From a virus (lineage: Duplodnaviria; Caudoviricetes): a stretch of 59,526 nucleotides of DNA. A program made the position numbers and the translations under genes. The stretch's first letter is position 1, and the number at the start of each line of letters is the position of its first letter. This document shows positions 1 to 59,526 of this stretch, piece after piece. Location of the stretch: positions 1-59,526 of the IMG/VR virus record IMGVR_UViG_3300025168_000093. The stretch is one strand, 5' to 3'. Below the pieces are notes generated by a model. The model searched no databases. It worked only from the letters and a program-made list of their open reading frames with translations, and was not told where the DNA came from.

Positions 1-1
1 G

Positions 2-265
2 TATTATCACTCGCAACAAGACAGGGAGAGGCACATAGAGGGCGCTTTGCAGAGATTGAGGGACAAGAAGGGAGACAGGTTGGACCTCACTGACTCGGAG
101 AAGAGGATTGGAAGTATCTCCACAGGTAGGCATGACGAGTTGGATGCGATGGATTTCGATGACATAACCAGCGGTTGGGACTTCTTGGAGGATTGGGAGC
201 AAGATTGGTTGTTGGATAATCGTTTTGACGAACTACCTATGTGGGTACAGGAGAATTACTCATGA
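2..265 (+). CDS. 5'-truncated acidic hypothetical protein (C-terminal part)
   Basis: The frame of ORF 47..265 is open back to position 2 (YYHSQQDRERHIEGALQRLRD...). Acidic, Trp-rich C-terminus; no recognisable motif. Confidence 0.6.
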   Translation, partial: YYHSQQDRERHIEGALQRLRDKKGDRLDLTDSEKRIGSISTGRHDELDAMDFDDITSGWDFLEDWEQDWLLDNRFDELPMWVQENYS

Positions 266-289
266 ACTCCTTCAACCAAGCGATGTTTC

Positions 290-420
290 TAATGAATCAT
301 TATTCTTTCTATACAATATATTAATAATAATATAATAATATAATATCTATATGAATAATAGAATAATTGTAATAATAGGTTATTTTTACCTAGAGCCGCT
401 AGGGTAAGGTTTAATGTGAC
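290..420. promoter_or_regulatory. Very AT-rich intergenic region with TATA-like box (TTTAATG at 410-416) ahead of the membrane/GTPase operon
   Basis: Longest non-coding gap in the window, with (A/T)AATA-rich runs and a TATA-like element about 20-40 nt upstream of the GTG436/ATG454 starts. Confidence 0.4.
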
Positions 421-453
421 CTCTATAGTGGCGTAGTGTGGGGAGACAGTAAG

Positions 454-1107
454 ATGGATTACAATAGAGACGGACAAATTGACTCATCAGAATTGAGATT
501 GACAGGATTGATTTTAGCGCAATCAGCGTTAATAGGAACAGCAGTAGGAGTATTTGACTCAGGAATTTGGCTACCAGCAGGTAGTGGTAGTCATACAGTA
601 AACGGTATGACATATGCTATGGGTGCCTTGGCGGTACAAATCTTGGCTTATTATCTATTTAAGATGTTCTTTGAAAGAAGCATGAAAGATAGAGTAAGTA
701 CACAAAACCTTCAGAGAGATAAAGAAATAAGAATGAGAGATATTCAAAATTCTCACGAACAAAGAAGAATAGATATGGAACTTAGAGTACAAGAAATGCA
801 GTTAGAGCGCGAAATGATGATGTTTAGACAAAATCCTGAACTTTTTATGCATTCTGCTGAAACTATTACAGTGCCGGTGCCACCTAGACCAACAAATACC
901 CCGCCTAATAACGGGACTATGAGTTTAGGTTTAGACCAACTACATCAAAGTTCTATCCCTTATGTGGCACCTAGAGTAACTAATAACATAAATCACGTAC
1001 AGGCACAAGTAGATGCTATGGCGGATGATTTGGTACTTCAACAACAGAATGTTCGTCTTAAAAAAGACGGAACACCTGACATGCGATATTATAATGGAAA
1101 GAATTAA
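454..1107 (+). CDS. Membrane protein: N-terminal EF-hand-type loop, 2 TM helices, coiled coil, C-terminal KKDGTPDMRY motif
   Basis: ATG454 follows GGGGAG (track start GTG436). DYNRDGQIDSSE matches the DxNxDGxIDxxE loop. Hydrophobic segments LTGLILAQSALIGTAVGVF and YAMGALAVQILAYYLFKMFF; charged helical stretch after them. Confidence 0.75.
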   Translation: MDYNRDGQIDSSELRLTGLILAQSALIGTAVGVFDSGIWLPAGSGSHTVNGMTYAMGALAVQILAYYLFKMFFERSMKDRVSTQNLQRDKEIRMRDIQNSHEQRRIDMELRVQEMQLEREMMMFRQNPELFMHSAETITVPVPPRPTNTPPNNGTMSLGLDQLHQSSIPYVAPRVTNNINHVQAQVDAMADDLVLQQQNVRLKKDGTPDMRYYNGKN

Positions 1108-1134
1108 TACAACTATGATATCAGAGGGTAATTA

Positions 1135-1392
1135 ATGGGCCGTATATTCAAGACCCCAAAAGATGACTCGGTTGAAGAAACTTTGAGGGCTATGCATCTC
1201 GCTAATACATTTGATAATCATTACGAATGGGGTATCGGTTGGATAAGAACCCTAATTGTGGGCGCTCTTATGGCTTTTTCAGTGAGTGCTATAGAAGCAA
1301 ACAGTACGTTGAGTCTTTGGGAACTGACGGTAGAATGGTTTTATGCAAAGGTAGAAAATTTTGCAAATTGGTTAATTAATTTAGTAAGTTGA
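1135..1392 (+). CDS. Small membrane protein
   Basis: 85 aa; hydrophobic segment WIRTLIVGALMAFSVSAI and an amphipathic Trp-rich C-terminus; GAGGG RBS. Confidence 0.7.
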   Translation: MGRIFKTPKDDSVEETLRAMHLANTFDNHYEWGIGWIRTLIVGALMAFSVSAIEANSTLSLWELTVEWFYAKVENFANWLINLVS

Positions 1393-1402
1393 GGGATTTC
1401 TC

Positions 1403-2116
1403 ATGAGTATGACTGGTAGCGTATTAGTAGGTGCTGCCATTTGGGGACAAAATATATACAATTCTTGGAGACCTAGGAAAATTGGCATCTATGGTTCAAC
1501 CATGGTAGGTAAGACTACTCTTGATAGGTACATGACAACACCGGGAGAAATGGAAGATATACCTGATGAAGAGAGAACTCAACATTTCAAGTTATTAACT
1601 AAATATCTTTTACCAAAACCCACACGTAAAAGAATCACTTGGGAGGGTCAGAAGAGATTAGTCCATTCAGCAGATATAGGCGGTGAGCAAAAATATTGGA
1701 ATCTATGGGTCGAAGACATGGTGACAAGACAATGTGAAGCAGTTGTCTATATGTTTGATGACCGAGCCTTTAAAGGTGGAAAAGAAAGTTTAGACCAAAT
1801 AGCAGGTTTTACTTATCTAGTGGATGTTTTAACTACAAAAAATTGGAGATACCGTAATTTAAGGTCTAGGTGGAGAGGAAGAAAATATTCCCCTAAAATC
1901 ATTATGCTTGTGGCTAATAAGGCAGATAGGTACTTCGATAATGATGCAGCATTACTATGGCCGCAGGGTAGAATAGGCGAACATAAAATTTTCGACCCTT
2001 TCAGAGATGACCTAATAAGACTACAAAAAGCAGGGCTTAGAAGTAAGCGTTCTTTCATGGCTACAAGGATAGGTTGGAACGTAGAACCCACCTTCATAGA
2101 ACTATTGACCTCTTGA
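1403..2116 (+). CDS. Arf/Sar1-like (Ras superfamily) small GTPase
   Basis: G1 GSTMVGKTT, G3 DIGGE followed by QKYWNLW (cf. Arf DVGGQxxxRxLW), strand AVVYMFD, G4 LVANKAD, G5-like FMAT; hydrophobic/amphipathic N-terminal extension. Confidence 0.85.
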   Translation: MSMTGSVLVGAAIWGQNIYNSWRPRKIGIYGSTMVGKTTLDRYMTTPGEMEDIPDEERTQHFKLLTKYLLPKPTRKRITWEGQKRLVHSADIGGEQKYWNLWVEDMVTRQCEAVVYMFDDRAFKGGKESLDQIAGFTYLVDVLTTKNWRYRNLRSRWRGRKYSPKIIMLVANKADRYFDNDAALLWPQGRIGEHKIFDPFRDDLIRLQKAGLRSKRSFMATRIGWNVEPTFIELLTS

Positions 2117-2151
2117 GTGACCTTTTTTAATAAGCACCCATTGGGATAGAC

Positions 2152-2349
2152 ATGGCTAAGACAATAATGACAACCGCTTTGGTACACACAGGCGGAGGTT
2201 CTAGTAGTCTTAGAACGACTGTGCCGATGTGGATTGTAGAGCAATTTAATCTAAAATCAGGAGAAAAACTAGTATGGAAGGTCGCATCGGATGATTCTGG
2301 GGAGTTATTCATTAAGGTAAAGCCACGAGGTGTCTCCAATGGTACTTGA
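2152..2349 (+). CDS. AbrB/MazE/SpoVT-family DNA-binding protein
   Basis: SSSLRTTVPMWIVEQFNLKSGEKLVW matches the swapped-hairpin AbrB pattern; 65 aa; TATA-like TTTAATAA about 25 nt upstream. Confidence 0.8.
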   Translation: MAKTIMTTALVHTGGGSSSLRTTVPMWIVEQFNLKSGEKLVWKVASDDSGELFIKVKPRGVSNGT

Positions 2350-3325
2350 TATACCTGATAATATGTATCGGACTATGACCGGTCAACCTATACAACCAAC
2401 ACAATCATTAGGTCAATTAAGTGAATCAGCAATGGTTGCTTTATCCCATCAAGGTAATCCGCAATTCAATCAAGCGGCAATAATGGAACAAGCAATGGCT
2501 CAACAACAGATGATGATGATGGCTCAACAAAAAAATCTAGAAGTACCAAAAGTTAATTTTTATCCTTCAACTCATATAGACCCGCGTAAAGCCCGAAGAC
2601 AAGATATTAAGCAAGCATATAGATTATTGTCACCAGCGAAGAGATTTTGGTTAAGCCCTGCTAGATTATTTGGGCGCAAATATCGTTATAATAAAGAATC
2701 TTCACATTGTGTGATTGATGGTTGCGATTGTGCTGAATTGATTAAACATGATAATTTATATTCTAGAATAACTGATGATGAGTCAGGTAGAAGTCTTTGG
2801 GAAATGTATTGGAATAATCCTATCACTGGGCAAACCGAAGCATTCTTGGCACAAGACAAAGTTACATCCGGTCGAAGAATGAAAGGGACTTATTGCCCTG
2901 AACATCTTCATCTTTATCATCTCTTATGTAAATGGGAAGATGAACAAGAAAGAGAAGATGAATTGAGTCCTTCAAGGTTCAGAGATAAAATGAGAAAAGG
3001 CGTTAGTTTAGTTACCGTACCTGTTGCAGCCATAACTGGTAAACAAGAACCTTTACACCCTATGGTGACTAAATATGAACATTTTTTCACTGAAATAGAA
3101 AAAGATGCAATACAAAGTAAAGGCATTAATGTATGGCACATACCGAACCCTGACTCAGGAAATAATGATATCACTATGATTCAATTCGATATGAGAATGT
3201 TCCAAAAAGAAATTTTAGAAGCATCAATGCCAACACCAGCATTTCAGAGTTTCTTGAACCAACAACCGCCCCAACAAGTTCAAACTAATATACCCCCTCC
3301 GCTACAACAGGAGATTATACAATGA
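2339..3325 (+). CDS. Hypothetical protein with Gln/Met-rich N-terminus and Cys/His (putative Zn-binding) core
   Basis: ATG2339 follows GAGGTG (track start 2330). Motifs HCVIDGCDC and YCPEHLH; Q/P-rich termini. Confidence 0.7.
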   Translation: MVLDIPDNMYRTMTGQPIQPTQSLGQLSESAMVALSHQGNPQFNQAAIMEQAMAQQQMMMMAQQKNLEVPKVNFYPSTHIDPRKARRQDIKQAYRLLSPAKRFWLSPARLFGRKYRYNKESSHCVIDGCDCAELIKHDNLYSRITDDESGRSLWEMYWNNPITGQTEAFLAQDKVTSGRRMKGTYCPEHLHLYHLLCKWEDEQEREDELSPSRFRDKMRKGVSLVTVPVAAITGKQEPLHPMVTKYEHFFTEIEKDAIQSKGINVWHIPNPDSGNNDITMIQFDMRMFQKEILEASMPTPAFQSFLNQQPPQQVQTNIPPPLQQEIIQ

Positions 3326-3933
3326 CTCTAGGATTAAGTAACACAAATACAAATACATCAGGATTAAGTTTAGGTGCACAACAAGGATATGGTGCACAAC
3401 AAGGATATGGTGCACAACAAACACCTAACACATTTATGAATAATATGATGGGCAGCGCTGGTGCTAACCAATATTATCAACAACCTGTAGCACCACCTTC
3501 AGAAACTGAAATTTTATCTGCTATGTTAGGTACAATAAAACCTATAGAAAAATTTATGATATCACAAAATATGCCTGTATTCATAGAAATGATGTCTAAT
3601 ATATCTGCATTCTCTTTACTCAATGTGTTAAAAAACTGTAGTTTTAAAATAGATGACGAAGGAGTTATGAAATTAGATGTAATGTCGCTACCTTCAGACT
3701 TACAAACTCTAAGTGCTGAAAATATTATAGCACAATTGAACACATTACAAAACGTATCACAACAAGCAGTAACAAATGCCATGCAAGAACGAGACAGAAT
3801 TATCGGACTTTCACAACAATCTCTTCTACAAGGAGCACTAGGTGCAGCATTACAAGACCAAACTTTCTTAGAAAACGCTGGTAATGCCACCGGAGGATTT
3901 TTGAGAAGTGCATTCGGGCTACGCCCGCAATAA
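3322..3933 (+). CDS. Gln/Gly-rich hypothetical protein
   Basis: 203 aa, ATGA overlap with the upstream gene; GAQQGY repeats; helical C-terminus ending GGFLRSAFGL. Confidence 0.7.
   Translation: MTLGLSNTNTNTSGLSLGAQQGYGAQQGYGAQQTPNTFMNNMMGSAGANQYYQQPVAPPSETEILSAMLGTIKPIEKFMISQNMPVFIEMMSNISAFSLLNVLKNCSFKIDDEGVMKLDVMSLPSDLQTLSAENIIAQLNTLQNVSQQAVTNAMQERDRIIGLSQQSLLQGALGAALQDQTFLENAGNATGGFLRSAFGLRPQ
3373..3420 (+). repeat. 18-bp coding tandem repeat (GGTGCACAACAAGGATAT x2.7; GAQQGY)
   Basis: Read directly from the sequence. Confidence 0.9.
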
Positions 3934-3949
3934 ATAGCGAGATGATATA

Positions 3950-4207
3950 ATGAATAATAGACCAAATACACCAATGGGTTTTGTCCCTAGACCAGTAGCC
4001 GAAATGACTATGCAAATGATGTCTCCAAAAAGAAGCGTTATTATTGATATGGTGATGATACAATTCATCAGTGCTATAATATTAGGATTAGGCGTTCTTA
4101 TGTTTAAAGGTGGAGATTTAACAGCCTCTGAAACTTCCACATATATGATTGGTGTCTTTGTTGCTTTTCTTTTATTAACTAGCATATATGCAAGAATTAC
4201 CCAATAG
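3950..4207 (+). CDS. Small two-TM membrane protein (holin-like size and topology)
   Basis: 85 aa; two hydrophobic helices MVMIQFISAIILGLGVLMF and YMIGVFVAFLLLTSIYA. Confidence 0.7.
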   Translation: MNNRPNTPMGFVPRPVAEMTMQMMSPKRSVIIDMVMIQFISAIILGLGVLMFKGGDLTASETSTYMIGVFVAFLLLTSIYARITQ

Positions 4208-4239
4208 CATTATGAAACGCACACCATATCGTTACTCGC

Positions 4240-4917
4240 GTGGGTGAGCAAGTTAGCAAACGTTCTTGCGCTTTTTGTCAGCACGAAGAGAGAGCAATTT
4301 ACGAAGAAGTAATGCTTTCCGGTGATATGACAGCAAAGCAATTGGATAAAGAAATGGGTTGGAGAACCAACACTTCTGATAGACACTTTAGGAATCATAT
4401 GGGAGACTATCATATGGCTGCTAATCCTAGTTGTATAATATGCTCTCATGTAGAGAGAAGTAATTTTGAAAATCGTTATTTTACTGATGGTAGCGAATCG
4501 GAAAAAATAGCAGAAGAATTAGAGATAGGAGAAAATACTGTCTTTCATCATATGAAATTTCATTTTCAACCTTTGGTTCAACGCTCGGCAGCAACTGAAG
4601 TAGCGATACAAGTCGGTGCTGAGATGAATGTTTTGCGTAGCAATGTGGAAAAACTAAACAATAGATTAAATGAGTTTTTAGATGAAACGACAATACACGA
4701 AGATGGATTTGTTAGAGATGCTGTTGGGCTACATAAAGAAGTCAGAGAATCAATCAAGGATTTAATGAAAATGGATGACCAATGGGGCACTAAGAATGAA
4801 ACACCTCATATTAATCAAACTATAAACGTCTTAAAGGTAGAACTTTCAAAAGAAAGTCCTGAAACTTGGAGAAGGATTCGTGAAACTTTATTGGCTCAGG
4901 AGGTTGAAGAATTATGA
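4240..4917 (+). CDS. Putative terminase small subunit / DNA-binding protein with two tandem CxxCxH...HxxxH HTH-like units
   Basis: CAFCQH...RHFRNH and CIICSH...HHMKFH repeats, then a coiled coil; lies upstream of the packaging genes. Function is inferred. Confidence 0.5.
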   Translation: MGEQVSKRSCAFCQHEERAIYEEVMLSGDMTAKQLDKEMGWRTNTSDRHFRNHMGDYHMAANPSCIICSHVERSNFENRYFTDGSESEKIAEELEIGENTVFHHMKFHFQPLVQRSAATEVAIQVGAEMNVLRSNVEKLNNRLNEFLDETTIHEDGFVRDAVGLHKEVRESIKDLMKMDDQWGTKNETPHINQTINVLKVELSKESPETWRRIRETLLAQEVEEL

Positions 4918-5318
4918 TTAATATAAGTGATTTAATGCAAATATCACATCCGGGCCATAGGCATTATTTTTCTAATAAAAATGTGCATGATAGCGACTTA
5001 CCTTTATTTTTGGACTATTGTGTGAACGTAGTCGAAAGATTCGACCATCATTCAGAAAAAAATTTTCAAATTGGTTTAGAAAACAAAGAATGTATAAACA
5101 ATATAGTCGTTTTGATGAAAAAATTAGATGAGACAGATGACTATGAAATAGTTCATGAATTAAGAAGAAATCTACATAAAGAGTTATCTAATTTTGATTA
5201 TTTATGTGAAGTTATGTCCAAGTGTTTTGTCTCTCCTAGTTTTGTAAAGGATTTCTACGAAAATCTTTCTGATAAACTAAATGATGAAATAACATCATAT
5301 GCGGGGATAGAGACATGA
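4914..5318 (+). CDS. Hypothetical protein
   Basis: 134 aa with ATGA overlaps at both ends and a GGAGG RBS. Confidence 0.65.
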   Translation: MINISDLMQISHPGHRHYFSNKNVHDSDLPLFLDYCVNVVERFDHHSEKNFQIGLENKECINNIVVLMKKLDETDDYEIVHELRRNLHKELSNFDYLCEVMSKCFVSPSFVKDFYENLSDKLNDEITSYAGIET

Positions 5319-7315
5319 CTGACCGAGCGGTAGACATTTCCAAATCGGGAATGACCGGTACAGGGTCAGACACGAGGATGTATGCTCCTCGTTCAGAATC
5401 TTCTCATATGTACCGTAATAATCATGAAGAAGACGATTATGGTACTGAAGACGGTGTTGCTCGTGATGAAAGATATCAAAAGAAGCAAAAAAAGAAAGAA
5501 GAAGAAAAAAGAAAACTTTCTCATATAAAACACATTAAAATAAAACCTAGAGATTTAGAAGGTTTAGAAGATGAAGTTGAAGATGAAAGAGAAGATGATA
5601 CCGAAAAAATAGATAATGATAGAGAATTATCTGCACTCACGGGTCCACCCGGTAATGGTGGTTTTGAAACAAGTATGGCCCAAGGAGCAAAAGGGCCGGG
5701 TGCAGCAGCAGGTGAATTATTTGCTATGAGCGAACCAATGCTAGATGCATGGTCAGAACTGATGAAAGCAAAAGCATACAAAGGTGTAGGTCGTAACAGA
5801 AATTTTTCCCCGATAACACGTGACTTAGAGCAAAATATTCAAAATTCAGTGAAAGATAAAGAAGCAAAAATAAGAGGTACTAGAAGTCACGCAATAAGAG
5901 GTACCGTGGGTGTACGAGACTCATTAACTTCTAATCAAAGAAGAGAAATGGATGGCATAAAAAGTCTACTTCAGAGGCATGGTAGTTTCAAAAACATGCC
6001 TGAACAATTAAGAAGAAAAGTTCTTCCAAACTTTCTTCGTTTAAACCAAACTAGAAGAATGAAAAGAAATGACGCAAAATATGACAAAGAATCACCCACG
6101 GATAGAAAATTTGTAAATAGTGTAGGAGTTAAAGGTGTAAATTTTTCTACAGGAGATTCTGAGTTTAGACCTCTAACCCCAAAGCAAAAACAAAGAACGG
6201 GTAGACTATCTGATTATACAAGAGATTTAGGTGAAGCGATAGAAGTAGAAAATTTCATGGATGATACAGCAAGTTATGCTCGATACAATAACGCTACAAC
6301 ACTACCACCTGTAGCAGTAACACCACCAACGCCAACGGAACGTGTAGCAGTGAAACCTGCTGTGGATGATAAAAAACTTTTTTCACAAGCGAAGCAACAA
6401 GGCATCGAGTTTGATGAAGATGGTAATATTATCAAAATGGTATTAGTGAAAAACGAATCAAGTAAAAAGAGGGCTAAAAGAAGAGATAAAGAAGCGAGAG
6501 CACATTGGCGACCTTCAACAGGACAATTCAAAACACCTCCCGGTGGTACTCTTGGTCCTAAAGGAGCAACTGGTAGAAGAGCCAAAGCACAAAGAAGAGC
6601 AGTTTCTAGAGGAAAATTAACCGGTATGATGGATGCTCCAAAAGCAGTAGAGATGGAACATAGAGGTGTTTCAGTAAAACAACCAATGTCTAAGTTCCCC
6701 GGTAAGTACAAGGAATACATGGGACAACAAGAAGCAAGGAATAGATTGGGTAATGTTAGAGTGCCGCATTCTTCACAAAGAAGATACGGACAGCGTAGTT
6801 ATTTTGCAGGAAAAACGGGCGGAGGTAGACTACCCGGAGTAAAAATACAAAAACCGAAAATACACTCTCCAAGAATGTCAGGTAAACCTGCACCTATGCG
6901 TCTCTCAAAACCAAAAATGCCTAGCGGCGGATTATCAGTAGGGAGAATGGGATTAACGGGAATGGGTCAACCACCGGTTGCAGTAGCACCTGCTGCGTTA
7001 CCACCGCCGCCACCAATGCCACCAATTGACCCAAATCAAATTCAAGCCAGTTCTGATAAAATAATTAACAGTGATTTGGTAAAGAGTAGCATATTAGGTG
7101 ATTTAGCAGAAATGAGAAGAATGTTATTCCAAATCAGAAGGGAAATCAAAGACAAAGATAAGAAAAGTAAAGGCGATGCTGGTGAAGATAAACCAAAAAC
7201 CAAAAACACTCCAATGAACCAAACATCTAGACCTGAAGGAGCGACTGAAGACGCTACCAATGATTCTCGCGCTTTTGGTATAGTTGCTGAAAATCGCGCG
7301 GGTGTAACACCATGA
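5315..7315 (+). CDS. Low-complexity basic/Pro-rich protein, putative internal head protein
   Basis: 666 aa; Arg/Lys-rich and disordered; several hydrophobic-x-K-[S/A] sites (DISKS, ELMKA, DLVKS). Confidence 0.65.
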   Translation: MTDRAVDISKSGMTGTGSDTRMYAPRSESSHMYRNNHEEDDYGTEDGVARDERYQKKQKKKEEEKRKLSHIKHIKIKPRDLEGLEDEVEDEREDDTEKIDNDRELSALTGPPGNGGFETSMAQGAKGPGAAAGELFAMSEPMLDAWSELMKAKAYKGVGRNRNFSPITRDLEQNIQNSVKDKEAKIRGTRSHAIRGTVGVRDSLTSNQRREMDGIKSLLQRHGSFKNMPEQLRRKVLPNFLRLNQTRRMKRNDAKYDKESPTDRKFVNSVGVKGVNFSTGDSEFRPLTPKQKQRTGRLSDYTRDLGEAIEVENFMDDTASYARYNNATTLPPVAVTPPTPTERVAVKPAVDDKKLFSQAKQQGIEFDEDGNIIKMVLVKNESSKKRAKRRDKEARAHWRPSTGQFKTPPGGTLGPKGATGRRAKAQRRAVSRGKLTGMMDAPKAVEMEHRGVSVKQPMSKFPGKYKEYMGQQEARNRLGNVRVPHSSQRRYGQRSYFAGKTGGGRLPGVKIQKPKIHSPRMSGKPAPMRLSKPKMPSGGLSVGRMGLTGMGQPPVAVAPAALPPPPPMPPIDPNQIQASSDKIINSDLVKSSILGDLAEMRRMLFQIRREIKDKDKKSKGDAGEDKPKTKNTPMNQTSRPEGATEDATNDSRAFGIVAENRAGVTP

Positions 7316-9645
7316 GTATTAGTTTCAATAATATCATTCGTAAAAGCGATGGTAATTACATCTTTTGGAATGGTCAACAGAGAACACAAAGACATCCTCC
7401 GAGTGAACACATAGAGTCAAATTCATTGGGTTGGGATTTTCCTCCTTTTGCACATACAGGAGAAGCACACGAACATGAAACTGGAGAACAAGGTGTTGGT
7501 CATCTAATCAAAGGTGAATACGAAGTAGGTCCTCATGGAGAAGTTATTTACAAAGATGAAATGGGTGGTTTACATTTTCATGGTATAGATGCTTTTATGC
7601 ATGGTCTTGGTAACTTTTTAGAGAAGTCAGGTTTCAAAAAATCCGGCGATAAAGAATTAGTACCATCTTTAATGCAAGAGGCCATAACAGCAACAAATGC
7701 TAAACATGGTAAAGATAATCAAATACCTGATGTTTTAGATAAGGCTCATAGAAGAGTCGTCATTAGTGATTATCAAGGACCCGGCCATGATACTGGTAGG
7801 GCTTCACCTAGAAAACATTATGTAGATATTAATGGTGTAAGGGAGTTTATTACTGGTTATACTAATTATCATAAAAATACATCACGACATGGAACTTTTC
7901 TAGATTCTGTATCTGCCCCATATCAATATGACATGTTAAAAATTCTAGGTCAACGATTTGGAATTAGTAACGCGAATAAAGAATTAGATACTCCTGCAAC
8001 AAATTTCTTGGTTAGACCGCATATTACTAGAAACCATATGTCTTTTGGATATGCGCCCCCATCAGAAAAAAACCCACAAGGTGCCTATTATAGGAATGGA
8101 AATAATTATCCAACGGGTCATTTTGAACAACGAGGAAAATCTATTGCTAGTCAATCCTTTATGGACGGGTTAGAAGATGCGGGTATGCCTGTTCAACAGA
8201 AATTAGGTAAGGTATCATCTTATGGAATAGCCCATTGGTTACACGATGATTTTTACAGAAATCTATCTACGCATGGTACTAGTACAACACCATACAAAGA
8301 TAAAGGTGCCACAAGATTAGCCAATCAAGCGATAATGGATGCTATGGGTGGTGAGGGTAACATGGAGGGTTTAGTTAATAGGAGAGTTAAACAAACTATG
8401 CTTCCATCACAACATCCTGCTTTAATGAATACCTTATTGCCGAGCGGTACGCCTTTAGGGATTTTATTACAAAATGAGGAAAGTAGAAAGTCTCTTTTGG
8501 CTTCATTAAGTAAGAATCCGGCTTTCATGAAAATATTTGGCAAAACGGATAAAAACTCTCCGGCGGGTAGAATGATGGCGGCATCTGTAAAACACCACAC
8601 AGGACAAGACGTAGACCCTGAAAACATAGTTGAAGAATTAGGTTTAGATGGTTATAGAAAACACATAGGTACAGAATATGATACAATCGGTGGTAAGACG
8701 GGAAGAAATCATAGAGCAGCAGATGCTTATGCATTAGCAATTGCAGCAGGTAAAGACGAAAATATGGGAGATTCACCCGGTAATTCTAAATTTAGAAGCA
8801 CTAGAATACCGGAAGAACTTTTACAACAACACGGCCTTAGTTTAGTAAATACTAGTGACGAAGAGTTACAAATGACAAGAAGTGTTATCGAAGCAATGAG
8901 TGAGTATTTGGCTGATGCACACGGACACGAATCAAGAATGAGTTTTCCTAATGAATTACCTACAGAACCTTTAGTAACTCATCATGTTGGTGGCTCGGAT
9001 GCTACAGGAGTGCCTTTATCTCCTTATGTTAGATATTCACCAATTTTACCAACTACTGTTGCAGATGAAACCACACAAGCAATGAATAGAGATGCACAAA
9101 CAACACAAATGGTACAACCTCCTGTGCAACCCCCTGTGCAAAACACAATTGCACAACCTGCACAAAACAGACAACTTACGCCGGAACAAATAACTGCTGC
9201 ACGCACATCCGCTGCTAATATGACGGATGAGCAATTGAGAAGAATTGCCGCCGCCGGTGGTGGTAATATGACTACTCAAGGTAATATAGACCGTTTTAGA
9301 AGTGCTTATGGTGACCCCGACCAAAGAATGATTACTGAGTATATGAAATCACTAGGTGATGGGATAGAAGCACAGGACAGACTCATCAAAACTATGGAAA
9401 GATTACAAATGAAAGATGCTATAGTAGATGATAATATTATGAAGCATATTCCTGAAAGAAATTTTTCTATGACATCTCCTAATGACGTTTCGTTAATGGC
9501 TAAGAAATTAGGCTTAACTGCACAAGATATCAGACTCATAAATAATTCAAAAGGAGATTGGTTGCGTTTAAGCAAAGCCTTTGGTTTTCAAGAAAGGGAT
9601 ATAAAAATCGTTAAAGTAACATTCAGGGGTAATCCAAATGAGTAG
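7312..9645 (+). CDS. Large hypothetical protein, putative head-associated
   Basis: 777 aa; IIRKS near the N-terminus, EYMKS before a helical HTH-like C-terminal domain (LMAKKLGLTAQDI). Confidence 0.65.
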   Translation: MSISFNNIIRKSDGNYIFWNGQQRTQRHPPSEHIESNSLGWDFPPFAHTGEAHEHETGEQGVGHLIKGEYEVGPHGEVIYKDEMGGLHFHGIDAFMHGLGNFLEKSGFKKSGDKELVPSLMQEAITATNAKHGKDNQIPDVLDKAHRRVVISDYQGPGHDTGRASPRKHYVDINGVREFITGYTNYHKNTSRHGTFLDSVSAPYQYDMLKILGQRFGISNANKELDTPATNFLVRPHITRNHMSFGYAPPSEKNPQGAYYRNGNNYPTGHFEQRGKSIASQSFMDGLEDAGMPVQQKLGKVSSYGIAHWLHDDFYRNLSTHGTSTTPYKDKGATRLANQAIMDAMGGEGNMEGLVNRRVKQTMLPSQHPALMNTLLPSGTPLGILLQNEESRKSLLASLSKNPAFMKIFGKTDKNSPAGRMMAASVKHHTGQDVDPENIVEELGLDGYRKHIGTEYDTIGGKTGRNHRAADAYALAIAAGKDENMGDSPGNSKFRSTRIPEELLQQHGLSLVNTSDEELQMTRSVIEAMSEYLADAHGHESRMSFPNELPTEPLVTHHVGGSDATGVPLSPYVRYSPILPTTVADETTQAMNRDAQTTQMVQPPVQPPVQNTIAQPAQNRQLTPEQITAARTSAANMTDEQLRRIAAAGGGNMTTQGNIDRFRSAYGDPDQRMITEYMKSLGDGIEAQDRLIKTMERLQMKDAIVDDNIMKHIPERNFSMTSPNDVSLMAKKLGLTAQDIRLINNSKGDWLRLSKAFGFQERDIKIVKVTFRGNPNE

Positions 9646-10327
9646 TGTTTACGTCCTTAAAAAAAATGCAAGTATGAACGTGACACCGAGTGGTGCGCCT
9701 AGTCTGCAAGTAAATCTTGGTGGAGAAGGTAAAAAAATCAATTATTCTGATATGAGTCCAGCGGCTGCAAATTGGGGTAGAGGGGCTAGATATGCTGCTG
9801 CTATTCCGGCTGCTTGGTCAGCGTTGTCTACTTTAGCAGGTGATGGTCGAGAAGATTTATTCACTACTTTAGGTCAAGCGGGGCTTTCTGCATCAGCAAC
9901 GCACAATATTGCTAGAAGTGCATTAGAACCCGCCGCTGCAAGATTTGGAGAGAGAAGAAATTTTAAAAATAATCCTAGCCATTACAAAGATGGAAAATAC
10001 GTTGGACCACCATCGCCGCTACCTACACCACCACCGCCGCAAAATAGTTCCGGCACAACTCCTATTGCTTTACCTCAAGGGAATAGCGAATTGACGAATT
10101 ACACAAGTCAACCAATAAAAATGATAGAAAAGCCTGATGGTTCTTTCGGATATCCTTCTACGGATAACATGAATCAAGAGGCTGTTAAACAAAGTAGTTT
10201 GTTGCAAAATAACCCTGTTTTACCTCCACCTAAAGGTGCTACTAATCAAAATAATGAGGACCCTTTTCAGACTTCTATGAACGTCATGGACCAATCTAGA
10301 AGGAATATGAACAATAGTAACGGGTAG
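9638..10327 (+). CDS. Hypothetical protein with Pro/Asn-rich C-terminus
   Basis: 229 aa, overlapping both neighbours in the operon. Confidence 0.65.
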   Translation: MSSVYVLKKNASMNVTPSGAPSLQVNLGGEGKKINYSDMSPAAANWGRGARYAAAIPAAWSALSTLAGDGREDLFTTLGQAGLSASATHNIARSALEPAAARFGERRNFKNNPSHYKDGKYVGPPSPLPTPPPPQNSSGTTPIALPQGNSELTNYTSQPIKMIEKPDGSFGYPSTDNMNQEAVKQSSLLQNNPVLPPPKGATNQNNEDPFQTSMNVMDQSRRNMNNSNG

Positions 10328-11811
10328 TGACCATCATGGCAACAGATGATATGAAAGATTTCGTCCTAGAAATGGACAGAAAAATGTCTGAAAAGTCTTT
10401 TCATTATTTTTTTACAGATGTTCTAGGTTTTTTATACAATCATCATCATGAATCTTGGAAAGAAGGTTTAGAAGAATCTCAATACTATTGTGTTAAGGCT
10501 TCACGTGACCATGGAAAATCTGTATTTTTTATGTCGTATGCTTTATGGTTAGCAGCATTTAATCCTAATACACACATCATGATTTTCTCTCACTCTTTGG
10601 AGCAAACACTAGAGCATATGAGATTTATTAAGGGTAATATAGAAAGTACAGAAATGTTAAGAGATTTAGTACCTAAAGGTAGACCATGGGCTAAATCGTA
10701 TTTTGAATTTTCTAATGGTTCTCGTATTATGGCTAAATCGGTTGGGGGTGCAACACGTGGTTTCCATCCTGACGTAGTTGTGTGTGATGATATTCTTTGG
10801 GGTACTAGCGGTACTGAACTATCAAAAACTGCTGATTGGTTCTATGGTGTTTTGTTGCCAGTTCTTCATCACACTTCAAGACTGATGATGGTGGGTACAC
10901 CATTTAGTTACAATGATTTATATGCTGATTTGGAAAAGAAAGAAACATTCAGAGTAGAAACATATCCAGCCATTGATAGAGAAGGGGTCGCTATGTGGCC
11001 TGAACGTTGGAACTTGGAAGCACTACAACAAAGAAGATTATCTATGCCTGCTATACAATTTTCACGTGAGTATTTATGTGAACCAATTCATGACGTTGCA
11101 AGTATGTTCCCTATGGATATTTTAGAATTAGCAAGAGACCCTGAATTAAAATTAATGGATAGAGCAGAAACTGGTTACAATGAAGATGGAGAGCCGGATG
11201 GCGTATGGGGTCAGCACTTCATAGGTCACGACCCTGCTATATCTTCTGATAAGAATGCAGACTTTACAGCGATGATTGTTATGAGAATGTTACCGAATGA
11301 ACCGATAAAGCAATTGATACACGTTGTGCACGAAAGAGGAATGTCTTCTTTGGCACAGAAGAGAATGATGGTTATGCTTAACAGTAGATTTCAGCCCGAT
11401 TTAATAGAACTTGAAGGGAACAATTTTCAGCGTATGTTAGAAGCAGAGATGCGTGAAATGTCAGCAGATATGCCTATTAGAATTTTTATGACCACACGGA
11501 CAAAAAAAGAATCACTTTTCATGTCTCTTCTATTAGCCTTTGAACAAGGATATATCAAAACTCCATATGGAGATAAGAAATCACAAGAATTCACACATCA
11601 GTTGGAAGAACAATTAAATCGTTTTGGTATGCAAAAGAATGGACGTTTGGAATCCGTTGGTGTACATGACGATTTAGCCATGGGGCTTGCTTTGGCTAAT
11701 TGGGCAACTAAAGAATTCAAAGGTTCGGTTATACTTTTAGACGATGTAATGGAGAACTTCGATGGGTGGTTTGATGGGAATGCTAAAAGCCGAGGTTGGA
11801 TGGTGCCATGA
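10327..11811 (+). CDS. terL: Terminase large subunit
   Basis: Walker A-like KASRDHGKS, Walker B VVVCDD, motif III VGTP, RNase H-like nuclease GHDPA ... HDDLAMGLALA. Start may be ATG10336. Confidence 0.95.
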   Translation: MTIMATDDMKDFVLEMDRKMSEKSFHYFFTDVLGFLYNHHHESWKEGLEESQYYCVKASRDHGKSVFFMSYALWLAAFNPNTHIMIFSHSLEQTLEHMRFIKGNIESTEMLRDLVPKGRPWAKSYFEFSNGSRIMAKSVGGATRGFHPDVVVCDDILWGTSGTELSKTADWFYGVLLPVLHHTSRLMMVGTPFSYNDLYADLEKKETFRVETYPAIDREGVAMWPERWNLEALQQRRLSMPAIQFSREYLCEPIHDVASMFPMDILELARDPELKLMDRAETGYNEDGEPDGVWGQHFIGHDPAISSDKNADFTAMIVMRMLPNEPIKQLIHVVHERGMSSLAQKRMMVMLNSRFQPDLIELEGNNFQRMLEAEMREMSADMPIRIFMTTRTKKESLFMSLLLAFEQGYIKTPYGDKKSQEFTHQLEEQLNRFGMQKNGRLESVGVHDDLAMGLALANWATKEFKGSVILLDDVMENFDGWFDGNAKSRGWMVP

Positions 11812-11814
11812 GGG

Positions 11815-11910
11815 ATGAAGATGAAAGAGAACGACGAAAAAGATAATTTTTATGATAACACCACTTATATTGCTAACGAATATAACCTAAATAGAACTAA
11901 GTGGAATTGA
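11815..11910 (+). CDS. Possible 31-aa small ORF (MKMKENDEKDNFYDN...)
   Basis: Hand-translated; fills the terL-LAGLIDADG gap exactly; below the ORF-track cutoff. Confidence 0.3.
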   Translation: MKMKENDEKDNFYDNTTYIANEYNLNRTKWN

Positions 11911-11915
11911 TATTA

Positions 11916-13067
11916 ATGAATGATTTATTCTCTTCAACTGGTGAAGGTTGGTTTGAATCTCATTTAGGTTGTAGTGCTAACGACATAGTAAAGAGATTAA
12001 GAAAATCTAGAAGAATAAATAAATTTCAAAAACATGACATAGATGATATCATAAATGATGTAAGGACTATAAAAGCCTTAGAATTTGATAAAACTTTAGA
12101 TATGCATGGATGGATAAACAAAGAAGATTTTGCTAAAACTATACGCTCTTTTGGTCCGAGTGCTAAAGACCTCAAAGCGCTTAGGAAATTTGGTGATTCA
12201 AGACAAGTGAATTTAATTCGCGCTTGTAATCAATGGGAGCAAGCCAATAACATAGTTAAGATGTTAGGGGAACACGAAGGGGTTTGGGGGCAAGAAGAAA
12301 AAGATTCATGGGTTAAAGCAATGGACGAAAAAAAAAGTGCAAAATTAATTTGGAAGAACACTTTGCATCAAATGGATAGACTTACAGAAAAAGAAACTAT
12401 AGCACTAAAAAAAAGTGCAGAAGTTTTAGAATTTAAAGGACCCATGAGTGGTAGAAGTTTGTTTGAAAATCTTTATGAGAAAAAGATTTTACACAAAAGT
12501 ATGACTCCTATGAAACTTTCAAAACTGATTAGTATGTATGGGGAAGAGGTAGATATTATCGACGGTGCTACAAGGTCTACTTTTGTAAAAATGAATTCAC
12601 ACGGTTTAATTTTGAAAGACCCTTATGCTTATGCTAGTGGTTTTTTGGACGCTGATGGATATATCAGCATCACAGGACGTGGAGAACCAAGATGTGGTTT
12701 CATCGCTACAGGTACTAGAGGTAGAGCCCATTGTGAACATTTACAAAAAACTCTTGATTGTGGTATATTACAACTCGACCAAAAAATATACAAAGACGGC
12801 CAAAGGTCCCAACATAGATTACAATTCTATTCCAAGAACGATATTAGAAAGTTACTAACTGCTTTATTACCTCATTTACAAATGAAGAAAACACAGGCCA
12901 AAGCAGTGCTTGCTTATATTGATGAAGGGGATTCAATGCGTAAAGAAGAACTTAAAAAATTAGTTAAATATAGCAATTGGTCGGACGATACATCAAAAGC
13001 CGATTCGCTTCTCGCCGAATGGGGAGTAGACAGAGACGCTGTGAATAAGTGGACGGAGGGATTGTAA
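11916..13067 (+). CDS. LAGLIDADG endonuclease-domain protein with long N-terminal helical extension
   Basis: YASGFLDADGYISI motif followed by typical LAGLIDADG strands (HRLQF ... LLPHLQMKK). Track start GTG11901; ATG11916 is in frame. Confidence 0.85.
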   Translation: MNDLFSSTGEGWFESHLGCSANDIVKRLRKSRRINKFQKHDIDDIINDVRTIKALEFDKTLDMHGWINKEDFAKTIRSFGPSAKDLKALRKFGDSRQVNLIRACNQWEQANNIVKMLGEHEGVWGQEEKDSWVKAMDEKKSAKLIWKNTLHQMDRLTEKETIALKKSAEVLEFKGPMSGRSLFENLYEKKILHKSMTPMKLSKLISMYGEEVDIIDGATRSTFVKMNSHGLILKDPYAYASGFLDADGYISITGRGEPRCGFIATGTRGRAHCEHLQKTLDCGILQLDQKIYKDGQRSQHRLQFYSKNDIRKLLTALLPHLQMKKTQAKAVLAYIDEGDSMRKEELKKLVKYSNWSDDTSKADSLLAEWGVDRDAVNKWTEGL

Positions 13068-14788
13068 TGGCAGATAATGATGATGGTGGTAGAATTGCGA
13101 ATTTCCTATATGGTTTAGGTGATAGATTTCGTAGAAGACAAACACCTGAACCTACTATGGCATTGAATGTCACAGGTATTCAAGAACCAGTGTTGGCACA
13201 AGGTATTACAATACCTGCTTTATATGCAGTTACAAATGAAAATCTTGTATTGCGTACCATTGTATCAAAATTAAAACAAGAGATATTTAGAAGAGGATAT
13301 TATTTTGAAAAGAAGTTTCATTTTAAGTGCGATAGTTGTCAAGAAGAATATAGTGATTCAGTAGAGCAGTGTAAATTATGTGGTGGTGAAGTTAGAAAAC
13401 CTGATGTTGAACAATTACTATATCCGAAAACAGTTATTGAAGGTACAAATTCTATGGAACAATCTTTCATACAAGTGCTATATGAAATAGAACACGATTT
13501 GAATGTGGTAGATGATGCATTTTTAGTTATAGTAAAAGAATATTATGTGGACCCTGAAACTGGCGACATGATGTTCTATAGAGTTAAAGAAGTTATTAGA
13601 GGTAATCCAATTTTTATGAGAATTGTATCTGATAAACGTGGTGTTCGTGGCGGTCGTTACAAAGTTTGTCCTTTACATAGAGACCAAATATCTTATCCGG
13701 GTCAAGAAGAAGTTTGTGAAGTTTGTAATAATAAAATGCAAGATGTGCATTATGTCAACATGGTTGGTAGCGGTAAGACTCAATATTATATCGAAGGTGA
13801 AGTTATTCACGTATCAAAATATAATCCATCAAGACTCTACGGTAAAAGCCCTGTAAACTCAATGTGGAGGCAAGCAATGTCTCTAACCGCTATGGATAAT
13901 TATATCTATACCTCATATCAGAAAAGAAGAATGCCTAAAGGCATAATCTCTGTAACTACTGATAATTTAGAATCAATGAAATCATTTTGGAAAGCAGTGG
14001 ATGAGAAGATGGAAAGGGACCCACATTACATACCAAAAGTTGGTATTGAAAGTCAGACCGGTAGAGGTGGTGTAAACTGGGTTAAATTTATGGACACACT
14101 GGATGAAATGCAATACTCAGCAGTACGTGATGAAATACGCGCACGTATGTCTGCATTCTATGGTGTGAGCAATGTCTTTATGATTGATAATGGAAAATCA
14201 GGTGGTCTTGGAAATAACGGATTAGAAATTCTAGTGACTAACAGGTCCGTAGAATTCGGTCAAAAAGTATACACACAAGTATTATTTCCTAGACTTTTAG
14301 AACAATTTGGTGTTACAGATTGGAAAATTACTCTTTATCCTAACGAAGAAGAAGATGAAATCACTAGACTGCGCCGCGATGAGATGGAAGTTAATTTGGC
14401 TCAACGTATGATGATGCTTGGATATAAACCTGAATTATTAGAAGAAGGCGGTAACAGAGATATCCGATTCGTATATAGCAAGTTACCTGATAACGGAGGC
14501 GGAGCACCGCCCGCAGGAGGCGGTATGCCACCCGGTATGCCACCCGGTATGCCACCCGGTATGCCACCAATGGCTGCACCACCACCGGGCGGAGCACCAA
14601 TGCCTTCACCTATGCCCGGAGGTCAAGGAGTAGGACTCAGGAACAGAGGACCAGCGAGCCCTGATACTAGAACTACAGCCGGTACAGGTTCACCTATGTC
14701 TAGTGTTCAACAGAGAGGACCTATGCCTACTCAACAACAGAAAAATCAGGACCAAATATCCAACGCAGGCCGTTTAAGGGGCGCATAA
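13067..14788 (+). CDS. Portal protein with two Zn-ribbon insertions and Pro-rich tail
   Basis: Portal-like motifs (DLNVVDDAFLVI, EVIHVS..PSRLYGKSP, ARMSAFYGVSNVF); position after terL; ATG overlaps the upstream TAA. Confidence 0.9.
   Translation: MADNDDGGRIANFLYGLGDRFRRRQTPEPTMALNVTGIQEPVLAQGITIPALYAVTNENLVLRTIVSKLKQEIFRRGYYFEKKFHFKCDSCQEEYSDSVEQCKLCGGEVRKPDVEQLLYPKTVIEGTNSMEQSFIQVLYEIEHDLNVVDDAFLVIVKEYYVDPETGDMMFYRVKEVIRGNPIFMRIVSDKRGVRGGRYKVCPLHRDQISYPGQEEVCEVCNNKMQDVHYVNMVGSGKTQYYIEGEVIHVSKYNPSRLYGKSPVNSMWRQAMSLTAMDNYIYTSYQKRRMPKGIISVTTDNLESMKSFWKAVDEKMERDPHYIPKVGIESQTGRGGVNWVKFMDTLDEMQYSAVRDEIRARMSAFYGVSNVFMIDNGKSGGLGNNGLEILVTNRSVEFGQKVYTQVLFPRLLEQFGVTDWKITLYPNEEEDEITRLRRDEMEVNLAQRMMMLGYKPELLEEGGNRDIRFVYSKLPDNGGGAPPAGGGMPPGMPPGMPPGMPPMAAPPPGGAPMPSPMPGGQGVGLRNRGPASPDTRTTAGTGSPMSSVQQRGPMPTQQQKNQDQISNAGRLRGA
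14522..14569 (+). repeat. 12-bp coding tandem repeat (GGTATGCCACCC x4; GMPP)
   Basis: Read directly; lies in the portal C-terminal tail. Confidence 0.9.
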
Positions 14789-14821
14789 GTAATATACCAC
14801 TGTAGGAGTGGAACCTACGAG

Positions 14822-15190
14822 GTGTTAGACGTGGACTTGACAAAGATGGACCCAATGGCTCGCAAAATGAATGTGCATATGGATGAATTAAATAAAGCAT
14901 TAGAGGTAAATGACTCTTCTGCTACTAGATATCATTTGAATGAAATTACAAAATATGCTGACTTCTTACAATCCGATTTAACTAGAGAAATTCGTAAGTC
15001 AGAAGAAACACCTGTTCCTGAAGGAGTAGAACAATTTGCTGGCGGAGTTCCAGTAATGAAATTTAATGAAGATGGTACTAAATTTGATACTACACAAAGA
15101 AACCGTGTAATACCGGGGACTATCATATCAGCAAGAACTAGCCCTAACATGAGAAACAACACAGGAACTTTTGGTCGTTGGTCTAATTAA
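14822..15190 (+). CDS. Hypothetical head-module protein
   Basis: 122 aa (probable start GTG14831 after GAGGTG); contains EIRKS. Confidence 0.7.
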   Translation: MLDVDLTKMDPMARKMNVHMDELNKALEVNDSSATRYHLNEITKYADFLQSDLTREIRKSEETPVPEGVEQFAGGVPVMKFNEDGTKFDTTQRNRVIPGTIISARTSPNMRNNTGTFGRWSN

Positions 15191-15199
15191 GGTGATTAG

Positions 15200-15532
15200 A
15201 TGACTACTGAAGAAGCAGAAATTAGTTCAACACAGAAACTAATGGAAACCCTCATCAATAAGATGGAGTCTATGGATTCTAAATTAACTAATATGGAACA
15301 ACAGTTAAATTCACCTAATCGTCTATTAAGAAAAGCAGGTTATGTTGCTATGAGAACACCAATAGCAGAAGATGTAGGACCTGATGGTTTTAGAGGAGAG
15401 TTACCTGATGATGTAGGTGTTTTCGCAAAGTCATCACAAAAAGATTTCTCAAATCAACAGATTCACGAAATGTCATGGGAAGAAATTCACGATATGGCAG
15501 AATCGGCTCAACCCACTACGGAGATGTATTAA
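15200..15532 (+). CDS. Small scaffold-like protein
   Basis: AGGTGA RBS; coiled coil; C-terminal IHEMSWEEIHDMAE is nearly identical to the protease-scaffold C-terminus MHKMSWDEVHQMAD. Confidence 0.65.
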   Translation: MTTEEAEISSTQKLMETLINKMESMDSKLTNMEQQLNSPNRLLRKAGYVAMRTPIAEDVGPDGFRGELPDDVGVFAKSSQKDFSNQQIHEMSWEEIHDMAESAQPTTEMY

Positions 15533-15533
15533 T

Positions 15534-16058
15534 ATGGCAGTTAGACCAATAAGAAGTGAAGCCTCTAACGAGGTTTTAGATTTACTAAAGAAAGCAAAAG
15601 CACTAGAAGAAAAAATAGTAAAAGCAAATATGTGTCCTTGCGGTAGTGGAAAACCTACAGCAAATTGTTGTCCTGATATGAAGAAAGAAAGAACCCATAA
15701 ACTCGGTAGTTTCACTCCGGGCGCAGGTGGTGTTAATGAAGGCTCATGTGCAGACGATTGTTGGTGTAAAAGTCCTCCGGGCGGAGCACCAATGCCCGAT
15801 GTATATGGAACAAATTCTTTAGAAAAAGCAAGCCCAGATTTCATTACAAGTTTTTCTACTGAACCTCAAGATGTTACTTTTGTATCGGAATCGGGCGGTC
15901 AAACAAGGAATGCTTACTATACAACCAACCAACATCTTTTAGATTCTACAGATATCGCTAATAAAGGAGCAAGAAGATTTAACGTAGATATAGCGGCCCT
16001 TTCAGATTCTGTAAATACACATGGACATCCTGTCAAGAGTCATTTGACGGAGGGATGA
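15534..16058 (+). CDS. Head-module protein with SEC-C-like Cys motif
   Basis: Probable start ATG15534 (track 15417); CPCGSGKPTANCC plus CADDCWC. Confidence 0.7.
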   Translation: MAVRPIRSEASNEVLDLLKKAKALEEKIVKANMCPCGSGKPTANCCPDMKKERTHKLGSFTPGAGGVNEGSCADDCWCKSPPGGAPMPDVYGTNSLEKASPDFITSFSTEPQDVTFVSESGGQTRNAYYTTNQHLLDSTDIANKGARRFNVDIAALSDSVNTHGHPVKSHLTEG

Positions 16059-16231
16059 GGTTGCCCAAAGTGGCAGTTAAAAAAGGCATTGCACAAATTC
16101 AAAAGTGCGATGCTTGTGGGGGAAATTCTTCTACTGGGTGTTTAGGACCTAATAGTGGTTCACCTTTACAAAATTGTAATGTATATTTAGAATCAAGTAG
16201 TAGGGGTAACGCAGGTCAGTTTCCAGTTTAG
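16055..16231 (+). CDS. 58-aa Cys-rich (CxxC...C...C) small protein missed by the ORF track
   Basis: ATGA overlap with the upstream stop; translation MRLPKVAVKKGIAQIQKCDACGGNSSTGCLGPNSGSPLQNCNVYLESSSRGNAGQFPV; fills the intergenic gap. Confidence 0.65.
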   Translation: MRLPKVAVKKGIAQIQKCDACGGNSSTGCLGPNSGSPLQNCNVYLESSSRGNAGQFPV

Positions 16232-16243
16232 GTATCGGGGGAG

Positions 16244-19200
16244 GTGATATGGTTGATAGAAAAAGATTATTCCATACACTTGAGGGCTAGAGATGATTTC
16301 TTTAAGAGTCTATTACTAAGCAACGAGTTTGGCGATGAAGCAATTCATTATCTAGAAAGTTTGCAAAATTTAAAACATAAAGGTTTTATTTTACAAAAGA
16401 ATTTTTTTGATGATATATGTTATTCACAAGCATCTATTTTGAAAGAGGTAGAGGGCTACACAAGTAATTGGGAAGCAAAAAACCGTCTGACGGATAGAAG
16501 TCCCGGCTCTCAAGAACACAAAACTTTGTCAAGCAGGGCTTCTTTACTGGATAATGTGAATCATATATGGTCTGATAGTATGGTAGACCAAAATGATGAA
16601 ATTAGTGAATTTGCAGCAAGGTGGCCCGAATCACGTTTTGATGGAGGAAGTAGATATAAACATCATCCGCATCATAAAGATATACACTCTCTAAGAAGAA
16701 AAAATTCTAAAACCGGTAGAAGTAATATGATAGAAGAACTAAGAGGTTACTACCTTCCTTCCGATGGAGGATTGAGTCGTGCAGCACTAGATGATGAAAG
16801 AGACTCTAAAATAGAAGAATATTATAAAGAACATAAAACTATTAGAGGGGTCACAAAAGCCATAACAAAAGAAAAGTTTAGCCCTTTTTTAAATTCTTTG
16901 AAAACCACCGCTGCTGGTACTGGAACCAAAGAGCACGCAGGAACATTTCAAAACAGTCTTTATGAAAGAGCATATAATAGATGGAGACAGTCACCAAAAG
17001 CAGAAGAAGCAATAAAATCAGGTATAAGCGATAGACAACTGAGAGAGCAACACTTTGAAGATGCAGCAGATTTATGGGAAAGTGATGATTACCAAAAAAC
17101 ACAAAAAATGGTAGAGAAAGATATTGAAGGTTACAATGATTATAAAGAATCGTTAGAGGTCTCAACAAAACACCCACATCGTCTAGGTTGGTTAGGTCAT
17201 AAACTTGGTTTAGAGTGGTTGGAACCTAAAGAAAGAACCGAAGTTGTAGAACATTTAATGAAGAATGGAGCGCATAAAGTGGATGGTCAGATAAAATTAT
17301 CTACAGGTTTAACCATACCTTTAGGTAGAGTTATTAGAAATATGATGACAAGAGGAGACCAAGAATACAAACATTCCCAAGGAGAACATTCTAGGGGATT
17401 GCCAAATTTACCACATCATCAAAATATAGATGACATTCAGGAAGATGAAAAACCTTTTACTGATGGAAAAATGAGAACTGTTCTCTCCACTACAAGAGTG
17501 AACAACAAGAAAAAGCAGAAACTAACAGATTTCATGTTGGACTATTACAACGATTTAATTGATTGGAACCAAGGTGATACTTTTGAAAAAAGAAGTACAT
17601 CCAAAGGTATAAATCAAGTGCCTATATTTAATGAAGACGATACTAAGAAAATTAAAGATATGATGAATGAATTGATGTCGGATGAGCAGGGTGATAACAA
17701 AATGAATGAGAGAGAGGCATTGAAATATGCTTTGATGTATCATAAGAAGTACGATAGTGGTTCAACTAAAACTAATTTAAAACCCAATGTGACCCTTGAA
17801 GATATTAAAAAATATACCTCATTAACAGAAGAACACCCATTGAGTAATATACTTAGAGTAAGTAAAGAAAACCCTATCTTTGCTTTAGATGAAGATGATG
17901 ATAAAAGTCTTGAAGCGTCAACTGAAAATTTTTACAAAACTTTGGAAAATAAAGCAGTAGATTTACAAACTATTGCAGAGGATTCTAAAGATATAAATAA
18001 TGTTTTAAGTATCTATAGGAATACACACGGGCCTGATATAAATTCTTTAAACGATAAAGAAAGACAACTCTATGAATCCAAAGACGGAAGACTTCTCGGT
18101 AGAGGTTCATATTGGGGACATCATTTTCAAAATGGAAGCAGTCCTATGTCTAATGGAACATGGTGGGATAAAATAAGCAGCATGCTACCGGGTTTCTTTG
18201 GTGAAATGACAGATAGCGGTTTTATACCTAGGAGCGATATGCATTCTCTTATAGGTAATATGGTAAAAGATATCAAAGACCCTCATCAAGAGTCTCCTGC
18301 TTCATTGGGTCAGTTAATGGGACATCATGATGCATCTTCTCCTATTAGTAGAAAAACATCGAGGGAAAGAAAGACTCGTAGTCGTGCAAGAAATAAACAC
18401 AACGGTGAATCAGCAGCACATACTTTTGCTCCTGATATTAATAGAGCCCTAATTGATAATCCCGATGGAAATTTTAGTGGTAATCTTCATGTCGCTTCAG
18501 GTGAATTAGATGCTCACCTTTTACATCATAATTGGGGCTCAATGACCGGTGCAGAGGTTGGTAGTGTTGTGGACACACATCTTGCTCATAATTCTTCTAG
18601 TCTTTTTAGAGATTATATTTTTGGTGGTCATTTTATCAAACCGGGTGATAAAGACCCTGAAACAGGCAGAGTTTTAACGGGCTCTCCTAAAATGAGGTTT
18701 AGCATTAAAGACATATTAAGTGGAAAGTATGATGAATCAATACCTTCTTATCAATTACAAGAAGAATTTGATGATGTGTTCCAAGAAAATCAGGATAGAA
18801 ATAATAAAACAAGTGATTTGAATGACAATAAAGAATTTTTACTTACTGGTAATGTGAAACAAAAAGATAACCAAAATCTGCTTACCTCATTAAATAATAA
18901 GAATCTAGATAGTCTTCAACTTTTACAAGAAAATGCCTATGATATGATGAGCGCAATTAAAGACTTTGAAGAATCAAAATCGCCTGATGGTTCTTTTGGA
19001 GACTCTAGATATTGGAGTTTTAAACAAATAGAATCCTATGATGCTTTCATGGCTTCAGACGAAGGAAGGAAAATGTTAGAAGATTTCGGTAATAATAACA
19101 TTCATTTGAATGACTACAAAGGTGCTACTGAAAAAGATATAAAGAATCATTATATTACAATGATAAAAGATAATATGACAAAACAATTAGAACAAATGAA

Positions 19201-21691
19201 AGAGGACCATACAGATATTACTAATAAATTAAATGAAAATTTATCTTTTGAGAATCAAAGAAGTTTAGATAAAACAGGTATAAGAGGAGGAAATTCAAGA
19301 CTTCAAGATATGGAAGAGATGAAAATGGCAAATGAAAAAGCGAGAATGGAAATTGCGAAAACTAAGATAATGCCTGAAATGTTAAAAATAGACCCCGAAG
19401 CCTTTAATCCAAACGACCCTACCAAATGTGCGATAAATATGTCGCAAGCAATGCACGATGCTGAATTATATCTTATGCATGTGCCTCATTCAGAACACGG
19501 TATGACCACATCGAATTACATACTTGGAGAACCCGAAACAAAATCTCTTACAACGGTTGGGGATAACACTAATTCGGACCATTCTTTTGCTAACCAATCA
19601 AAACATCTTAGAGAAAATGGAGTAGCATTACATCCAAATCTTACAGCAGAAGAAGCGCTAATAAAACTTAATTTACCAAATGATGCTGAACATCAAAAAT
19701 ATATTAAAAATATATTAGATGATATGGGTGGTGAAAGGAGATTCATGACTATGGGACAAATTTCTTCATTACATCCTAACTCTCCTTTTAATTATGGTAA
19801 AATAGCAGAAGACCCTCATCACGCTCATGACGCTATAGATGATTTAGCATTGGAGTCTAAGAGATTAATTACAGAGGAAAGGCAACAAGGAAACGCTGTA
19901 AATAATAAAAAACACATAAGAGAATTTAATTCTACCAACCCCATTTATAAATTCTTAAATAGATTACAGCGTGAATATAAAGTAGGCGGAGAAGTAGAAT
20001 TAGGTAATCATGGATTAACTCATCATGCGCTAAAAAGAGGTTTTTATGGTGATGAAACAGGTAAAAATAAAAGCGGTAATAGAACATATAATGAAAATAT
20101 GGCAAAAAGATACGCTACTGAATTAATTTCTTTTGATGAAGGTAAATTTAACGAAGGAGATATTGAAACAATAGAACAGACCCCAATAGGAAGAGGTAGA
20201 AGTGAAATACATCCTAATATTGCTGGTAAGGGCACACCAATAAATGCATATTACACATCACCGGGTTTTAGATTGCATCATGGTGTAGAGATGGGTGCGC
20301 CTTCTGCTAGTATGAATATTAATTTTAATGGAGATATTACTTGGGGTGATAAGACTATTTCTTCACCTTCTGTTATGCCTTCGGAATTTGTTCAGCAAGG
20401 ACTTTTAGGTGCAGAAACATGGCAAAATTTTCAACAAAATGCCACAACAGAAGGTTTCAATTTTGGTAACACTGTGAGTAATTCTGAAAGAGTGACACAA
20501 GAAGAACCCATATCGGAACTAAATTCAAATCTACAAACAATCACTAAAGCCGACTTGCCCAAAGAAATGCCTTTGATAGAACCCTATCACAAAATATTTG
20601 AAGTTGAAGACTTAGAACAACTAAGAGGATTCACTGGAGAATGGGTAGCAAGTATCTTGGAAGAAGGAGAAAGAATAAAAATAACTAGAAAATCTAGTTT
20701 CTTGGATGTAAAGAATACTGAAAACGAAAAAGTGGGTCTTAGTGATGATGAAAAAATATCACTGAGAAAGTTAGGTAAAAAGAACTATGTTATGGACGCA
20801 ATTAAGAATGAAAGAGGTATACACATTTTTGATATAATGCATTATGATGATAATGATGTTACAGATATGGACACTAGGGAACGCATCAAATTACTTCGTG
20901 GACAATTCGATAGTCATGAAAGAGTCATGATACCCGGACCTTCAAATTTGAAAATAATTGATGAAGAAGGTTTAGAGGATGCTGTAAAAAACCTAAACCT
21001 AGAAAACAAAGAAGGTAAAATCTTACTTAGAGATGCTAAATCAACTTATATGAAAGGGGAAGAAAAGCATCCAAAATGGGTTTTGTTGACAAAATCCGAT
21101 GATGAATTCCATATTCCTTTTGGTATGGAATTAGAGGATAATAATTTCATTATACATTTTGACCACGATGTCATAAAATACGATATAGTTGAAAATCAAG
21201 CAGAAAACCCTCGTTCTGCTTTAGGCGAATTAAATCAAAGAGATTATACATTACTTTTGGCTAAATCTCTTGAATCATATTGGAAACCATCTTTAGATGT
21301 AATGTTGAAAGAACAGAAAAAGATGCACGAAAGTGAAAGTGAAGATGAAAGTGAAGATGAAAGTGAAGATGAACAAATAGAAGAAGAAAGCGCTGGAATA
21401 ATTAAACCGGATGACCCTAATAATATATCTAAACCGGATTATAAGAAAGCGATAGATGTTTTAGAGAGAGTTTTAGATGCTATTGAAAAAGGTCATTTTC
21501 CTATGACAGCGGGTAAAGGTTTAGGAATTGATGTAGGAAGCGATATAGCGAGCCCTAGAGGTCCTACTAAATTGACTCATGAGTCTACTCTTCCTGATTG
21601 GGATATGAAAGAACGCTCTACTCAAGACCCTGAGAAACCTGAAGATTACCCTAAAAAGAAGAAAATACCTTCGCAGTCTATCGAATCTTAG
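16244..21691 (+). CDS. ~1800-aa head-module protein with C-terminal degenerate ATP-dependent DNA ligase (nucleotidyltransferase) fold
   Basis: Ligase-like motifs in order: GEWVASILEEGER (I), YVMDA (III), IHIFDIMHY (IIIa), ERIKLL, GKILLRDAKSTY (IV), KWVLL (V). Probable start TTG16253 after GAGGTGA. Confidence 0.75.
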   Translation: MIWLIEKDYSIHLRARDDFFKSLLLSNEFGDEAIHYLESLQNLKHKGFILQKNFFDDICYSQASILKEVEGYTSNWEAKNRLTDRSPGSQEHKTLSSRASLLDNVNHIWSDSMVDQNDEISEFAARWPESRFDGGSRYKHHPHHKDIHSLRRKNSKTGRSNMIEELRGYYLPSDGGLSRAALDDERDSKIEEYYKEHKTIRGVTKAITKEKFSPFLNSLKTTAAGTGTKEHAGTFQNSLYERAYNRWRQSPKAEEAIKSGISDRQLREQHFEDAADLWESDDYQKTQKMVEKDIEGYNDYKESLEVSTKHPHRLGWLGHKLGLEWLEPKERTEVVEHLMKNGAHKVDGQIKLSTGLTIPLGRVIRNMMTRGDQEYKHSQGEHSRGLPNLPHHQNIDDIQEDEKPFTDGKMRTVLSTTRVNNKKKQKLTDFMLDYYNDLIDWNQGDTFEKRSTSKGINQVPIFNEDDTKKIKDMMNELMSDEQGDNKMNEREALKYALMYHKKYDSGSTKTNLKPNVTLEDIKKYTSLTEEHPLSNILRVSKENPIFALDEDDDKSLEASTENFYKTLENKAVDLQTIAEDSKDINNVLSIYRNTHGPDINSLNDKERQLYESKDGRLLGRGSYWGHHFQNGSSPMSNGTWWDKISSMLPGFFGEMTDSGFIPRSDMHSLIGNMVKDIKDPHQESPASLGQLMGHHDASSPISRKTSRERKTRSRARNKHNGESAAHTFAPDINRALIDNPDGNFSGNLHVASGELDAHLLHHNWGSMTGAEVGSVVDTHLAHNSSSLFRDYIFGGHFIKPGDKDPETGRVLTGSPKMRFSIKDILSGKYDESIPSYQLQEEFDDVFQENQDRNNKTSDLNDNKEFLLTGNVKQKDNQNLLTSLNNKNLDSLQLLQENAYDMMSAIKDFEESKSPDGSFGDSRYWSFKQIESYDAFMASDEGRKMLEDFGNNNIHLNDYKGATEKDIKNHYITMIKDNMTKQLEQMKEDHTDITNKLNENLSFENQRSLDKTGIRGGNSRLQDMEEMKMANEKARMEIAKTKIMPEMLKIDPEAFNPNDPTKCAINMSQAMHDAELYLMHVPHSEHGMTTSNYILGEPETKSLTTVGDNTNSDHSFANQSKHLRENGVALHPNLTAEEALIKLNLPNDAEHQKYIKNILDDMGGERRFMTMGQISSLHPNSPFNYGKIAEDPHHAHDAIDDLALESKRLITEERQQGNAVNNKKHIREFNSTNPIYKFLNRLQREYKVGGEVELGNHGLTHHALKRGFYGDETGKNKSGNRTYNENMAKRYATELISFDEGKFNEGDIETIEQTPIGRGRSEIHPNIAGKGTPINAYYTSPGFRLHHGVEMGAPSASMNINFNGDITWGDKTISSPSVMPSEFVQQGLLGAETWQNFQQNATTEGFNFGNTVSNSERVTQEEPISELNSNLQTITKADLPKEMPLIEPYHKIFEVEDLEQLRGFTGEWVASILEEGERIKITRKSSFLDVKNTENEKVGLSDDEKISLRKLGKKNYVMDAIKNERGIHIFDIMHYDDNDVTDMDTRERIKLLRGQFDSHERVMIPGPSNLKIIDEEGLEDAVKNLNLENKEGKILLRDAKSTYMKGEEKHPKWVLLTKSDDEFHIPFGMELEDNNFIIHFDHDVIKYDIVENQAENPRSALGELNQRDYTLLLAKSLESYWKPSLDVMLKEQKKMHESESEDESEDESEDEQIEEESAGIIKPDDPNNISKPDYKKAIDVLERVLDAIEKGHFPMTAGKGLGIDVGSDIASPRGPTKLTHESTLPDWDMKERSTQDPEKPEDYPKKKKIPSQSIES
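21335..21370 (+). repeat. 12-bp coding tandem repeat (GAAAGTGAAGAT x3; ESED)
   Basis: Read directly; acidic linker. Confidence 0.9.
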
Positions 21692-21714
21692 TTTTCTAAA
21701 GATTATTACATTTC

Positions 21715-21757
21715 GCGCTTAGTTCATATATCATTACATGACGTTCCTGTAAATAGT
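21715..21757 (+). promoter_or_regulatory. Putative archaeal-type promoter for the protease/capsid operon
   Basis: TTCATATAT at about 21723-21731, roughly 27-35 nt upstream of GTG21758, with no SD sequence (leaderless-type arrangement). Confidence 0.4.
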
Positions 21758-23131
21758 GTGCTTACCGCAGAGCGATTATACGGACATGATGAGTCCATCT
21801 CCATCCTTAAGGCAGGGAGCGACCTCATCATTGCTGGATATGCCAGTGTGGAACTAGTAGACAAACAAGGCGATTTAATAACAAGGGAGGCATTGAAGGA
21901 CGGATTTCGGAAATTTATGAGTGACCCGAAATATAGAAATGTCCAGTTAGCCCACAGTAATATTCAAGTTGGAGAAGTAGTACCTACATATACAGATACA
22001 GAAGGGAGGTTGTGGAAAAGCGAAGTTGATGATGTCGGAATGTTTGTTGTTATACAACTTAGAGACGACATCGAAAAATCACGAGAAGTAGCCGCCGAAA
22101 TTCGGAAAGGCAAATTACGAGGGTTTAGTATTGGAGGACAAGCATTCAAGCGAGTTAGAAAATCTGACCCAAAACATGGAGATTACCAAGAGATAAGTAA
22201 ATTGGAACTACATGAGATAACAATATGTGAAAAAGGTATCAACCCGGAAGCAACATTTAGAATTCTAAAACAGGAAACTGATTCAGAAAAAAATATAAAA
22301 AATAAGGTGACAAAAATGACAGAAACAGATGTAACAACGCAACTTGGCGATGTACTTGCACGCTTAGAAGGCCGATTAGACAGCATGGAGAAAGGAATGC
22401 CTCCTGCACTAAAAGAAGCCATCGAAGCAAAGAAAGACAAAGCCGATGATAAGAAAGACGACGAAAAGAAGTCGGAAGAAGTAGAAAAATCAGAATACTC
22501 TGATGTAATCACTTCTGAATATCTAGATTGGATGGAATCAACACTAAAATCATCAGGTGTTGATATAGACGGTGCTAGAGACCACTTCGATGACCTTAAC
22601 AAGGCGAACTTAGGTTCTTCGCCCGATAAACTAGACTTAGAATACGGTCAGACAAAGAACAGGGAGCAAGAAAATGGTAAACCATCAACTAATGCAATAT
22701 CCCGTACTACCGGTTCAGGTGGAAAAGCAAAGAAAGAAGTTAAGAAATCTGACTTCTTATCTCCAACAGGAGTTTCTGAATCTGATATAGAAGCAGCATA
22801 TGAAGTATACAAGGCTGCATCATTAGAACAAGAATTCCGAGGTTCATTAGAATCTAACTTTGCTTCACGTTACGCTTCAGAGCGTCAATCAGAAGTTGCT
22901 AAAGCAGAAGCAGCAGCATATGATGCACGTGGACCTTTAGATGACATAACAAAAGCAATCACTGCACTTTCAGAGCGCATTGATTCTATTACTACACCTA
23001 ACACAGAAGGTACTACTTTAGCAAAATCTGCTCCAGTACCTGCATTAGAAATTCCTTCAACTGCTGACATGCACAAAATGTCTTGGGACGAAGTACATCA
23101 AATGGCTGACACAGCGTTTAGAGGGGAGTGA
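21758..23131 (+). CDS. Prohead protease (HK97-type) fused to scaffold domain
   Basis: IAGYASVELVDKQGD, catalytic His region AHSNIQVG, Ser motif LRGFSIGG, LHEITIC..GINPEA; acidic coiled-coil C-terminal half; directly upstream of the MCP gene. Confidence 0.92.
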   Translation: MLTAERLYGHDESISILKAGSDLIIAGYASVELVDKQGDLITREALKDGFRKFMSDPKYRNVQLAHSNIQVGEVVPTYTDTEGRLWKSEVDDVGMFVVIQLRDDIEKSREVAAEIRKGKLRGFSIGGQAFKRVRKSDPKHGDYQEISKLELHEITICEKGINPEATFRILKQETDSEKNIKNKVTKMTETDVTTQLGDVLARLEGRLDSMEKGMPPALKEAIEAKKDKADDKKDDEKKSEEVEKSEYSDVITSEYLDWMESTLKSSGVDIDGARDHFDDLNKANLGSSPDKLDLEYGQTKNREQENGKPSTNAISRTTGSGGKAKKEVKKSDFLSPTGVSESDIEAAYEVYKAASLEQEFRGSLESNFASRYASERQSEVAKAEAAAYDARGPLDDITKAITALSERIDSITTPNTEGTTLAKSAPVPALEIPSTADMHKMSWDEVHQMADTAFRGE

Positions 23132-23136
23132 ATAAT

Positions 23137-24270
23137 ATGGCAAGAGATTACGTACGAACAATAACAGATATGGAAAGATACTACTATGGTGCAGGTAACG
23201 CAATGGGTTACTCATACTCCGGTAGTGAACTACTGAAAGCAGACAGCCCTATGATGTCAACAACCGCTGGTACTTACCAAGCGATTTACGGCAGAAAGGT
23301 TTGGTCACAATTAAATCAAGAATTTAACGCTTTCTCAATACTACCTAAGAAACCTTGGGATAGAAGCGGATGGCGTGTTATTACTGGAAAGCCAAATGGT
23401 GGAGCACTTCATGGCGGAGTTGCAGAAAACGCAACACTACCTGAGACAGTAAAACCTACTTTCCAGCATGTTGCTGCTAAACCAAAGACTATCGCACACA
23501 CATTCGATATGTCTGAGACAGCAATTTTCCTAGCAGACCGTGACGATGGAATGGGCGATATACGCTCAGTTCTTAAAGAAGAAATGGGTAAGCACCACGC
23601 AGAAATGGTTAACAAAATGTTACTAACTGATGTGAGCACTGCTGCTGCAAACAACTTTGAGTCATTAGACCGAATTACTACAGGTAATACAAACATGGTA
23701 TCAGGTACTCACTACGATGCAGGCGATGAAGACATCTACTCAATCGACCGAAGTAGCAACACATGGTCCTTTGCTGAAGATAACGCAGATGGAAGCAGTG
23801 TTAACAGAACACTGTCACTAGACCACCTAGATACTCTTTTCCAACAAATTTGGGAACGTGGTGGAAATCCAAAAGTTATTCTAACAGGATATGACACTTT
23901 GATGAGACTACAACAACTATTGCAGTCACAACAAAGATTCATGGAAGAGAAGAGAGTTACCCCAACATACAATGGAGTAAAGGGTGTACCCGGCATAGAG
24001 GCTGGTTTCATCGTTGCTACATACAATGGAGTACCAATCATCCCTACCAAAGATATGCCCGATGACGGTGCTATTAGTAGAATGTATTTCTTAGATACTG
24101 ATTACATGCACTTCAGCACAGCAATTCCAACACAATACTTTGAGAGCGGTATCGAAACAGGAGACCCTTTCGCAATTAACAGATTAGGCCAAGAAGGACT
24201 ATACCGAACCATGGGTGAAGTATGGACTACTTTCTTTGGTGCTCAAGGTTCAGTGAGGGACCTAAAATAA
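23137..24270 (+). CDS. Major capsid protein (HK97 fold)
   Basis: Position after the protease; about 377 aa; motifs GGVAENATLP, KPKTIAHTF, ATYNGVPII typical of archaeal tailed-virus MCPs. Track start GTG23128. Confidence 0.92.
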   Translation: MARDYVRTITDMERYYYGAGNAMGYSYSGSELLKADSPMMSTTAGTYQAIYGRKVWSQLNQEFNAFSILPKKPWDRSGWRVITGKPNGGALHGGVAENATLPETVKPTFQHVAAKPKTIAHTFDMSETAIFLADRDDGMGDIRSVLKEEMGKHHAEMVNKMLLTDVSTAAANNFESLDRITTGNTNMVSGTHYDAGDEDIYSIDRSSNTWSFAEDNADGSSVNRTLSLDHLDTLFQQIWERGGNPKVILTGYDTLMRLQQLLQSQQRFMEEKRVTPTYNGVKGVPGIEAGFIVATYNGVPIIPTKDMPDDGAISRMYFLDTDYMHFSTAIPTQYFESGIETGDPFAINRLGQEGLYRTMGEVWTTFFGAQGSVRDLK

Positions 24271-24287
24271 ACAGGAGGCGATGAATT

Positions 24288-24731
24288 ATGGCAGATACAA
24301 ACATATACACAACAAGCGGAAGTGCGGTATTTACGGAGGATTTTTCTCTTGACTTATACGCAGGAACATCAGTAGACGACACAGCATGGTTAGATGGTGG
24401 AGCAGCAGCGGACGCATATCCGGGCTCTCTCACAGGCTTCCAAGCAAAGAATACCAACACAACAGATGCACCGGGTGGTGCAAAGTTGATATGTGGTAGA
24501 TTTACAACAGCATTGGTTAACGATGAAACACTTACAATCACATCAACAACAACAGCAAGTGGTGCTACAATTAGCACAGCACACAAAATTAAGGCAATAG
24601 TAATTGGAGACAATTCTACAGCGGCAGCAGGTGTAACACTTAAACAAGCAATCAGCGCTGCTGGTGTTGCTACATTCAAAGTAACTGGAACATCTGATGC
24701 TCTAGTTTCATGCTGGATGATTGTGGAATAA
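24288..24731 (+). CDS. Putative capsid decoration / virion structural protein
   Basis: Immediately after the MCP; Ala/Thr/Gly-rich beta composition; GGAGG RBS. Confidence 0.6.
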   Translation: MADTNIYTTSGSAVFTEDFSLDLYAGTSVDDTAWLDGGAAADAYPGSLTGFQAKNTNTTDAPGGAKLICGRFTTALVNDETLTITSTTTASGATISTAHKIKAIVIGDNSTAAAGVTLKQAISAAGVATFKVTGTSDALVSCWMIVE

Positions 24732-24742
24732 GGTTTTTCTAT

Positions 24743-25138
24743 ATGCCTAGTCTAAAGTATAACGGTCCTTCCTTCTACCGAAGAAGCCCTGATGTATACA
24801 CCCCTGATTTCACTAGAGGTGAAGTTAGAGATGTATCTCAGGGTTGGGTTGATACTTATAGAAGATTTTTAGTAGAACCGGCATGGACTCTCATGGGTGA
24901 CGAAGCACTGCATAACGATGCAGGTAGTGACGGAATCCCTGATGGCGAATGGCGAAGAAGCGAAATTCTTTCTTGGCTTGCAGAACGTGGTATGGTACCT
25001 TCGGGTGCTTACAGTACAAAGAGTACACTTCTAAATATGGTTGAAGAACATACAACACCTTCACCAGTTTTAGAAATCCCTGCTCCTGTATTAGCGGATG
25101 TAGTTGAAGACGAAGCAGTAGAAACAATAACGGAGTGA
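24743..25138 (+). CDS. Hypothetical protein with small helix-extended-helix-like motif
   Basis: Probable start ATG24743 (MPSLKYNGP); WRRSEILSWLAERG...TKSTLLNMV. Confidence 0.6.
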   Translation: MPSLKYNGPSFYRRSPDVYTPDFTRGEVRDVSQGWVDTYRRFLVEPAWTLMGDEALHNDAGSDGIPDGEWRRSEILSWLAERGMVPSGAYSTKSTLLNMVEEHTTPSPVLEIPAPVLADVVEDEAVETITE

Positions 25139-25144
25139 TAAATT

Positions 25145-25432
25145 ATGACACAGACACAAACAACAGATGCAAGACCCCACGTGATGGGTAACATGATGAT
25201 GGTAACAGGAACATTTACCAATACAGGTTCAGAAGTAGCGACTACCATAGACTTGTCAGGACTTTTAGCAAGCATAGCAGCAGGTGGCGCTAATGCACTT
25301 AGCACAACCGCTGGAACCGGTAGTGGACAAGATGGGGTGTTCGCATCTATCAACGCCGCTACGCCTTCGCTCGTGTTAAACCACGTTGCAGGTCAAGACG
25401 GAACTTGGTGGGCACTAGGAAACCGCTCTTGA
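25145..25432 (+). CDS. Small virion structural protein
   Basis: 95 aa, beta/Gly-Thr-rich, ends DGTWWALG; GGAGTGA RBS. Confidence 0.65.
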   Translation: MTQTQTTDARPHVMGNMMMVTGTFTNTGSEVATTIDLSGLLASIAAGGANALSTTAGTGSGQDGVFASINAATPSLVLNHVAGQDGTWWALGNRS

Positions 25433-25445
25433 GGCGGTGACTTAA

Positions 25446-25646
25446 GTGGCTAACATAGCAACATCATACAAAATTATAGGACCCTTTTCACCAAGGGAAT
25501 TTGAAAACCTGAGTACCCTGACCACTGCAATTAATACAGCGGCAGGGACTCTAGGTGAAAGTAGCGATACTAACACGTTGATAGACTCGGTATCTATTAA
25601 AATTTTAGGAAACATTTTTATTAAACTAACATGGGTCGTGACTTAA
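25446..25646 (+). CDS. Small structural protein, paralog A
   Basis: GGCGGTGA RBS; YKIIGPFSPREF motif shared with the next gene. Confidence 0.7.
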   Translation: MANIATSYKIIGPFSPREFENLSTLTTAINTAAGTLGESSDTNTLIDSVSIKILGNIFIKLTWVVT

Positions 25647-25647
25647 T

Positions 25648-25842
25648 ATGGCTGTTATAGACCCCAAGTTCAAAATTATTGGACCTTTTAGTCCAAAAGA
25701 GTTCTCTAATACAACTACTTTAGCAGCAGCAGTAGATGCAGCAGCAGGTAGTTTAACATCTGCTACATCAACTACGAGTTTAGTAGCCTCAGAACTTATA
25801 GAGGTTTTAGGTAACGTATACATTATAATAACATACACATGA
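25648..25842 (+). CDS. Small structural protein, paralog B
   Basis: FKIIGPFSPKEF; collinear with the previous gene. Confidence 0.7.
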   Translation: MAVIDPKFKIIGPFSPKEFSNTTTLAAAVDAAAGSLTSATSTTSLVASELIEVLGNVYIIITYT

Positions 25843-25854
25843 GGGGGGATTAAA

Positions 25855-26142
25855 ATGAGCGGTTTTCAATTACAGTCTATGGATATAGAAGACATAGAGA
25901 GAGCACAGAAACAAAATGTCCTTAGTGATATTAAGTATCAAGCAAACATAGTTCATGATACAGAAAGCCCTCTAAAAGGTGCAATCAGTAAACAAAGAGC
26001 AAATGCTCGTAAAGCAGCAGATGTGCTAAACATCGGTAGCGGCACTAGATGCTCTAGTTGTGGTTTACTACATTTTATGTGGAGAGAAAATTGTGGTTCT
26101 TGTAGAAAACCTATGAATTTTAACATGGGGGTTAGAGAATGA
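25855..26142 (+). CDS. Zn-ribbon protein
   Basis: CSSC-x10-CGSC at the C-terminus. Confidence 0.75.
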   Translation: MSGFQLQSMDIEDIERAQKQNVLSDIKYQANIVHDTESPLKGAISKQRANARKAADVLNIGSGTRCSSCGLLHFMWRENCGSCRKPMNFNMGVRE

Positions 26143-27257
26143 GTTTTGATATAGCATGGAGCAATCTTAAAAAATCAAGATATGTAGAAGAACAAGGTAA
26201 TCCCGGTCATCCTATACCTTTTAATACGATTTTAAATCGTATAATTACGGCTAATGGCGGTGACCCTAATGATGTTCCTAAAGAATTAAGAGCACAAATG
26301 AAAAATCACATTATGTCTAGTCCTCAAACCTATGGTTTGAATGCATTACATGGATTTAATCAAAAAGACTACAAAGACTATCGACAAAGACAAGAAGAAG
26401 TATTTCAAAGAATTTCAGGTGGAGAACTTGCTACCGGACCAGTTGAGCCACCAGTTGAGCCACCAGTTGAGCCACCAGTTGAAGACCTTGATTTTCTTGC
26501 TTTTGACCCTAAATTAAACAGGAGAAGACCACCGAGTGATGCTACTGGTCCTGCACAACCAAGAGACAACAAAAAATTCAAACAATCAAGAGGTCGTAAA
26601 ATGGATAGATTGGATAGACAAACCATTTGGCAACCTGAGCCTGAAGTAGCCAAAACTCCTTTGCCCGATAATATTAAATCTTTAAATAAATGGATTTTCG
26701 CTCAATTGAGCGATTTTAAAGGCACTTCCAAGCAAAAAAACGCGAAATGGAAGGAAATGAGAGATAATTTGGCTGGTCAGTTAGGTATACCTTTACCCGG
26801 TGAAAGAAAAAAAGTCGAAAAACCTATATCAAATTTAGTTGCAAATCCAATATTACCTAAAGAGGTTATACAACAAGATATTGATATGGCACGAAATAGA
26901 CATTCTGAACCAAGACAAATGACATTAGATGCATTTACTGCACAACCTAAAACAGCAGAAGTGAGAGGTGCTCAAAGCCTATTGAATAAACCAATATTAC
27001 CAACATCTACATCTAAGGTAGCACCACCACCGCCACCAGCAGCAGAAGAGGAAATTAGAAGAATTACACAACCCGGAATCAGCGAGTGGTCTAAAGACCG
27101 CAGAAGCGATGGTATTCAACCCATAACACAGGATAACCCCGGTATTTCACATGTAGACAAATTAAATCAATTATTGTCACAAGTAAAACAACAAGAGGAA
27201 GAAAGATTTCCCGGTCAAGCAAAAGTAAATTTTGATGAAAACGGTAATATGATATGA
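26139..27257 (+). CDS. Low-complexity protein, putative head cargo
   Basis: 372 aa; N-terminal FDIAWSNLKKS, PVEP repeats, C-terminal FDENGNMI. Confidence 0.65.
   Translation: MSFDIAWSNLKKSRYVEEQGNPGHPIPFNTILNRIITANGGDPNDVPKELRAQMKNHIMSSPQTYGLNALHGFNQKDYKDYRQRQEEVFQRISGGELATGPVEPPVEPPVEPPVEDLDFLAFDPKLNRRRPPSDATGPAQPRDNKKFKQSRGRKMDRLDRQTIWQPEPEVAKTPLPDNIKSLNKWIFAQLSDFKGTSKQKNAKWKEMRDNLAGQLGIPLPGERKKVEKPISNLVANPILPKEVIQQDIDMARNRHSEPRQMTLDAFTAQPKTAEVRGAQSLLNKPILPTSTSKVAPPPPPAAEEEIRRITQPGISEWSKDRRSDGIQPITQDNPGISHVDKLNQLLSQVKQQEEERFPGQAKVNFDENGNMI
26439..26483 (+). repeat. 12-bp coding tandem repeat (CCAGTTGAGCCA x3.7; PVEP)
   Basis: Read directly. Confidence 0.9.
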
Positions 27258-27277
27258 TACGAGTGGAGTGAAATGTC

Positions 27278-28933
27278 ATGCCACAAGTATTCAGCCCCGG
27301 AGAAGCGGAAACTAGACCTTTAGACCCCGATGCTATTGTTTACACAACTGCTCAAAAAATAGCAGACTTGCTTGAAATAGGACCTCAAGAAGCAGTATTA
27401 GTAAATGCTAACTCTATAGCAAATTCTGTCTATGTAACAGGAGCAGATTATAGAAACATAGGATTTACTGTAGGCGACACCTTGTTAATTTACTCAGATG
27501 CTGACCCTCTTGGTGTTGATAGAGTTATAACCTCTATAGGCACAGATACAGCAGGAGTTAAATTAAGTTTTACTGATGCGTTAAATCCCGTATCTCATTA
27601 CGAAGCGGGAGATAATACATATGTACAAAATCAAGCATCTTTCACTAACGGTAGAACTAGAGGTGTAAAGCGTTCTAAAGTAGAAGAACTCATTAAAAGA
27701 ACACAGGATAGAATAGATAATAAAACACATAATTCATGGAGACCAAACTTGGTTTCAGCAGAATATATTAATTTCGATACTTACAAACCATATAGAAGAA
27801 GGTATTACACTGATTATGTGGGTACGAGTCCACTGTTATTTAGAAATATACAGCAAATTCTAAGATTGGAACTATGGCAAGGTGACGATTATCGTGAAAT
27901 CGGTGCAGCGGAAGCACGTCTGAAAATAGCGAATTACGCAGGGCTATCGGGCGATTCAATATATTTGTCTCCGGGTAATGGTAGTGTAGGAACTCTAAGC
28001 ATCGGTACCAACACCACACAATGGAGGTCAGATTTCGATATGATAACAACAGCGCAAAATCTTGCAGACCTTATCAACAAAGAAGATAGAGTAGGTAAAA
28101 CAGCAGTAGATTTCTCACCCACGTTCTTACTTGAAGGTAGCACATCCAATGTTGCTGTACACAATGAATTCCTAGCAACCGCTAATTCTGATTACGGCAG
28201 TGGTATAGTAAAAATCAGTAGCATGAGGTCTACACAATCAGGAGAGACTTGTAGCATAGCAACTACTGATACTACTAATATTGAGATAACTCAGACAGCA
28301 TCTACTTCTACATATAGTGCATCTGTTAGTTCAACCACTGTTACTCTTGGGTATATCTATGAAGACGGTCAAGCCACTGCTGGACCATCTCATACTACCG
28401 GATTTGCAGAAAAGGGATTATTACAAGTAGGTAATGAAGTGTTATCTTATACCGGTAAGACTGCAACTACATTACACCCCGACACAGGCGCTGTGACCGC
28501 CTTTGGTACTTTTACCGGATGTGTAAACCTGAACGGAACACCTCTATCTACTCTTAACACAACAGGTACAAAGATAACTCAACACAGGTTATCTGTAGAC
28601 CTACAAGGAGGTAGCGCTAGTGGTGATAGAGGTAGACTGAGAGATTGGTGGTTAGACAGCGAAATGGGTATTATTTATTTCAATAATTCTTATCCTTTCT
28701 TTGAGTGGAATGCTATCAAGACATCATATATTTATGGAGAGAGATACCTTGAAAAAGCAATAGAAGATATATGCACCAAGATGGTTGCTATTGAGTTGTT
28801 AATGAGTGATGACAGAAGTGTATTGATACCTGAAGGCACTCAAAACGTCGATTTGGCTTCAAAAATAAATCTTTACAGACAAGATATTGATAGAATGCTC
28901 CCTAGATATGTGGAGGTCGTCGCTTTTGAGTGA
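27278..28933 (+). CDS. Head-tail adaptor / neck protein with inserted beta-rich domains
   Basis: N-terminal YTTAQKIADLL and VEELIKRTQDRIDNKT; C-terminal SYIYG...AIEDICTKMVAIELL as in adaptor proteins; position between head and tail genes. Confidence 0.65.
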   Translation: MPQVFSPGEAETRPLDPDAIVYTTAQKIADLLEIGPQEAVLVNANSIANSVYVTGADYRNIGFTVGDTLLIYSDADPLGVDRVITSIGTDTAGVKLSFTDALNPVSHYEAGDNTYVQNQASFTNGRTRGVKRSKVEELIKRTQDRIDNKTHNSWRPNLVSAEYINFDTYKPYRRRYYTDYVGTSPLLFRNIQQILRLELWQGDDYREIGAAEARLKIANYAGLSGDSIYLSPGNGSVGTLSIGTNTTQWRSDFDMITTAQNLADLINKEDRVGKTAVDFSPTFLLEGSTSNVAVHNEFLATANSDYGSGIVKISSMRSTQSGETCSIATTDTTNIEITQTASTSTYSASVSSTTVTLGYIYEDGQATAGPSHTTGFAEKGLLQVGNEVLSYTGKTATTLHPDTGAVTAFGTFTGCVNLNGTPLSTLNTTGTKITQHRLSVDLQGGSASGDRGRLRDWWLDSEMGIIYFNNSYPFFEWNAIKTSYIYGERYLEKAIEDICTKMVAIELLMSDDRSVLIPEGTQNVDLASKINLYRQDIDRMLPRYVEVVAFE

Positions 28934-29327
28934 TGTTGATTTTGAAAATAGAGTTTTTAAATCTTTTTTTAAAGTAGTAAACCAAAGTATGGCTATAACA
29001 AAAAAACAAAAAGAAATCAAAAGTGCTTTGGTTAATGACCCTGAAACAGAATCCTTCAAAGGGATAATAGAAAAACAAGAGTTATCCATGTATGGTTTTC
29101 AAAAAGATAAAGAAGATATCTATTTAAATGGAAACCAACAACCAATTTCTATAGAAGAAAAAGCAAAAATACAATCAAATATAGAACTTAGGATGATAAC
29201 AGAAAGCCCAAAACTAAATAATTTGAGTCTTATGAATATGCAAGGAAAAATTATTCTTGATAGTGAAAGTATAAAGAACGCCGTTAGAAGAGGCGACGAT
29301 AAAGAGAACGTAGGGAGAGGATATTGA
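28926..29327 (+). CDS. Hypothetical neck-region protein
   Basis: Probable TTG28926 start after GGAGGT (track 28887). Confidence 0.55.
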   Translation: MSDVDFENRVFKSFFKVVNQSMAITKKQKEIKSALVNDPETESFKGIIEKQELSMYGFQKDKEDIYLNGNQQPISIEEKAKIQSNIELRMITESPKLNNLSLMNMQGKIILDSESIKNAVRRGDDKENVGRGY

Positions 29328-29776
29328 TGGTTGCTACATACACTGAAGGTATTGACACTGTTTTGAATTTATTCACTCAAAATTGGAATAGAGGCAACAC
29401 AGATAACATAAAACCTATAATCATAGATATAGCAGATGTAGGAGCAGAAAGAGGAAAGCGTTTAGATTTGACTAACTCAGATTACGTTATGGTGTTTGAA
29501 ACAGCGCACAACGAAGAAGTGCCTGAAATTCTATACGATTTCGTTACTACTAGAATCAACATAACCGTTGATATAAGAACTTCTAAAGGCAGAGATAGAA
29601 TGAAAAAAATGGAAAATGAGATTAGAAGATTAGTACATTTAAAACGCAAAGGGGATGGTGTAAATTTCGATAGGTTAGTATACAAAACACGCACAGACCT
29701 CTCTGATAGGAGCAAGCGGATTTTCAGAATGACATTCCAAGTAGAAGTTATAATCTTTGCAGAACTAATACCATGA
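29327..29776 (+). CDS. Putative tail terminator / completion protein
   Basis: About 150 aa; INITVDIRT...MENEIRRLV...FRMTFQVEV; lies immediately before the tail tube gene. Confidence 0.6.
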   Translation: MVATYTEGIDTVLNLFTQNWNRGNTDNIKPIIIDIADVGAERGKRLDLTNSDYVMVFETAHNEEVPEILYDFVTTRINITVDIRTSKGRDRMKKMENEIRRLVHLKRKGDGVNFDRLVYKTRTDLSDRSKRIFRMTFQVEVIIFAELIP

Positions 29777-29787
29777 GGTGAAAAATT

Positions 29788-31812
29788 ATGCCATCAACAG
29801 TCTATAAGGGTGATTTAACAGAGATATCTTTTGGTAGAGAAAGCGGTATAACTTTACCTTCTGATTATGACTATCCCGATGTCCCCGGTGCTGGCGACCG
29901 TTTTCATTTCACAGTGTCTGCTGAGAGTGAAAGTGACGACACTAGCACAATTAAGTTACTAAAAGGACATGACAACACTCCTGTTGAAGCCGGAATTTTA
30001 GCATATCCGTTGGGTATGTTGGTAGGTAGTGAGTTAATTTTTTCCGGTCTTAGCGCTTCTCAAAACTTCAGCACAGAAGACAATTTTAATAAATCAGGTA
30101 GAAGATATACTATAGTTTCCGATACTAGAGCGACAGGTTATACCGAATTAGTCATTACCCCAAAGATGATTTCAGCGCTTACAGATAGTCCTACTACAAT
30201 CAATAGCACAAATGGCACAATCCATATAATGCCTTTTTGCACACCATCTTTAGACATAGAATCCACATGGCATACTAACGCTAATGAATCTTCCGAGAGT
30301 GTTTTAACAGACCAATTTGCTGGTTTGATAAACACTTTATCTCTACCGGAAACCAAGGTAGACCTAAAGAGAATGCATGTAATTGGTTTAGGTAGAGATG
30401 TTGCCATACAAGTACCGGGTCGTTTCACTAACACAGGAGGTCAATTTGAAACTTCTATGCACAATGCAAGATGGTTATATTATGCGTTAGGTCTAGAATC
30501 GGTAAAAATAGTCACATCTTTACAAAATGCTTCTACTTATAAATTGAGAGCCGCTACTGCGGCTGGTGCTAACATGATAATTTACGACGGAAGTGATACA
30601 GCACCAACTCTAACGGGTGGTGTCACAGTAACTGCCGGTGATTATGTTTTTATCAAAGATGTAGATGTTATACCTCTTCATTTGCACAAAGACGTAGGTA
30701 GTTCTCCTGAAGTATTTGGGGTCGATGACGTGGGTCCTGAAGACATTGTAACACAAACTCAAAAGAACGAGATAAGAAGAATTGTGGCTATACATCATAA
30801 TACTGCTGCAACGAATTCATACATATGGTTAGATGGACCACTTGATTTTGCACATGCCGATAATACAAATATTGGTTTCTTAGCACATGATAGCACAAGT
30901 ACAGGCTCACCTGAAATGAGCACTGCCACAAGCACATATGGTACTTTGACAAACCCTGTGAATAGAGTATTATTTTCTCAAACACATATACCATCTTTTG
31001 CTTTTGAAGTCAGTATAAGAAGAAACGATAATCAAGATGATGATGGCACTACGTCGGAAGTAATCAGTGGTGGCTCTACGGACGCTAAACAACTAACAAG
31101 AGTATTTAGAGGTTGTAAAGTTAAAGATTTCTCGATGGTTGCTGACACTGATGCTGCTGTGAGATTGAATGTTGGATTCGATGCTGCACTTTGTTACACC
31201 GATACTGGTAGACTTGAGACGGGTGATAATAAGGGCGATAGATTTGATGTGCACAGAGTCTTTGAAGATGTTGCTAATAACGAAATTGCTAGAAAGAAAG
31301 CAGGAATAGCAAAACGCACACAAAAACCATTTATGTTTTACAACGGTACTATAGAAGTAGGTGGTGTAACATTGGGACAAGTGGTATCTTTTGACTTAAA
31401 AGGCAAAACTGGTGTAAAACAATTCTATACTATATCAGGCAACAAAATAGCAGATTTGCTTACAGACCAAGTGCCTTTCGGTGGTGCTAGGAATGCAAGT
31501 CTATCCGTAGAAGGTAAAACCGAATATGAATTAGATATGGAAATCATAATTGATGACCCCACTCTATATCATCAAATGCGTAGAGCAGTTGAAACTTTCG
31601 ATGATGTCAATAAATTAGTACGTCTTAGTTTCACTAAACAAGGTGCAGGTGTTGCATCAGGTAGAGAATCCATGGACATAGTAATGGATGATTACTACAT
31701 TATAGAAGCACCTATGCCTATACCTGAAGATAAAGGTCCTTTAAGGTCCAAATTAAAAATCATGCCTAAAACACTTAGGGTCTTTTCGCAAGATACGGTA
31801 TTCCATTATTGA
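29788..31812 (+). CDS. Tail tube (major tail) protein with inserted domains
   Basis: GAGGTGA RBS; N-terminal YKGDLTEISFGRE; LYYALG, PSFAFE, VFRGCKVKDFSM, PFMFYNG tube-like motifs; 674 aa. Confidence 0.7.
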   Translation: MPSTVYKGDLTEISFGRESGITLPSDYDYPDVPGAGDRFHFTVSAESESDDTSTIKLLKGHDNTPVEAGILAYPLGMLVGSELIFSGLSASQNFSTEDNFNKSGRRYTIVSDTRATGYTELVITPKMISALTDSPTTINSTNGTIHIMPFCTPSLDIESTWHTNANESSESVLTDQFAGLINTLSLPETKVDLKRMHVIGLGRDVAIQVPGRFTNTGGQFETSMHNARWLYYALGLESVKIVTSLQNASTYKLRAATAAGANMIIYDGSDTAPTLTGGVTVTAGDYVFIKDVDVIPLHLHKDVGSSPEVFGVDDVGPEDIVTQTQKNEIRRIVAIHHNTAATNSYIWLDGPLDFAHADNTNIGFLAHDSTSTGSPEMSTATSTYGTLTNPVNRVLFSQTHIPSFAFEVSIRRNDNQDDDGTTSEVISGGSTDAKQLTRVFRGCKVKDFSMVADTDAAVRLNVGFDAALCYTDTGRLETGDNKGDRFDVHRVFEDVANNEIARKKAGIAKRTQKPFMFYNGTIEVGGVTLGQVVSFDLKGKTGVKQFYTISGNKIADLLTDQVPFGGARNASLSVEGKTEYELDMEIIIDDPTLYHQMRRAVETFDDVNKLVRLSFTKQGAGVASGRESMDIVMDDYYIIEAPMPIPEDKGPLRSKLKIMPKTLRVFSQDTVFHY

Positions 31813-31819
31813 GGTAAAT

Positions 31820-32632
31820 ATGTTACCTTCACCGTACTCAAGAAAGAAAAAGTTTAGAAAACTAGGTCTGAAAAGATATCTTGCTTGGATATCCAATGAA
31901 TTAAACATAGACTTACTCTCATTAGTTGATGAAGATGTTAGAACAAGAAACGAATTAGATGCTATGATAGTCTCTAAGATAGATTCTGTGGAAGTAGAAG
32001 TAGAAGTAGAAAAACCCACAGTTATAGATTTGACAATTTTACCGGAACCCGATTTGGTACAATTAAAAGTTCCTGAACACATAGAGAAAATAGAAATAGA
32101 AACGCCTACGTGGGTAGAAGCAGTAGAAGACATAGAAGGCGTTAGTTATGATGAGAATTTTGAAGAAAATGACGAAGATACAATGGAGATTATTGATGAA
32201 GAGCATCTCAAAATTCTTCAGGAAGTAGACGATGAAAAACCCGCATGGGTAGATTTAGAGGGCGATGCATACGTTGCTCACATTAGGGAAATAGAAGAAC
32301 AAATAGAAGAAGAAATAGAAGAAATTGTTTTGAATAAAGAACAACCTTTCTTCATAGAGAAAATAAATTATTCCTCCATGACCGTACGTGAACTACAGAG
32401 TTACTGTAGAAAGCGCGGTGTCAAAATCAGTGGTACAAAAGCAGAAGTAGTTATGCGATTGAACCGTCATGATGATGGCATAATGGAAGACACCGCAAAT
32501 AGTGAACCCGAAGCCCCCTCTGAAGAGGCTGCTGAAGAAACACTGGATGCCCCCGTTGAAGAAACGGCTGTGACCGATGGTGAAATAAATGAATATAGCG
32601 AACAAAGAAGAATTATTGACGAAGAAGAATGA
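31820..32632 (+). CDS. Acidic protein with SAP domain
   Basis: YSSMTVRELQSYCRKRGVKISGTKAEVVMRL matches the SAP consensus; the remainder is Glu-rich. Confidence 0.75.
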   Translation: MLPSPYSRKKKFRKLGLKRYLAWISNELNIDLLSLVDEDVRTRNELDAMIVSKIDSVEVEVEVEKPTVIDLTILPEPDLVQLKVPEHIEKIEIETPTWVEAVEDIEGVSYDENFEENDEDTMEIIDEEHLKILQEVDDEKPAWVDLEGDAYVAHIREIEEQIEEEIEEIVLNKEQPFFIEKINYSSMTVRELQSYCRKRGVKISGTKAEVVMRLNRHDDGIMEDTANSEPEAPSEEAAEETLDAPVEETAVTDGEINEYSEQRRIIDEEE

Positions 32633-32954
32633 ACGAAAACACGAACTAAGTATTAGTCGGGATGACCCTGACAAAATTATGGAGGTGTGGATTCGGGATA
32701 TTACTTTTTTCGATGTCCAAGTAGCCGCCCAAAAGATGTTTAATATTGGTTCCAATGGAGATGCAACACTCGACTTAGAAGGATATTGGAAACACGCATT
32801 CAAACATTGGGTAGTGAGAACTAATCCACATTTAGAACCTAGAGAACTATACCAACTCAACGCATACGTAGGCGAGCAATTGTCAGCCGTATTACCCAAG
32901 CCTAATGATTTAGCAAAGGCAATGCAAAGTGGTTTTACGAAAGCGAACAATTGA
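32589..32954 (+). CDS. Putative tail assembly chaperone (gpG-like)
   Basis: 121 aa between the tube and tape-measure-like genes; GGTGA RBS. Confidence 0.6.
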   Translation: MNIANKEELLTKKNERKHELSISRDDPDKIMEVWIRDITFFDVQVAAQKMFNIGSNGDATLDLEGYWKHAFKHWVVRTNPHLEPRELYQLNAYVGEQLSAVLPKPNDLAKAMQSGFTKANN

Positions 32955-33229
32955 GGATTCAAAAATTTTTGGAGAAGAAGAGGGTAGATGATGCAGATGA
33001 TATCACTCTTCAGAATCAGTTGTTCGCTTACACAGTCGCTAAACATTATGGTCTTTCCATTGGTGAGGTGTTAAATATGGGGATAGCCGAATTTAGACAA
33101 TCTTTGTCTTGGGCTATCGCAATGCAAGATAGAGAAAATAAACAAAAAGCCAAACAAAGCATGGAAAACGAGACTGGTAACGAAACCATTACACTAGACT
33201 ACGGCTTCCTAGACTCAGAGGTGGACTGA
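32951..33229 (+). CDS. Putative tail assembly chaperone (gpT-like, -1 frame)
   Basis: YTVAKHYGLSIGEVLNMGIAEF pattern typical of gpT-like segments; overlaps the upstream ORF in the -1 frame. Confidence 0.55.
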   Translation: MRIQKFLEKKRVDDADDITLQNQLFAYTVAKHYGLSIGEVLNMGIAEFRQSLSWAIAMQDRENKQKAKQSMENETGNETITLDYGFLDSEVD

Positions 33230-33900
33230 TGGCGGAAGAATTGAGACCTTTAGCGGAGGCTCTACAGTTAGTTGCAGAACTTGCAAAATTTGCTGCTGGT
33301 GTCGTTTCCGGTTTAACCGCTGTTGTAGTAACCATAGGTGTAAAAATCTTTCAGGTGCTTAGTGGAATAGCAAGTGCTGGTTTGGTTGCATGGGGAAAAA
33401 TTAAAGATGGATATAATGAACACATTAAACCTTTGGCCGAGAATTTTCGTGAAAATTGGAGAGTTATATTTCCAAAAATCTCTTTGGGTTTCGATATTCT
33501 AACAGCAGCAGGTAAAGCACTAGGGACTGCAATACAGGTTGCTTTAGATTTTTCTGCTGGACCCTTGACATTTATTTTGGAGAATGTATTAAAACCTCTT
33601 GTATCAGAAATACAAGATATTATTGATTATATTACAGATTCTACAGTGATGAAAATTTATGAAGGTGCCTCTAAAGGAAAAGAGTCTGTGATGGCCGGAG
33701 AAACAAATATTATAGGTAGGAAGGCGGGAGTCGACGGCATAAGTGATAGACAAATCATCAATCAAGTATTTAGAAATACATTCGAGGTTAGTGGTGTAAC
33801 CGATAGAACTGATAAAAAAGCATTGGTTAAAGAAATAAGTAAAATGTTACAAGATAACATAAGAACAAGTAATTTTTCATTGGGTGGAAAATTAGCATGA
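33229..33900 (+). CDS. Short tape-measure-like protein
   Basis: Position after the chaperones; amphipathic helical Ala/Gly/Ile composition (AWGKIKDGYNEHIKPL); only 223 aa. Confidence 0.5.
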   Translation: MAEELRPLAEALQLVAELAKFAAGVVSGLTAVVVTIGVKIFQVLSGIASAGLVAWGKIKDGYNEHIKPLAENFRENWRVIFPKISLGFDILTAAGKALGTAIQVALDFSAGPLTFILENVLKPLVSEIQDIIDYITDSTVMKIYEGASKGKESVMAGETNIIGRKAGVDGISDRQIINQVFRNTFEVSGVTDRTDKKALVKEISKMLQDNIRTSNFSLGGKLA

Positions 33901-35063
33901 GTACAGGTACGCCCATTCGTTTGGTTAGAGAAGACGGAAAATTAATTTCATTAAATGCAACTGAAATTGCTTTAACCACAGAAAGAAAGTTTGGTCCAAT
34001 GGCTCTACCCGGTTATGGTAGTCAAAGAGTTGCCATAGATTTGAATATAAACAAAGCAGAAATACGCATTGATGGATTTTTCACTGATGATACTGTACCA
34101 ATAGGGGGTGCTTTTGCATATGCTACAATTAATTTTTTAGAGGCAAAAACAACCGATTCAACACAAAGTTATGTTGTAATAGAAGGACACGGAGGTGCCT
34201 CTTTTTCTTCATCGTGGAATCTTAACAAAATGTTTACAGCAACTACTACTATCTTATTTAAATCTACCAATGGTACTTTAGATGCAATTTTATTATATGA
34301 AGTCTCAGGTAGCACCGCTACTGCATACGATAGTAGTAATACAAGAGTCAACATAAACCCTTCAACTGCTACTGCTACTCAAATAGCAACGGCTGTGAAA
34401 GATTATATCAATGCTCAATTATCTGCTAGATATGCTGCTTCTACTTATGATATAGGTTCTTTATCTAGTGGTGTTAATGCTGGTGTTTTAATTACGAATA
34501 CTGTTATGGGTGCAGGCGGTAATAATAAATCAACTCCTACATTTCAAGGAAACCAAGATAAAGGTTTTTTAATACCTATGATAGAGACTTTCAACGGTGG
34601 TTCTACTGCTGTACAACAATCTGCTGGCGATAAGGCTCAAGATTTGTATTCAATAGCAAATAATAGTAGTAAATCTTTATGGGCTGAATATGATAAGGCA
34701 AACCCCTTTAATAAAATAGCGGATGCTATTGTAAATTGGATTGGCAGTACGGCGCCCGTTAGGGCTGGTGGTCAATCGGACTATATCATAGGTATACAAA
34801 TACCATTTAATTCAAAAATCAACGCTGGTGGTAATGAATATGTTGCAAAAAATTTCTTCATGCCTACGGGTTTAGAGCATATGCTGAAAAGCCCTAACAA
34901 GAAAAATTCTTTTGTAGCCAAAAGTGCTGGTACCACCTTTAACGCATGGAATGATTTCACTGGTATACAAGGTGGTTTAAAAAGCCTAGATATAATTTAT
35001 AATGCTGGTGAAGCAATTTATAATTTTACAATGGTGTTCTTACCAGCAGATACTGTATTCTAA
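33897..35063 (+). CDS. Putative distal tail / tail-tip protein with inserted domain
   Basis: Follows the TMP-like gene; N- and C-terminal beta segments (EIRIDGFFTDD; YNFTMVFLP) flank a Ser/Thr-rich insert. Confidence 0.5.
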   Translation: MSTGTPIRLVREDGKLISLNATEIALTTERKFGPMALPGYGSQRVAIDLNINKAEIRIDGFFTDDTVPIGGAFAYATINFLEAKTTDSTQSYVVIEGHGGASFSSSWNLNKMFTATTTILFKSTNGTLDAILLYEVSGSTATAYDSSNTRVNINPSTATATQIATAVKDYINAQLSARYAASTYDIGSLSSGVNAGVLITNTVMGAGGNNKSTPTFQGNQDKGFLIPMIETFNGGSTAVQQSAGDKAQDLYSIANNSSKSLWAEYDKANPFNKIADAIVNWIGSTAPVRAGGQSDYIIGIQIPFNSKINAGGNEYVAKNFFMPTGLEHMLKSPNKKNSFVAKSAGTTFNAWNDFTGIQGGLKSLDIIYNAGEAIYNFTMVFLPADTVF

Positions 35064-35076
35064 ATTGGTGATTAAT

Positions 35077-38000
35077 GTGACAGTAATCGGTAATACCAAT
35101 AAGGCTTTTTTCTTTAATGGTGTTACTGATAGTATAATAATACCTCAAGGTAGTTTTAGTAGAGTTGGTAGAGCAACACCCGAAGGCCAATATGACGTAA
35201 GGGGTATTCTTAATCCATCAGGTAAAGGTGGCGACTCATCTATTACATCGGGTAAATTTGGAGCGGAAATTACAATAGAGGCTTGGGTTATGCCTGACCA
35301 AGGTGGAGTTGTTTTAGAAAAAGAAGGCTTGGTCCATCTAAAAGTTGGAGAAATACATGAAGCAGCACCTATAGAATTCAAAATATTCTTACATAACGGT
35401 GTATCTTTAGAACAACATACAATATCCACCGGGGACTATAATGGCACAAGATATGTTGGAAACATATACCCTTTAAGCACCTTGAATGGTATGCATGACA
35501 AAAATGATACCGATTTAAATAGAAATCATAGACCTTTGATGCAAGTAGTAGCATCATATAATTCCGGTAAAATTCAAATTTATGTTAATGGGGTTTTGAT
35601 GGCAGAAAAAACATTACCTAATGCTGAATACCGCATACCGGATAATCAAGATAATCTATATGTTGGTGGTAAGGGCGGGAAATTTCGTGGAATTATTGAA
35701 GCGTTACACATATCAAGAGGATTTGATGAATCTATATTTAATCGCATTGCTCCTATAAAAAACGATAATACTCTCTTGTTATATAGATTTGAAGAACCTA
35801 TCTCAACTTTTGATGATGTATATACAACGGACGCATCTGCGTCTTCAGGTGCAACAGAAGTAAGCACTAGCGTGGCTAATGCTACTGCTATAGCCACTAA
35901 ACTTCTAGGTACTAGTGTCACTAGTGGCACAGTAACTTTCACCGATTCTCCTTACAGTAGCGGCAATTACAAAGTTATCCAAAGCACATCAACAGGTACT
36001 ACATCTCACGATGTTCCACATGTGCCTTATAATCTTCTAATGAACCCTAGTGGTGTTGATAGATTAACAAAGAAACCATCGAATAAACCACCTGAAAGAC
36101 TGAGAATACAAAGTATCAATCTCACCAATGGAAATATTGAAGTCAAGAGTATACATTTAGATTTCAGTGTTGATAATAACGGACAAAGAGGTACATTACA
36201 TGCATACGACAGTGGCTCTGAGTTCATTTTGATTGGAGCAGATTTACTAATAGATTCGTTAGGTAATCCCTATCAACCCCCTCACTATTCTTCTAGAGTA
36301 ATAGATAGAACAGGTCAGATGGTAATAGATGAAGGACCATTAGAACAACACGGATTTGTATATTCTTCCAATATGGCCGATAGTGCTACAGATACTGATA
36401 ATCCTTATGCTGTAACATGGCCTACTGCTATAAATCAAGCAATGAAAATTGGACATTCGGGTAGACATACCTTAAACCACGTAGAAGGACATCCGTATTT
36501 GAGACAATTACCTCCCGCTGATAGAGAAATAGTTCAAATGAAATCAGATGGTGCTGCTGATATTGTTAATTTATTTTATGAAAATTCTTTCGATGGTATA
36601 GAAAATCAAATAAAAACTAATTCCGAAGTTGATTATTATAGAAAAACCGGCACTTATGGGATAAATAGAGTTGTTAATACCGCTAGTGCCAATGTGATTT
36701 TCAATAATTATAATGCGGTAGGCAGTTCAGCCAACACAAGTCGTAAAATGATAGCAATAGGGGGAGCAGGGTTTGATGTAACTCCTTTCTTTTTGAAAGC
36801 ACCAATTCTAGAAAAGGGTATGGATTGTGATGGTAAAATGCGTACTCATCACATTAGACCTAGTAAAGAAAGTAGAGTCGCTTTATTGAATATCCCTACT
36901 TTGGCTAGTAGTTATGCTATGGCGCCTTATGTAGAAGTACATTACAATGCTATAGATTTAACAGGGGAAAGTATGACTGCCGCCGTTGCAGCCGGCTCAT
37001 TTTCCACTGGTGTAAAATATATCATAGTGTCTTCAGGTAACACAGATTTCATTGCTATAGGTGCTGCTGAAGATAAGGTAGGAGTTTCCTTTACGGCCAC
37101 TGGCTCAGGTTCAGGCACTGGAACTGCTAGACCTTATCAACCAATGTTGATGGTAGAAAAAACAGTTCCTTCAGGAGATACTCAAATAACCCATAATGAC
37201 ACATCTACTACAATATATCAATTAATAGCATCCTCTATTAGTAGCGGTTTAACCTTATATGCGCCCGGAGGTTATATAGATATCAACAGCAGTGATGTAG
37301 CAGTAGCACAAGATTTCTTTAATCCTCATTCTTTATCAGGAGACAATAGCGAAGGTTATGATGCTGATTTAACTATTGATGATAGTCTTTCTGTTGCTAA
37401 TTATGCCGCTTATACTGTGGATTCTAACGAAAATAAAACACCTGTAATAATAGAAGATTCGACTCATACCACAACAAATCATAAATCCATATTTAGTAAA
37501 ATGATTATAGAAACAGTGGACTCAGAGAAAGATATGGTTGATTTTTCTGATTATAGTAGAAGAGATGTTGTCTCTACTGGGAGTGCTTCAGGGGAACCTG
37601 ATGTTTCTATAACATCTTCTTATTCACCAATATATGAAACATTTGACATTATAGATAATGTAGAAATAAATACGGTAGATAGCGACACAAGAATAATACT
37701 TCAACCTTCAGATAGAAAAAGAATAAATCAATTGTTTTATCTTCAAGATAATCTAAATACCAAAGAAGCGACTAATGTAGCATCTTTACATTATTTGTTG
37801 TCGCGTGCTAAAGTTAAATCTGTGGAAAAAAGCAATAACGATAACGGCGGTAATTATACCAAAATAGAATGTTGGGGTATACAAACCAATGTGTCAAGCA
37901 AAAATGCTAGTGTCATCGGGTCTGGTAGCCCTGATTCTCATGTGGTTAAAGAAATAGAGCCAAATGCTCCTGTGGTTAGTGTTACTCTAGGTGGACCGGG

Positions 38001-41000
38001 ACAAGGCGGAGTTGACACTAAACCTACATTCTCAAAGAGTCCTTTTAGCCATGCTCCTTTTTCTTCAAGAAGAGCCTATGCGGTGTCCACTACATCCATG
38101 GTTTACGATAATTTATCTAGTGATTTTAAATTAAATGTGCAACCCATAAACAACCAATCAACCGATATGAAAAGTTGGGGAACTTTTGGTTTTCCAAAGA
38201 TAGGTAGAGTGTATTTCTCCGATGGTAGTAGCGCAAAATATGATAGTAAGGGTGGTAATCAATTTACTTTTGGAGTAGCGACAGCCGGTGATGGAGATTA
38301 CCTTACTAGTGAAGGTGTAGAATTTTTACACATTTTACCCTTGTTGAAAGCAATAGGTGTAACAAATAATCAAGCAACGGGTGTAACAGGAACCTTTGCC
38401 CTGAATGTAACGCTATATAGCGAACCCGATATAGAGGGAGCGTCAATTGAAAACGGTACTAATGTCAATGATAGAATGTTCCAAGCAATGAGCGATGTTA
38501 CACATGATTACCAATTAAGCACACAATACGCTAGCACAAGGGCTTTGGTGGAAATTCCATTCTTTTCAAATCAATTCTTTGATAATAAAAACCAAGGAAC
38601 TTTTATTGGCCCCGATAATGCATTTAAAATTCATTTAGATGGAACCAATACAGCACACACATACAATCCTAGTCCTGTAGGCAGAAGACCAATAGATGTC
38701 ATTCCGGCAGATAGAGAAGCGCAATCGGCATATTCCATACCTATAGATGAGAAAAAATTCAAGAAATCTTCTAGAATAATTAAATGGGATTCTTCTAACA
38801 ATCGTTTGTATGTTAAGGATGCATCAGTATATCCTGTACCATCTGCTTCCGGTGCCTACAAAAATCTAACATCTGTACCTAGGTTTAGAAGGGTGTTTTT
38901 GTCTAGTGGGGAATGGGCTTTGTATAGTGCAGTCAATACATCTGATAATTATTTAACAGTGCCAACTGCTAGTTATCGTTTCTCTACTGGGTTCTTAGGA
39001 GAAGTCAGGCAATCCGACAATTTACCTTTGTATGTAGGTGGTCCTTTACCTAATGAAGTCATAGATGCAATATCCTCAGATGCCTATACACCCTCTTCTG
39101 ACTTTGAAGATAGGGGTGAATATTATTATGACCAAGCGAGTGCGCTGACTCAGGGTGGGAATGTTGACTACGGATTACGGCAGTATGTCAGCGCTGTTTC
39201 TTTCAGAGGTGGTCCCGAAACCAATCCGAATGCTCCTCGTATTCAGACCAAAAGAGCGAGTGGTACAATTCTGGGCATCACAGAAGAAGCGACTTCTAAC
39301 GGTGGGTATACAGTCTTGGTTTCATTATCTGAAGAAGACTTCAATCAGTTTCCTAATCTTGGTTGCCGCGATACTGATACTGCGAGTATAGGTGCAATAG
39401 GCGGCGTGCTTTACGAAGCAATTGTAAATTATATACACCCTTCTACGGGTGTTGGTACAGATTATGTTTTTCATTACTATGGACCCTTAGATACTATCAG
39501 CGCATCATCTGTTACTGTGCCTAATTCGGCTATAGTTTTGGCTCATTATCAAAACGCCGCTTATCCTGTAGATGGAAGCGGGGACAATACACTTTGGGGC
39601 ACTCTTGTTGGTTCTACTATTACTGTAACTAAAAAGACTAGAAGAGTCATGTTCGATGAATATTTATCGGGTTTGACTGCTGGTGCTACACCTAAATTAG
39701 CAGATGGTTCTACACTTCGCACTTTCGCAACAACCAATCCCCTCTATAGAGAATTGATAAATAACATACATTTTGGTGCTGTGTATGCTTCACACAGTAG
39801 CGGAGAAATAATAGTTTCAGGAACAAACTCTTTACAAGATTTATTTGATTTTAATTTAAGAATAGGGGATAAGGTATTTTACAAATATAACAATTCAGGC
39901 ACATACACAATAGGTTATTTGGGCGAAGTTACAAAATTCATAGCCCATGCCAATGGTTTGAAGTTTGTTGTGGCTGTTACACCTGCAAGCGATGTTAACA
40001 CACAACTTACTGCTGGAAGCAATGCTGAAATTGGGGTGTTGGTGAATGATTACACAGATGCTGACGCTATACTCAATTCAACATGGTTGAACCCATATGC
40101 ACCGGGTGGTTTCCGCAATGGAGATACTGTGTGGGCTAATATGTCTTACAATAACCCACACGCAGTTGAGGGATTATTTGCTAAGAGTAGAGGTGTGTAT
40201 AATGACGGAGAAGTGTGGACTGAGTTCAACGAAGGTGAAGGAAACTTAGCGGCTAGTAATCCTAGAGACAGTATACCTCTAGAAAACTTCTTGATAGGGG
40301 ATAATTGTCTTGAAACTGCTAGAAATTATGCACAACATGTGAATAAAACGATAGAAGAAAATTACAAGGCTTTGGGTTTAGCAGCAACCGATGCACCCAC
40401 TATTGCTTATGTTGACCCTTACATGGCTACAGAAGACGAAGCAAGAGTTCTGCTGTATGATGTTGCACACGATAGAGAGTTTATTGCATTTCAAGATATA
40501 CACATGCAAGTACAATCTTCAGCAGATACTACGCACATAGGTTGGAAGAGAGATATTGTAGAAGGTACTGCTACTACTATGACAGATTTAGCCACGAGGT
40601 TACCTGCGATTAATGGTGCTGCTCCACACGCATGGGCTACTCAAATAGATGTAGCAAATGGTTATCCTTCGCAAAATCCTTTGATTCGTGCTACACAACA
40701 ATCGAGATTTATGGAGTCTGCTTATGCACACGATTTGGCTAATAGACAAAGCGACGACTTAACAGGCACAACTGTGTATTCTAACACTGCACAGCAGAAT
40801 AATTACACCAAATTGTATGGAAAAGCACACGGACACTTTGTGCATACAGGCCATAGTATTGCAGGTAATGCTTCTAAGTTTGCACATTCAATGAGTAATC
40901 CTTGGAGAAACAACGAAAGTGTTGCTAACAGTAATGTTGCTGCTACATATCATAAGTTGTCTAGGAGGACTAATGGAAATTTCTTAGATAATTTGATGAA

Positions 41001-44000
41001 AATTAGAGAAACAAGCACTAGAAGTTTACGAGACCCTTCAACTTTCTTTGATACTCCTGATGGTACTAGAGTTATACCAGCGTTCTTGTGTCTAAAGGGC
41101 ATTAGAAGTTCATCTTTAGACTTAAGCAACCATACTGAGAGCAGGTTACAACACCTACCACAATGGAAAGACATGGACTTTGTAAGAAGATTAACAATAG
41201 ACATGGGTGAAATAGCACAAAGTCAAAACGTAACAAATGTAGAAAGCGCAGCATTAGAAATAGTTAGAAAGATTAACCAATATGGTGCACTAAACGCTAG
41301 AGTAATAGACAGCAAAACTCTAACAACTGTTTTCGATGTTGGTTTAGGAGTATCATCAACTGCTATATTAGGTGGCTCTGCTCATGACCCTGCTGTATGG
41401 TGGGATGAAGACAAAGCCTTTGCTAACGGTGACAGCGGTACACACATGGGTTATCTTAGAGCACACATAGGTAGAGAAGTAGAAGATTCTGAAGGTAATG
41501 CTGGTTTTACTGTAGTTATACACAGCACTGTGCCGGGTGCTAGTGGAAGAAATTTTTGTGTATGGTTGGATAATAGCAAATCACAAACTATCTATAATCC
41601 TGATTTCTTGGTTGGACACGGAGGTAGATGGCGTAACTTTTGGGCTTTACCTGAAGACATAGAAGGAGAAAACATGCATCCTGCACCTATGCCTTTAGAT
41701 AAAAACGGCAGACCTTTTGCGCCGATTACAACACTAAAACAATACATTCAAGATGTTGAAACCGCAGAAGATGTGTTGTCAGTATCTGACTTCGGCAATG
41801 AGCAGTACACCGATTTAATGTCTTTATCGGATGTTGTGGGCGGCAAGAACCACAATTCAGTTAATAGAGATTCTTTTGAATTAGAGGGCAGCACTTCAAC
41901 TATAATTGAAGGGTTGAGAGTTGGTAAAAACTCCATTGGAAGAATTAATTTCGGTGGTCTAGTTGCTTCGGGAATACCCGGTTGGAGTCCAAACGCAGGT
42001 ACATGGGGCATAGGTCAGATTGGCGATACTAATTTGAATAACAGATATGGTGAAGCATCTAGTAATTGGAATGTTGCCGAACTTGCACATTTGCCCACTA
42101 CATCTGATGTGGTACAAGAAACTGTAGGAAAATCTGATTTATACGCTATAAGAATACAAGACCATCGAGGAGACTATCATGGTATACGTTACATATACAA
42201 GAAAGTAGGAGATGCATTTTCTAACTCTAAAACAAAGGTACCTAATACACTAAATGAAGAAATGTGTATCTTTTTCGATGATAGCGATGTATCACAAGGC
42301 GGCTTTACTATAGGTAGTTCGGTAATTGGCAGCGGAGATGCCACTGGACGCATGGTCACTACCGCTAGTCATACTGCACAAAGTTGGAGAGGCGCTAGAT
42401 GGAATGCTGTACCTTCGCCTAGTGTAGGAATAAGAATGTCTTTGGTCATAGCAGATAATAGCATAACTGCAAATCCTAGTGCACCATACGATAGTTTGTC
42501 GCACCCCGATGTCTTAGGTTATCTAGGATTTCCTAAAACAAATGGTGTGTTGCAAATTACTCCTGCTGCTTCTAATGGGAGTGAAGAAGGAAGAGTTATT
42601 TCTTATGAAAGCAGAGCAGGAAATATTTTCTACGGTTTGAAAAATAAACCTAGTAATGGTACAGTTATACATATAGTATCACCCACTTTAAATTGGACAA
42701 CTTTGTTAACAGACGAATTGATGGCCGCTGTAACCGCTGCTGCAATTAATGTCGATGGTAGTACGTATTTCGATTGCACGGACATGTATGCATCAGATGG
42801 TAAGACTTTTGGAGAATGGGGAGTTTCTCCTAATGCTATACGGATAAAACCTTTTAATACCAAAAAATCCATCACACCTTTATCCAAATTATTTACTGCT
42901 GTTCTAGCACCTGATTTAGGTATTCAAGCCGCTCATTTAGAATTCGGTGAAATAGAAAAAGCAGATTTAACTAATACTTGGGCCTTTGGTAATAATAGAG
43001 CATATACAGATGCAGAAATAGACGCAAGTAAGAAAATAGATTGTGGATATATACCTAACACTTTATTACAAATCTCGACAAAATCAAAGGGACCTAATGG
43101 AAACACTGCTTCACCAGTAATGGTTGATAGTAGTAATAATCCTATCAGTACAGCGATATGGAAAAAGAATCTTACCGGTGAAAACTATACTGCTGTGTGC
43201 GGAGACCACATATTACCCAAGATAGAAAACCCTATCCTCCAAATTGATATCAGTACGTTTGGTGATAATGATTGGGCTTCAAATACAAAATTCAAGAGCG
43301 TAACTAGTGCTTATCATTTCTTGATACCCGCTAGTACATATGACCACTCCGAGCACGAAACCGAGGTTCGTTCATTTGGTGAAATTACAAGAGTTCACTT
43401 TGATGACGAAAAGAGCGTTGTATTAACTAGTGTAGCAGATGAAGAAAGTACGGGCTTTGCTTCGCACAATTCTATGGTTTGGAATGCCGATACTGAAATT
43501 AATTGGCCTTCCACTAGGTCTACTACAGATGACTTCTTACACAGACACTTAGAATCTAAATTCGCTGGCATACGTTCCATAGGTAGTGTTTTCTCCGAAC
43601 CTTTGGTGTATTTCAGAGGAGGTAAATCTAGTGTAGACCATAGCGTTCCTTTGTTCTTCGGAGGGGGTTTCAGCGGAGTAGTCATGGATGTAAACGATGG
43701 CACAAAGAACGACTACTCAAAGTTCTATACACATCCTTATGCAAATGGTCCTACTGGTACAGCAGGAATTCAAAATGCCAACGAGATATCAACTAGTTTC
43801 GCTATGTTGGATTGCAATGCTATATTATCATTTTTCCCCGGAACTGCTTTATTGAACCAACATAGAGCGAGTCCTCTTCCACCCTTCTTCAATAAAGACA
43901 ATGTGTTAAGTACAGATTTAAACAGAACAGGAACCACCACAACAGGAGATGTGGTCAAGGCCAAAGCAGTTCCTTTAGTTCTTAGATTTCCACACCCTAC

Positions 44001-47000
44001 AGCACGTTACGAAGACCATATCAATGGTAAAGAAAACAAAACTACCTACCTTGTATTTGGTCCGGGGCAGGCTTTTCCAATAAGAGAAGAAACGGAGGTT
44101 TCAAATCCAAAAGAGCCTCATCCGGGGCGTGTTATTACTACTGGTGCATCTATACTAGGAGACTCATTCACTAGAGTGCCTTTGATGACTAATACTTTCC
44201 ACAACCACATAAACAATGCTGACAGGAATTATTTACCTCCTGATAAATGGGAGTATCTTGCTAACGCATCATATCATTGGCGTAGCGTAGTTAACTGGGA
44301 AACACCAGCAGGTTATTCTTTAGGTAGAACATACAAACAAAGACCTTCACATGGTAGAATGTATGGTCAAATGTTGTGGACGGAATCTTCTTATGATGGT
44401 AGAACTCAACCTTTGAATCATACCCCGATGTTGGGATATGGTATTGCTACTGCTTCAGACACTGTGTTCCATATGGACGGTGGTTTCCACCCCGGCGGTA
44501 GTTGGCTTGACGACCAAATCACATTCAATCCTGCAAAGGGTAGCGCATCAAGAATGAGTGTTTCGGGTTACTCTAAGATTAATCCTACAGCATTCCGTGT
44601 TGCTGGTCCTATGTTAAAGACAATAATAACCGGTACTTCTGCAATAGACGAAGATGACACAGATATGGAATACATAGTAATTGATGGTACTAGATGCCAA
44701 AACGGTGAAGAATTAGCCACTGTTATTGGAGCAGCGATAAACACGTTCCCCGGCGCTGGTGCACTCAAAGCAATGGGTGGTACACACATGCCTAGTATGG
44801 GTAATGCCATGAGACAAGATAGATATGGATGGGTGGACATAGGTAATGCTAGTGGTACATATGAATCTAGTAGCCAACCTTACTATATCGAAAGTGCGCC
44901 TGTTGCTCCCGCTGATGTGGATTTATTAAAAAATCTCCCTGCTTCAGGTTGGCTAAGAGGCGATATAACTGGTACGGCTAGTAATGCATCATACGCATGT
45001 TACTTTATGAAACAAATATATTTCACTAATAGTAACTATGTCGCTAGATTCTATTTAGCGCCAAATAAAAAAGTTGGTGGCACAGCACCTGATAAAGGAT
45101 TCTTGCACAATAATAGCGGGGTTTCTCCGAATACAGGTAGAAAATTGTATGTGTGGTCGAAAAGCGGAATTATCAGATACAACAACGAAACTGATGCTGC
45201 ACGCGACCACATGACTCAAGCACACTTTTCAGGCATAGTAGATGCAGTAGATAGAACAAAACCTACGGGTGTGGTTGGATGGCATGGCGAAAGATATTCT
45301 AAACTTAACAGTTTAAAGATAACTAAAAGCATAATCGTTAACGGAAGTACATCGAACACAACCGGTTATGCTTCAGGTTTGGGTGCCTATCATTCATTGC
45401 TCAATTTCTCACCGTATGGTTCTGCCAGCACAGTAATGAATGTTTATGGACATTTACCGCAGATAGCACCTATATATGCTAGTCCTGAATCTACTAGTTT
45501 ATTGGATGGAGGTTTTAGTGCTTCAAATCAAAAAGCATACATAGACAATGTATATGCTTCTAACACTATAGGTGCCACATCTAGAGGCTACACATTCAAA
45601 GATGCTGAAGATGCTGCACCTTACAATCTATCGGCAGAACCCACTAATTATGAATTTAGCAACAAGTCGAGTAATACTAGTTTGTTGCCTGAAGGCATGG
45701 AACACCCACAAGGAGTTTATGCTTCGGCTTTCCTAGTAATATCTTATGAAAGCGAGTTGGCTTTGGTAGCCAAGAGAGATAGAGATGGCGTAGTAGCGGC
45801 AGGAGATTGGTTGTATCTAAAGCAAGCAGGCGGTAAAGCGAATGCTGGTACCACTGCTTGGGATGAGAGGATTCACGGTCAAGACCGCTTCACTGCTCCT
45901 GCCAACGCTGGTCCAAATGTAGAGGCTCTGATAGCAGATGGTACTGTGGTTCCTACAGGAAACATAGGAGCAAATTGGATTGATACACTCTTTAGTGAAG
46001 CAAATCACTACTCCTCCAACGTACAAATATACAAACTCATGCATGGTGCTGTTTCTACAGACTTATATCTTTCAAATGCTACGCCTGATAGAGCAAAAAC
46101 AGGCGATTTAATACATGACTTAGATTATTCTCCGGGTTCTTATAATCTCCAATCAACCGATACAGAAAGAAACGTAGTAGAGGATAAGTATAGCGGCACT
46201 GCATATACAGCAAAAACCGGATTTTCAAATCAATATTGGTTATCTGATGTTAATGGTTATCAAACATACTCAAACACAGCAGGTAGAAATTTCTCTGTAG
46301 AGAACATTGTATGGAAAAGAATGGACGGTGGAAATCTAAGTCTACCTACCTTAGATGCTAGAGGCATGGGTGCTGTGCCTTTCATCACTAGAGTAAATAG
46401 TGATACTGCTTATTTAACAGGTGAAAAGATATACGGCAACGTGAGGTTTACTTTTGAAACAACCAATTCTTCTATGATGCCGGTCTTACAAGCACAGGAA
46501 TTATCTCATCCTCAATTAGCATCTAGTAACCCCACTTTGGTTATGAATGCTTTACAAATTCCAAACGAAGAATTACAATTTGAAGAAATGTCAGTTATAG
46601 ATGATACAGGTCAGTTGCATGTAATAGAAGGCGGAAGTCCATTAGGGACTATCATCAGAGCATTTAATCTCAATGATTTTGCTACACAAAAAACAGGTAG
46701 TGTGTTTGATGTTGGTTTAGGAGTTTCTTCTGATACAGTAAATGTAAAAAAAGGTCCTGCATTGGCAAATTCAGGATTTACACCAACACTAGCAGTGCAA
46801 CTACCTGACCCAAATTCAATACCCGGCAACATAGTAGTTCGTTCAGGATTCGACCCAATACAAGCATATCAAAACGAAACTTTTGGTTCAGGTGGTATGC
46901 ACCATCCCGGCGATGCATCTACTAGATTGAGTAGATTCTTTGATAACACCTTTGGTGCTACACAAGGACACCCCACATATGAAGAAACAGGATGGGAAAA

Positions 47001-50000
47001 ATACGATGTGTTGACTAAAAGAAGTTCTGTTGGCGGCTTTAACAGTAATGGACTTAGAGGTGCTTATGAATTACATGATAGAGCATTATTCTTCCATGTT
47101 ACTAAGATGGGTCACACTAACACACACCGTTATCCCAATGTGTATGCTGGTGGTAATGTAGTTAGCCAAACTTTGCAATTCACCGAAATTTCAGGTACTG
47201 TCGTTACTGTAAATGCAGCACCAAATGCTTATGTGTGGAAAAGAGGTTCCGATGCTACCGATTTTGGTTCTAAGGAAGATAACGACCATAGAAGGTATAT
47301 GCGATTATACAACGATGCTGGTTCTAGCGGAATTGCTACTTATACAGGAGTTAGCGGTAGCACTTTTACAGGAGTAAAAGTAGATGCTGATTTCTCTAAT
47401 CTTGTGGCCGAAGGCGGCACACTTTACCTAGTGCCCTCATACTACATACCAGCAGGTAGTAATCGTTTCTTTGCTGCTAATAGATTAAGAGACCATGCTG
47501 AAGTTAGCGGTAATTCACCTGATATGGCACACACTGAATACATGACTAGTGTAACTAACGCACATACTAGATATTCTAAACCTGTAATGACTCCAATGCC
47601 TTATCCAAGAATGGGGCATCACTTTGTAAACGCTACAATGCCTATGTTACCGGGACATTGGGCACACCCTGTTTATCAATCTCTGTACAAGAAAAACAGA
47701 GCAGAGTATTCGTTGTTAAAACAAAGTATGGATAGCACTGCTTTGCAAGATAGAATCATAGCAGTTAATCAGTTCATACCAACTAAATCCGATTTAGGAA
47801 CAACGTATTCCGACTCATTAAACCCCATGGAAGCAGAAATAAACTTTAGCGCTATCAATGCTGCACCTAGTGGTCCTTCAGATTTACACGGTGGTGCATT
47901 TACATTGATGTTTGAGACAGCAGTTAAATGGGACGGTTATGGTATATTAGCAAGTGCTGGCGATGCTGGTCAAATAAACAAAGCAGGGGGGCATAGTATA
48001 GTTTTGCAAGCCGCTGCTTCATACACTTTAGCAAATCATTTCCCTGACCCTGCTGAAGTAGGGGCTTATCAGATAATAATACAACCTAATCTTTTCAATG
48101 ACCAAATAGGCGGTGCAGAACTTACTGCTTCGTATAAAATCACTTCACAACAGGTTAACACTGTTATTGGTATAAGACATAATGAGGTAGAGGTTGGTGG
48201 TATGACTCTAATTTTAGCACGTTCTACACAAGCAGATGTGAGAGGTTGTGAAGTCATGGTGAATGAATTAATGTTAGATTTAGATGCTGATTTCGCAAGC
48301 CAATTCACTAAAATACCCTCTTTATTATTATACAATCCTTATGGTGTCAATCTAAATGAAAGTCCTTCCTTTACTAGAAGAGGATTTCCTTATGCGCCTA
48401 TGTTTTCAGATTCTACACCCGGCGTAACTTTGAATGTACCATGGTGGAGTACACTCCATGGCGATGTATCTAGTGATGATATATCGAATGATGAAGGTTA
48501 CAGAGGGTTGGCTCAATCTTCGCCGCATGATTATTATTCATTCTCCAGAAGTACATATGGGAGCATAGGTAACACACTAACTATTCAGGGATATCCCACA
48601 GTGCATCCTGAAATTTATTCTCACACATTACAAAATGTATCTAAATTACCAACTTGTAAAGTAGTTTCTTTCAATGCAACGAATAAAACCATAGTAGTTG
48701 ATAACGCTAGTGCCTTCCCTTCAAAGCCTCGTTTTGGTGAGAAGTTACAATTTAGAGCAAGAAGTGGTTCTGCTGGTGGGACTTCTATCTATAGAGCATC
48801 ATATACCAAAAGACACGGTTATGCAGCCGGAGAAATCAACCTTCCTGTAACTTTTACCATAGGTGTTTCAAGTAACAGTGCATCATTCTTTACAAAACTA
48901 TATGATGGAGCAATATTATCTCTTGTTAATTCAAAGTCATACTTCGATAAATCAAAAAGCGTATTTAAAAATAATATATCTGAAATTGGAAAAGGAAGTA
49001 ACGATACTAATAATTTGCATCCTCCTGATGCTTTTATCTGCCTATGGCATGAAAACTTAGGTAGGCCATACACAGTGTATTCAGATGATGCTAACCGCGC
49101 TTGGAATGCCGAACCTGTCAATGCTGACAAATATAACTCGCTACCTGAACACTTTGAAACCATACATTACCATTCTGCTACATATGCTATGAGCATGGGT
49201 CCTTTTTCTCTTAAAGTGAAAGGACAAAAAACAACAGACCGCGCTGGTGCAGTGTACGATGCAAGTAATCTTAATGATACCGGAGCCTCAAGCACTAGCG
49301 AATTCGGTTCTATACTCTACAACAGATATTGGCCTTGTGGAAGTAGAGGTGGTCCACAAGCAAGCAGTTTGGAAACATATACTCTAGCATCTGCATCTTG
49401 GACTAAACCCGGCAACCATCAATCTATGGGACTTATTTGGACTGACGATGGAGACTTTTCAGGCGCTGCTACCAACGCTGGTTCTTTTGTTACCGGTGTA
49501 TTGTATAGGATAACAACCACAGGTAGCACACCGGAATTTACAAACGTGGGTTCTGCTAACAACACAGTCGGTACTTATTTCACTGCCACAGGAGCAGGTA
49601 GTGGTACCGGTACTGCTGATAAGATATACAGCGCAACTGTAGGCATAAGCACAGATACTAACGATGATGGTTCAGCCGATAGCACTGACCTAAGAAGAAG
49701 ATTTGGCTACAGAATTTCACTAAAACAAGCGCATAATAGACCTCGTTGGGGATTATTACCTGCTCGCGCTGTGTACGAAGGCGCTAAGAGCGGTAGTGCT
49801 TATAATACCACAAATTACGATGCTGGACCTATTGTGCAAATGGAAGCACACGGTAGTATACCATTGCTATACACAGGGGTATTAGAAAGAATGACTAACT
49901 TCACAGGGATGTTAAATTTAGATATAGCGGGTCAACAAGTAAGATATTCTCAAGGTAGGAGAATGACAAGGGCTTTTGGTGCTCCACTTAGAACACTGAG

Positions 50001-51615
50001 AAACAAAAACACAGTTCAAAGAGATTGGTGGGGCGATGGCGAAGGTAAAGATATCAAAGAATTGTCATTAGCATCACAATATTACATAGTGGATTGGTGG
50101 GGTAACGAAAGAGGCGAAGATGTTAGGCGTAGCCCTGTTAGAGGATTTGGTATCAGACCTGCTTGGGATTGTGGTAATGCTTACAAAATGGGTGCTAACA
50201 CACCTTATGACAGAATATGGAATAACGCAAAACCTTTGTTCAACGTAAAAAATGTAATAAATTCTAGCGGCAATGTATCATTACAAAGTAATTCTACTAT
50301 ACCTAGATTTGGCGGCACAGATAATGACGCTAATGTTGGCTCAAGCGATAGCGATTTAGTAGATGTGTTTTCCCCTGTGCATTCTTTAAGAATTGGTTGT
50401 ATGGGTAGCGGTAGAGGCATGAGATATCCAACATCTTTCAACGAGTGTATATTTACTGATGTTTCTGTAAATGACTCTAAAACAGGCATAGTAATAAGCG
50501 GAAATACAAACCAACCTTTGTTTGGTAAAGGATTCAAAAGACCTAAAAACGATGTATTAGAACCTAATGAGGTTAAGAGAGGTATAAGTCAAAAACTTTC
50601 TGTATCTGAAGACGGTTTGTTAAAACCATCAGCCAATGTAAGTGCTAGGACTGAGACTTTGGTTACATCTAGTAAACACGCAGACCCTATGAGCAGAAGT
50701 AGCCCTAGAATAGGTATAGATGCTCCAATATTTGGAAATGATGTAGAAGAAAGCAATGTTGCTATTAACTCAGAAGCACACAGTTTACACACTGATAGAA
50801 ACGTTGGACAAAGATTCTCACTTAGTGCTGCATTACAAAGAGACGTAAAAACAGCCAACGACTTTACATCGCCAAGTTCCTTCACTAGACAAAGTAATGG
50901 TTCTCCAGTGTCATCCATATTAAGATTTTCACATACAAACCCTGTGAGACCTTATGGTGGTTCTTACATATTAGATATGAGTGCTTATGCAGGTACAGTT
51001 AGTGATAAAAATTGGGGAAGAAATAGTTTAGCATCACCTTCTTACACAACTAATCCTTTCCAAAGCGAAACTAGAAACAGTAAAAACACAAAGAACAACC
51101 ATAAAGATAAATCAATAAGATTCCTTATGAGACCAATAAGATTGTTAGACAATAGACATGTGGAATTATATCGTTTTAATGATACTTTACATAGCAGTAG
51201 TCCACAATATATTTTGAATTATCTGAATTCTACATCGGGTGGAAAGTATGGACTCTTTACTTATGATATAGACACACCTGCTCCTTCTGCTAGGTTTTTA
51301 CCCAATGCATCTTCTACTCCAAATGCTGATGGACCTTATTATCCAATAGTTGGTTTTTCAAGCGACTATATTACTATGGATTCTAGCGGACCCACACTAA
51401 CCACAAGTGAATCTACTAGTTTCGATTTAGATGATTTAAAAACAGCGGTGGGTAGAGTTCTAATTTCAGAAAATACCTTGCAGCACCATAGAGCAGATAG
51501 CATAAGAAACAAAGATTACACAGTTAAACCTAGATTCACACAAACTTTGCATCCAAAAGGTCACAAAGGAGATGTTACTTTCAACACAGACGACCATAGC
51601 GGGGATTCAGCATGA
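35077..51615 (+). CDS. Giant (~5500 aa) tail/baseplate protein with N-terminal LamG/concanavalin A-like domain
   Basis: 16.5-kb uninterrupted ORF; probable start GTG35077 after GGTGA (track 35002); FFFNGVTDSI...ITIEAWV...IQIYVNG...LYVGG...FRGIIEALHIS LamG pattern. Confidence 0.85.
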   Translation: MTVIGNTNKAFFFNGVTDSIIIPQGSFSRVGRATPEGQYDVRGILNPSGKGGDSSITSGKFGAEITIEAWVMPDQGGVVLEKEGLVHLKVGEIHEAAPIEFKIFLHNGVSLEQHTISTGDYNGTRYVGNIYPLSTLNGMHDKNDTDLNRNHRPLMQVVASYNSGKIQIYVNGVLMAEKTLPNAEYRIPDNQDNLYVGGKGGKFRGIIEALHISRGFDESIFNRIAPIKNDNTLLLYRFEEPISTFDDVYTTDASASSGATEVSTSVANATAIATKLLGTSVTSGTVTFTDSPYSSGNYKVIQSTSTGTTSHDVPHVPYNLLMNPSGVDRLTKKPSNKPPERLRIQSINLTNGNIEVKSIHLDFSVDNNGQRGTLHAYDSGSEFILIGADLLIDSLGNPYQPPHYSSRVIDRTGQMVIDEGPLEQHGFVYSSNMADSATDTDNPYAVTWPTAINQAMKIGHSGRHTLNHVEGHPYLRQLPPADREIVQMKSDGAADIVNLFYENSFDGIENQIKTNSEVDYYRKTGTYGINRVVNTASANVIFNNYNAVGSSANTSRKMIAIGGAGFDVTPFFLKAPILEKGMDCDGKMRTHHIRPSKESRVALLNIPTLASSYAMAPYVEVHYNAIDLTGESMTAAVAAGSFSTGVKYIIVSSGNTDFIAIGAAEDKVGVSFTATGSGSGTGTARPYQPMLMVEKTVPSGDTQITHNDTSTTIYQLIASSISSGLTLYAPGGYIDINSSDVAVAQDFFNPHSLSGDNSEGYDADLTIDDSLSVANYAAYTVDSNENKTPVIIEDSTHTTTNHKSIFSKMIIETVDSEKDMVDFSDYSRRDVVSTGSASGEPDVSITSSYSPIYETFDIIDNVEINTVDSDTRIILQPSDRKRINQLFYLQDNLNTKEATNVASLHYLLSRAKVKSVEKSNNDNGGNYTKIECWGIQTNVSSKNASVIGSGSPDSHVVKEIEPNAPVVSVTLGGPGQGGVDTKPTFSKSPFSHAPFSSRRAYAVSTTSMVYDNLSSDFKLNVQPINNQSTDMKSWGTFGFPKIGRVYFSDGSSAKYDSKGGNQFTFGVATAGDGDYLTSEGVEFLHILPLLKAIGVTNNQATGVTGTFALNVTLYSEPDIEGASIENGTNVNDRMFQAMSDVTHDYQLSTQYASTRALVEIPFFSNQFFDNKNQGTFIGPDNAFKIHLDGTNTAHTYNPSPVGRRPIDVIPADREAQSAYSIPIDEKKFKKSSRIIKWDSSNNRLYVKDASVYPVPSASGAYKNLTSVPRFRRVFLSSGEWALYSAVNTSDNYLTVPTASYRFSTGFLGEVRQSDNLPLYVGGPLPNEVIDAISSDAYTPSSDFEDRGEYYYDQASALTQGGNVDYGLRQYVSAVSFRGGPETNPNAPRIQTKRASGTILGITEEATSNGGYTVLVSLSEEDFNQFPNLGCRDTDTASIGAIGGVLYEAIVNYIHPSTGVGTDYVFHYYGPLDTISASSVTVPNSAIVLAHYQNAAYPVDGSGDNTLWGTLVGSTITVTKKTRRVMFDEYLSGLTAGATPKLADGSTLRTFATTNPLYRELINNIHFGAVYASHSSGEIIVSGTNSLQDLFDFNLRIGDKVFYKYNNSGTYTIGYLGEVTKFIAHANGLKFVVAVTPASDVNTQLTAGSNAEIGVLVNDYTDADAILNSTWLNPYAPGGFRNGDTVWANMSYNNPHAVEGLFAKSRGVYNDGEVWTEFNEGEGNLAASNPRDSIPLENFLIGDNCLETARNYAQHVNKTIEENYKALGLAATDAPTIAYVDPYMATEDEARVLLYDVAHDREFIAFQDIHMQVQSSADTTHIGWKRDIVEGTATTMTDLATRLPAINGAAPHAWATQIDVANGYPSQNPLIRATQQSRFMESAYAHDLANRQSDDLTGTTVYSNTAQQNNYTKLYGKAHGHFVHTGHSIAGNASKFAHSMSNPWRNNESVANSNVAATYHKLSRRTNGNFLDNLMKIRETSTRSLRDPSTFFDTPDGTRVIPAFLCLKGIRSSSLDLSNHTESRLQHLPQWKDMDFVRRLTIDMGEIAQSQNVTNVESAALEIVRKINQYGALNARVIDSKTLTTVFDVGLGVSSTAILGGSAHDPAVWWDEDKAFANGDSGTHMGYLRAHIGREVEDSEGNAGFTVVIHSTVPGASGRNFCVWLDNSKSQTIYNPDFLVGHGGRWRNFWALPEDIEGENMHPAPMPLDKNGRPFAPITTLKQYIQDVETAEDVLSVSDFGNEQYTDLMSLSDVVGGKNHNSVNRDSFELEGSTSTIIEGLRVGKNSIGRINFGGLVASGIPGWSPNAGTWGIGQIGDTNLNNRYGEASSNWNVAELAHLPTTSDVVQETVGKSDLYAIRIQDHRGDYHGIRYIYKKVGDAFSNSKTKVPNTLNEEMCIFFDDSDVSQGGFTIGSSVIGSGDATGRMVTTASHTAQSWRGARWNAVPSPSVGIRMSLVIADNSITANPSAPYDSLSHPDVLGYLGFPKTNGVLQITPAASNGSEEGRVISYESRAGNIFYGLKNKPSNGTVIHIVSPTLNWTTLLTDELMAAVTAAAINVDGSTYFDCTDMYASDGKTFGEWGVSPNAIRIKPFNTKKSITPLSKLFTAVLAPDLGIQAAHLEFGEIEKADLTNTWAFGNNRAYTDAEIDASKKIDCGYIPNTLLQISTKSKGPNGNTASPVMVDSSNNPISTAIWKKNLTGENYTAVCGDHILPKIENPILQIDISTFGDNDWASNTKFKSVTSAYHFLIPASTYDHSEHETEVRSFGEITRVHFDDEKSVVLTSVADEESTGFASHNSMVWNADTEINWPSTRSTTDDFLHRHLESKFAGIRSIGSVFSEPLVYFRGGKSSVDHSVPLFFGGGFSGVVMDVNDGTKNDYSKFYTHPYANGPTGTAGIQNANEISTSFAMLDCNAILSFFPGTALLNQHRASPLPPFFNKDNVLSTDLNRTGTTTTGDVVKAKAVPLVLRFPHPTARYEDHINGKENKTTYLVFGPGQAFPIREETEVSNPKEPHPGRVITTGASILGDSFTRVPLMTNTFHNHINNADRNYLPPDKWEYLANASYHWRSVVNWETPAGYSLGRTYKQRPSHGRMYGQMLWTESSYDGRTQPLNHTPMLGYGIATASDTVFHMDGGFHPGGSWLDDQITFNPAKGSASRMSVSGYSKINPTAFRVAGPMLKTIITGTSAIDEDDTDMEYIVIDGTRCQNGEELATVIGAAINTFPGAGALKAMGGTHMPSMGNAMRQDRYGWVDIGNASGTYESSSQPYYIESAPVAPADVDLLKNLPASGWLRGDITGTASNASYACYFMKQIYFTNSNYVARFYLAPNKKVGGTAPDKGFLHNNSGVSPNTGRKLYVWSKSGIIRYNNETDAARDHMTQAHFSGIVDAVDRTKPTGVVGWHGERYSKLNSLKITKSIIVNGSTSNTTGYASGLGAYHSLLNFSPYGSASTVMNVYGHLPQIAPIYASPESTSLLDGGFSASNQKAYIDNVYASNTIGATSRGYTFKDAEDAAPYNLSAEPTNYEFSNKSSNTSLLPEGMEHPQGVYASAFLVISYESELALVAKRDRDGVVAAGDWLYLKQAGGKANAGTTAWDERIHGQDRFTAPANAGPNVEALIADGTVVPTGNIGANWIDTLFSEANHYSSNVQIYKLMHGAVSTDLYLSNATPDRAKTGDLIHDLDYSPGSYNLQSTDTERNVVEDKYSGTAYTAKTGFSNQYWLSDVNGYQTYSNTAGRNFSVENIVWKRMDGGNLSLPTLDARGMGAVPFITRVNSDTAYLTGEKIYGNVRFTFETTNSSMMPVLQAQELSHPQLASSNPTLVMNALQIPNEELQFEEMSVIDDTGQLHVIEGGSPLGTIIRAFNLNDFATQKTGSVFDVGLGVSSDTVNVKKGPALANSGFTPTLAVQLPDPNSIPGNIVVRSGFDPIQAYQNETFGSGGMHHPGDASTRLSRFFDNTFGATQGHPTYEETGWEKYDVLTKRSSVGGFNSNGLRGAYELHDRALFFHVTKMGHTNTHRYPNVYAGGNVVSQTLQFTEISGTVVTVNAAPNAYVWKRGSDATDFGSKEDNDHRRYMRLYNDAGSSGIATYTGVSGSTFTGVKVDADFSNLVAEGGTLYLVPSYYIPAGSNRFFAANRLRDHAEVSGNSPDMAHTEYMTSVTNAHTRYSKPVMTPMPYPRMGHHFVNATMPMLPGHWAHPVYQSLYKKNRAEYSLLKQSMDSTALQDRIIAVNQFIPTKSDLGTTYSDSLNPMEAEINFSAINAAPSGPSDLHGGAFTLMFETAVKWDGYGILASAGDAGQINKAGGHSIVLQAAASYTLANHFPDPAEVGAYQIIIQPNLFNDQIGGAELTASYKITSQQVNTVIGIRHNEVEVGGMTLILARSTQADVRGCEVMVNELMLDLDADFASQFTKIPSLLLYNPYGVNLNESPSFTRRGFPYAPMFSDSTPGVTLNVPWWSTLHGDVSSDDISNDEGYRGLAQSSPHDYYSFSRSTYGSIGNTLTIQGYPTVHPEIYSHTLQNVSKLPTCKVVSFNATNKTIVVDNASAFPSKPRFGEKLQFRARSGSAGGTSIYRASYTKRHGYAAGEINLPVTFTIGVSSNSASFFTKLYDGAILSLVNSKSYFDKSKSVFKNNISEIGKGSNDTNNLHPPDAFICLWHENLGRPYTVYSDDANRAWNAEPVNADKYNSLPEHFETIHYHSATYAMSMGPFSLKVKGQKTTDRAGAVYDASNLNDTGASSTSEFGSILYNRYWPCGSRGGPQASSLETYTLASASWTKPGNHQSMGLIWTDDGDFSGAATNAGSFVTGVLYRITTTGSTPEFTNVGSANNTVGTYFTATGAGSGTGTADKIYSATVGISTDTNDDGSADSTDLRRRFGYRISLKQAHNRPRWGLLPARAVYEGAKSGSAYNTTNYDAGPIVQMEAHGSIPLLYTGVLERMTNFTGMLNLDIAGQQVRYSQGRRMTRAFGAPLRTLRNKNTVQRDWWGDGEGKDIKELSLASQYYIVDWWGNERGEDVRRSPVRGFGIRPAWDCGNAYKMGANTPYDRIWNNAKPLFNVKNVINSSGNVSLQSNSTIPRFGGTDNDANVGSSDSDLVDVFSPVHSLRIGCMGSGRGMRYPTSFNECIFTDVSVNDSKTGIVISGNTNQPLFGKGFKRPKNDVLEPNEVKRGISQKLSVSEDGLLKPSANVSARTETLVTSSKHADPMSRSSPRIGIDAPIFGNDVEESNVAINSEAHSLHTDRNVGQRFSLSAALQRDVKTANDFTSPSSFTRQSNGSPVSSILRFSHTNPVRPYGGSYILDMSAYAGTVSDKNWGRNSLASPSYTTNPFQSETRNSKNTKNNHKDKSIRFLMRPIRLLDNRHVELYRFNDTLHSSSPQYILNYLNSTSGGKYGLFTYDIDTPAPSARFLPNASSTPNADGPYYPIVGFSSDYITMDSSGPTLTTSESTSFDLDDLKTAVGRVLISENTLQHHRADSIRNKDYTVKPRFTQTLHPKGHKGDVTFNTDDHSGDSA

Positions 51616-53006
51616 GAATAAGTTCCACTAAAGCCGCTTTTACTGAATCTTTGACAGAAATTATGACGGATGTCAGAAAACCTGTGTTTGTTGATAATGC
51701 GATACACTATGGAAAATATGAATCACAAAATAAAGATATAGCAAAAGTGACTATGACTACTAGAGATTACTCTATTGCCACAGAAAAAACATACTTTATC
51801 GAAGAAGAAGAATCTAGTATATTATTGTCCCACACAAAAACTCCCGGTCATAGTTATGAAAGCAATCTTTGGGGCTCAGAAGGGATTGATAAATCAACAG
51901 ATTTGCTCTATGATTCAAACGATACTAATAAAAAGATATTTCAAGATAAAGTTGATATCTTAGATAAAAAATTAAGATTAAACCTCAATAATATGAAGAA
52001 TAAGACCTTAGACGACATGGAATTCTATGGAAGAAATGTTCACATGGGTCAACCTATGGATATAGGTCTAAGAACTACAGATTTAGCCATTCGTTTATCG
52101 AATTCAATTGATGGCGATTTAACATCTTTTTCTATAGGTGAACCTTTATCTATATCGAATTCTAGCACACAAAGATTAAAACACAGTAAAAATTTCTTTG
52201 CACATAATTTTAACAACATGAATCTAATTACAGCCTTAAAACTATTAGGTAAAAAAGACAATAGAATTTTAGATTTTGATGTATATGGAAATTTACTGTT
52301 TGTGCCTTTCAATCATAACAAATATGGTTATCGTCTGTCCGATAGTAGTAGAATTGGTTCAAGAACAGAAAATCCTAAAGACAATTTATTAAACAGAGTT
52401 ACCGTAACAGGTTCTCCTTTGGCTGTTAATGATGTAGTATCGGTTACATTAAATGATGGAGAGAGGCAACAAGGAGGAAATAACGTGACTGTAATCGAAA
52501 GCACACCTATATTTGACCCTACTATATCTTCTAGTTCCGAAGCATATAAAGTTGCAAGAAACGTATTAAAGGCTAATAATTTAATAAAAGGCAGCATAGA
52601 TAGTAATGGGCATGTTAATGCATGGATGATAAGACCGGGAGATTTAGTCATCACACCTTTAGGTAAGTTAGTTGTTAAAAAATTACAACACGATTCTGCT
52701 ACTTTATTATCAGATTTTGAGTTCCTAACAAGCGATTTAGGTATTGAAGATGCTTTACAAAGTATATTTGAAGATAATATTGCAGCGAATGAAATATCCA
52801 CTCATGATTTAGAAGAACAAACACAAAATTTAGATTTTTCTTTCTTTAATAGCATAGAGATTAAAAGTAGTGTATTTGTTTCTGTGAATGTAATTTCAAC
52901 TAATGGTTTATTAATCGGCCAGCATCATAATAGAGTTGCAATAGGTGGCAGTGCTGAAACAATCGGTTTGGGAAGAATAGAGAATTTTGAAATAAGGAGT
53001 AATTAA
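51612..53006 (+). CDS. Putative tail-tip hub protein
   Basis: 464 aa; FDVYGNLLF, NRVTVTG and IRPGDLV motifs typical of hub proteins; ATGA overlap. Confidence 0.55.
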   Translation: MRISSTKAAFTESLTEIMTDVRKPVFVDNAIHYGKYESQNKDIAKVTMTTRDYSIATEKTYFIEEEESSILLSHTKTPGHSYESNLWGSEGIDKSTDLLYDSNDTNKKIFQDKVDILDKKLRLNLNNMKNKTLDDMEFYGRNVHMGQPMDIGLRTTDLAIRLSNSIDGDLTSFSIGEPLSISNSSTQRLKHSKNFFAHNFNNMNLITALKLLGKKDNRILDFDVYGNLLFVPFNHNKYGYRLSDSSRIGSRTENPKDNLLNRVTVTGSPLAVNDVVSVTLNDGERQQGGNNVTVIESTPIFDPTISSSSEAYKVARNVLKANNLIKGSIDSNGHVNAWMIRPGDLVITPLGKLVVKKLQHDSATLLSDFEFLTSDLGIEDALQSIFEDNIAANEISTHDLEEQTQNLDFSFFNSIEIKSSVFVSVNVISTNGLLIGQHHNRVAIGGSAETIGLGRIENFEIRSN

Positions 53007-53007
53007 G

Positions 53008-53352
53008 ATGGCAGTAAATGACTATTTAAAGAGGTTGATGATAGAAACAATATCAAATAATATTAATGAATTAACTTTAGGTTTTGATGGTACACCACCT
53101 ACTAGTAGCGATGGTTCTGCTGGTAGACCAATAATTACTTTGAAGCCCACTGTAAGAATTTTAGATAATTCAAGTTTATTAGTTGAAGCGACCCTACCTA
53201 GCACTATTGCTTATGATGAAACGATAAAAGAAGTATATATTCAAATGAAAGACTCTAGTGGGTTTACACCTATAGCGCGTCATGTGTTCGCACCAATAAT
53301 AAAAACAACAAGCAACGAAGTTAAAATTCAAGTATTAATAGAGGTGAAATAA
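53008..53352 (+). CDS. Small baseplate / fibre-attachment protein
   Basis: 114 aa; IKEVYI...ARHVFAPIIKT pattern; position before the fibre genes. Confidence 0.55.
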   Translation: MAVNDYLKRLMIETISNNINELTLGFDGTPPTSSDGSAGRPIITLKPTVRILDNSSLLVEATLPSTIAYDETIKEVYIQMKDSSGFTPIARHVFAPIIKTTSNEVKIQVLIEVK

Positions 53353-55988
53353 TGTCCAATCCCTTAAAAACACACACCGACAATTTAGCAGATGGAGATT
53401 TCTTACTTTCGGCTTCTTTAACTAATATGTTAGAAGGCGTTCACGGCAACGGAATATTACTTTTGGAAGATACACACGCTGGTTCTTCGATACGCAACGC
53501 ACCCGCATCTTTATCCGGTGCAGTATCAAGAGTAGATGCAGAAACAATCAGAATCAAGGGCGGTCTTGCTGTGTTAGATGGTTTAGTGGTAGATTTTGCT
53601 GGTGGTTACACTTCTAATGCACCCGCAACATTTGATGTTGTATTTGACGTTTCAACATATTTTTCGGGACCGCTAAATAGTGGACAATCTTGTTTATTTG
53701 CAGTCTATGTTACAACTGATAATACCACAGGAGTAAAGAGAATAGGAGTGGAAAGAGGCAATATAGCAGATAGTGGGAATTTTCCTATAGCACCAAGTAA
53801 TTTTTTAAACGAAGGTGGGTCTTTAGATGTAGACCAAACAACGGTATTAGCGGTTGTAAAAGTCATTTTTACTAGTAATTCTACTACATATGACATAGAT
53901 GTGTCTACGATATATGACGTTAGAACTTTTGTCAAACCTTCACCAATATATCTTTCAAGGATGTCTTCAGGTGCATTAGGTGCGACAGTTTCAGACTCTA
54001 ACAGGATTGATAGTCACGGTGATTTAGATGGTATGCAAGGCGGCGGAACTGAAAATGGTGCTTTTACGGCATCAAATTTGGGCGCTTTGTGGATGAGCAA
54101 CGATGGTTCCGGCGACGATGTGTTATATTTTTCAGGCGGCCAAGATAGTGGTAGAGCAACACACAGATTAGGACCTAACAAATTAAGTACAACCAATACT
54201 GCACAAAATGTAAAATTTGATGATGCTAACTTTTTCTACGCAACACCTAGTGGCACTGTTAATTTAACACCCAGTGGCACATTTCCACCAAGTCACGTAG
54301 TAACTGTATTCAATGCGGCAACAGGAAGTAGCAACAAAATCGTGTTTGACCCTAGTGGTCTCAGCAATGGTGCTGCTACCGTAGGTGATGTAGCAGCGGG
54401 TTCAAGCGCTATGTTCGTTTATACGGGTTCTGCATGGAAAAAAATCCTTGCAGCATCTTCAGGTTCTGCTAGTGTTAGTGGTTCTGCGGGCGCTATACAA
54501 CTAAGCGATGGAAGCAATTTCTCCGATGATGCACAACTTACCTTTACTACAGCAAGTAACACGTTGAATGTGGGTGGTCCAATAATTATGGCTGCCTCGT
54601 TATTCAAAGCACCGACGGGAGTAGAATTGACTCCTGCTGGTAGCAATCCGGGTAGCACAGGTGGAAACACAATTTGGAAAGATACCGGCACAGGTACTCA
54701 TTTAAAAATAGGTAGCGATGTCATATTAACATCGAGTAATTTTGCATCACAATTTGGTACTAGCGGTGTAGGAATTCATTCTTTGGGGGAACAAGCAATT
54801 GCTTCAGGGGATTTCATATCTTTTTCAGATACAAATGCTTCTAATGTAACCAAAAAAGAGGCTATAGACGATGTAGCGACTCTATTTGCTGGTACGGGTT
54901 TAACTGCATCTAGTGCAGTAATTGGTGTTGATGCTAACCAAGCGGGCATAACAAGCATCGGACCTGCTGGAAATTTAACTGTTAATCAAGACTTGGTAGT
55001 AACAGGGAATTTAACCATAAATGGCACAACAACTACAATCAATTCTACAACTTTAACAGTAGATGATAAACTCATAGAATTAGCGCACACGCCTACTTTT
55101 ACTGATGCTACGTGTGATTATAATAACGACCCAACTATAACGATGGATAGTACAACAAAATTAGTAGCGGGGATGTCAGTCTCAGGCACAGGAATTCCAT
55201 CCAGTGCTACAGTTTCTAGTATTACTGATGCTACTACGTTTGAATTAAGTGCATCTACCACAGGTGGTGCTGTTACAAATGGCACTCTAACTTTCGTTGG
55301 CGAAGGTACCGATGTTGGTATAGATGGTGGCGGAATTATGCTAAGGTCTGCTGATAGCGATAAAAGCATTACTTGGAATAATACTTCAGATGGTTGGACA
55401 TTCAATCAACACATATTTCCTAGCACAGATAGCAATTTCAATTTAGGTTCTTCTTCTGTGCGGTTTGCTAATGGTTATTTCGATACTGTACACGGTGCTG
55501 GTAATTTTACAACAATCACAGGTAGTAGCACAGTAAATATTGATTCGGGTGTTCTGAAAGTAGATTCTTCTAAAGTAGGGATAAATCAAGCAACACCATT
55601 AGCCCCACTACAAGTAAATAATTTAGGATTTGGTGAAGTTAGCGGTCATATAGCCGATACAGGCACATCGGGCTCGGAAAATCTTGGTACTTTCACACTA
55701 TTCAATAAGACACAATTCCGTTCTGCTAAATTGCTAATAGAGATAGACGGGCGAGACATAAGCAACTCCAACGATGTGTTTGAATGTGCAGAAGCAGTCA
55801 TTACACACGATGGTAGTAGCGGAGCAAATATAACCACCTTCGGCGTGGTTCAATCTAATTCAAGTGAAACTTCACAAGCAGACTACAATGTGGTCATAGA
55901 TAGCAACAATGTTAATCTAGTGATTACTCCACGGGTATACAGTGTGCGTTTTGATGTGCGAGTAACTTGGCAAGCAATGGTGGCATAA
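53352..55988 (+). CDS. Tail fibre protein 1
   Basis: 878 aa Gly/Ser/Thr-rich; GNLTINGTTTTINSTTLTVDDK fibre motif; C-terminal FRSAKLLIEI...EAVITHDG domain. Confidence 0.75.
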   Translation: MSNPLKTHTDNLADGDFLLSASLTNMLEGVHGNGILLLEDTHAGSSIRNAPASLSGAVSRVDAETIRIKGGLAVLDGLVVDFAGGYTSNAPATFDVVFDVSTYFSGPLNSGQSCLFAVYVTTDNTTGVKRIGVERGNIADSGNFPIAPSNFLNEGGSLDVDQTTVLAVVKVIFTSNSTTYDIDVSTIYDVRTFVKPSPIYLSRMSSGALGATVSDSNRIDSHGDLDGMQGGGTENGAFTASNLGALWMSNDGSGDDVLYFSGGQDSGRATHRLGPNKLSTTNTAQNVKFDDANFFYATPSGTVNLTPSGTFPPSHVVTVFNAATGSSNKIVFDPSGLSNGAATVGDVAAGSSAMFVYTGSAWKKILAASSGSASVSGSAGAIQLSDGSNFSDDAQLTFTTASNTLNVGGPIIMAASLFKAPTGVELTPAGSNPGSTGGNTIWKDTGTGTHLKIGSDVILTSSNFASQFGTSGVGIHSLGEQAIASGDFISFSDTNASNVTKKEAIDDVATLFAGTGLTASSAVIGVDANQAGITSIGPAGNLTVNQDLVVTGNLTINGTTTTINSTTLTVDDKLIELAHTPTFTDATCDYNNDPTITMDSTTKLVAGMSVSGTGIPSSATVSSITDATTFELSASTTGGAVTNGTLTFVGEGTDVGIDGGGIMLRSADSDKSITWNNTSDGWTFNQHIFPSTDSNFNLGSSSVRFANGYFDTVHGAGNFTTITGSSTVNIDSGVLKVDSSKVGINQATPLAPLQVNNLGFGEVSGHIADTGTSGSENLGTFTLFNKTQFRSAKLLIEIDGRDISNSNDVFECAEAVITHDGSSGANITTFGVVQSNSSETSQADYNVVIDSNNVNLVITPRVYSVRFDVRVTWQAMVA

Positions 55989-55991
55989 TAG

Positions 55992-58900
55992 ATGACAGAA
56001 AGAGATTTTAAAGTAAAAGCAGGATTGAAGATAGAAGGCGGAAGCATAGACTTCTCTAACGCACAACATGCTACCATTGATATGGATGCAGTTACCACCA
56101 CCAACGGTGCAGGTAAAGATATCTCAATTAAGGGTGGTCTAGGAAATGGCACAGGCACAGGCGGAAAAATAGTCCTTCATACAGGAGGGGCTGCTACAGG
56201 TAGCGGCGGTGGGGCTACTAGCCACGTACAAGCACTTACAATTCAACCCGGTGGTGATGTACACATAGGTACAAACGGTCTTAACGCTACTGTAACTAGC
56301 ACAGGTTCATCAATTAACTCCACGATTATAGGCGACCATTCACAAGCGGCTGGTTACTTTACAACTCTTGATGCTACTGGTTCATTTGAAGCGCGAGCCA
56401 CAGGTTCTGCAATTAGAACAGCCGGAAAACTATGCGTAAATGAGCCGGATGTAGACACTTCAACCATACCCGCTAGAACCCAAGTCGCAATATATGGAAA
56501 GTCATTAGGGCAAGGAGGAACTATGTCTGATGGTTCAACCACAGTTGCGGCCACCGATATTAAAGATTATGTTGAGTTGTTACTCCAAACAGATGCACCG
56601 GAAGGCGATTTAGATGGTTATGTAGCCAATTATGTAGGAAACGCCGTTGTGTTAGACAATGTAGAAAACATACCAACAACCGGACAAGGCACAATTTACT
56701 CAGTCGGTGCTGGTAACTTAGGTGATTCTTGGGGAGTAGGAAGAGCAGGTGGTACTGGTGGAGGTAGTTTCCAAATAGGTTACAAAAACCAATCTTGGGT
56801 AAAAAGCCACGCAACTACAGGAAACGTTATGATGCCAGCGCAATCTATGTTAGACATAGATACATCAGGAAATATGACGTTGAATAGTAATGGCGCTTAT
56901 TTCGCATTTACAGGTGCGACTAGTGGTGCTGCTTCTAGAGAAATCAGATTCAAAGCATCAAGTAATGCCATTCATGCAGACAACACAGGTTCTCAAACGT
57001 ATACTCTACCGACAGATTTTCCCGATGGTAATAATTATATTTTGAACTCTTCAACCACAGGTACACTTACTTGGGCTGCATCTGCTTCAGGTGCAGACGG
57101 AATGGGAAGCGGGTTTACTGTATCAGCAACAACTGATTCAAACGCAACAACCATTACTCAAGGTGATGATTTATTCTTTGCCGCAACAGGTGGTCTTACT
57201 GCAACAACAACAGCAGATGGAACTGTAACTCATGCTTTGGACATTAAAGGACTCTCAACAACGGCATTAAGTAGTTCTGCATTTTTAGGTACAGATTCAA
57301 TCGCTTTTGTTGATGATAGTACGACCGGCAAACCGACTAGAAAAGGAACTATTACTGAGTTAAGCACTCTTCTTGCTGGTACAGGTCTTGACCAAAGTCA
57401 CGGCGTAATCAGTTTAGACTTAGACGGTTTAACCGACATAGGTGAGGCTTTAGTCGGTGCTGATTTAATCATTGTAGACGACGGTGCAGGTGGTACTACC
57501 AAGAAAGCAACATTAACTCGTTTAGGTGCATTACTCGCAGGTGGAAACATTTCAGCAGACACAGGTGTGTTATCGGTTGCAACAGCATCGGCAACGGTAG
57601 CAGGTATAGTAGAATTAGCGACAACGGCTGAGACAACAACAGGGACAGATGGCGCAAGAGCAGTAACGCCTGACGGTCTCAAAGACGGATATCAAGGTTC
57701 TACGAATGTAGTTACTCTAGGTGCAATAACATCCGGCACATGGACCGGAACTGCGATTGCTTCTGCTTATCTTGATGTAGACACAGCGCATTTGGGCGAA
57801 ACACAAACATTCTCAGGCGCTAAGACATTCTCAGCATCAGTAGACATGAATGCTGGTGCTACAATAGACGGTGCTACAATTTCTCTTGACGCTACTGCTT
57901 CTCTAAATATAGACAACTCCAACACTACAAATGGTATATCAATTGGTACTGCTACAAGCGGCGTACCTGTCTCAATAGGACACGGAACTTCAGAAGTTAC
58001 ATTCGGAGATAACGTGACTATCACAGGTAATTTGACCGTAAACGGCGACCAAACTGTAATTAACACTACGGCAATTGTTGCTGAAGATAAATCAATGGTT
58101 CTTGGAATTGCTGGTGGTATGGAAGATGCTACATATACAAGAAGCGGTACAACGGTTACTGTAACTTCTCTATCGCATGGTTTAAGTAATTCTGAATACG
58201 TTTACATTTCTAACGCCGGTAATAGTATTACAGACAATGTGTATGAACTCCAATCTGTTGCCGATGTAAACACATTCACTTTTACTTCGCCTGTCAGCGG
58301 CACTGTTGGTTCTGCTACTGATTTACAACATTCTTCTGCTGATGTCACGGAAGGTACTGCTGATGGTGCAGGAATATTTGCGCCCGGAACTTCTCTACAC
58401 AGCATAAAATATGATTCTAGTAACGGCTGGACTGTTGGCACAGCCGCTATTGGTGATGATTTAGATATAGCATCGGGTCATTTGAGTTTTGCTGGTACGA
58501 CTACTCTAACCGCAACAGCATTAGGAAGCAATGTAGCAAGTTCAAATTTAACTAGTGTAGGTACTCTAACCACATTAACAGTGGACAATGTAATTATCAA
58601 CGGTACTACAATCGGTCATACAAGCGACACAGATTTGATAACCCTTGGAAGCACAGCAGTTACTCTTGCTAACAATGTTAATTTTAATGTCGCTAAGGCT
58701 GGTGGTCTACAAATAGCAGGCACTCCTGTGACATCAACAGCGACTGAGTTAAATCTAGTAGATGGATGTAGCGCTGGTGCAATAGTAGATAGTAAGGCTG
58801 CTATTACAAGTAGCGCAGGTCAAGTTAATGGTACTACTCTAGGTGTCAATAGCGTATCAGTTTTGGCAGTCAATTCTAGTGACAGCGCTGCTTCTTCTAG

Positions 58901-59210
58901 TGGTGCGGCAATAACTGTTTTCAGTATGGATAAAACGCTATATCGTGCTGCTAAGATAGTTCTCTCAGTTGAGTTGCTAACAACAGGTGCTGCTGCTGCT
59001 TCAAAATACGAAATGATGGAAATATTAGTACATTATGACGGTAGTGCAGGGCATCATACAACATACGCTCACATGAGTACCAATGCAACAGACTTAGCAG
59101 CAATTACTACTTCTGTGAGTGGTGACAATGTATTGGTAAAATATGACCCGGTGGGTACAGATACAGATAATTTCAAATTCCGAGTAGCAGCAACGCAACT
59201 CGTATTATGA
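55992..59210 (+). CDS. Tail fibre protein 2
   Basis: 1072 aa; N-terminal MTERDFKVKAGL; ATATVAGIVELAT-like fibre repeat; GNLTVNG motif; C-terminal YRAAKIVLSV...EILVHYDG domain. Confidence 0.75.
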   Translation: MTERDFKVKAGLKIEGGSIDFSNAQHATIDMDAVTTTNGAGKDISIKGGLGNGTGTGGKIVLHTGGAATGSGGGATSHVQALTIQPGGDVHIGTNGLNATVTSTGSSINSTIIGDHSQAAGYFTTLDATGSFEARATGSAIRTAGKLCVNEPDVDTSTIPARTQVAIYGKSLGQGGTMSDGSTTVAATDIKDYVELLLQTDAPEGDLDGYVANYVGNAVVLDNVENIPTTGQGTIYSVGAGNLGDSWGVGRAGGTGGGSFQIGYKNQSWVKSHATTGNVMMPAQSMLDIDTSGNMTLNSNGAYFAFTGATSGAASREIRFKASSNAIHADNTGSQTYTLPTDFPDGNNYILNSSTTGTLTWAASASGADGMGSGFTVSATTDSNATTITQGDDLFFAATGGLTATTTADGTVTHALDIKGLSTTALSSSAFLGTDSIAFVDDSTTGKPTRKGTITELSTLLAGTGLDQSHGVISLDLDGLTDIGEALVGADLIIVDDGAGGTTKKATLTRLGALLAGGNISADTGVLSVATASATVAGIVELATTAETTTGTDGARAVTPDGLKDGYQGSTNVVTLGAITSGTWTGTAIASAYLDVDTAHLGETQTFSGAKTFSASVDMNAGATIDGATISLDATASLNIDNSNTTNGISIGTATSGVPVSIGHGTSEVTFGDNVTITGNLTVNGDQTVINTTAIVAEDKSMVLGIAGGMEDATYTRSGTTVTVTSLSHGLSNSEYVYISNAGNSITDNVYELQSVADVNTFTFTSPVSGTVGSATDLQHSSADVTEGTADGAGIFAPGTSLHSIKYDSSNGWTVGTAAIGDDLDIASGHLSFAGTTTLTATALGSNVASSNLTSVGTLTTLTVDNVIINGTTIGHTSDTDLITLGSTAVTLANNVNFNVAKAGGLQIAGTPVTSTATELNLVDGCSAGAIVDSKAAITSSAGQVNGTTLGVNSVSVLAVNSSDSAASSSGAAITVFSMDKTLYRAAKIVLSVELLTTGAAAASKYEMMEILVHYDGSAGHHTTYAHMSTNATDLAAITTSVSGDNVLVKYDPVGTDTDNFKFRVAATQLVL

Positions 59211-59237
59211 TGGATAGTGAAATCATGGTGATTAATT

Positions 59238-59526
59238 TTGACAGAAAGAGATTTTAAAATAAAAAAGGGCTTAATAGTAACCGAAGATATTGAACTCGGT
59301 CACGCTTCTGACACCACAATTGCGAGAGCAAGTGCTGGACAAATAACAGTAGAAGGCACAGCAGTAGTTCTCGCAGGTGGCGCAAATCACGATGGCTTTT
59401 CTGATTATGTGGCTAATGAACACATAGATTGGACTGGTGACCGTGGAACCACTAACATTCATGTCAACAACGTACCTGCGGCTGGTTCGGCTACTAGTGC
59501 GGGTACGGTTGGTGTAACCCCAAATA
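59238..59526 (+). CDS. Tail fibre protein 3 (3'-truncated; not in the ORF track)
   Basis: TTG59238 after GGTGA; translates MTERDFKIKKGLIVTEDIELGHASDTTIARASAG..., with an N-terminus paralogous to fibre 2; open to the window end. Confidence 0.75.
   Translation, partial: MTERDFKIKKGLIVTEDIELGHASDTTIARASAGQITVEGTAVVLAGGANHDGFSDYVANEHIDWTGDRGTTNIHVNNVPAAGSATSAGTVGVTPN

Follow-up and report, generated by a model that had tools for sequence, protein, structure and literature searches.

The first genes of the viral record IMGVR_UViG_3300025168_000093, which was analyzed over a stretch of 59,526 nucleotides (the window), appear to form a horizontally mobile, self-contained magrovirus cassette around an Arf/SRβ-like small GTPase. 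The cassette is probably a membrane-acting GTPase switch module. The most likely event served by this switch would be progeny release, by membrane rupture or egress, a role that we propose only tentatively; if true, the cassette could be the exit machinery of archaeal tailed viruses. As described in the earlier note, seven co-oriented, tightly packed genes occupy positions 436/454–4207, all on the + strand and separated by gaps of 10–35 nt or overlapping:

269–453, no strand: AT-rich intergenic region upstream of g1; cassette left border and putative promoter region
454–1107, +: g1, 217-aa membrane protein (223 aa if started at GTG 436); ORF, Kyte-Doolittle, Pfam
1135–1392, +: g2, single-TM (transmembrane) protein of 85 aa; ORF, Kyte-Doolittle
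1403–2116, +: g3, Ras superfamily small GTPase of 237 aa; motifs, AF2, Foldseek, PDB profile
2152–2349, +: g4, SpoVT/AbrB-like small putative DNA-binding protein of 65 aa; sub-threshold PF04014
2339–3325, +: g5, Cys/His protein of 328 aa (331 aa from GTG 2330); alignment, HMM
3322–3933, +: g6, protein of 203 aa with Gln/Gly/Asn-rich ends; alignment, HMM
3950–4207, +: g7, two-TM protein of 85 aa; Kyte-Doolittle, HMM

The record stems from a marine archaeal tailed virus of the magrovirus type. Its MCP is 33% identical to those of haloarchaeal Druskaviridae-type viruses, and a ligase domain is present, together with an ORF resembling homing endonucleases, inside its structural module, as in magroviruses (Philosof 2017). 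The archaeal host assumed earlier is supported. A location directly upstream of the packaging genes had also been proposed, which applies loosely and only to clades A and C (see below), as TerL starts at 10327, 6.1 kb and five ORFs 3' of g7. The reported lack of a visible endolysin agrees with our Pfam and PHROGs scans, which revealed no lysis enzyme among the scanned ORFs of the window, in a record of ~55% completeness (CheckV).

Relatives of the cassette were collected from 131 loci, with the GTPases falling into five clades (A–E). HMM counts refer to a subset of 117 IMG/VR loci; 80 loci were kept from 140 matches in clade D, and four clade E loci were examined. The arrangement is more than chance since it recurs in 131 related loci, and the synteny check suggested in the earlier note showed that the genes co-occur in relatives from five clades and in several contexts. 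In clade A, whose GTPases are 67–94% identical, g2 to g7 are collinear in 20/20 loci and g1 in 19/20. The clade E order is g1-g2-x-GTPase-g5-g6-g7. The genomic surroundings differ between clades. The clade A and C cassettes precede g8 and the following genes in a block running into TerL and portal, whereas the clade B cassette follows an ORF that looks chaperonin-like by eye. In clade D, the cassette is flanked by protease-MCP with three small ORFs on one side and by homologues of the window genes at 27278–28933, 29324–29776 and 29788–31812 (tail-tube) on the other. The clade E cassette lies after glycosyltransferase-like ORFs (by eye) and before a strand switch. As the internal order is kept in these four or five contexts, the block seems to behave as a mobile unit. 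The unit does not comprise all seven genes, contrary to the earlier note: g4 is confined to clade A, the EF-hand loop of g1 to a sub-clade, and g7 to clades A, C and E. The core thus appears to consist of g1, g2, g3, g5 and g6, with g7 as an accessory member (three clades); further accessories, found in single clades, are small regulators or elements of the Ca-loop type.

The left border of the cassette is mosaic. Window positions 1–267 are 99.3% identical to locus L012, whose cassette is only about 67–72% identical to that of the window. From position 269 onward, identity of the window to locus L001 is first 91% and then 88%, and L001 has no match to positions 1–268. The identity partner changes at position ~268, which indicates a junction created either by recombination or during assembly. 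A sigma-70 promoter scan of 269–453, which does not cover archaeal promoters, yielded nothing above shuffled sequences.

The GTPase motifs G1 (GxxxxGKT), G3 (DxGG) and G4 (NKAD) are intact in g3, and the G4–G5 spacing is ~15 residues longer than in Ras. Its AF2 model (pLDDT 68) has a Ras-like fold and matches Rac, Rho, Rab and Ras structures in the PDB at E-values of about 1e-7 (Foldseek), with Rac, Rho and Rab ranked highest. The best solved relative in a PDB profile search was the Asgard protein GerdArfR1 (chain 8OUN, E = 4.8e-10), with an alignment that begins within the N-terminal helix. Pfam Arf matched 7 of 12 diverse family members, and together these matches bear out the earlier designation "Arf-like". 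We assign g3 to a putative Arf/SRβ-like group of small GTPases within the Ras superfamily. Shared with the Arf family and the Asgard ArfR/AArf proteins are the DxGG motif (12/14 family representatives), a hydrophobic N-terminal helix and the lack of a C-terminal lipidation Cys. In contrast to the Arf family, the window protein itself has no Pfam Arf match at E ≤ 1, clade C carries D-x-A-G, a polybasic loop is inserted, and Foldseek ranks Rac/Rho/Rab first. SRβ likewise has an Arf-like G domain behind an N-terminal hydrophobic anchor; Pfam SRPRB matched 3/12 diverse members (best E = 5.9e-6), and the distant representative P0204 is labelled SR-beta by JGI. In clade B, His stands in place of the catalytic Gln after DxGG, and in clade C, Ala or Asp; SRβ also has His at this position. 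However, no SRα/SRX-like partner was detected for the cassette, and the N-terminal segment of the viral protein, with no 19-residue Kyte-Doolittle window reaching 1.6, lacks the length or hydrophobicity of a clear TM. The helix in this segment was modelled at pLDDT <50, and in clade A it shows no clear amphipathicity (shuffle p about 0.17–0.2). The g3 family is very isolated, with 86 matches at E ≤ 1e-3 among 1.84 billion representatives in an exhaustive profile search that reached no large cellular GTPase family. Within the databases searched, the family appears to be virus-restricted. No paper linking magroviruses with a GTPase was found in the literature searched.

Gene adjacency makes g5 the invariant partner of the GTPase. 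It lies directly 3' of the GTPase gene in 112/117 IMG/VR loci, and the five loci lacking it all end less than 620 bp past the GTPase; it is also present in the four clade E loci examined and in L118–L120. In clades B, C and part of D, its start either overlaps the stop of the GTPase gene or directly adjoins it. The window protein contains 5 Cys, 10 His and 9% Gln. Its N-terminus is rich in Gln, and both a basic stretch and a Cys/His set (C124, C186-x2-H189, H194) are conserved. The pattern C...C-x2-H...H is kept in the alignment of relatives and is a probable zinc site. The g5 family has 1034 members, all unnamed; no relative was found in Pfam, PDB or Atlas, and the AF2 model (pLDDT 66.8) resembled none of the PDB folds at E < 1. 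Downstream of g5 follows g6, in which a central domain of ~100 aa is flanked by Gln/Gly/Asn-rich low-complexity ends; the protein has three Gly-Ala-Gln-Gln repeats. Its HMM matched clade A (20/20), clade C (13/13) and also clade E, and a chain of hhalign comparisons (A–C 98.7%, B–D 96.9%, C–D 86.2%) connects the clades. g6 is the conserved third soluble member of the cassette, for which no PDB or Atlas relative and no Pfam match of note were found.

The membrane protein g1 has a strong TM at residues 16–34 (Kyte-Doolittle), and its hydrophobic segments are followed by a helical part with many charges and then by a tail rich in Pro. Of the EF-hand loop and two TMs described earlier, the loop pattern and one TM were retrieved, but the second TM is weak and visible only at a lower threshold (8/19 clade A relatives). 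The N-terminal 12-residue loop fits the canonical EF-hand loop pattern; Pfam EF-hand_5 matched at E = 0.001 with 18.9 bits, under the cut-off of 25.9. This loop occurs in only 6/23 clade A loci. The proposed Miro-like logic finds no support. Clade C again has an ORF with an EF loop, and Ca-loop elements arose twice in the cassette. Homologues of g1 lie 5' of the GTPase in clades A (19/20), B (4/4) and C (12/13) according to an iterated HMM, with hhalign values of 94.6% (A–B) and 87.7% (A–C), and also in the four clade E loci examined (E about 1e-15). In clade D this position is taken by a two-TM ORF that cannot be aligned with g1. Overall, the ORF at the g1 position has a TM in 108/111 loci, compared with 190/1130 control ORFs, and the ORF at the g2 position in 103/111 loci compared with the same controls. 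The latter ORF (60–110 aa) is present in all clades, and in the window its TM spans residues ~34–55. Similarity of g2 between clades is weak (hhalign 25–45% for A–B and A–C, none to D); one clade E locus matched the g2 HMM at 9e-5. g7 has two TMs and a holin-like size and topology. Its HMM matched clades A (20/20) and C (12/13) and the four clade E loci examined, and no locus of clades B (0/4) or D (0/80).

The AbrB-type regulator g4 matched Pfam PF04014 only below the cut-off (E = 9.4e-4), and the same sub-threshold match was obtained for 5/6 relatives scanned. Its HMM detected all 20 clade A IMG/VR loci, none of the 97 loci of clades B–D, and L118–L120. g4 is a clade A-specific insert between the GTPase and g5. 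An upstream ORF in clade C is possibly ribbon-helix-helix-like by eye.

In the proposed mechanism, GTP-bound g3 would dock on the host cytoplasmic membrane via its N-terminal helix and basic loop and meet g1, g2 and g7 there. g5 and g6 would act as regulator or effector of g3, by analogy with Arf and its zinc-finger GAP or with ArvA and its partners ArvB and ArvC, and the switch would time or drive a late membrane event. The egress reading is favoured by the conserved order with the near-constant GTPase-g5 adjacency and TM-bearing upstream ORFs, by the persistence of this order in differing contexts with a mosaic junction at the left border, and by the overlap or direct contact of the g5 start with the GTPase stop in clades B, C and part of D. 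The invariant GTPase motifs, the best solved relative in a membrane-associating Asgard Arf class, and the position of the GTPase gene in or adjoining late structural/packaging genes point in the same direction. Furthermore, the window scans gave no other lysis candidate, and egress of archaeal tailed viruses is described as uncharacterised in Kuiper 2024, in line with the earlier statement that their exit mechanism is not established. Like phage holin lysis cassettes, the block is a compact operon close to packaging/structural genes and encodes small proteins with one or two TMs (g2, g7). The lysis genes of lambda-type phages are found immediately 5' of the terminase.

Several observations weaken this reading. 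Unlike holin cassettes, the block has no lytic enzyme in or beside it, its proteins matched no holin family in PHROGs, the charged C-terminal tail that typifies holins is missing from g2 and g7, and three soluble proteins including the GTPase have no counterpart there. To our knowledge, lysis by a six-gene GTPase system is without precedent, and in a record of this completeness the exit system could sit elsewhere. The low-confidence, not clearly amphipathic helix of g3 in clade A and the replaced catalytic Gln in clades B and C also count against it. The argument from late genes is weakened by clade B, since the chaperonin belongs to the replicative block of magroviruses (Philosof 2017).

The closest analogue of the cassette is arguably the ArvA/ArvB/ArvC vesiculation operon of Euryarchaeota (OapA/B/C), in which deletion of Haloferax arvA abolishes extracellular vesicles (Mills 2024, PMC10927574). 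Both systems combine a Ras-superfamily GTPase with a proposed membrane-contact helix, a partner encoded directly 3' in one operon and a Zn-ribbon or, here, probable zinc-binding protein; both are thought to act on membranes, and the host phylum-level group is common to both. This parallel raises the doubtful alternative that g3, g5 and g6 bud, tubulate or partition the host membrane on g1, g2 and g7 without lysis, yielding vesicles, a viral compartment or a platform for replication or assembly. The membrane binding of Asgard Arf-related GTPases, which depends on GTP and the helix (bioRxiv 10.1101/2024.02.28.582541; PMC11914678), and the Q/N/G-rich, low-complexity ends of g6 would fit. However, no sequence relation to ArvB or ArvC was detectable, PF09845 (OapC) had no match in the record and, at E ≤ 10, none among 14 g5 relatives, g6 had no Pfam match of note, and the profile search with the GTPase reached no large cellular GTPase family. 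Moreover, the cassette adds two to three integral membrane proteins, its zinc protein g5 (225–340 aa) has no known fold, its GTPase is virus-restricted as far as searched, and tailed virions, having no envelope, have no obvious need for budding.

It is less probable that the cassette is a membrane-anchored morphogenesis factor, serving at the membrane as nucleator or chaperone for the assembly of capsid, portal or packaging components, with the GTPase as assembly checkpoint. The clade D cassette inside the structural genes, between the protease-MCP and tail-tube sides, and the block running into TerL and portal in clades A and C would suit such a role, but morphogenetic genes are usually fixed, whereas this position varies (notably in B and E). 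The PHROG families for head, tail and packaging showed no similarity to the cassette, and tblastn with g3 against the phage collection retrieved none of the haloarchaeal relatives that share the structural module. Host take-over, signalling or superinfection exclusion, in which envelope functions (receptor, motility, division, transport) are altered rather than progeny released, seems equally unlikely. Small membrane proteins with regulators, such as g4 in clade A and the possible ribbon-helix-helix-like ORF in clade C, are typical of exclusion/moron cassettes, and the mobility, the border junction and the twofold origin of Ca-loop elements agree with this; yet across five divergent clades the cassette is almost always present and keeps its order, unlike patchy accessory genes, and it has no PADLOC match. 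That the genes lack a joint function and are neighbours merely through collinearity is very improbable: magrovirus modules generally preserve their gene order (Philosof 2017) and the clade A loci are close relatives, but the internal order is kept while the surroundings change completely, and g5 overlaps or abuts the GTPase. Progeny release remains our preferred, tentative reading.

Among the 50 listed BFVD structural matches to g3, the 49 with a name all belong to giant viruses of eukaryotes, and one entry is nameless. Their Rab-, Ras- and Ran-like GTPases are the only viral structural neighbours of g3 among the matches listed. These proteins seem to have been copied from trafficking GTPases of the host, whereas g3 belongs to a divergent family that occurs, along with partner genes of its own, in a tailed virus of prokaryotes.

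The seven genes g1 to g7 (positions 436/454–4207), which the earlier note had described as co-oriented and tightly packed, all run in the same direction and are separated by gaps of 10–35 nt or overlap.

454–1107, plus strand: g1, membrane protein
1135–1392, plus strand: g2, membrane protein
1403–2116, plus strand: g3, small GTPase
2152–2349, plus strand: g4, SpoVT/AbrB-like protein
2330/2339–3325, plus strand: g5, Cys/His protein
3322–3933, plus strand: g6, Gln/Gly-rich protein
3950–4207, plus strand: g7, protein with two transmembrane (TM) segments

The order of these genes was compared across related loci. With the window GTPase, 20 IMG/VR loci of the same GTPase clade (clade A) were recovered at 67–94% identity. 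Genes g2 to g7 were collinear in all of them and g1 in 19, the exception being a locus that begins within the cassette. A profile search run exhaustively over 1.84 billion representatives yielded only 86 proteins of the GTPase family at E ≤ 1e-3, which were mostly fragments. Further loci were found by searching with full-length distant GTPase members, using single proteins and alignment A1 as queries. These searches yielded four loci of clade B, 13 of clade C, 80 of clade D (kept from 140 matches), and 11 metagenome loci of clade E, four of which were examined. IMG/VR scans with three other distant GTPase representatives (P0129, P0158, and P0159) returned no loci.

The conservation of each gene was assessed with iterated HMMs built from clade A. 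The synteny that the earlier note proposed to test is kept across the five clades, and g5 was detected in 112 of the 117 IMG/VR loci; the other five stop less than 620 bp past the GTPase. Profile-profile comparison linked the g6 proteins of clades A and C (98.7%), B and D (96.9%), and C and D (86.2%). Homologues of g1 occur in clades A, B, C, and E, and clade D has an unalignable ORF with two TM segments at that position. Hydrophobic segments were present in the two ORFs located 5′ of the GTPase in 108/111 and 103/111 loci, compared with 190 of 1130 other ORFs of 60–250 aa. Gene g7 and its 3′ neighbor g8 are found in clades A and C, and g7 additionally in clade E. In contrast, g4 is restricted to clade A (20/20 loci versus 0/97 in clades B to D), and where it is absent, the stop codon of the GTPase gene is overlapped or closely trailed by the start of g5. 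The proposed module is thus real and membrane-linked, but its core consists of five to six genes rather than seven, with the AbrB and EF-hand elements being peripheral.

Some loci deviate in detail. Clade E carries an additional ORF of approximately 256 aa without family match between g2 and the GTPase (L121:7229–7999 and equivalents), and the ORF that follows g6 in clade D encodes a large, hypervariable protein that ranges from 412 to 1326 aa among close relatives (L039:9134–10507, L076:9092–13072). An internal stop in the g4 reference of one locus (L013:3292–3498) and a g5 split into three ORFs in another (L077:7093–7779) are broken copies or sequencing errors. Among 185,579 species genomes, the clade A GTPase was found in only three (L118, L119, and L120), each time on a contig of 8–16 kb with the full cassette. 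The MAGs are labeled Maricaulis, Promethearchaeati, and Parvibaculum, and these contigs are most likely viral sequences that were mis-binned into cellular genomes.

The cassette travels as a unit, and its surroundings vary by clade:

Clades A and C: cassette, then g8 and a block running to the large terminase gene (TerL)
Clade B: chaperonin-like ORF of 511–553 aa (assigned by eye from its N-terminus, unscanned), then cassette
Clade D, one side of the cassette: protease-MCP (major capsid protein) and three small ORFs
Clade D, other side of the cassette: homologues of window 27278–28933 and 29324–29776, and of the tail tube gene
Clade E: glycosyltransferase-like ORFs (by eye), then cassette, then a strand switch

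The left border of the cassette coincides exactly with a mosaic junction in the window, because positions 1–267 match L012, a related locus, at 99.3% identity, although the cassette of L012 is only ~67–72% identical, whereas the sequence from position 269 onward tracks another relative, L001 (91%, then 88%), which has no match to positions 1–268. This junction reflects either natural recombination or an assembly chimera; the cassette itself is corroborated by the other loci, whichever origin the junction has. A scan for sigma-70 promoters and terminators gave 21 and 4 hits, respectively, versus 19.9 and 2.8 in shuffled sequences, with a model that is unsuited to archaea, and no RNA sequencing runs containing window positions 300–4300 were found.

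The record comprises all 59,526 bases, is classed as linear, and is ~55% complete according to CheckV. Every gene-like ORF of at least 100 aa is located on the plus strand, and the following genes outside the cassette were recognized:

4240–4917, plus strand: g8 (225 aa), two copies of C-x2-C-x-H/S-x-E-R and a weak helix-turn-helix signal (GerE, 0.0029; PHROG 867 DNA-binding domain)
10327–11811, plus strand: TerL (Pfam and PHROGs)
11901–13067, plus strand: homing-endonuclease-like ORF in the TerL-portal interval (PHROG HNH endonuclease, 2.8e-7; weak LAGLIDADG_3)
13049–14788, plus strand: portal (Pfam and PHROGs)
16244–21691, plus strand: 1815-aa ORF in the structural block, ATP-dependent DNA ligase domain at residues 1512–1612 (E = 1.8e-5, just under the cut-off)
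21758–23131, plus strand: prohead protease (Pfam and PHROGs)
23128–24270, plus strand: HK97-type MCP (Pfam and PHROGs)
29788–31812, plus strand: tail tube (Pfam and PHROGs)
31820–32632, plus strand: 270-aa SAP-motif (DNA-binding) protein amid the tail genes (E = 4.4e-12)
35002–51615, plus strand: giant ORF (5537 aa), concanavalin-A-like lectin domain (Laminin_G_3) near the N-terminus (first 3000 residues scanned)

The position of the cassette "directly upstream of the packaging genes" holds insofar as it lies on that side of TerL, but TerL is 6.1 kb and five ORFs away. The assignment to a virus of archaea was borne out. In tblastn searches, the MCP is 33% identical to those of the Haloarcula tailed viruses HVTV-1, HCTV-1, and HCTV-5, and its remaining matches are solely to methanogen-assigned viruses (11 records). 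The available text of Philosof et al. 2017 (PMC5434244) describes magroviruses with an embedded ligase, a LAGLIDADG/HNH-like ORF, and 33% MCP identity to haloviruses, and names the ligase within the structural module as a trait of magrovirus groups A and B. The ligase ORF, the LAGLIDADG/HNH-like ORF, and the MCP identity of the window agree with this part of the description. The clade D homologue of the ligase-domain ORF is shorter (~760 aa), and the homing-endonuclease-like ORF has an additional weak EF-hand_7 match at residues 27–79. In clades A and C, g8 adjoins the 3′ side of the cassette; it may encode either a regulator or the small subunit of terminase. The giant ORF is probably a tail fiber, an adhesin, or a tape-measure-like protein.

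By its motifs and its modeled fold, g3 is a small GTPase of the Ras superfamily. The G1 (GxxxxGK[ST]), G3 (DxxG), and G4 (NKxD) motifs are invariant in 20 clade A sequences, where they take the form GxxxxGKT, DxGG, and NKAD, and the residues G, G, K, D, G, N, and K show no variation in 12 family-wide or in 14 cross-clade sequences either. The AF2 model (pLDDT 68, pTM 0.71) has a Ras-like alpha/beta G-domain fold, and its top Foldseek matches in the PDB were Rac, Rho, Rab, and Ras (E from 1.6e-7, probability 1.0, TM 0.46/0.6). The best solved relative in a sequence profile search was 8OUN/8OUM (E = 4.8e-10, with an alignment that begins in the N-terminal helix), which is GerdArfR1, an Arf-related GTPase from Asgard archaea according to the accessible text of bioRxiv 10.1101/2024.02.28.582541. 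The text available from PMC11914678 lists a Gly at the third G3 position (DxGG) as a feature of the Arf family and describes the membrane binding of Asgard Arfs as dependent on GTP and the helix. Of the 14 cross-clade representatives, 12 carry DxGG, the window protein among them, and the other two, both from clade C, have D-[LI]-A-G. The description of g3 as "Arf-like" is therefore supported by its closest solved relative and the DxGG motif, but the window protein has no match to Pfam Arf (PF00025) at E ≤ 1 and hit only Roc (0.0053) and MMR_HSR1 (0.26). Among 12 diverse family members searched at the same threshold, seven matched Arf (best E = 5.2e-9), three SRPRB, five Roc, and two Ras.

Members of the Arf family bind membranes through an amphipathic helix at the N-terminus. 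An N-terminal helix of g3 is predicted at residues 5–20 with a pLDDT below 50 (AF2). For the best 18-residue N-terminal windows of the family, the hydrophobicity (H) was 0.50–0.69 and the hydrophobic moment (muH) 0.19–0.48, which is only weakly above shuffled sequences (p = 0.006–0.44; ~0.17 for the window protein). Most of these values fall within the range given in the accessible part of PMC11914678, with a few H values lying above that range. A C-terminal Cys is absent from all representatives, and an R/K-rich basic loop precedes beta-5 in every clade. At the position after DxGG, clade A has Gln or Glu, clades D and E have Gln, clade B has His, and clade C has Ala or Asp; the clades may therefore vary in intrinsic GTP hydrolysis, or hydrolysis may depend on a partner. 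All 49 named proteins among the 50 BFVD matches listed belong to giant viruses of eukaryotes (one match is nameless), and none of 50,697 phage records matched the GTPase in a tblastn search at E ≤ 1. Some family members carry the automatic JGI name "GTPase SAR1 family protein", so the domain had already been annotated by machine.

The predicted membrane topology agrees with the earlier note for g2, which has one TM segment, and for g7, which has two; in g1, a strong TM segment was predicted at residues 16–34. The composition of g5 (5 Cys, 10 His, 9% Gln) also matches its description as a Gln-rich Cys/His protein. Conserved in its family are a basic stretch, C124 with Cys, Asp, or Thr three positions further on, C186-x2-H189, and H194, a pattern that suggests a zinc site in this partner, whose gene comes directly after that of the GTPase wherever g4 is absent. 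The g5 family comprises 1034 clusters, none of them named. No relative of g5 was found in Pfam, among PDB sequences (profile search, best E = 1), or in the Atlas, and its model (pLDDT 66.8) had no fold match in the PDB (Foldseek, best E = 1.1). A complex prediction of g3 with residues 60–310 of g5 (alignments A4 and A3) scored 0.27 against a mark of 0.32. g6 consists of a central domain of ~100 aa flanked by low-complexity ends rich in Q, N, G, and M, and contains the repeat Gly-Ala-Gln-Gln, in line with the Gln/Gly-repeat protein of the earlier note; it had no relative in a PDB profile search (best E = 0.77) or in the Atlas. Comparison of g1 to g8/g9 with PADLOC and NCBIfam gave nothing useful. 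The window g4 scored 19.5 bits against PF04014 (SpoVT-AbrB; cut-off 24.7), and five of six g4 relatives matched at E values of 9e-5 to 0.014, all under the cut-off. A role of g4 as MazE-type antitoxin with a toxin was considered and rejected, as g4 occurs in clade A only and no match to a toxin family was obtained.

The EF-hand reported for g1 was upheld in part. Residues 2–13, counted from the ATG at position 454, satisfy the strict canonical 12-residue loop pattern, but the Pfam EF-hand_5 match (18.9 bits) is under the cut-off of 25.9, and the loop, at the extreme N-terminus, occurs in only 6 of 23 clade A g1 proteins. Strict matches numbered five in 486,670 ORF residues of all loci, four of them in cassette ORFs, and a relaxed pattern gave 18 matches, all of them within the 203,142 residues of the cassette zone and none in the 280,122 residues outside it. 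As the sequences are related, these 18 matches represent two events: six are g1 N-termini from a sub-clade of A, and 12 are small ORFs of clade C. In 12 of 13 clade C loci, a separate soluble EF-loop ORF of 75–144 aa (e.g., L025:9621–9875) with a D-x-D-G-D-G-D-F-D loop (Pfam EF-hand_6, 0.0045) is located between g7 and g8. This distribution hints that a calcium link was gained twice, independently, in the cassette.

In Miro GTPases, a single polypeptide contains two GTPase domains, which flank EF-hand pairs, and a TM anchor at its C-terminus. The Miro-like logic invoked in the earlier note was rejected, as g3 has a single G domain, the EF loop is not conserved, and no link to the Miro architecture was found. 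The closest known analogue is the ArvA-ArvB-ArvC operon of Haloferax, which encodes a GTPase, a directly downstream partner, and a Zn-ribbon protein and is required for the formation of extracellular vesicles, as stated in the available text of PMC10927574. ArvABC is an analogue and not a relative of the viral cassette: the ArvC family PF09845 (DUF2072, Zn-ribbon) had no match in the entire record, whereas the Haloferax and Methanosarcina controls matched, and none of 14 g5 relatives matched this family at E ≤ 10. Neither g5 nor g6 of the window had a Pfam match to the ArvB family DUF2073 at E ≤ 1. The GTPase profile search, with its 86 representatives, reached no large archaeal family, which bears only indirectly on a relation to ArvA.

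The established features are an ordered mobile cassette, intact nucleotide-binding motifs, membrane segments in two to three members, and g5 directly after the GTPase. In the proposed mechanism, the GTPase would dock on a membrane in its GTP-bound state, g5 and g6 might regulate it or act downstream, and the membrane proteins could serve as its platform or target. We tentatively prefer egress as a possible role of the cassette, because it is located within or next to the late genes for structure and packaging, it includes holin-sized membrane proteins, no other exit candidate is visible, and the exit system of archaeal tailed viruses is described as uncharacterized (Kuiper 2024). That the machine would deform or rupture the archaeal membrane and thereby free virions is a somewhat doubtful version of this role. 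Small membrane proteins such as g2 and g7 are also common to holin-endolysin cassettes, and no holin family or envelope-degrading enzyme was found for g1 to g9 in Pfam, PHROGs, and NCBIfam. Consistent with the earlier observation that no endolysin is visible, the remaining window ORFs scanned had no Pfam match to a lysis enzyme or holin family, in a record that lacks about half of the genome.

The same membrane segments and GTPase-partner order could also serve membrane remodeling without lysis, as in the analogous ArvABC, a reading we consider rather unlikely. A membrane-anchored step of morphogenesis is improbable, and host take-over or exclusion is equally so. That the genes merely lie together and have no joint function is highly improbable, given a block that travels as a unit. 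The egress reading concerns a process whose players in archaeal tailed viruses are called "completely uncharacterized" in the accessible text of Kuiper 2024, in line with the earlier note, which had regarded the exit mechanism as not established.

No published description of the cassette was found. No GTPase is mentioned in the main texts on magroviruses that were searched, the supplements of which may list a "GTPase" or "SAR1", and the literature search found no text joining magrovirus with GTPase, or Marine Group II with viral, GTPase, and Arf. If egress is its role, the cassette would be the first defined egress system of archaeal tailed viruses and would parallel, in a virus, ArvABC or the logic of Arf-GAP pairs beyond eukaryotes and Asgard archaea; in that case, we know of no earlier small-GTPase membrane system in prokaryotic viruses. 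To our knowledge, membrane-associated small-GTPase switches with zinc-protein partners have hitherto been confined to eukaryotes, Asgard archaea, and ArvABC, and the cassette would extend them to viruses of prokaryotes. Two abundant protein families without known fold, those of g5 and g6, are added. As the cassette spans only 4 kb, has clear boundaries, occurs in at least five clades, and centers on an enzyme whose states standard mutations can lock, its binding to membranes and partners and any lytic effect are directly testable in Haloferax or in vitro.
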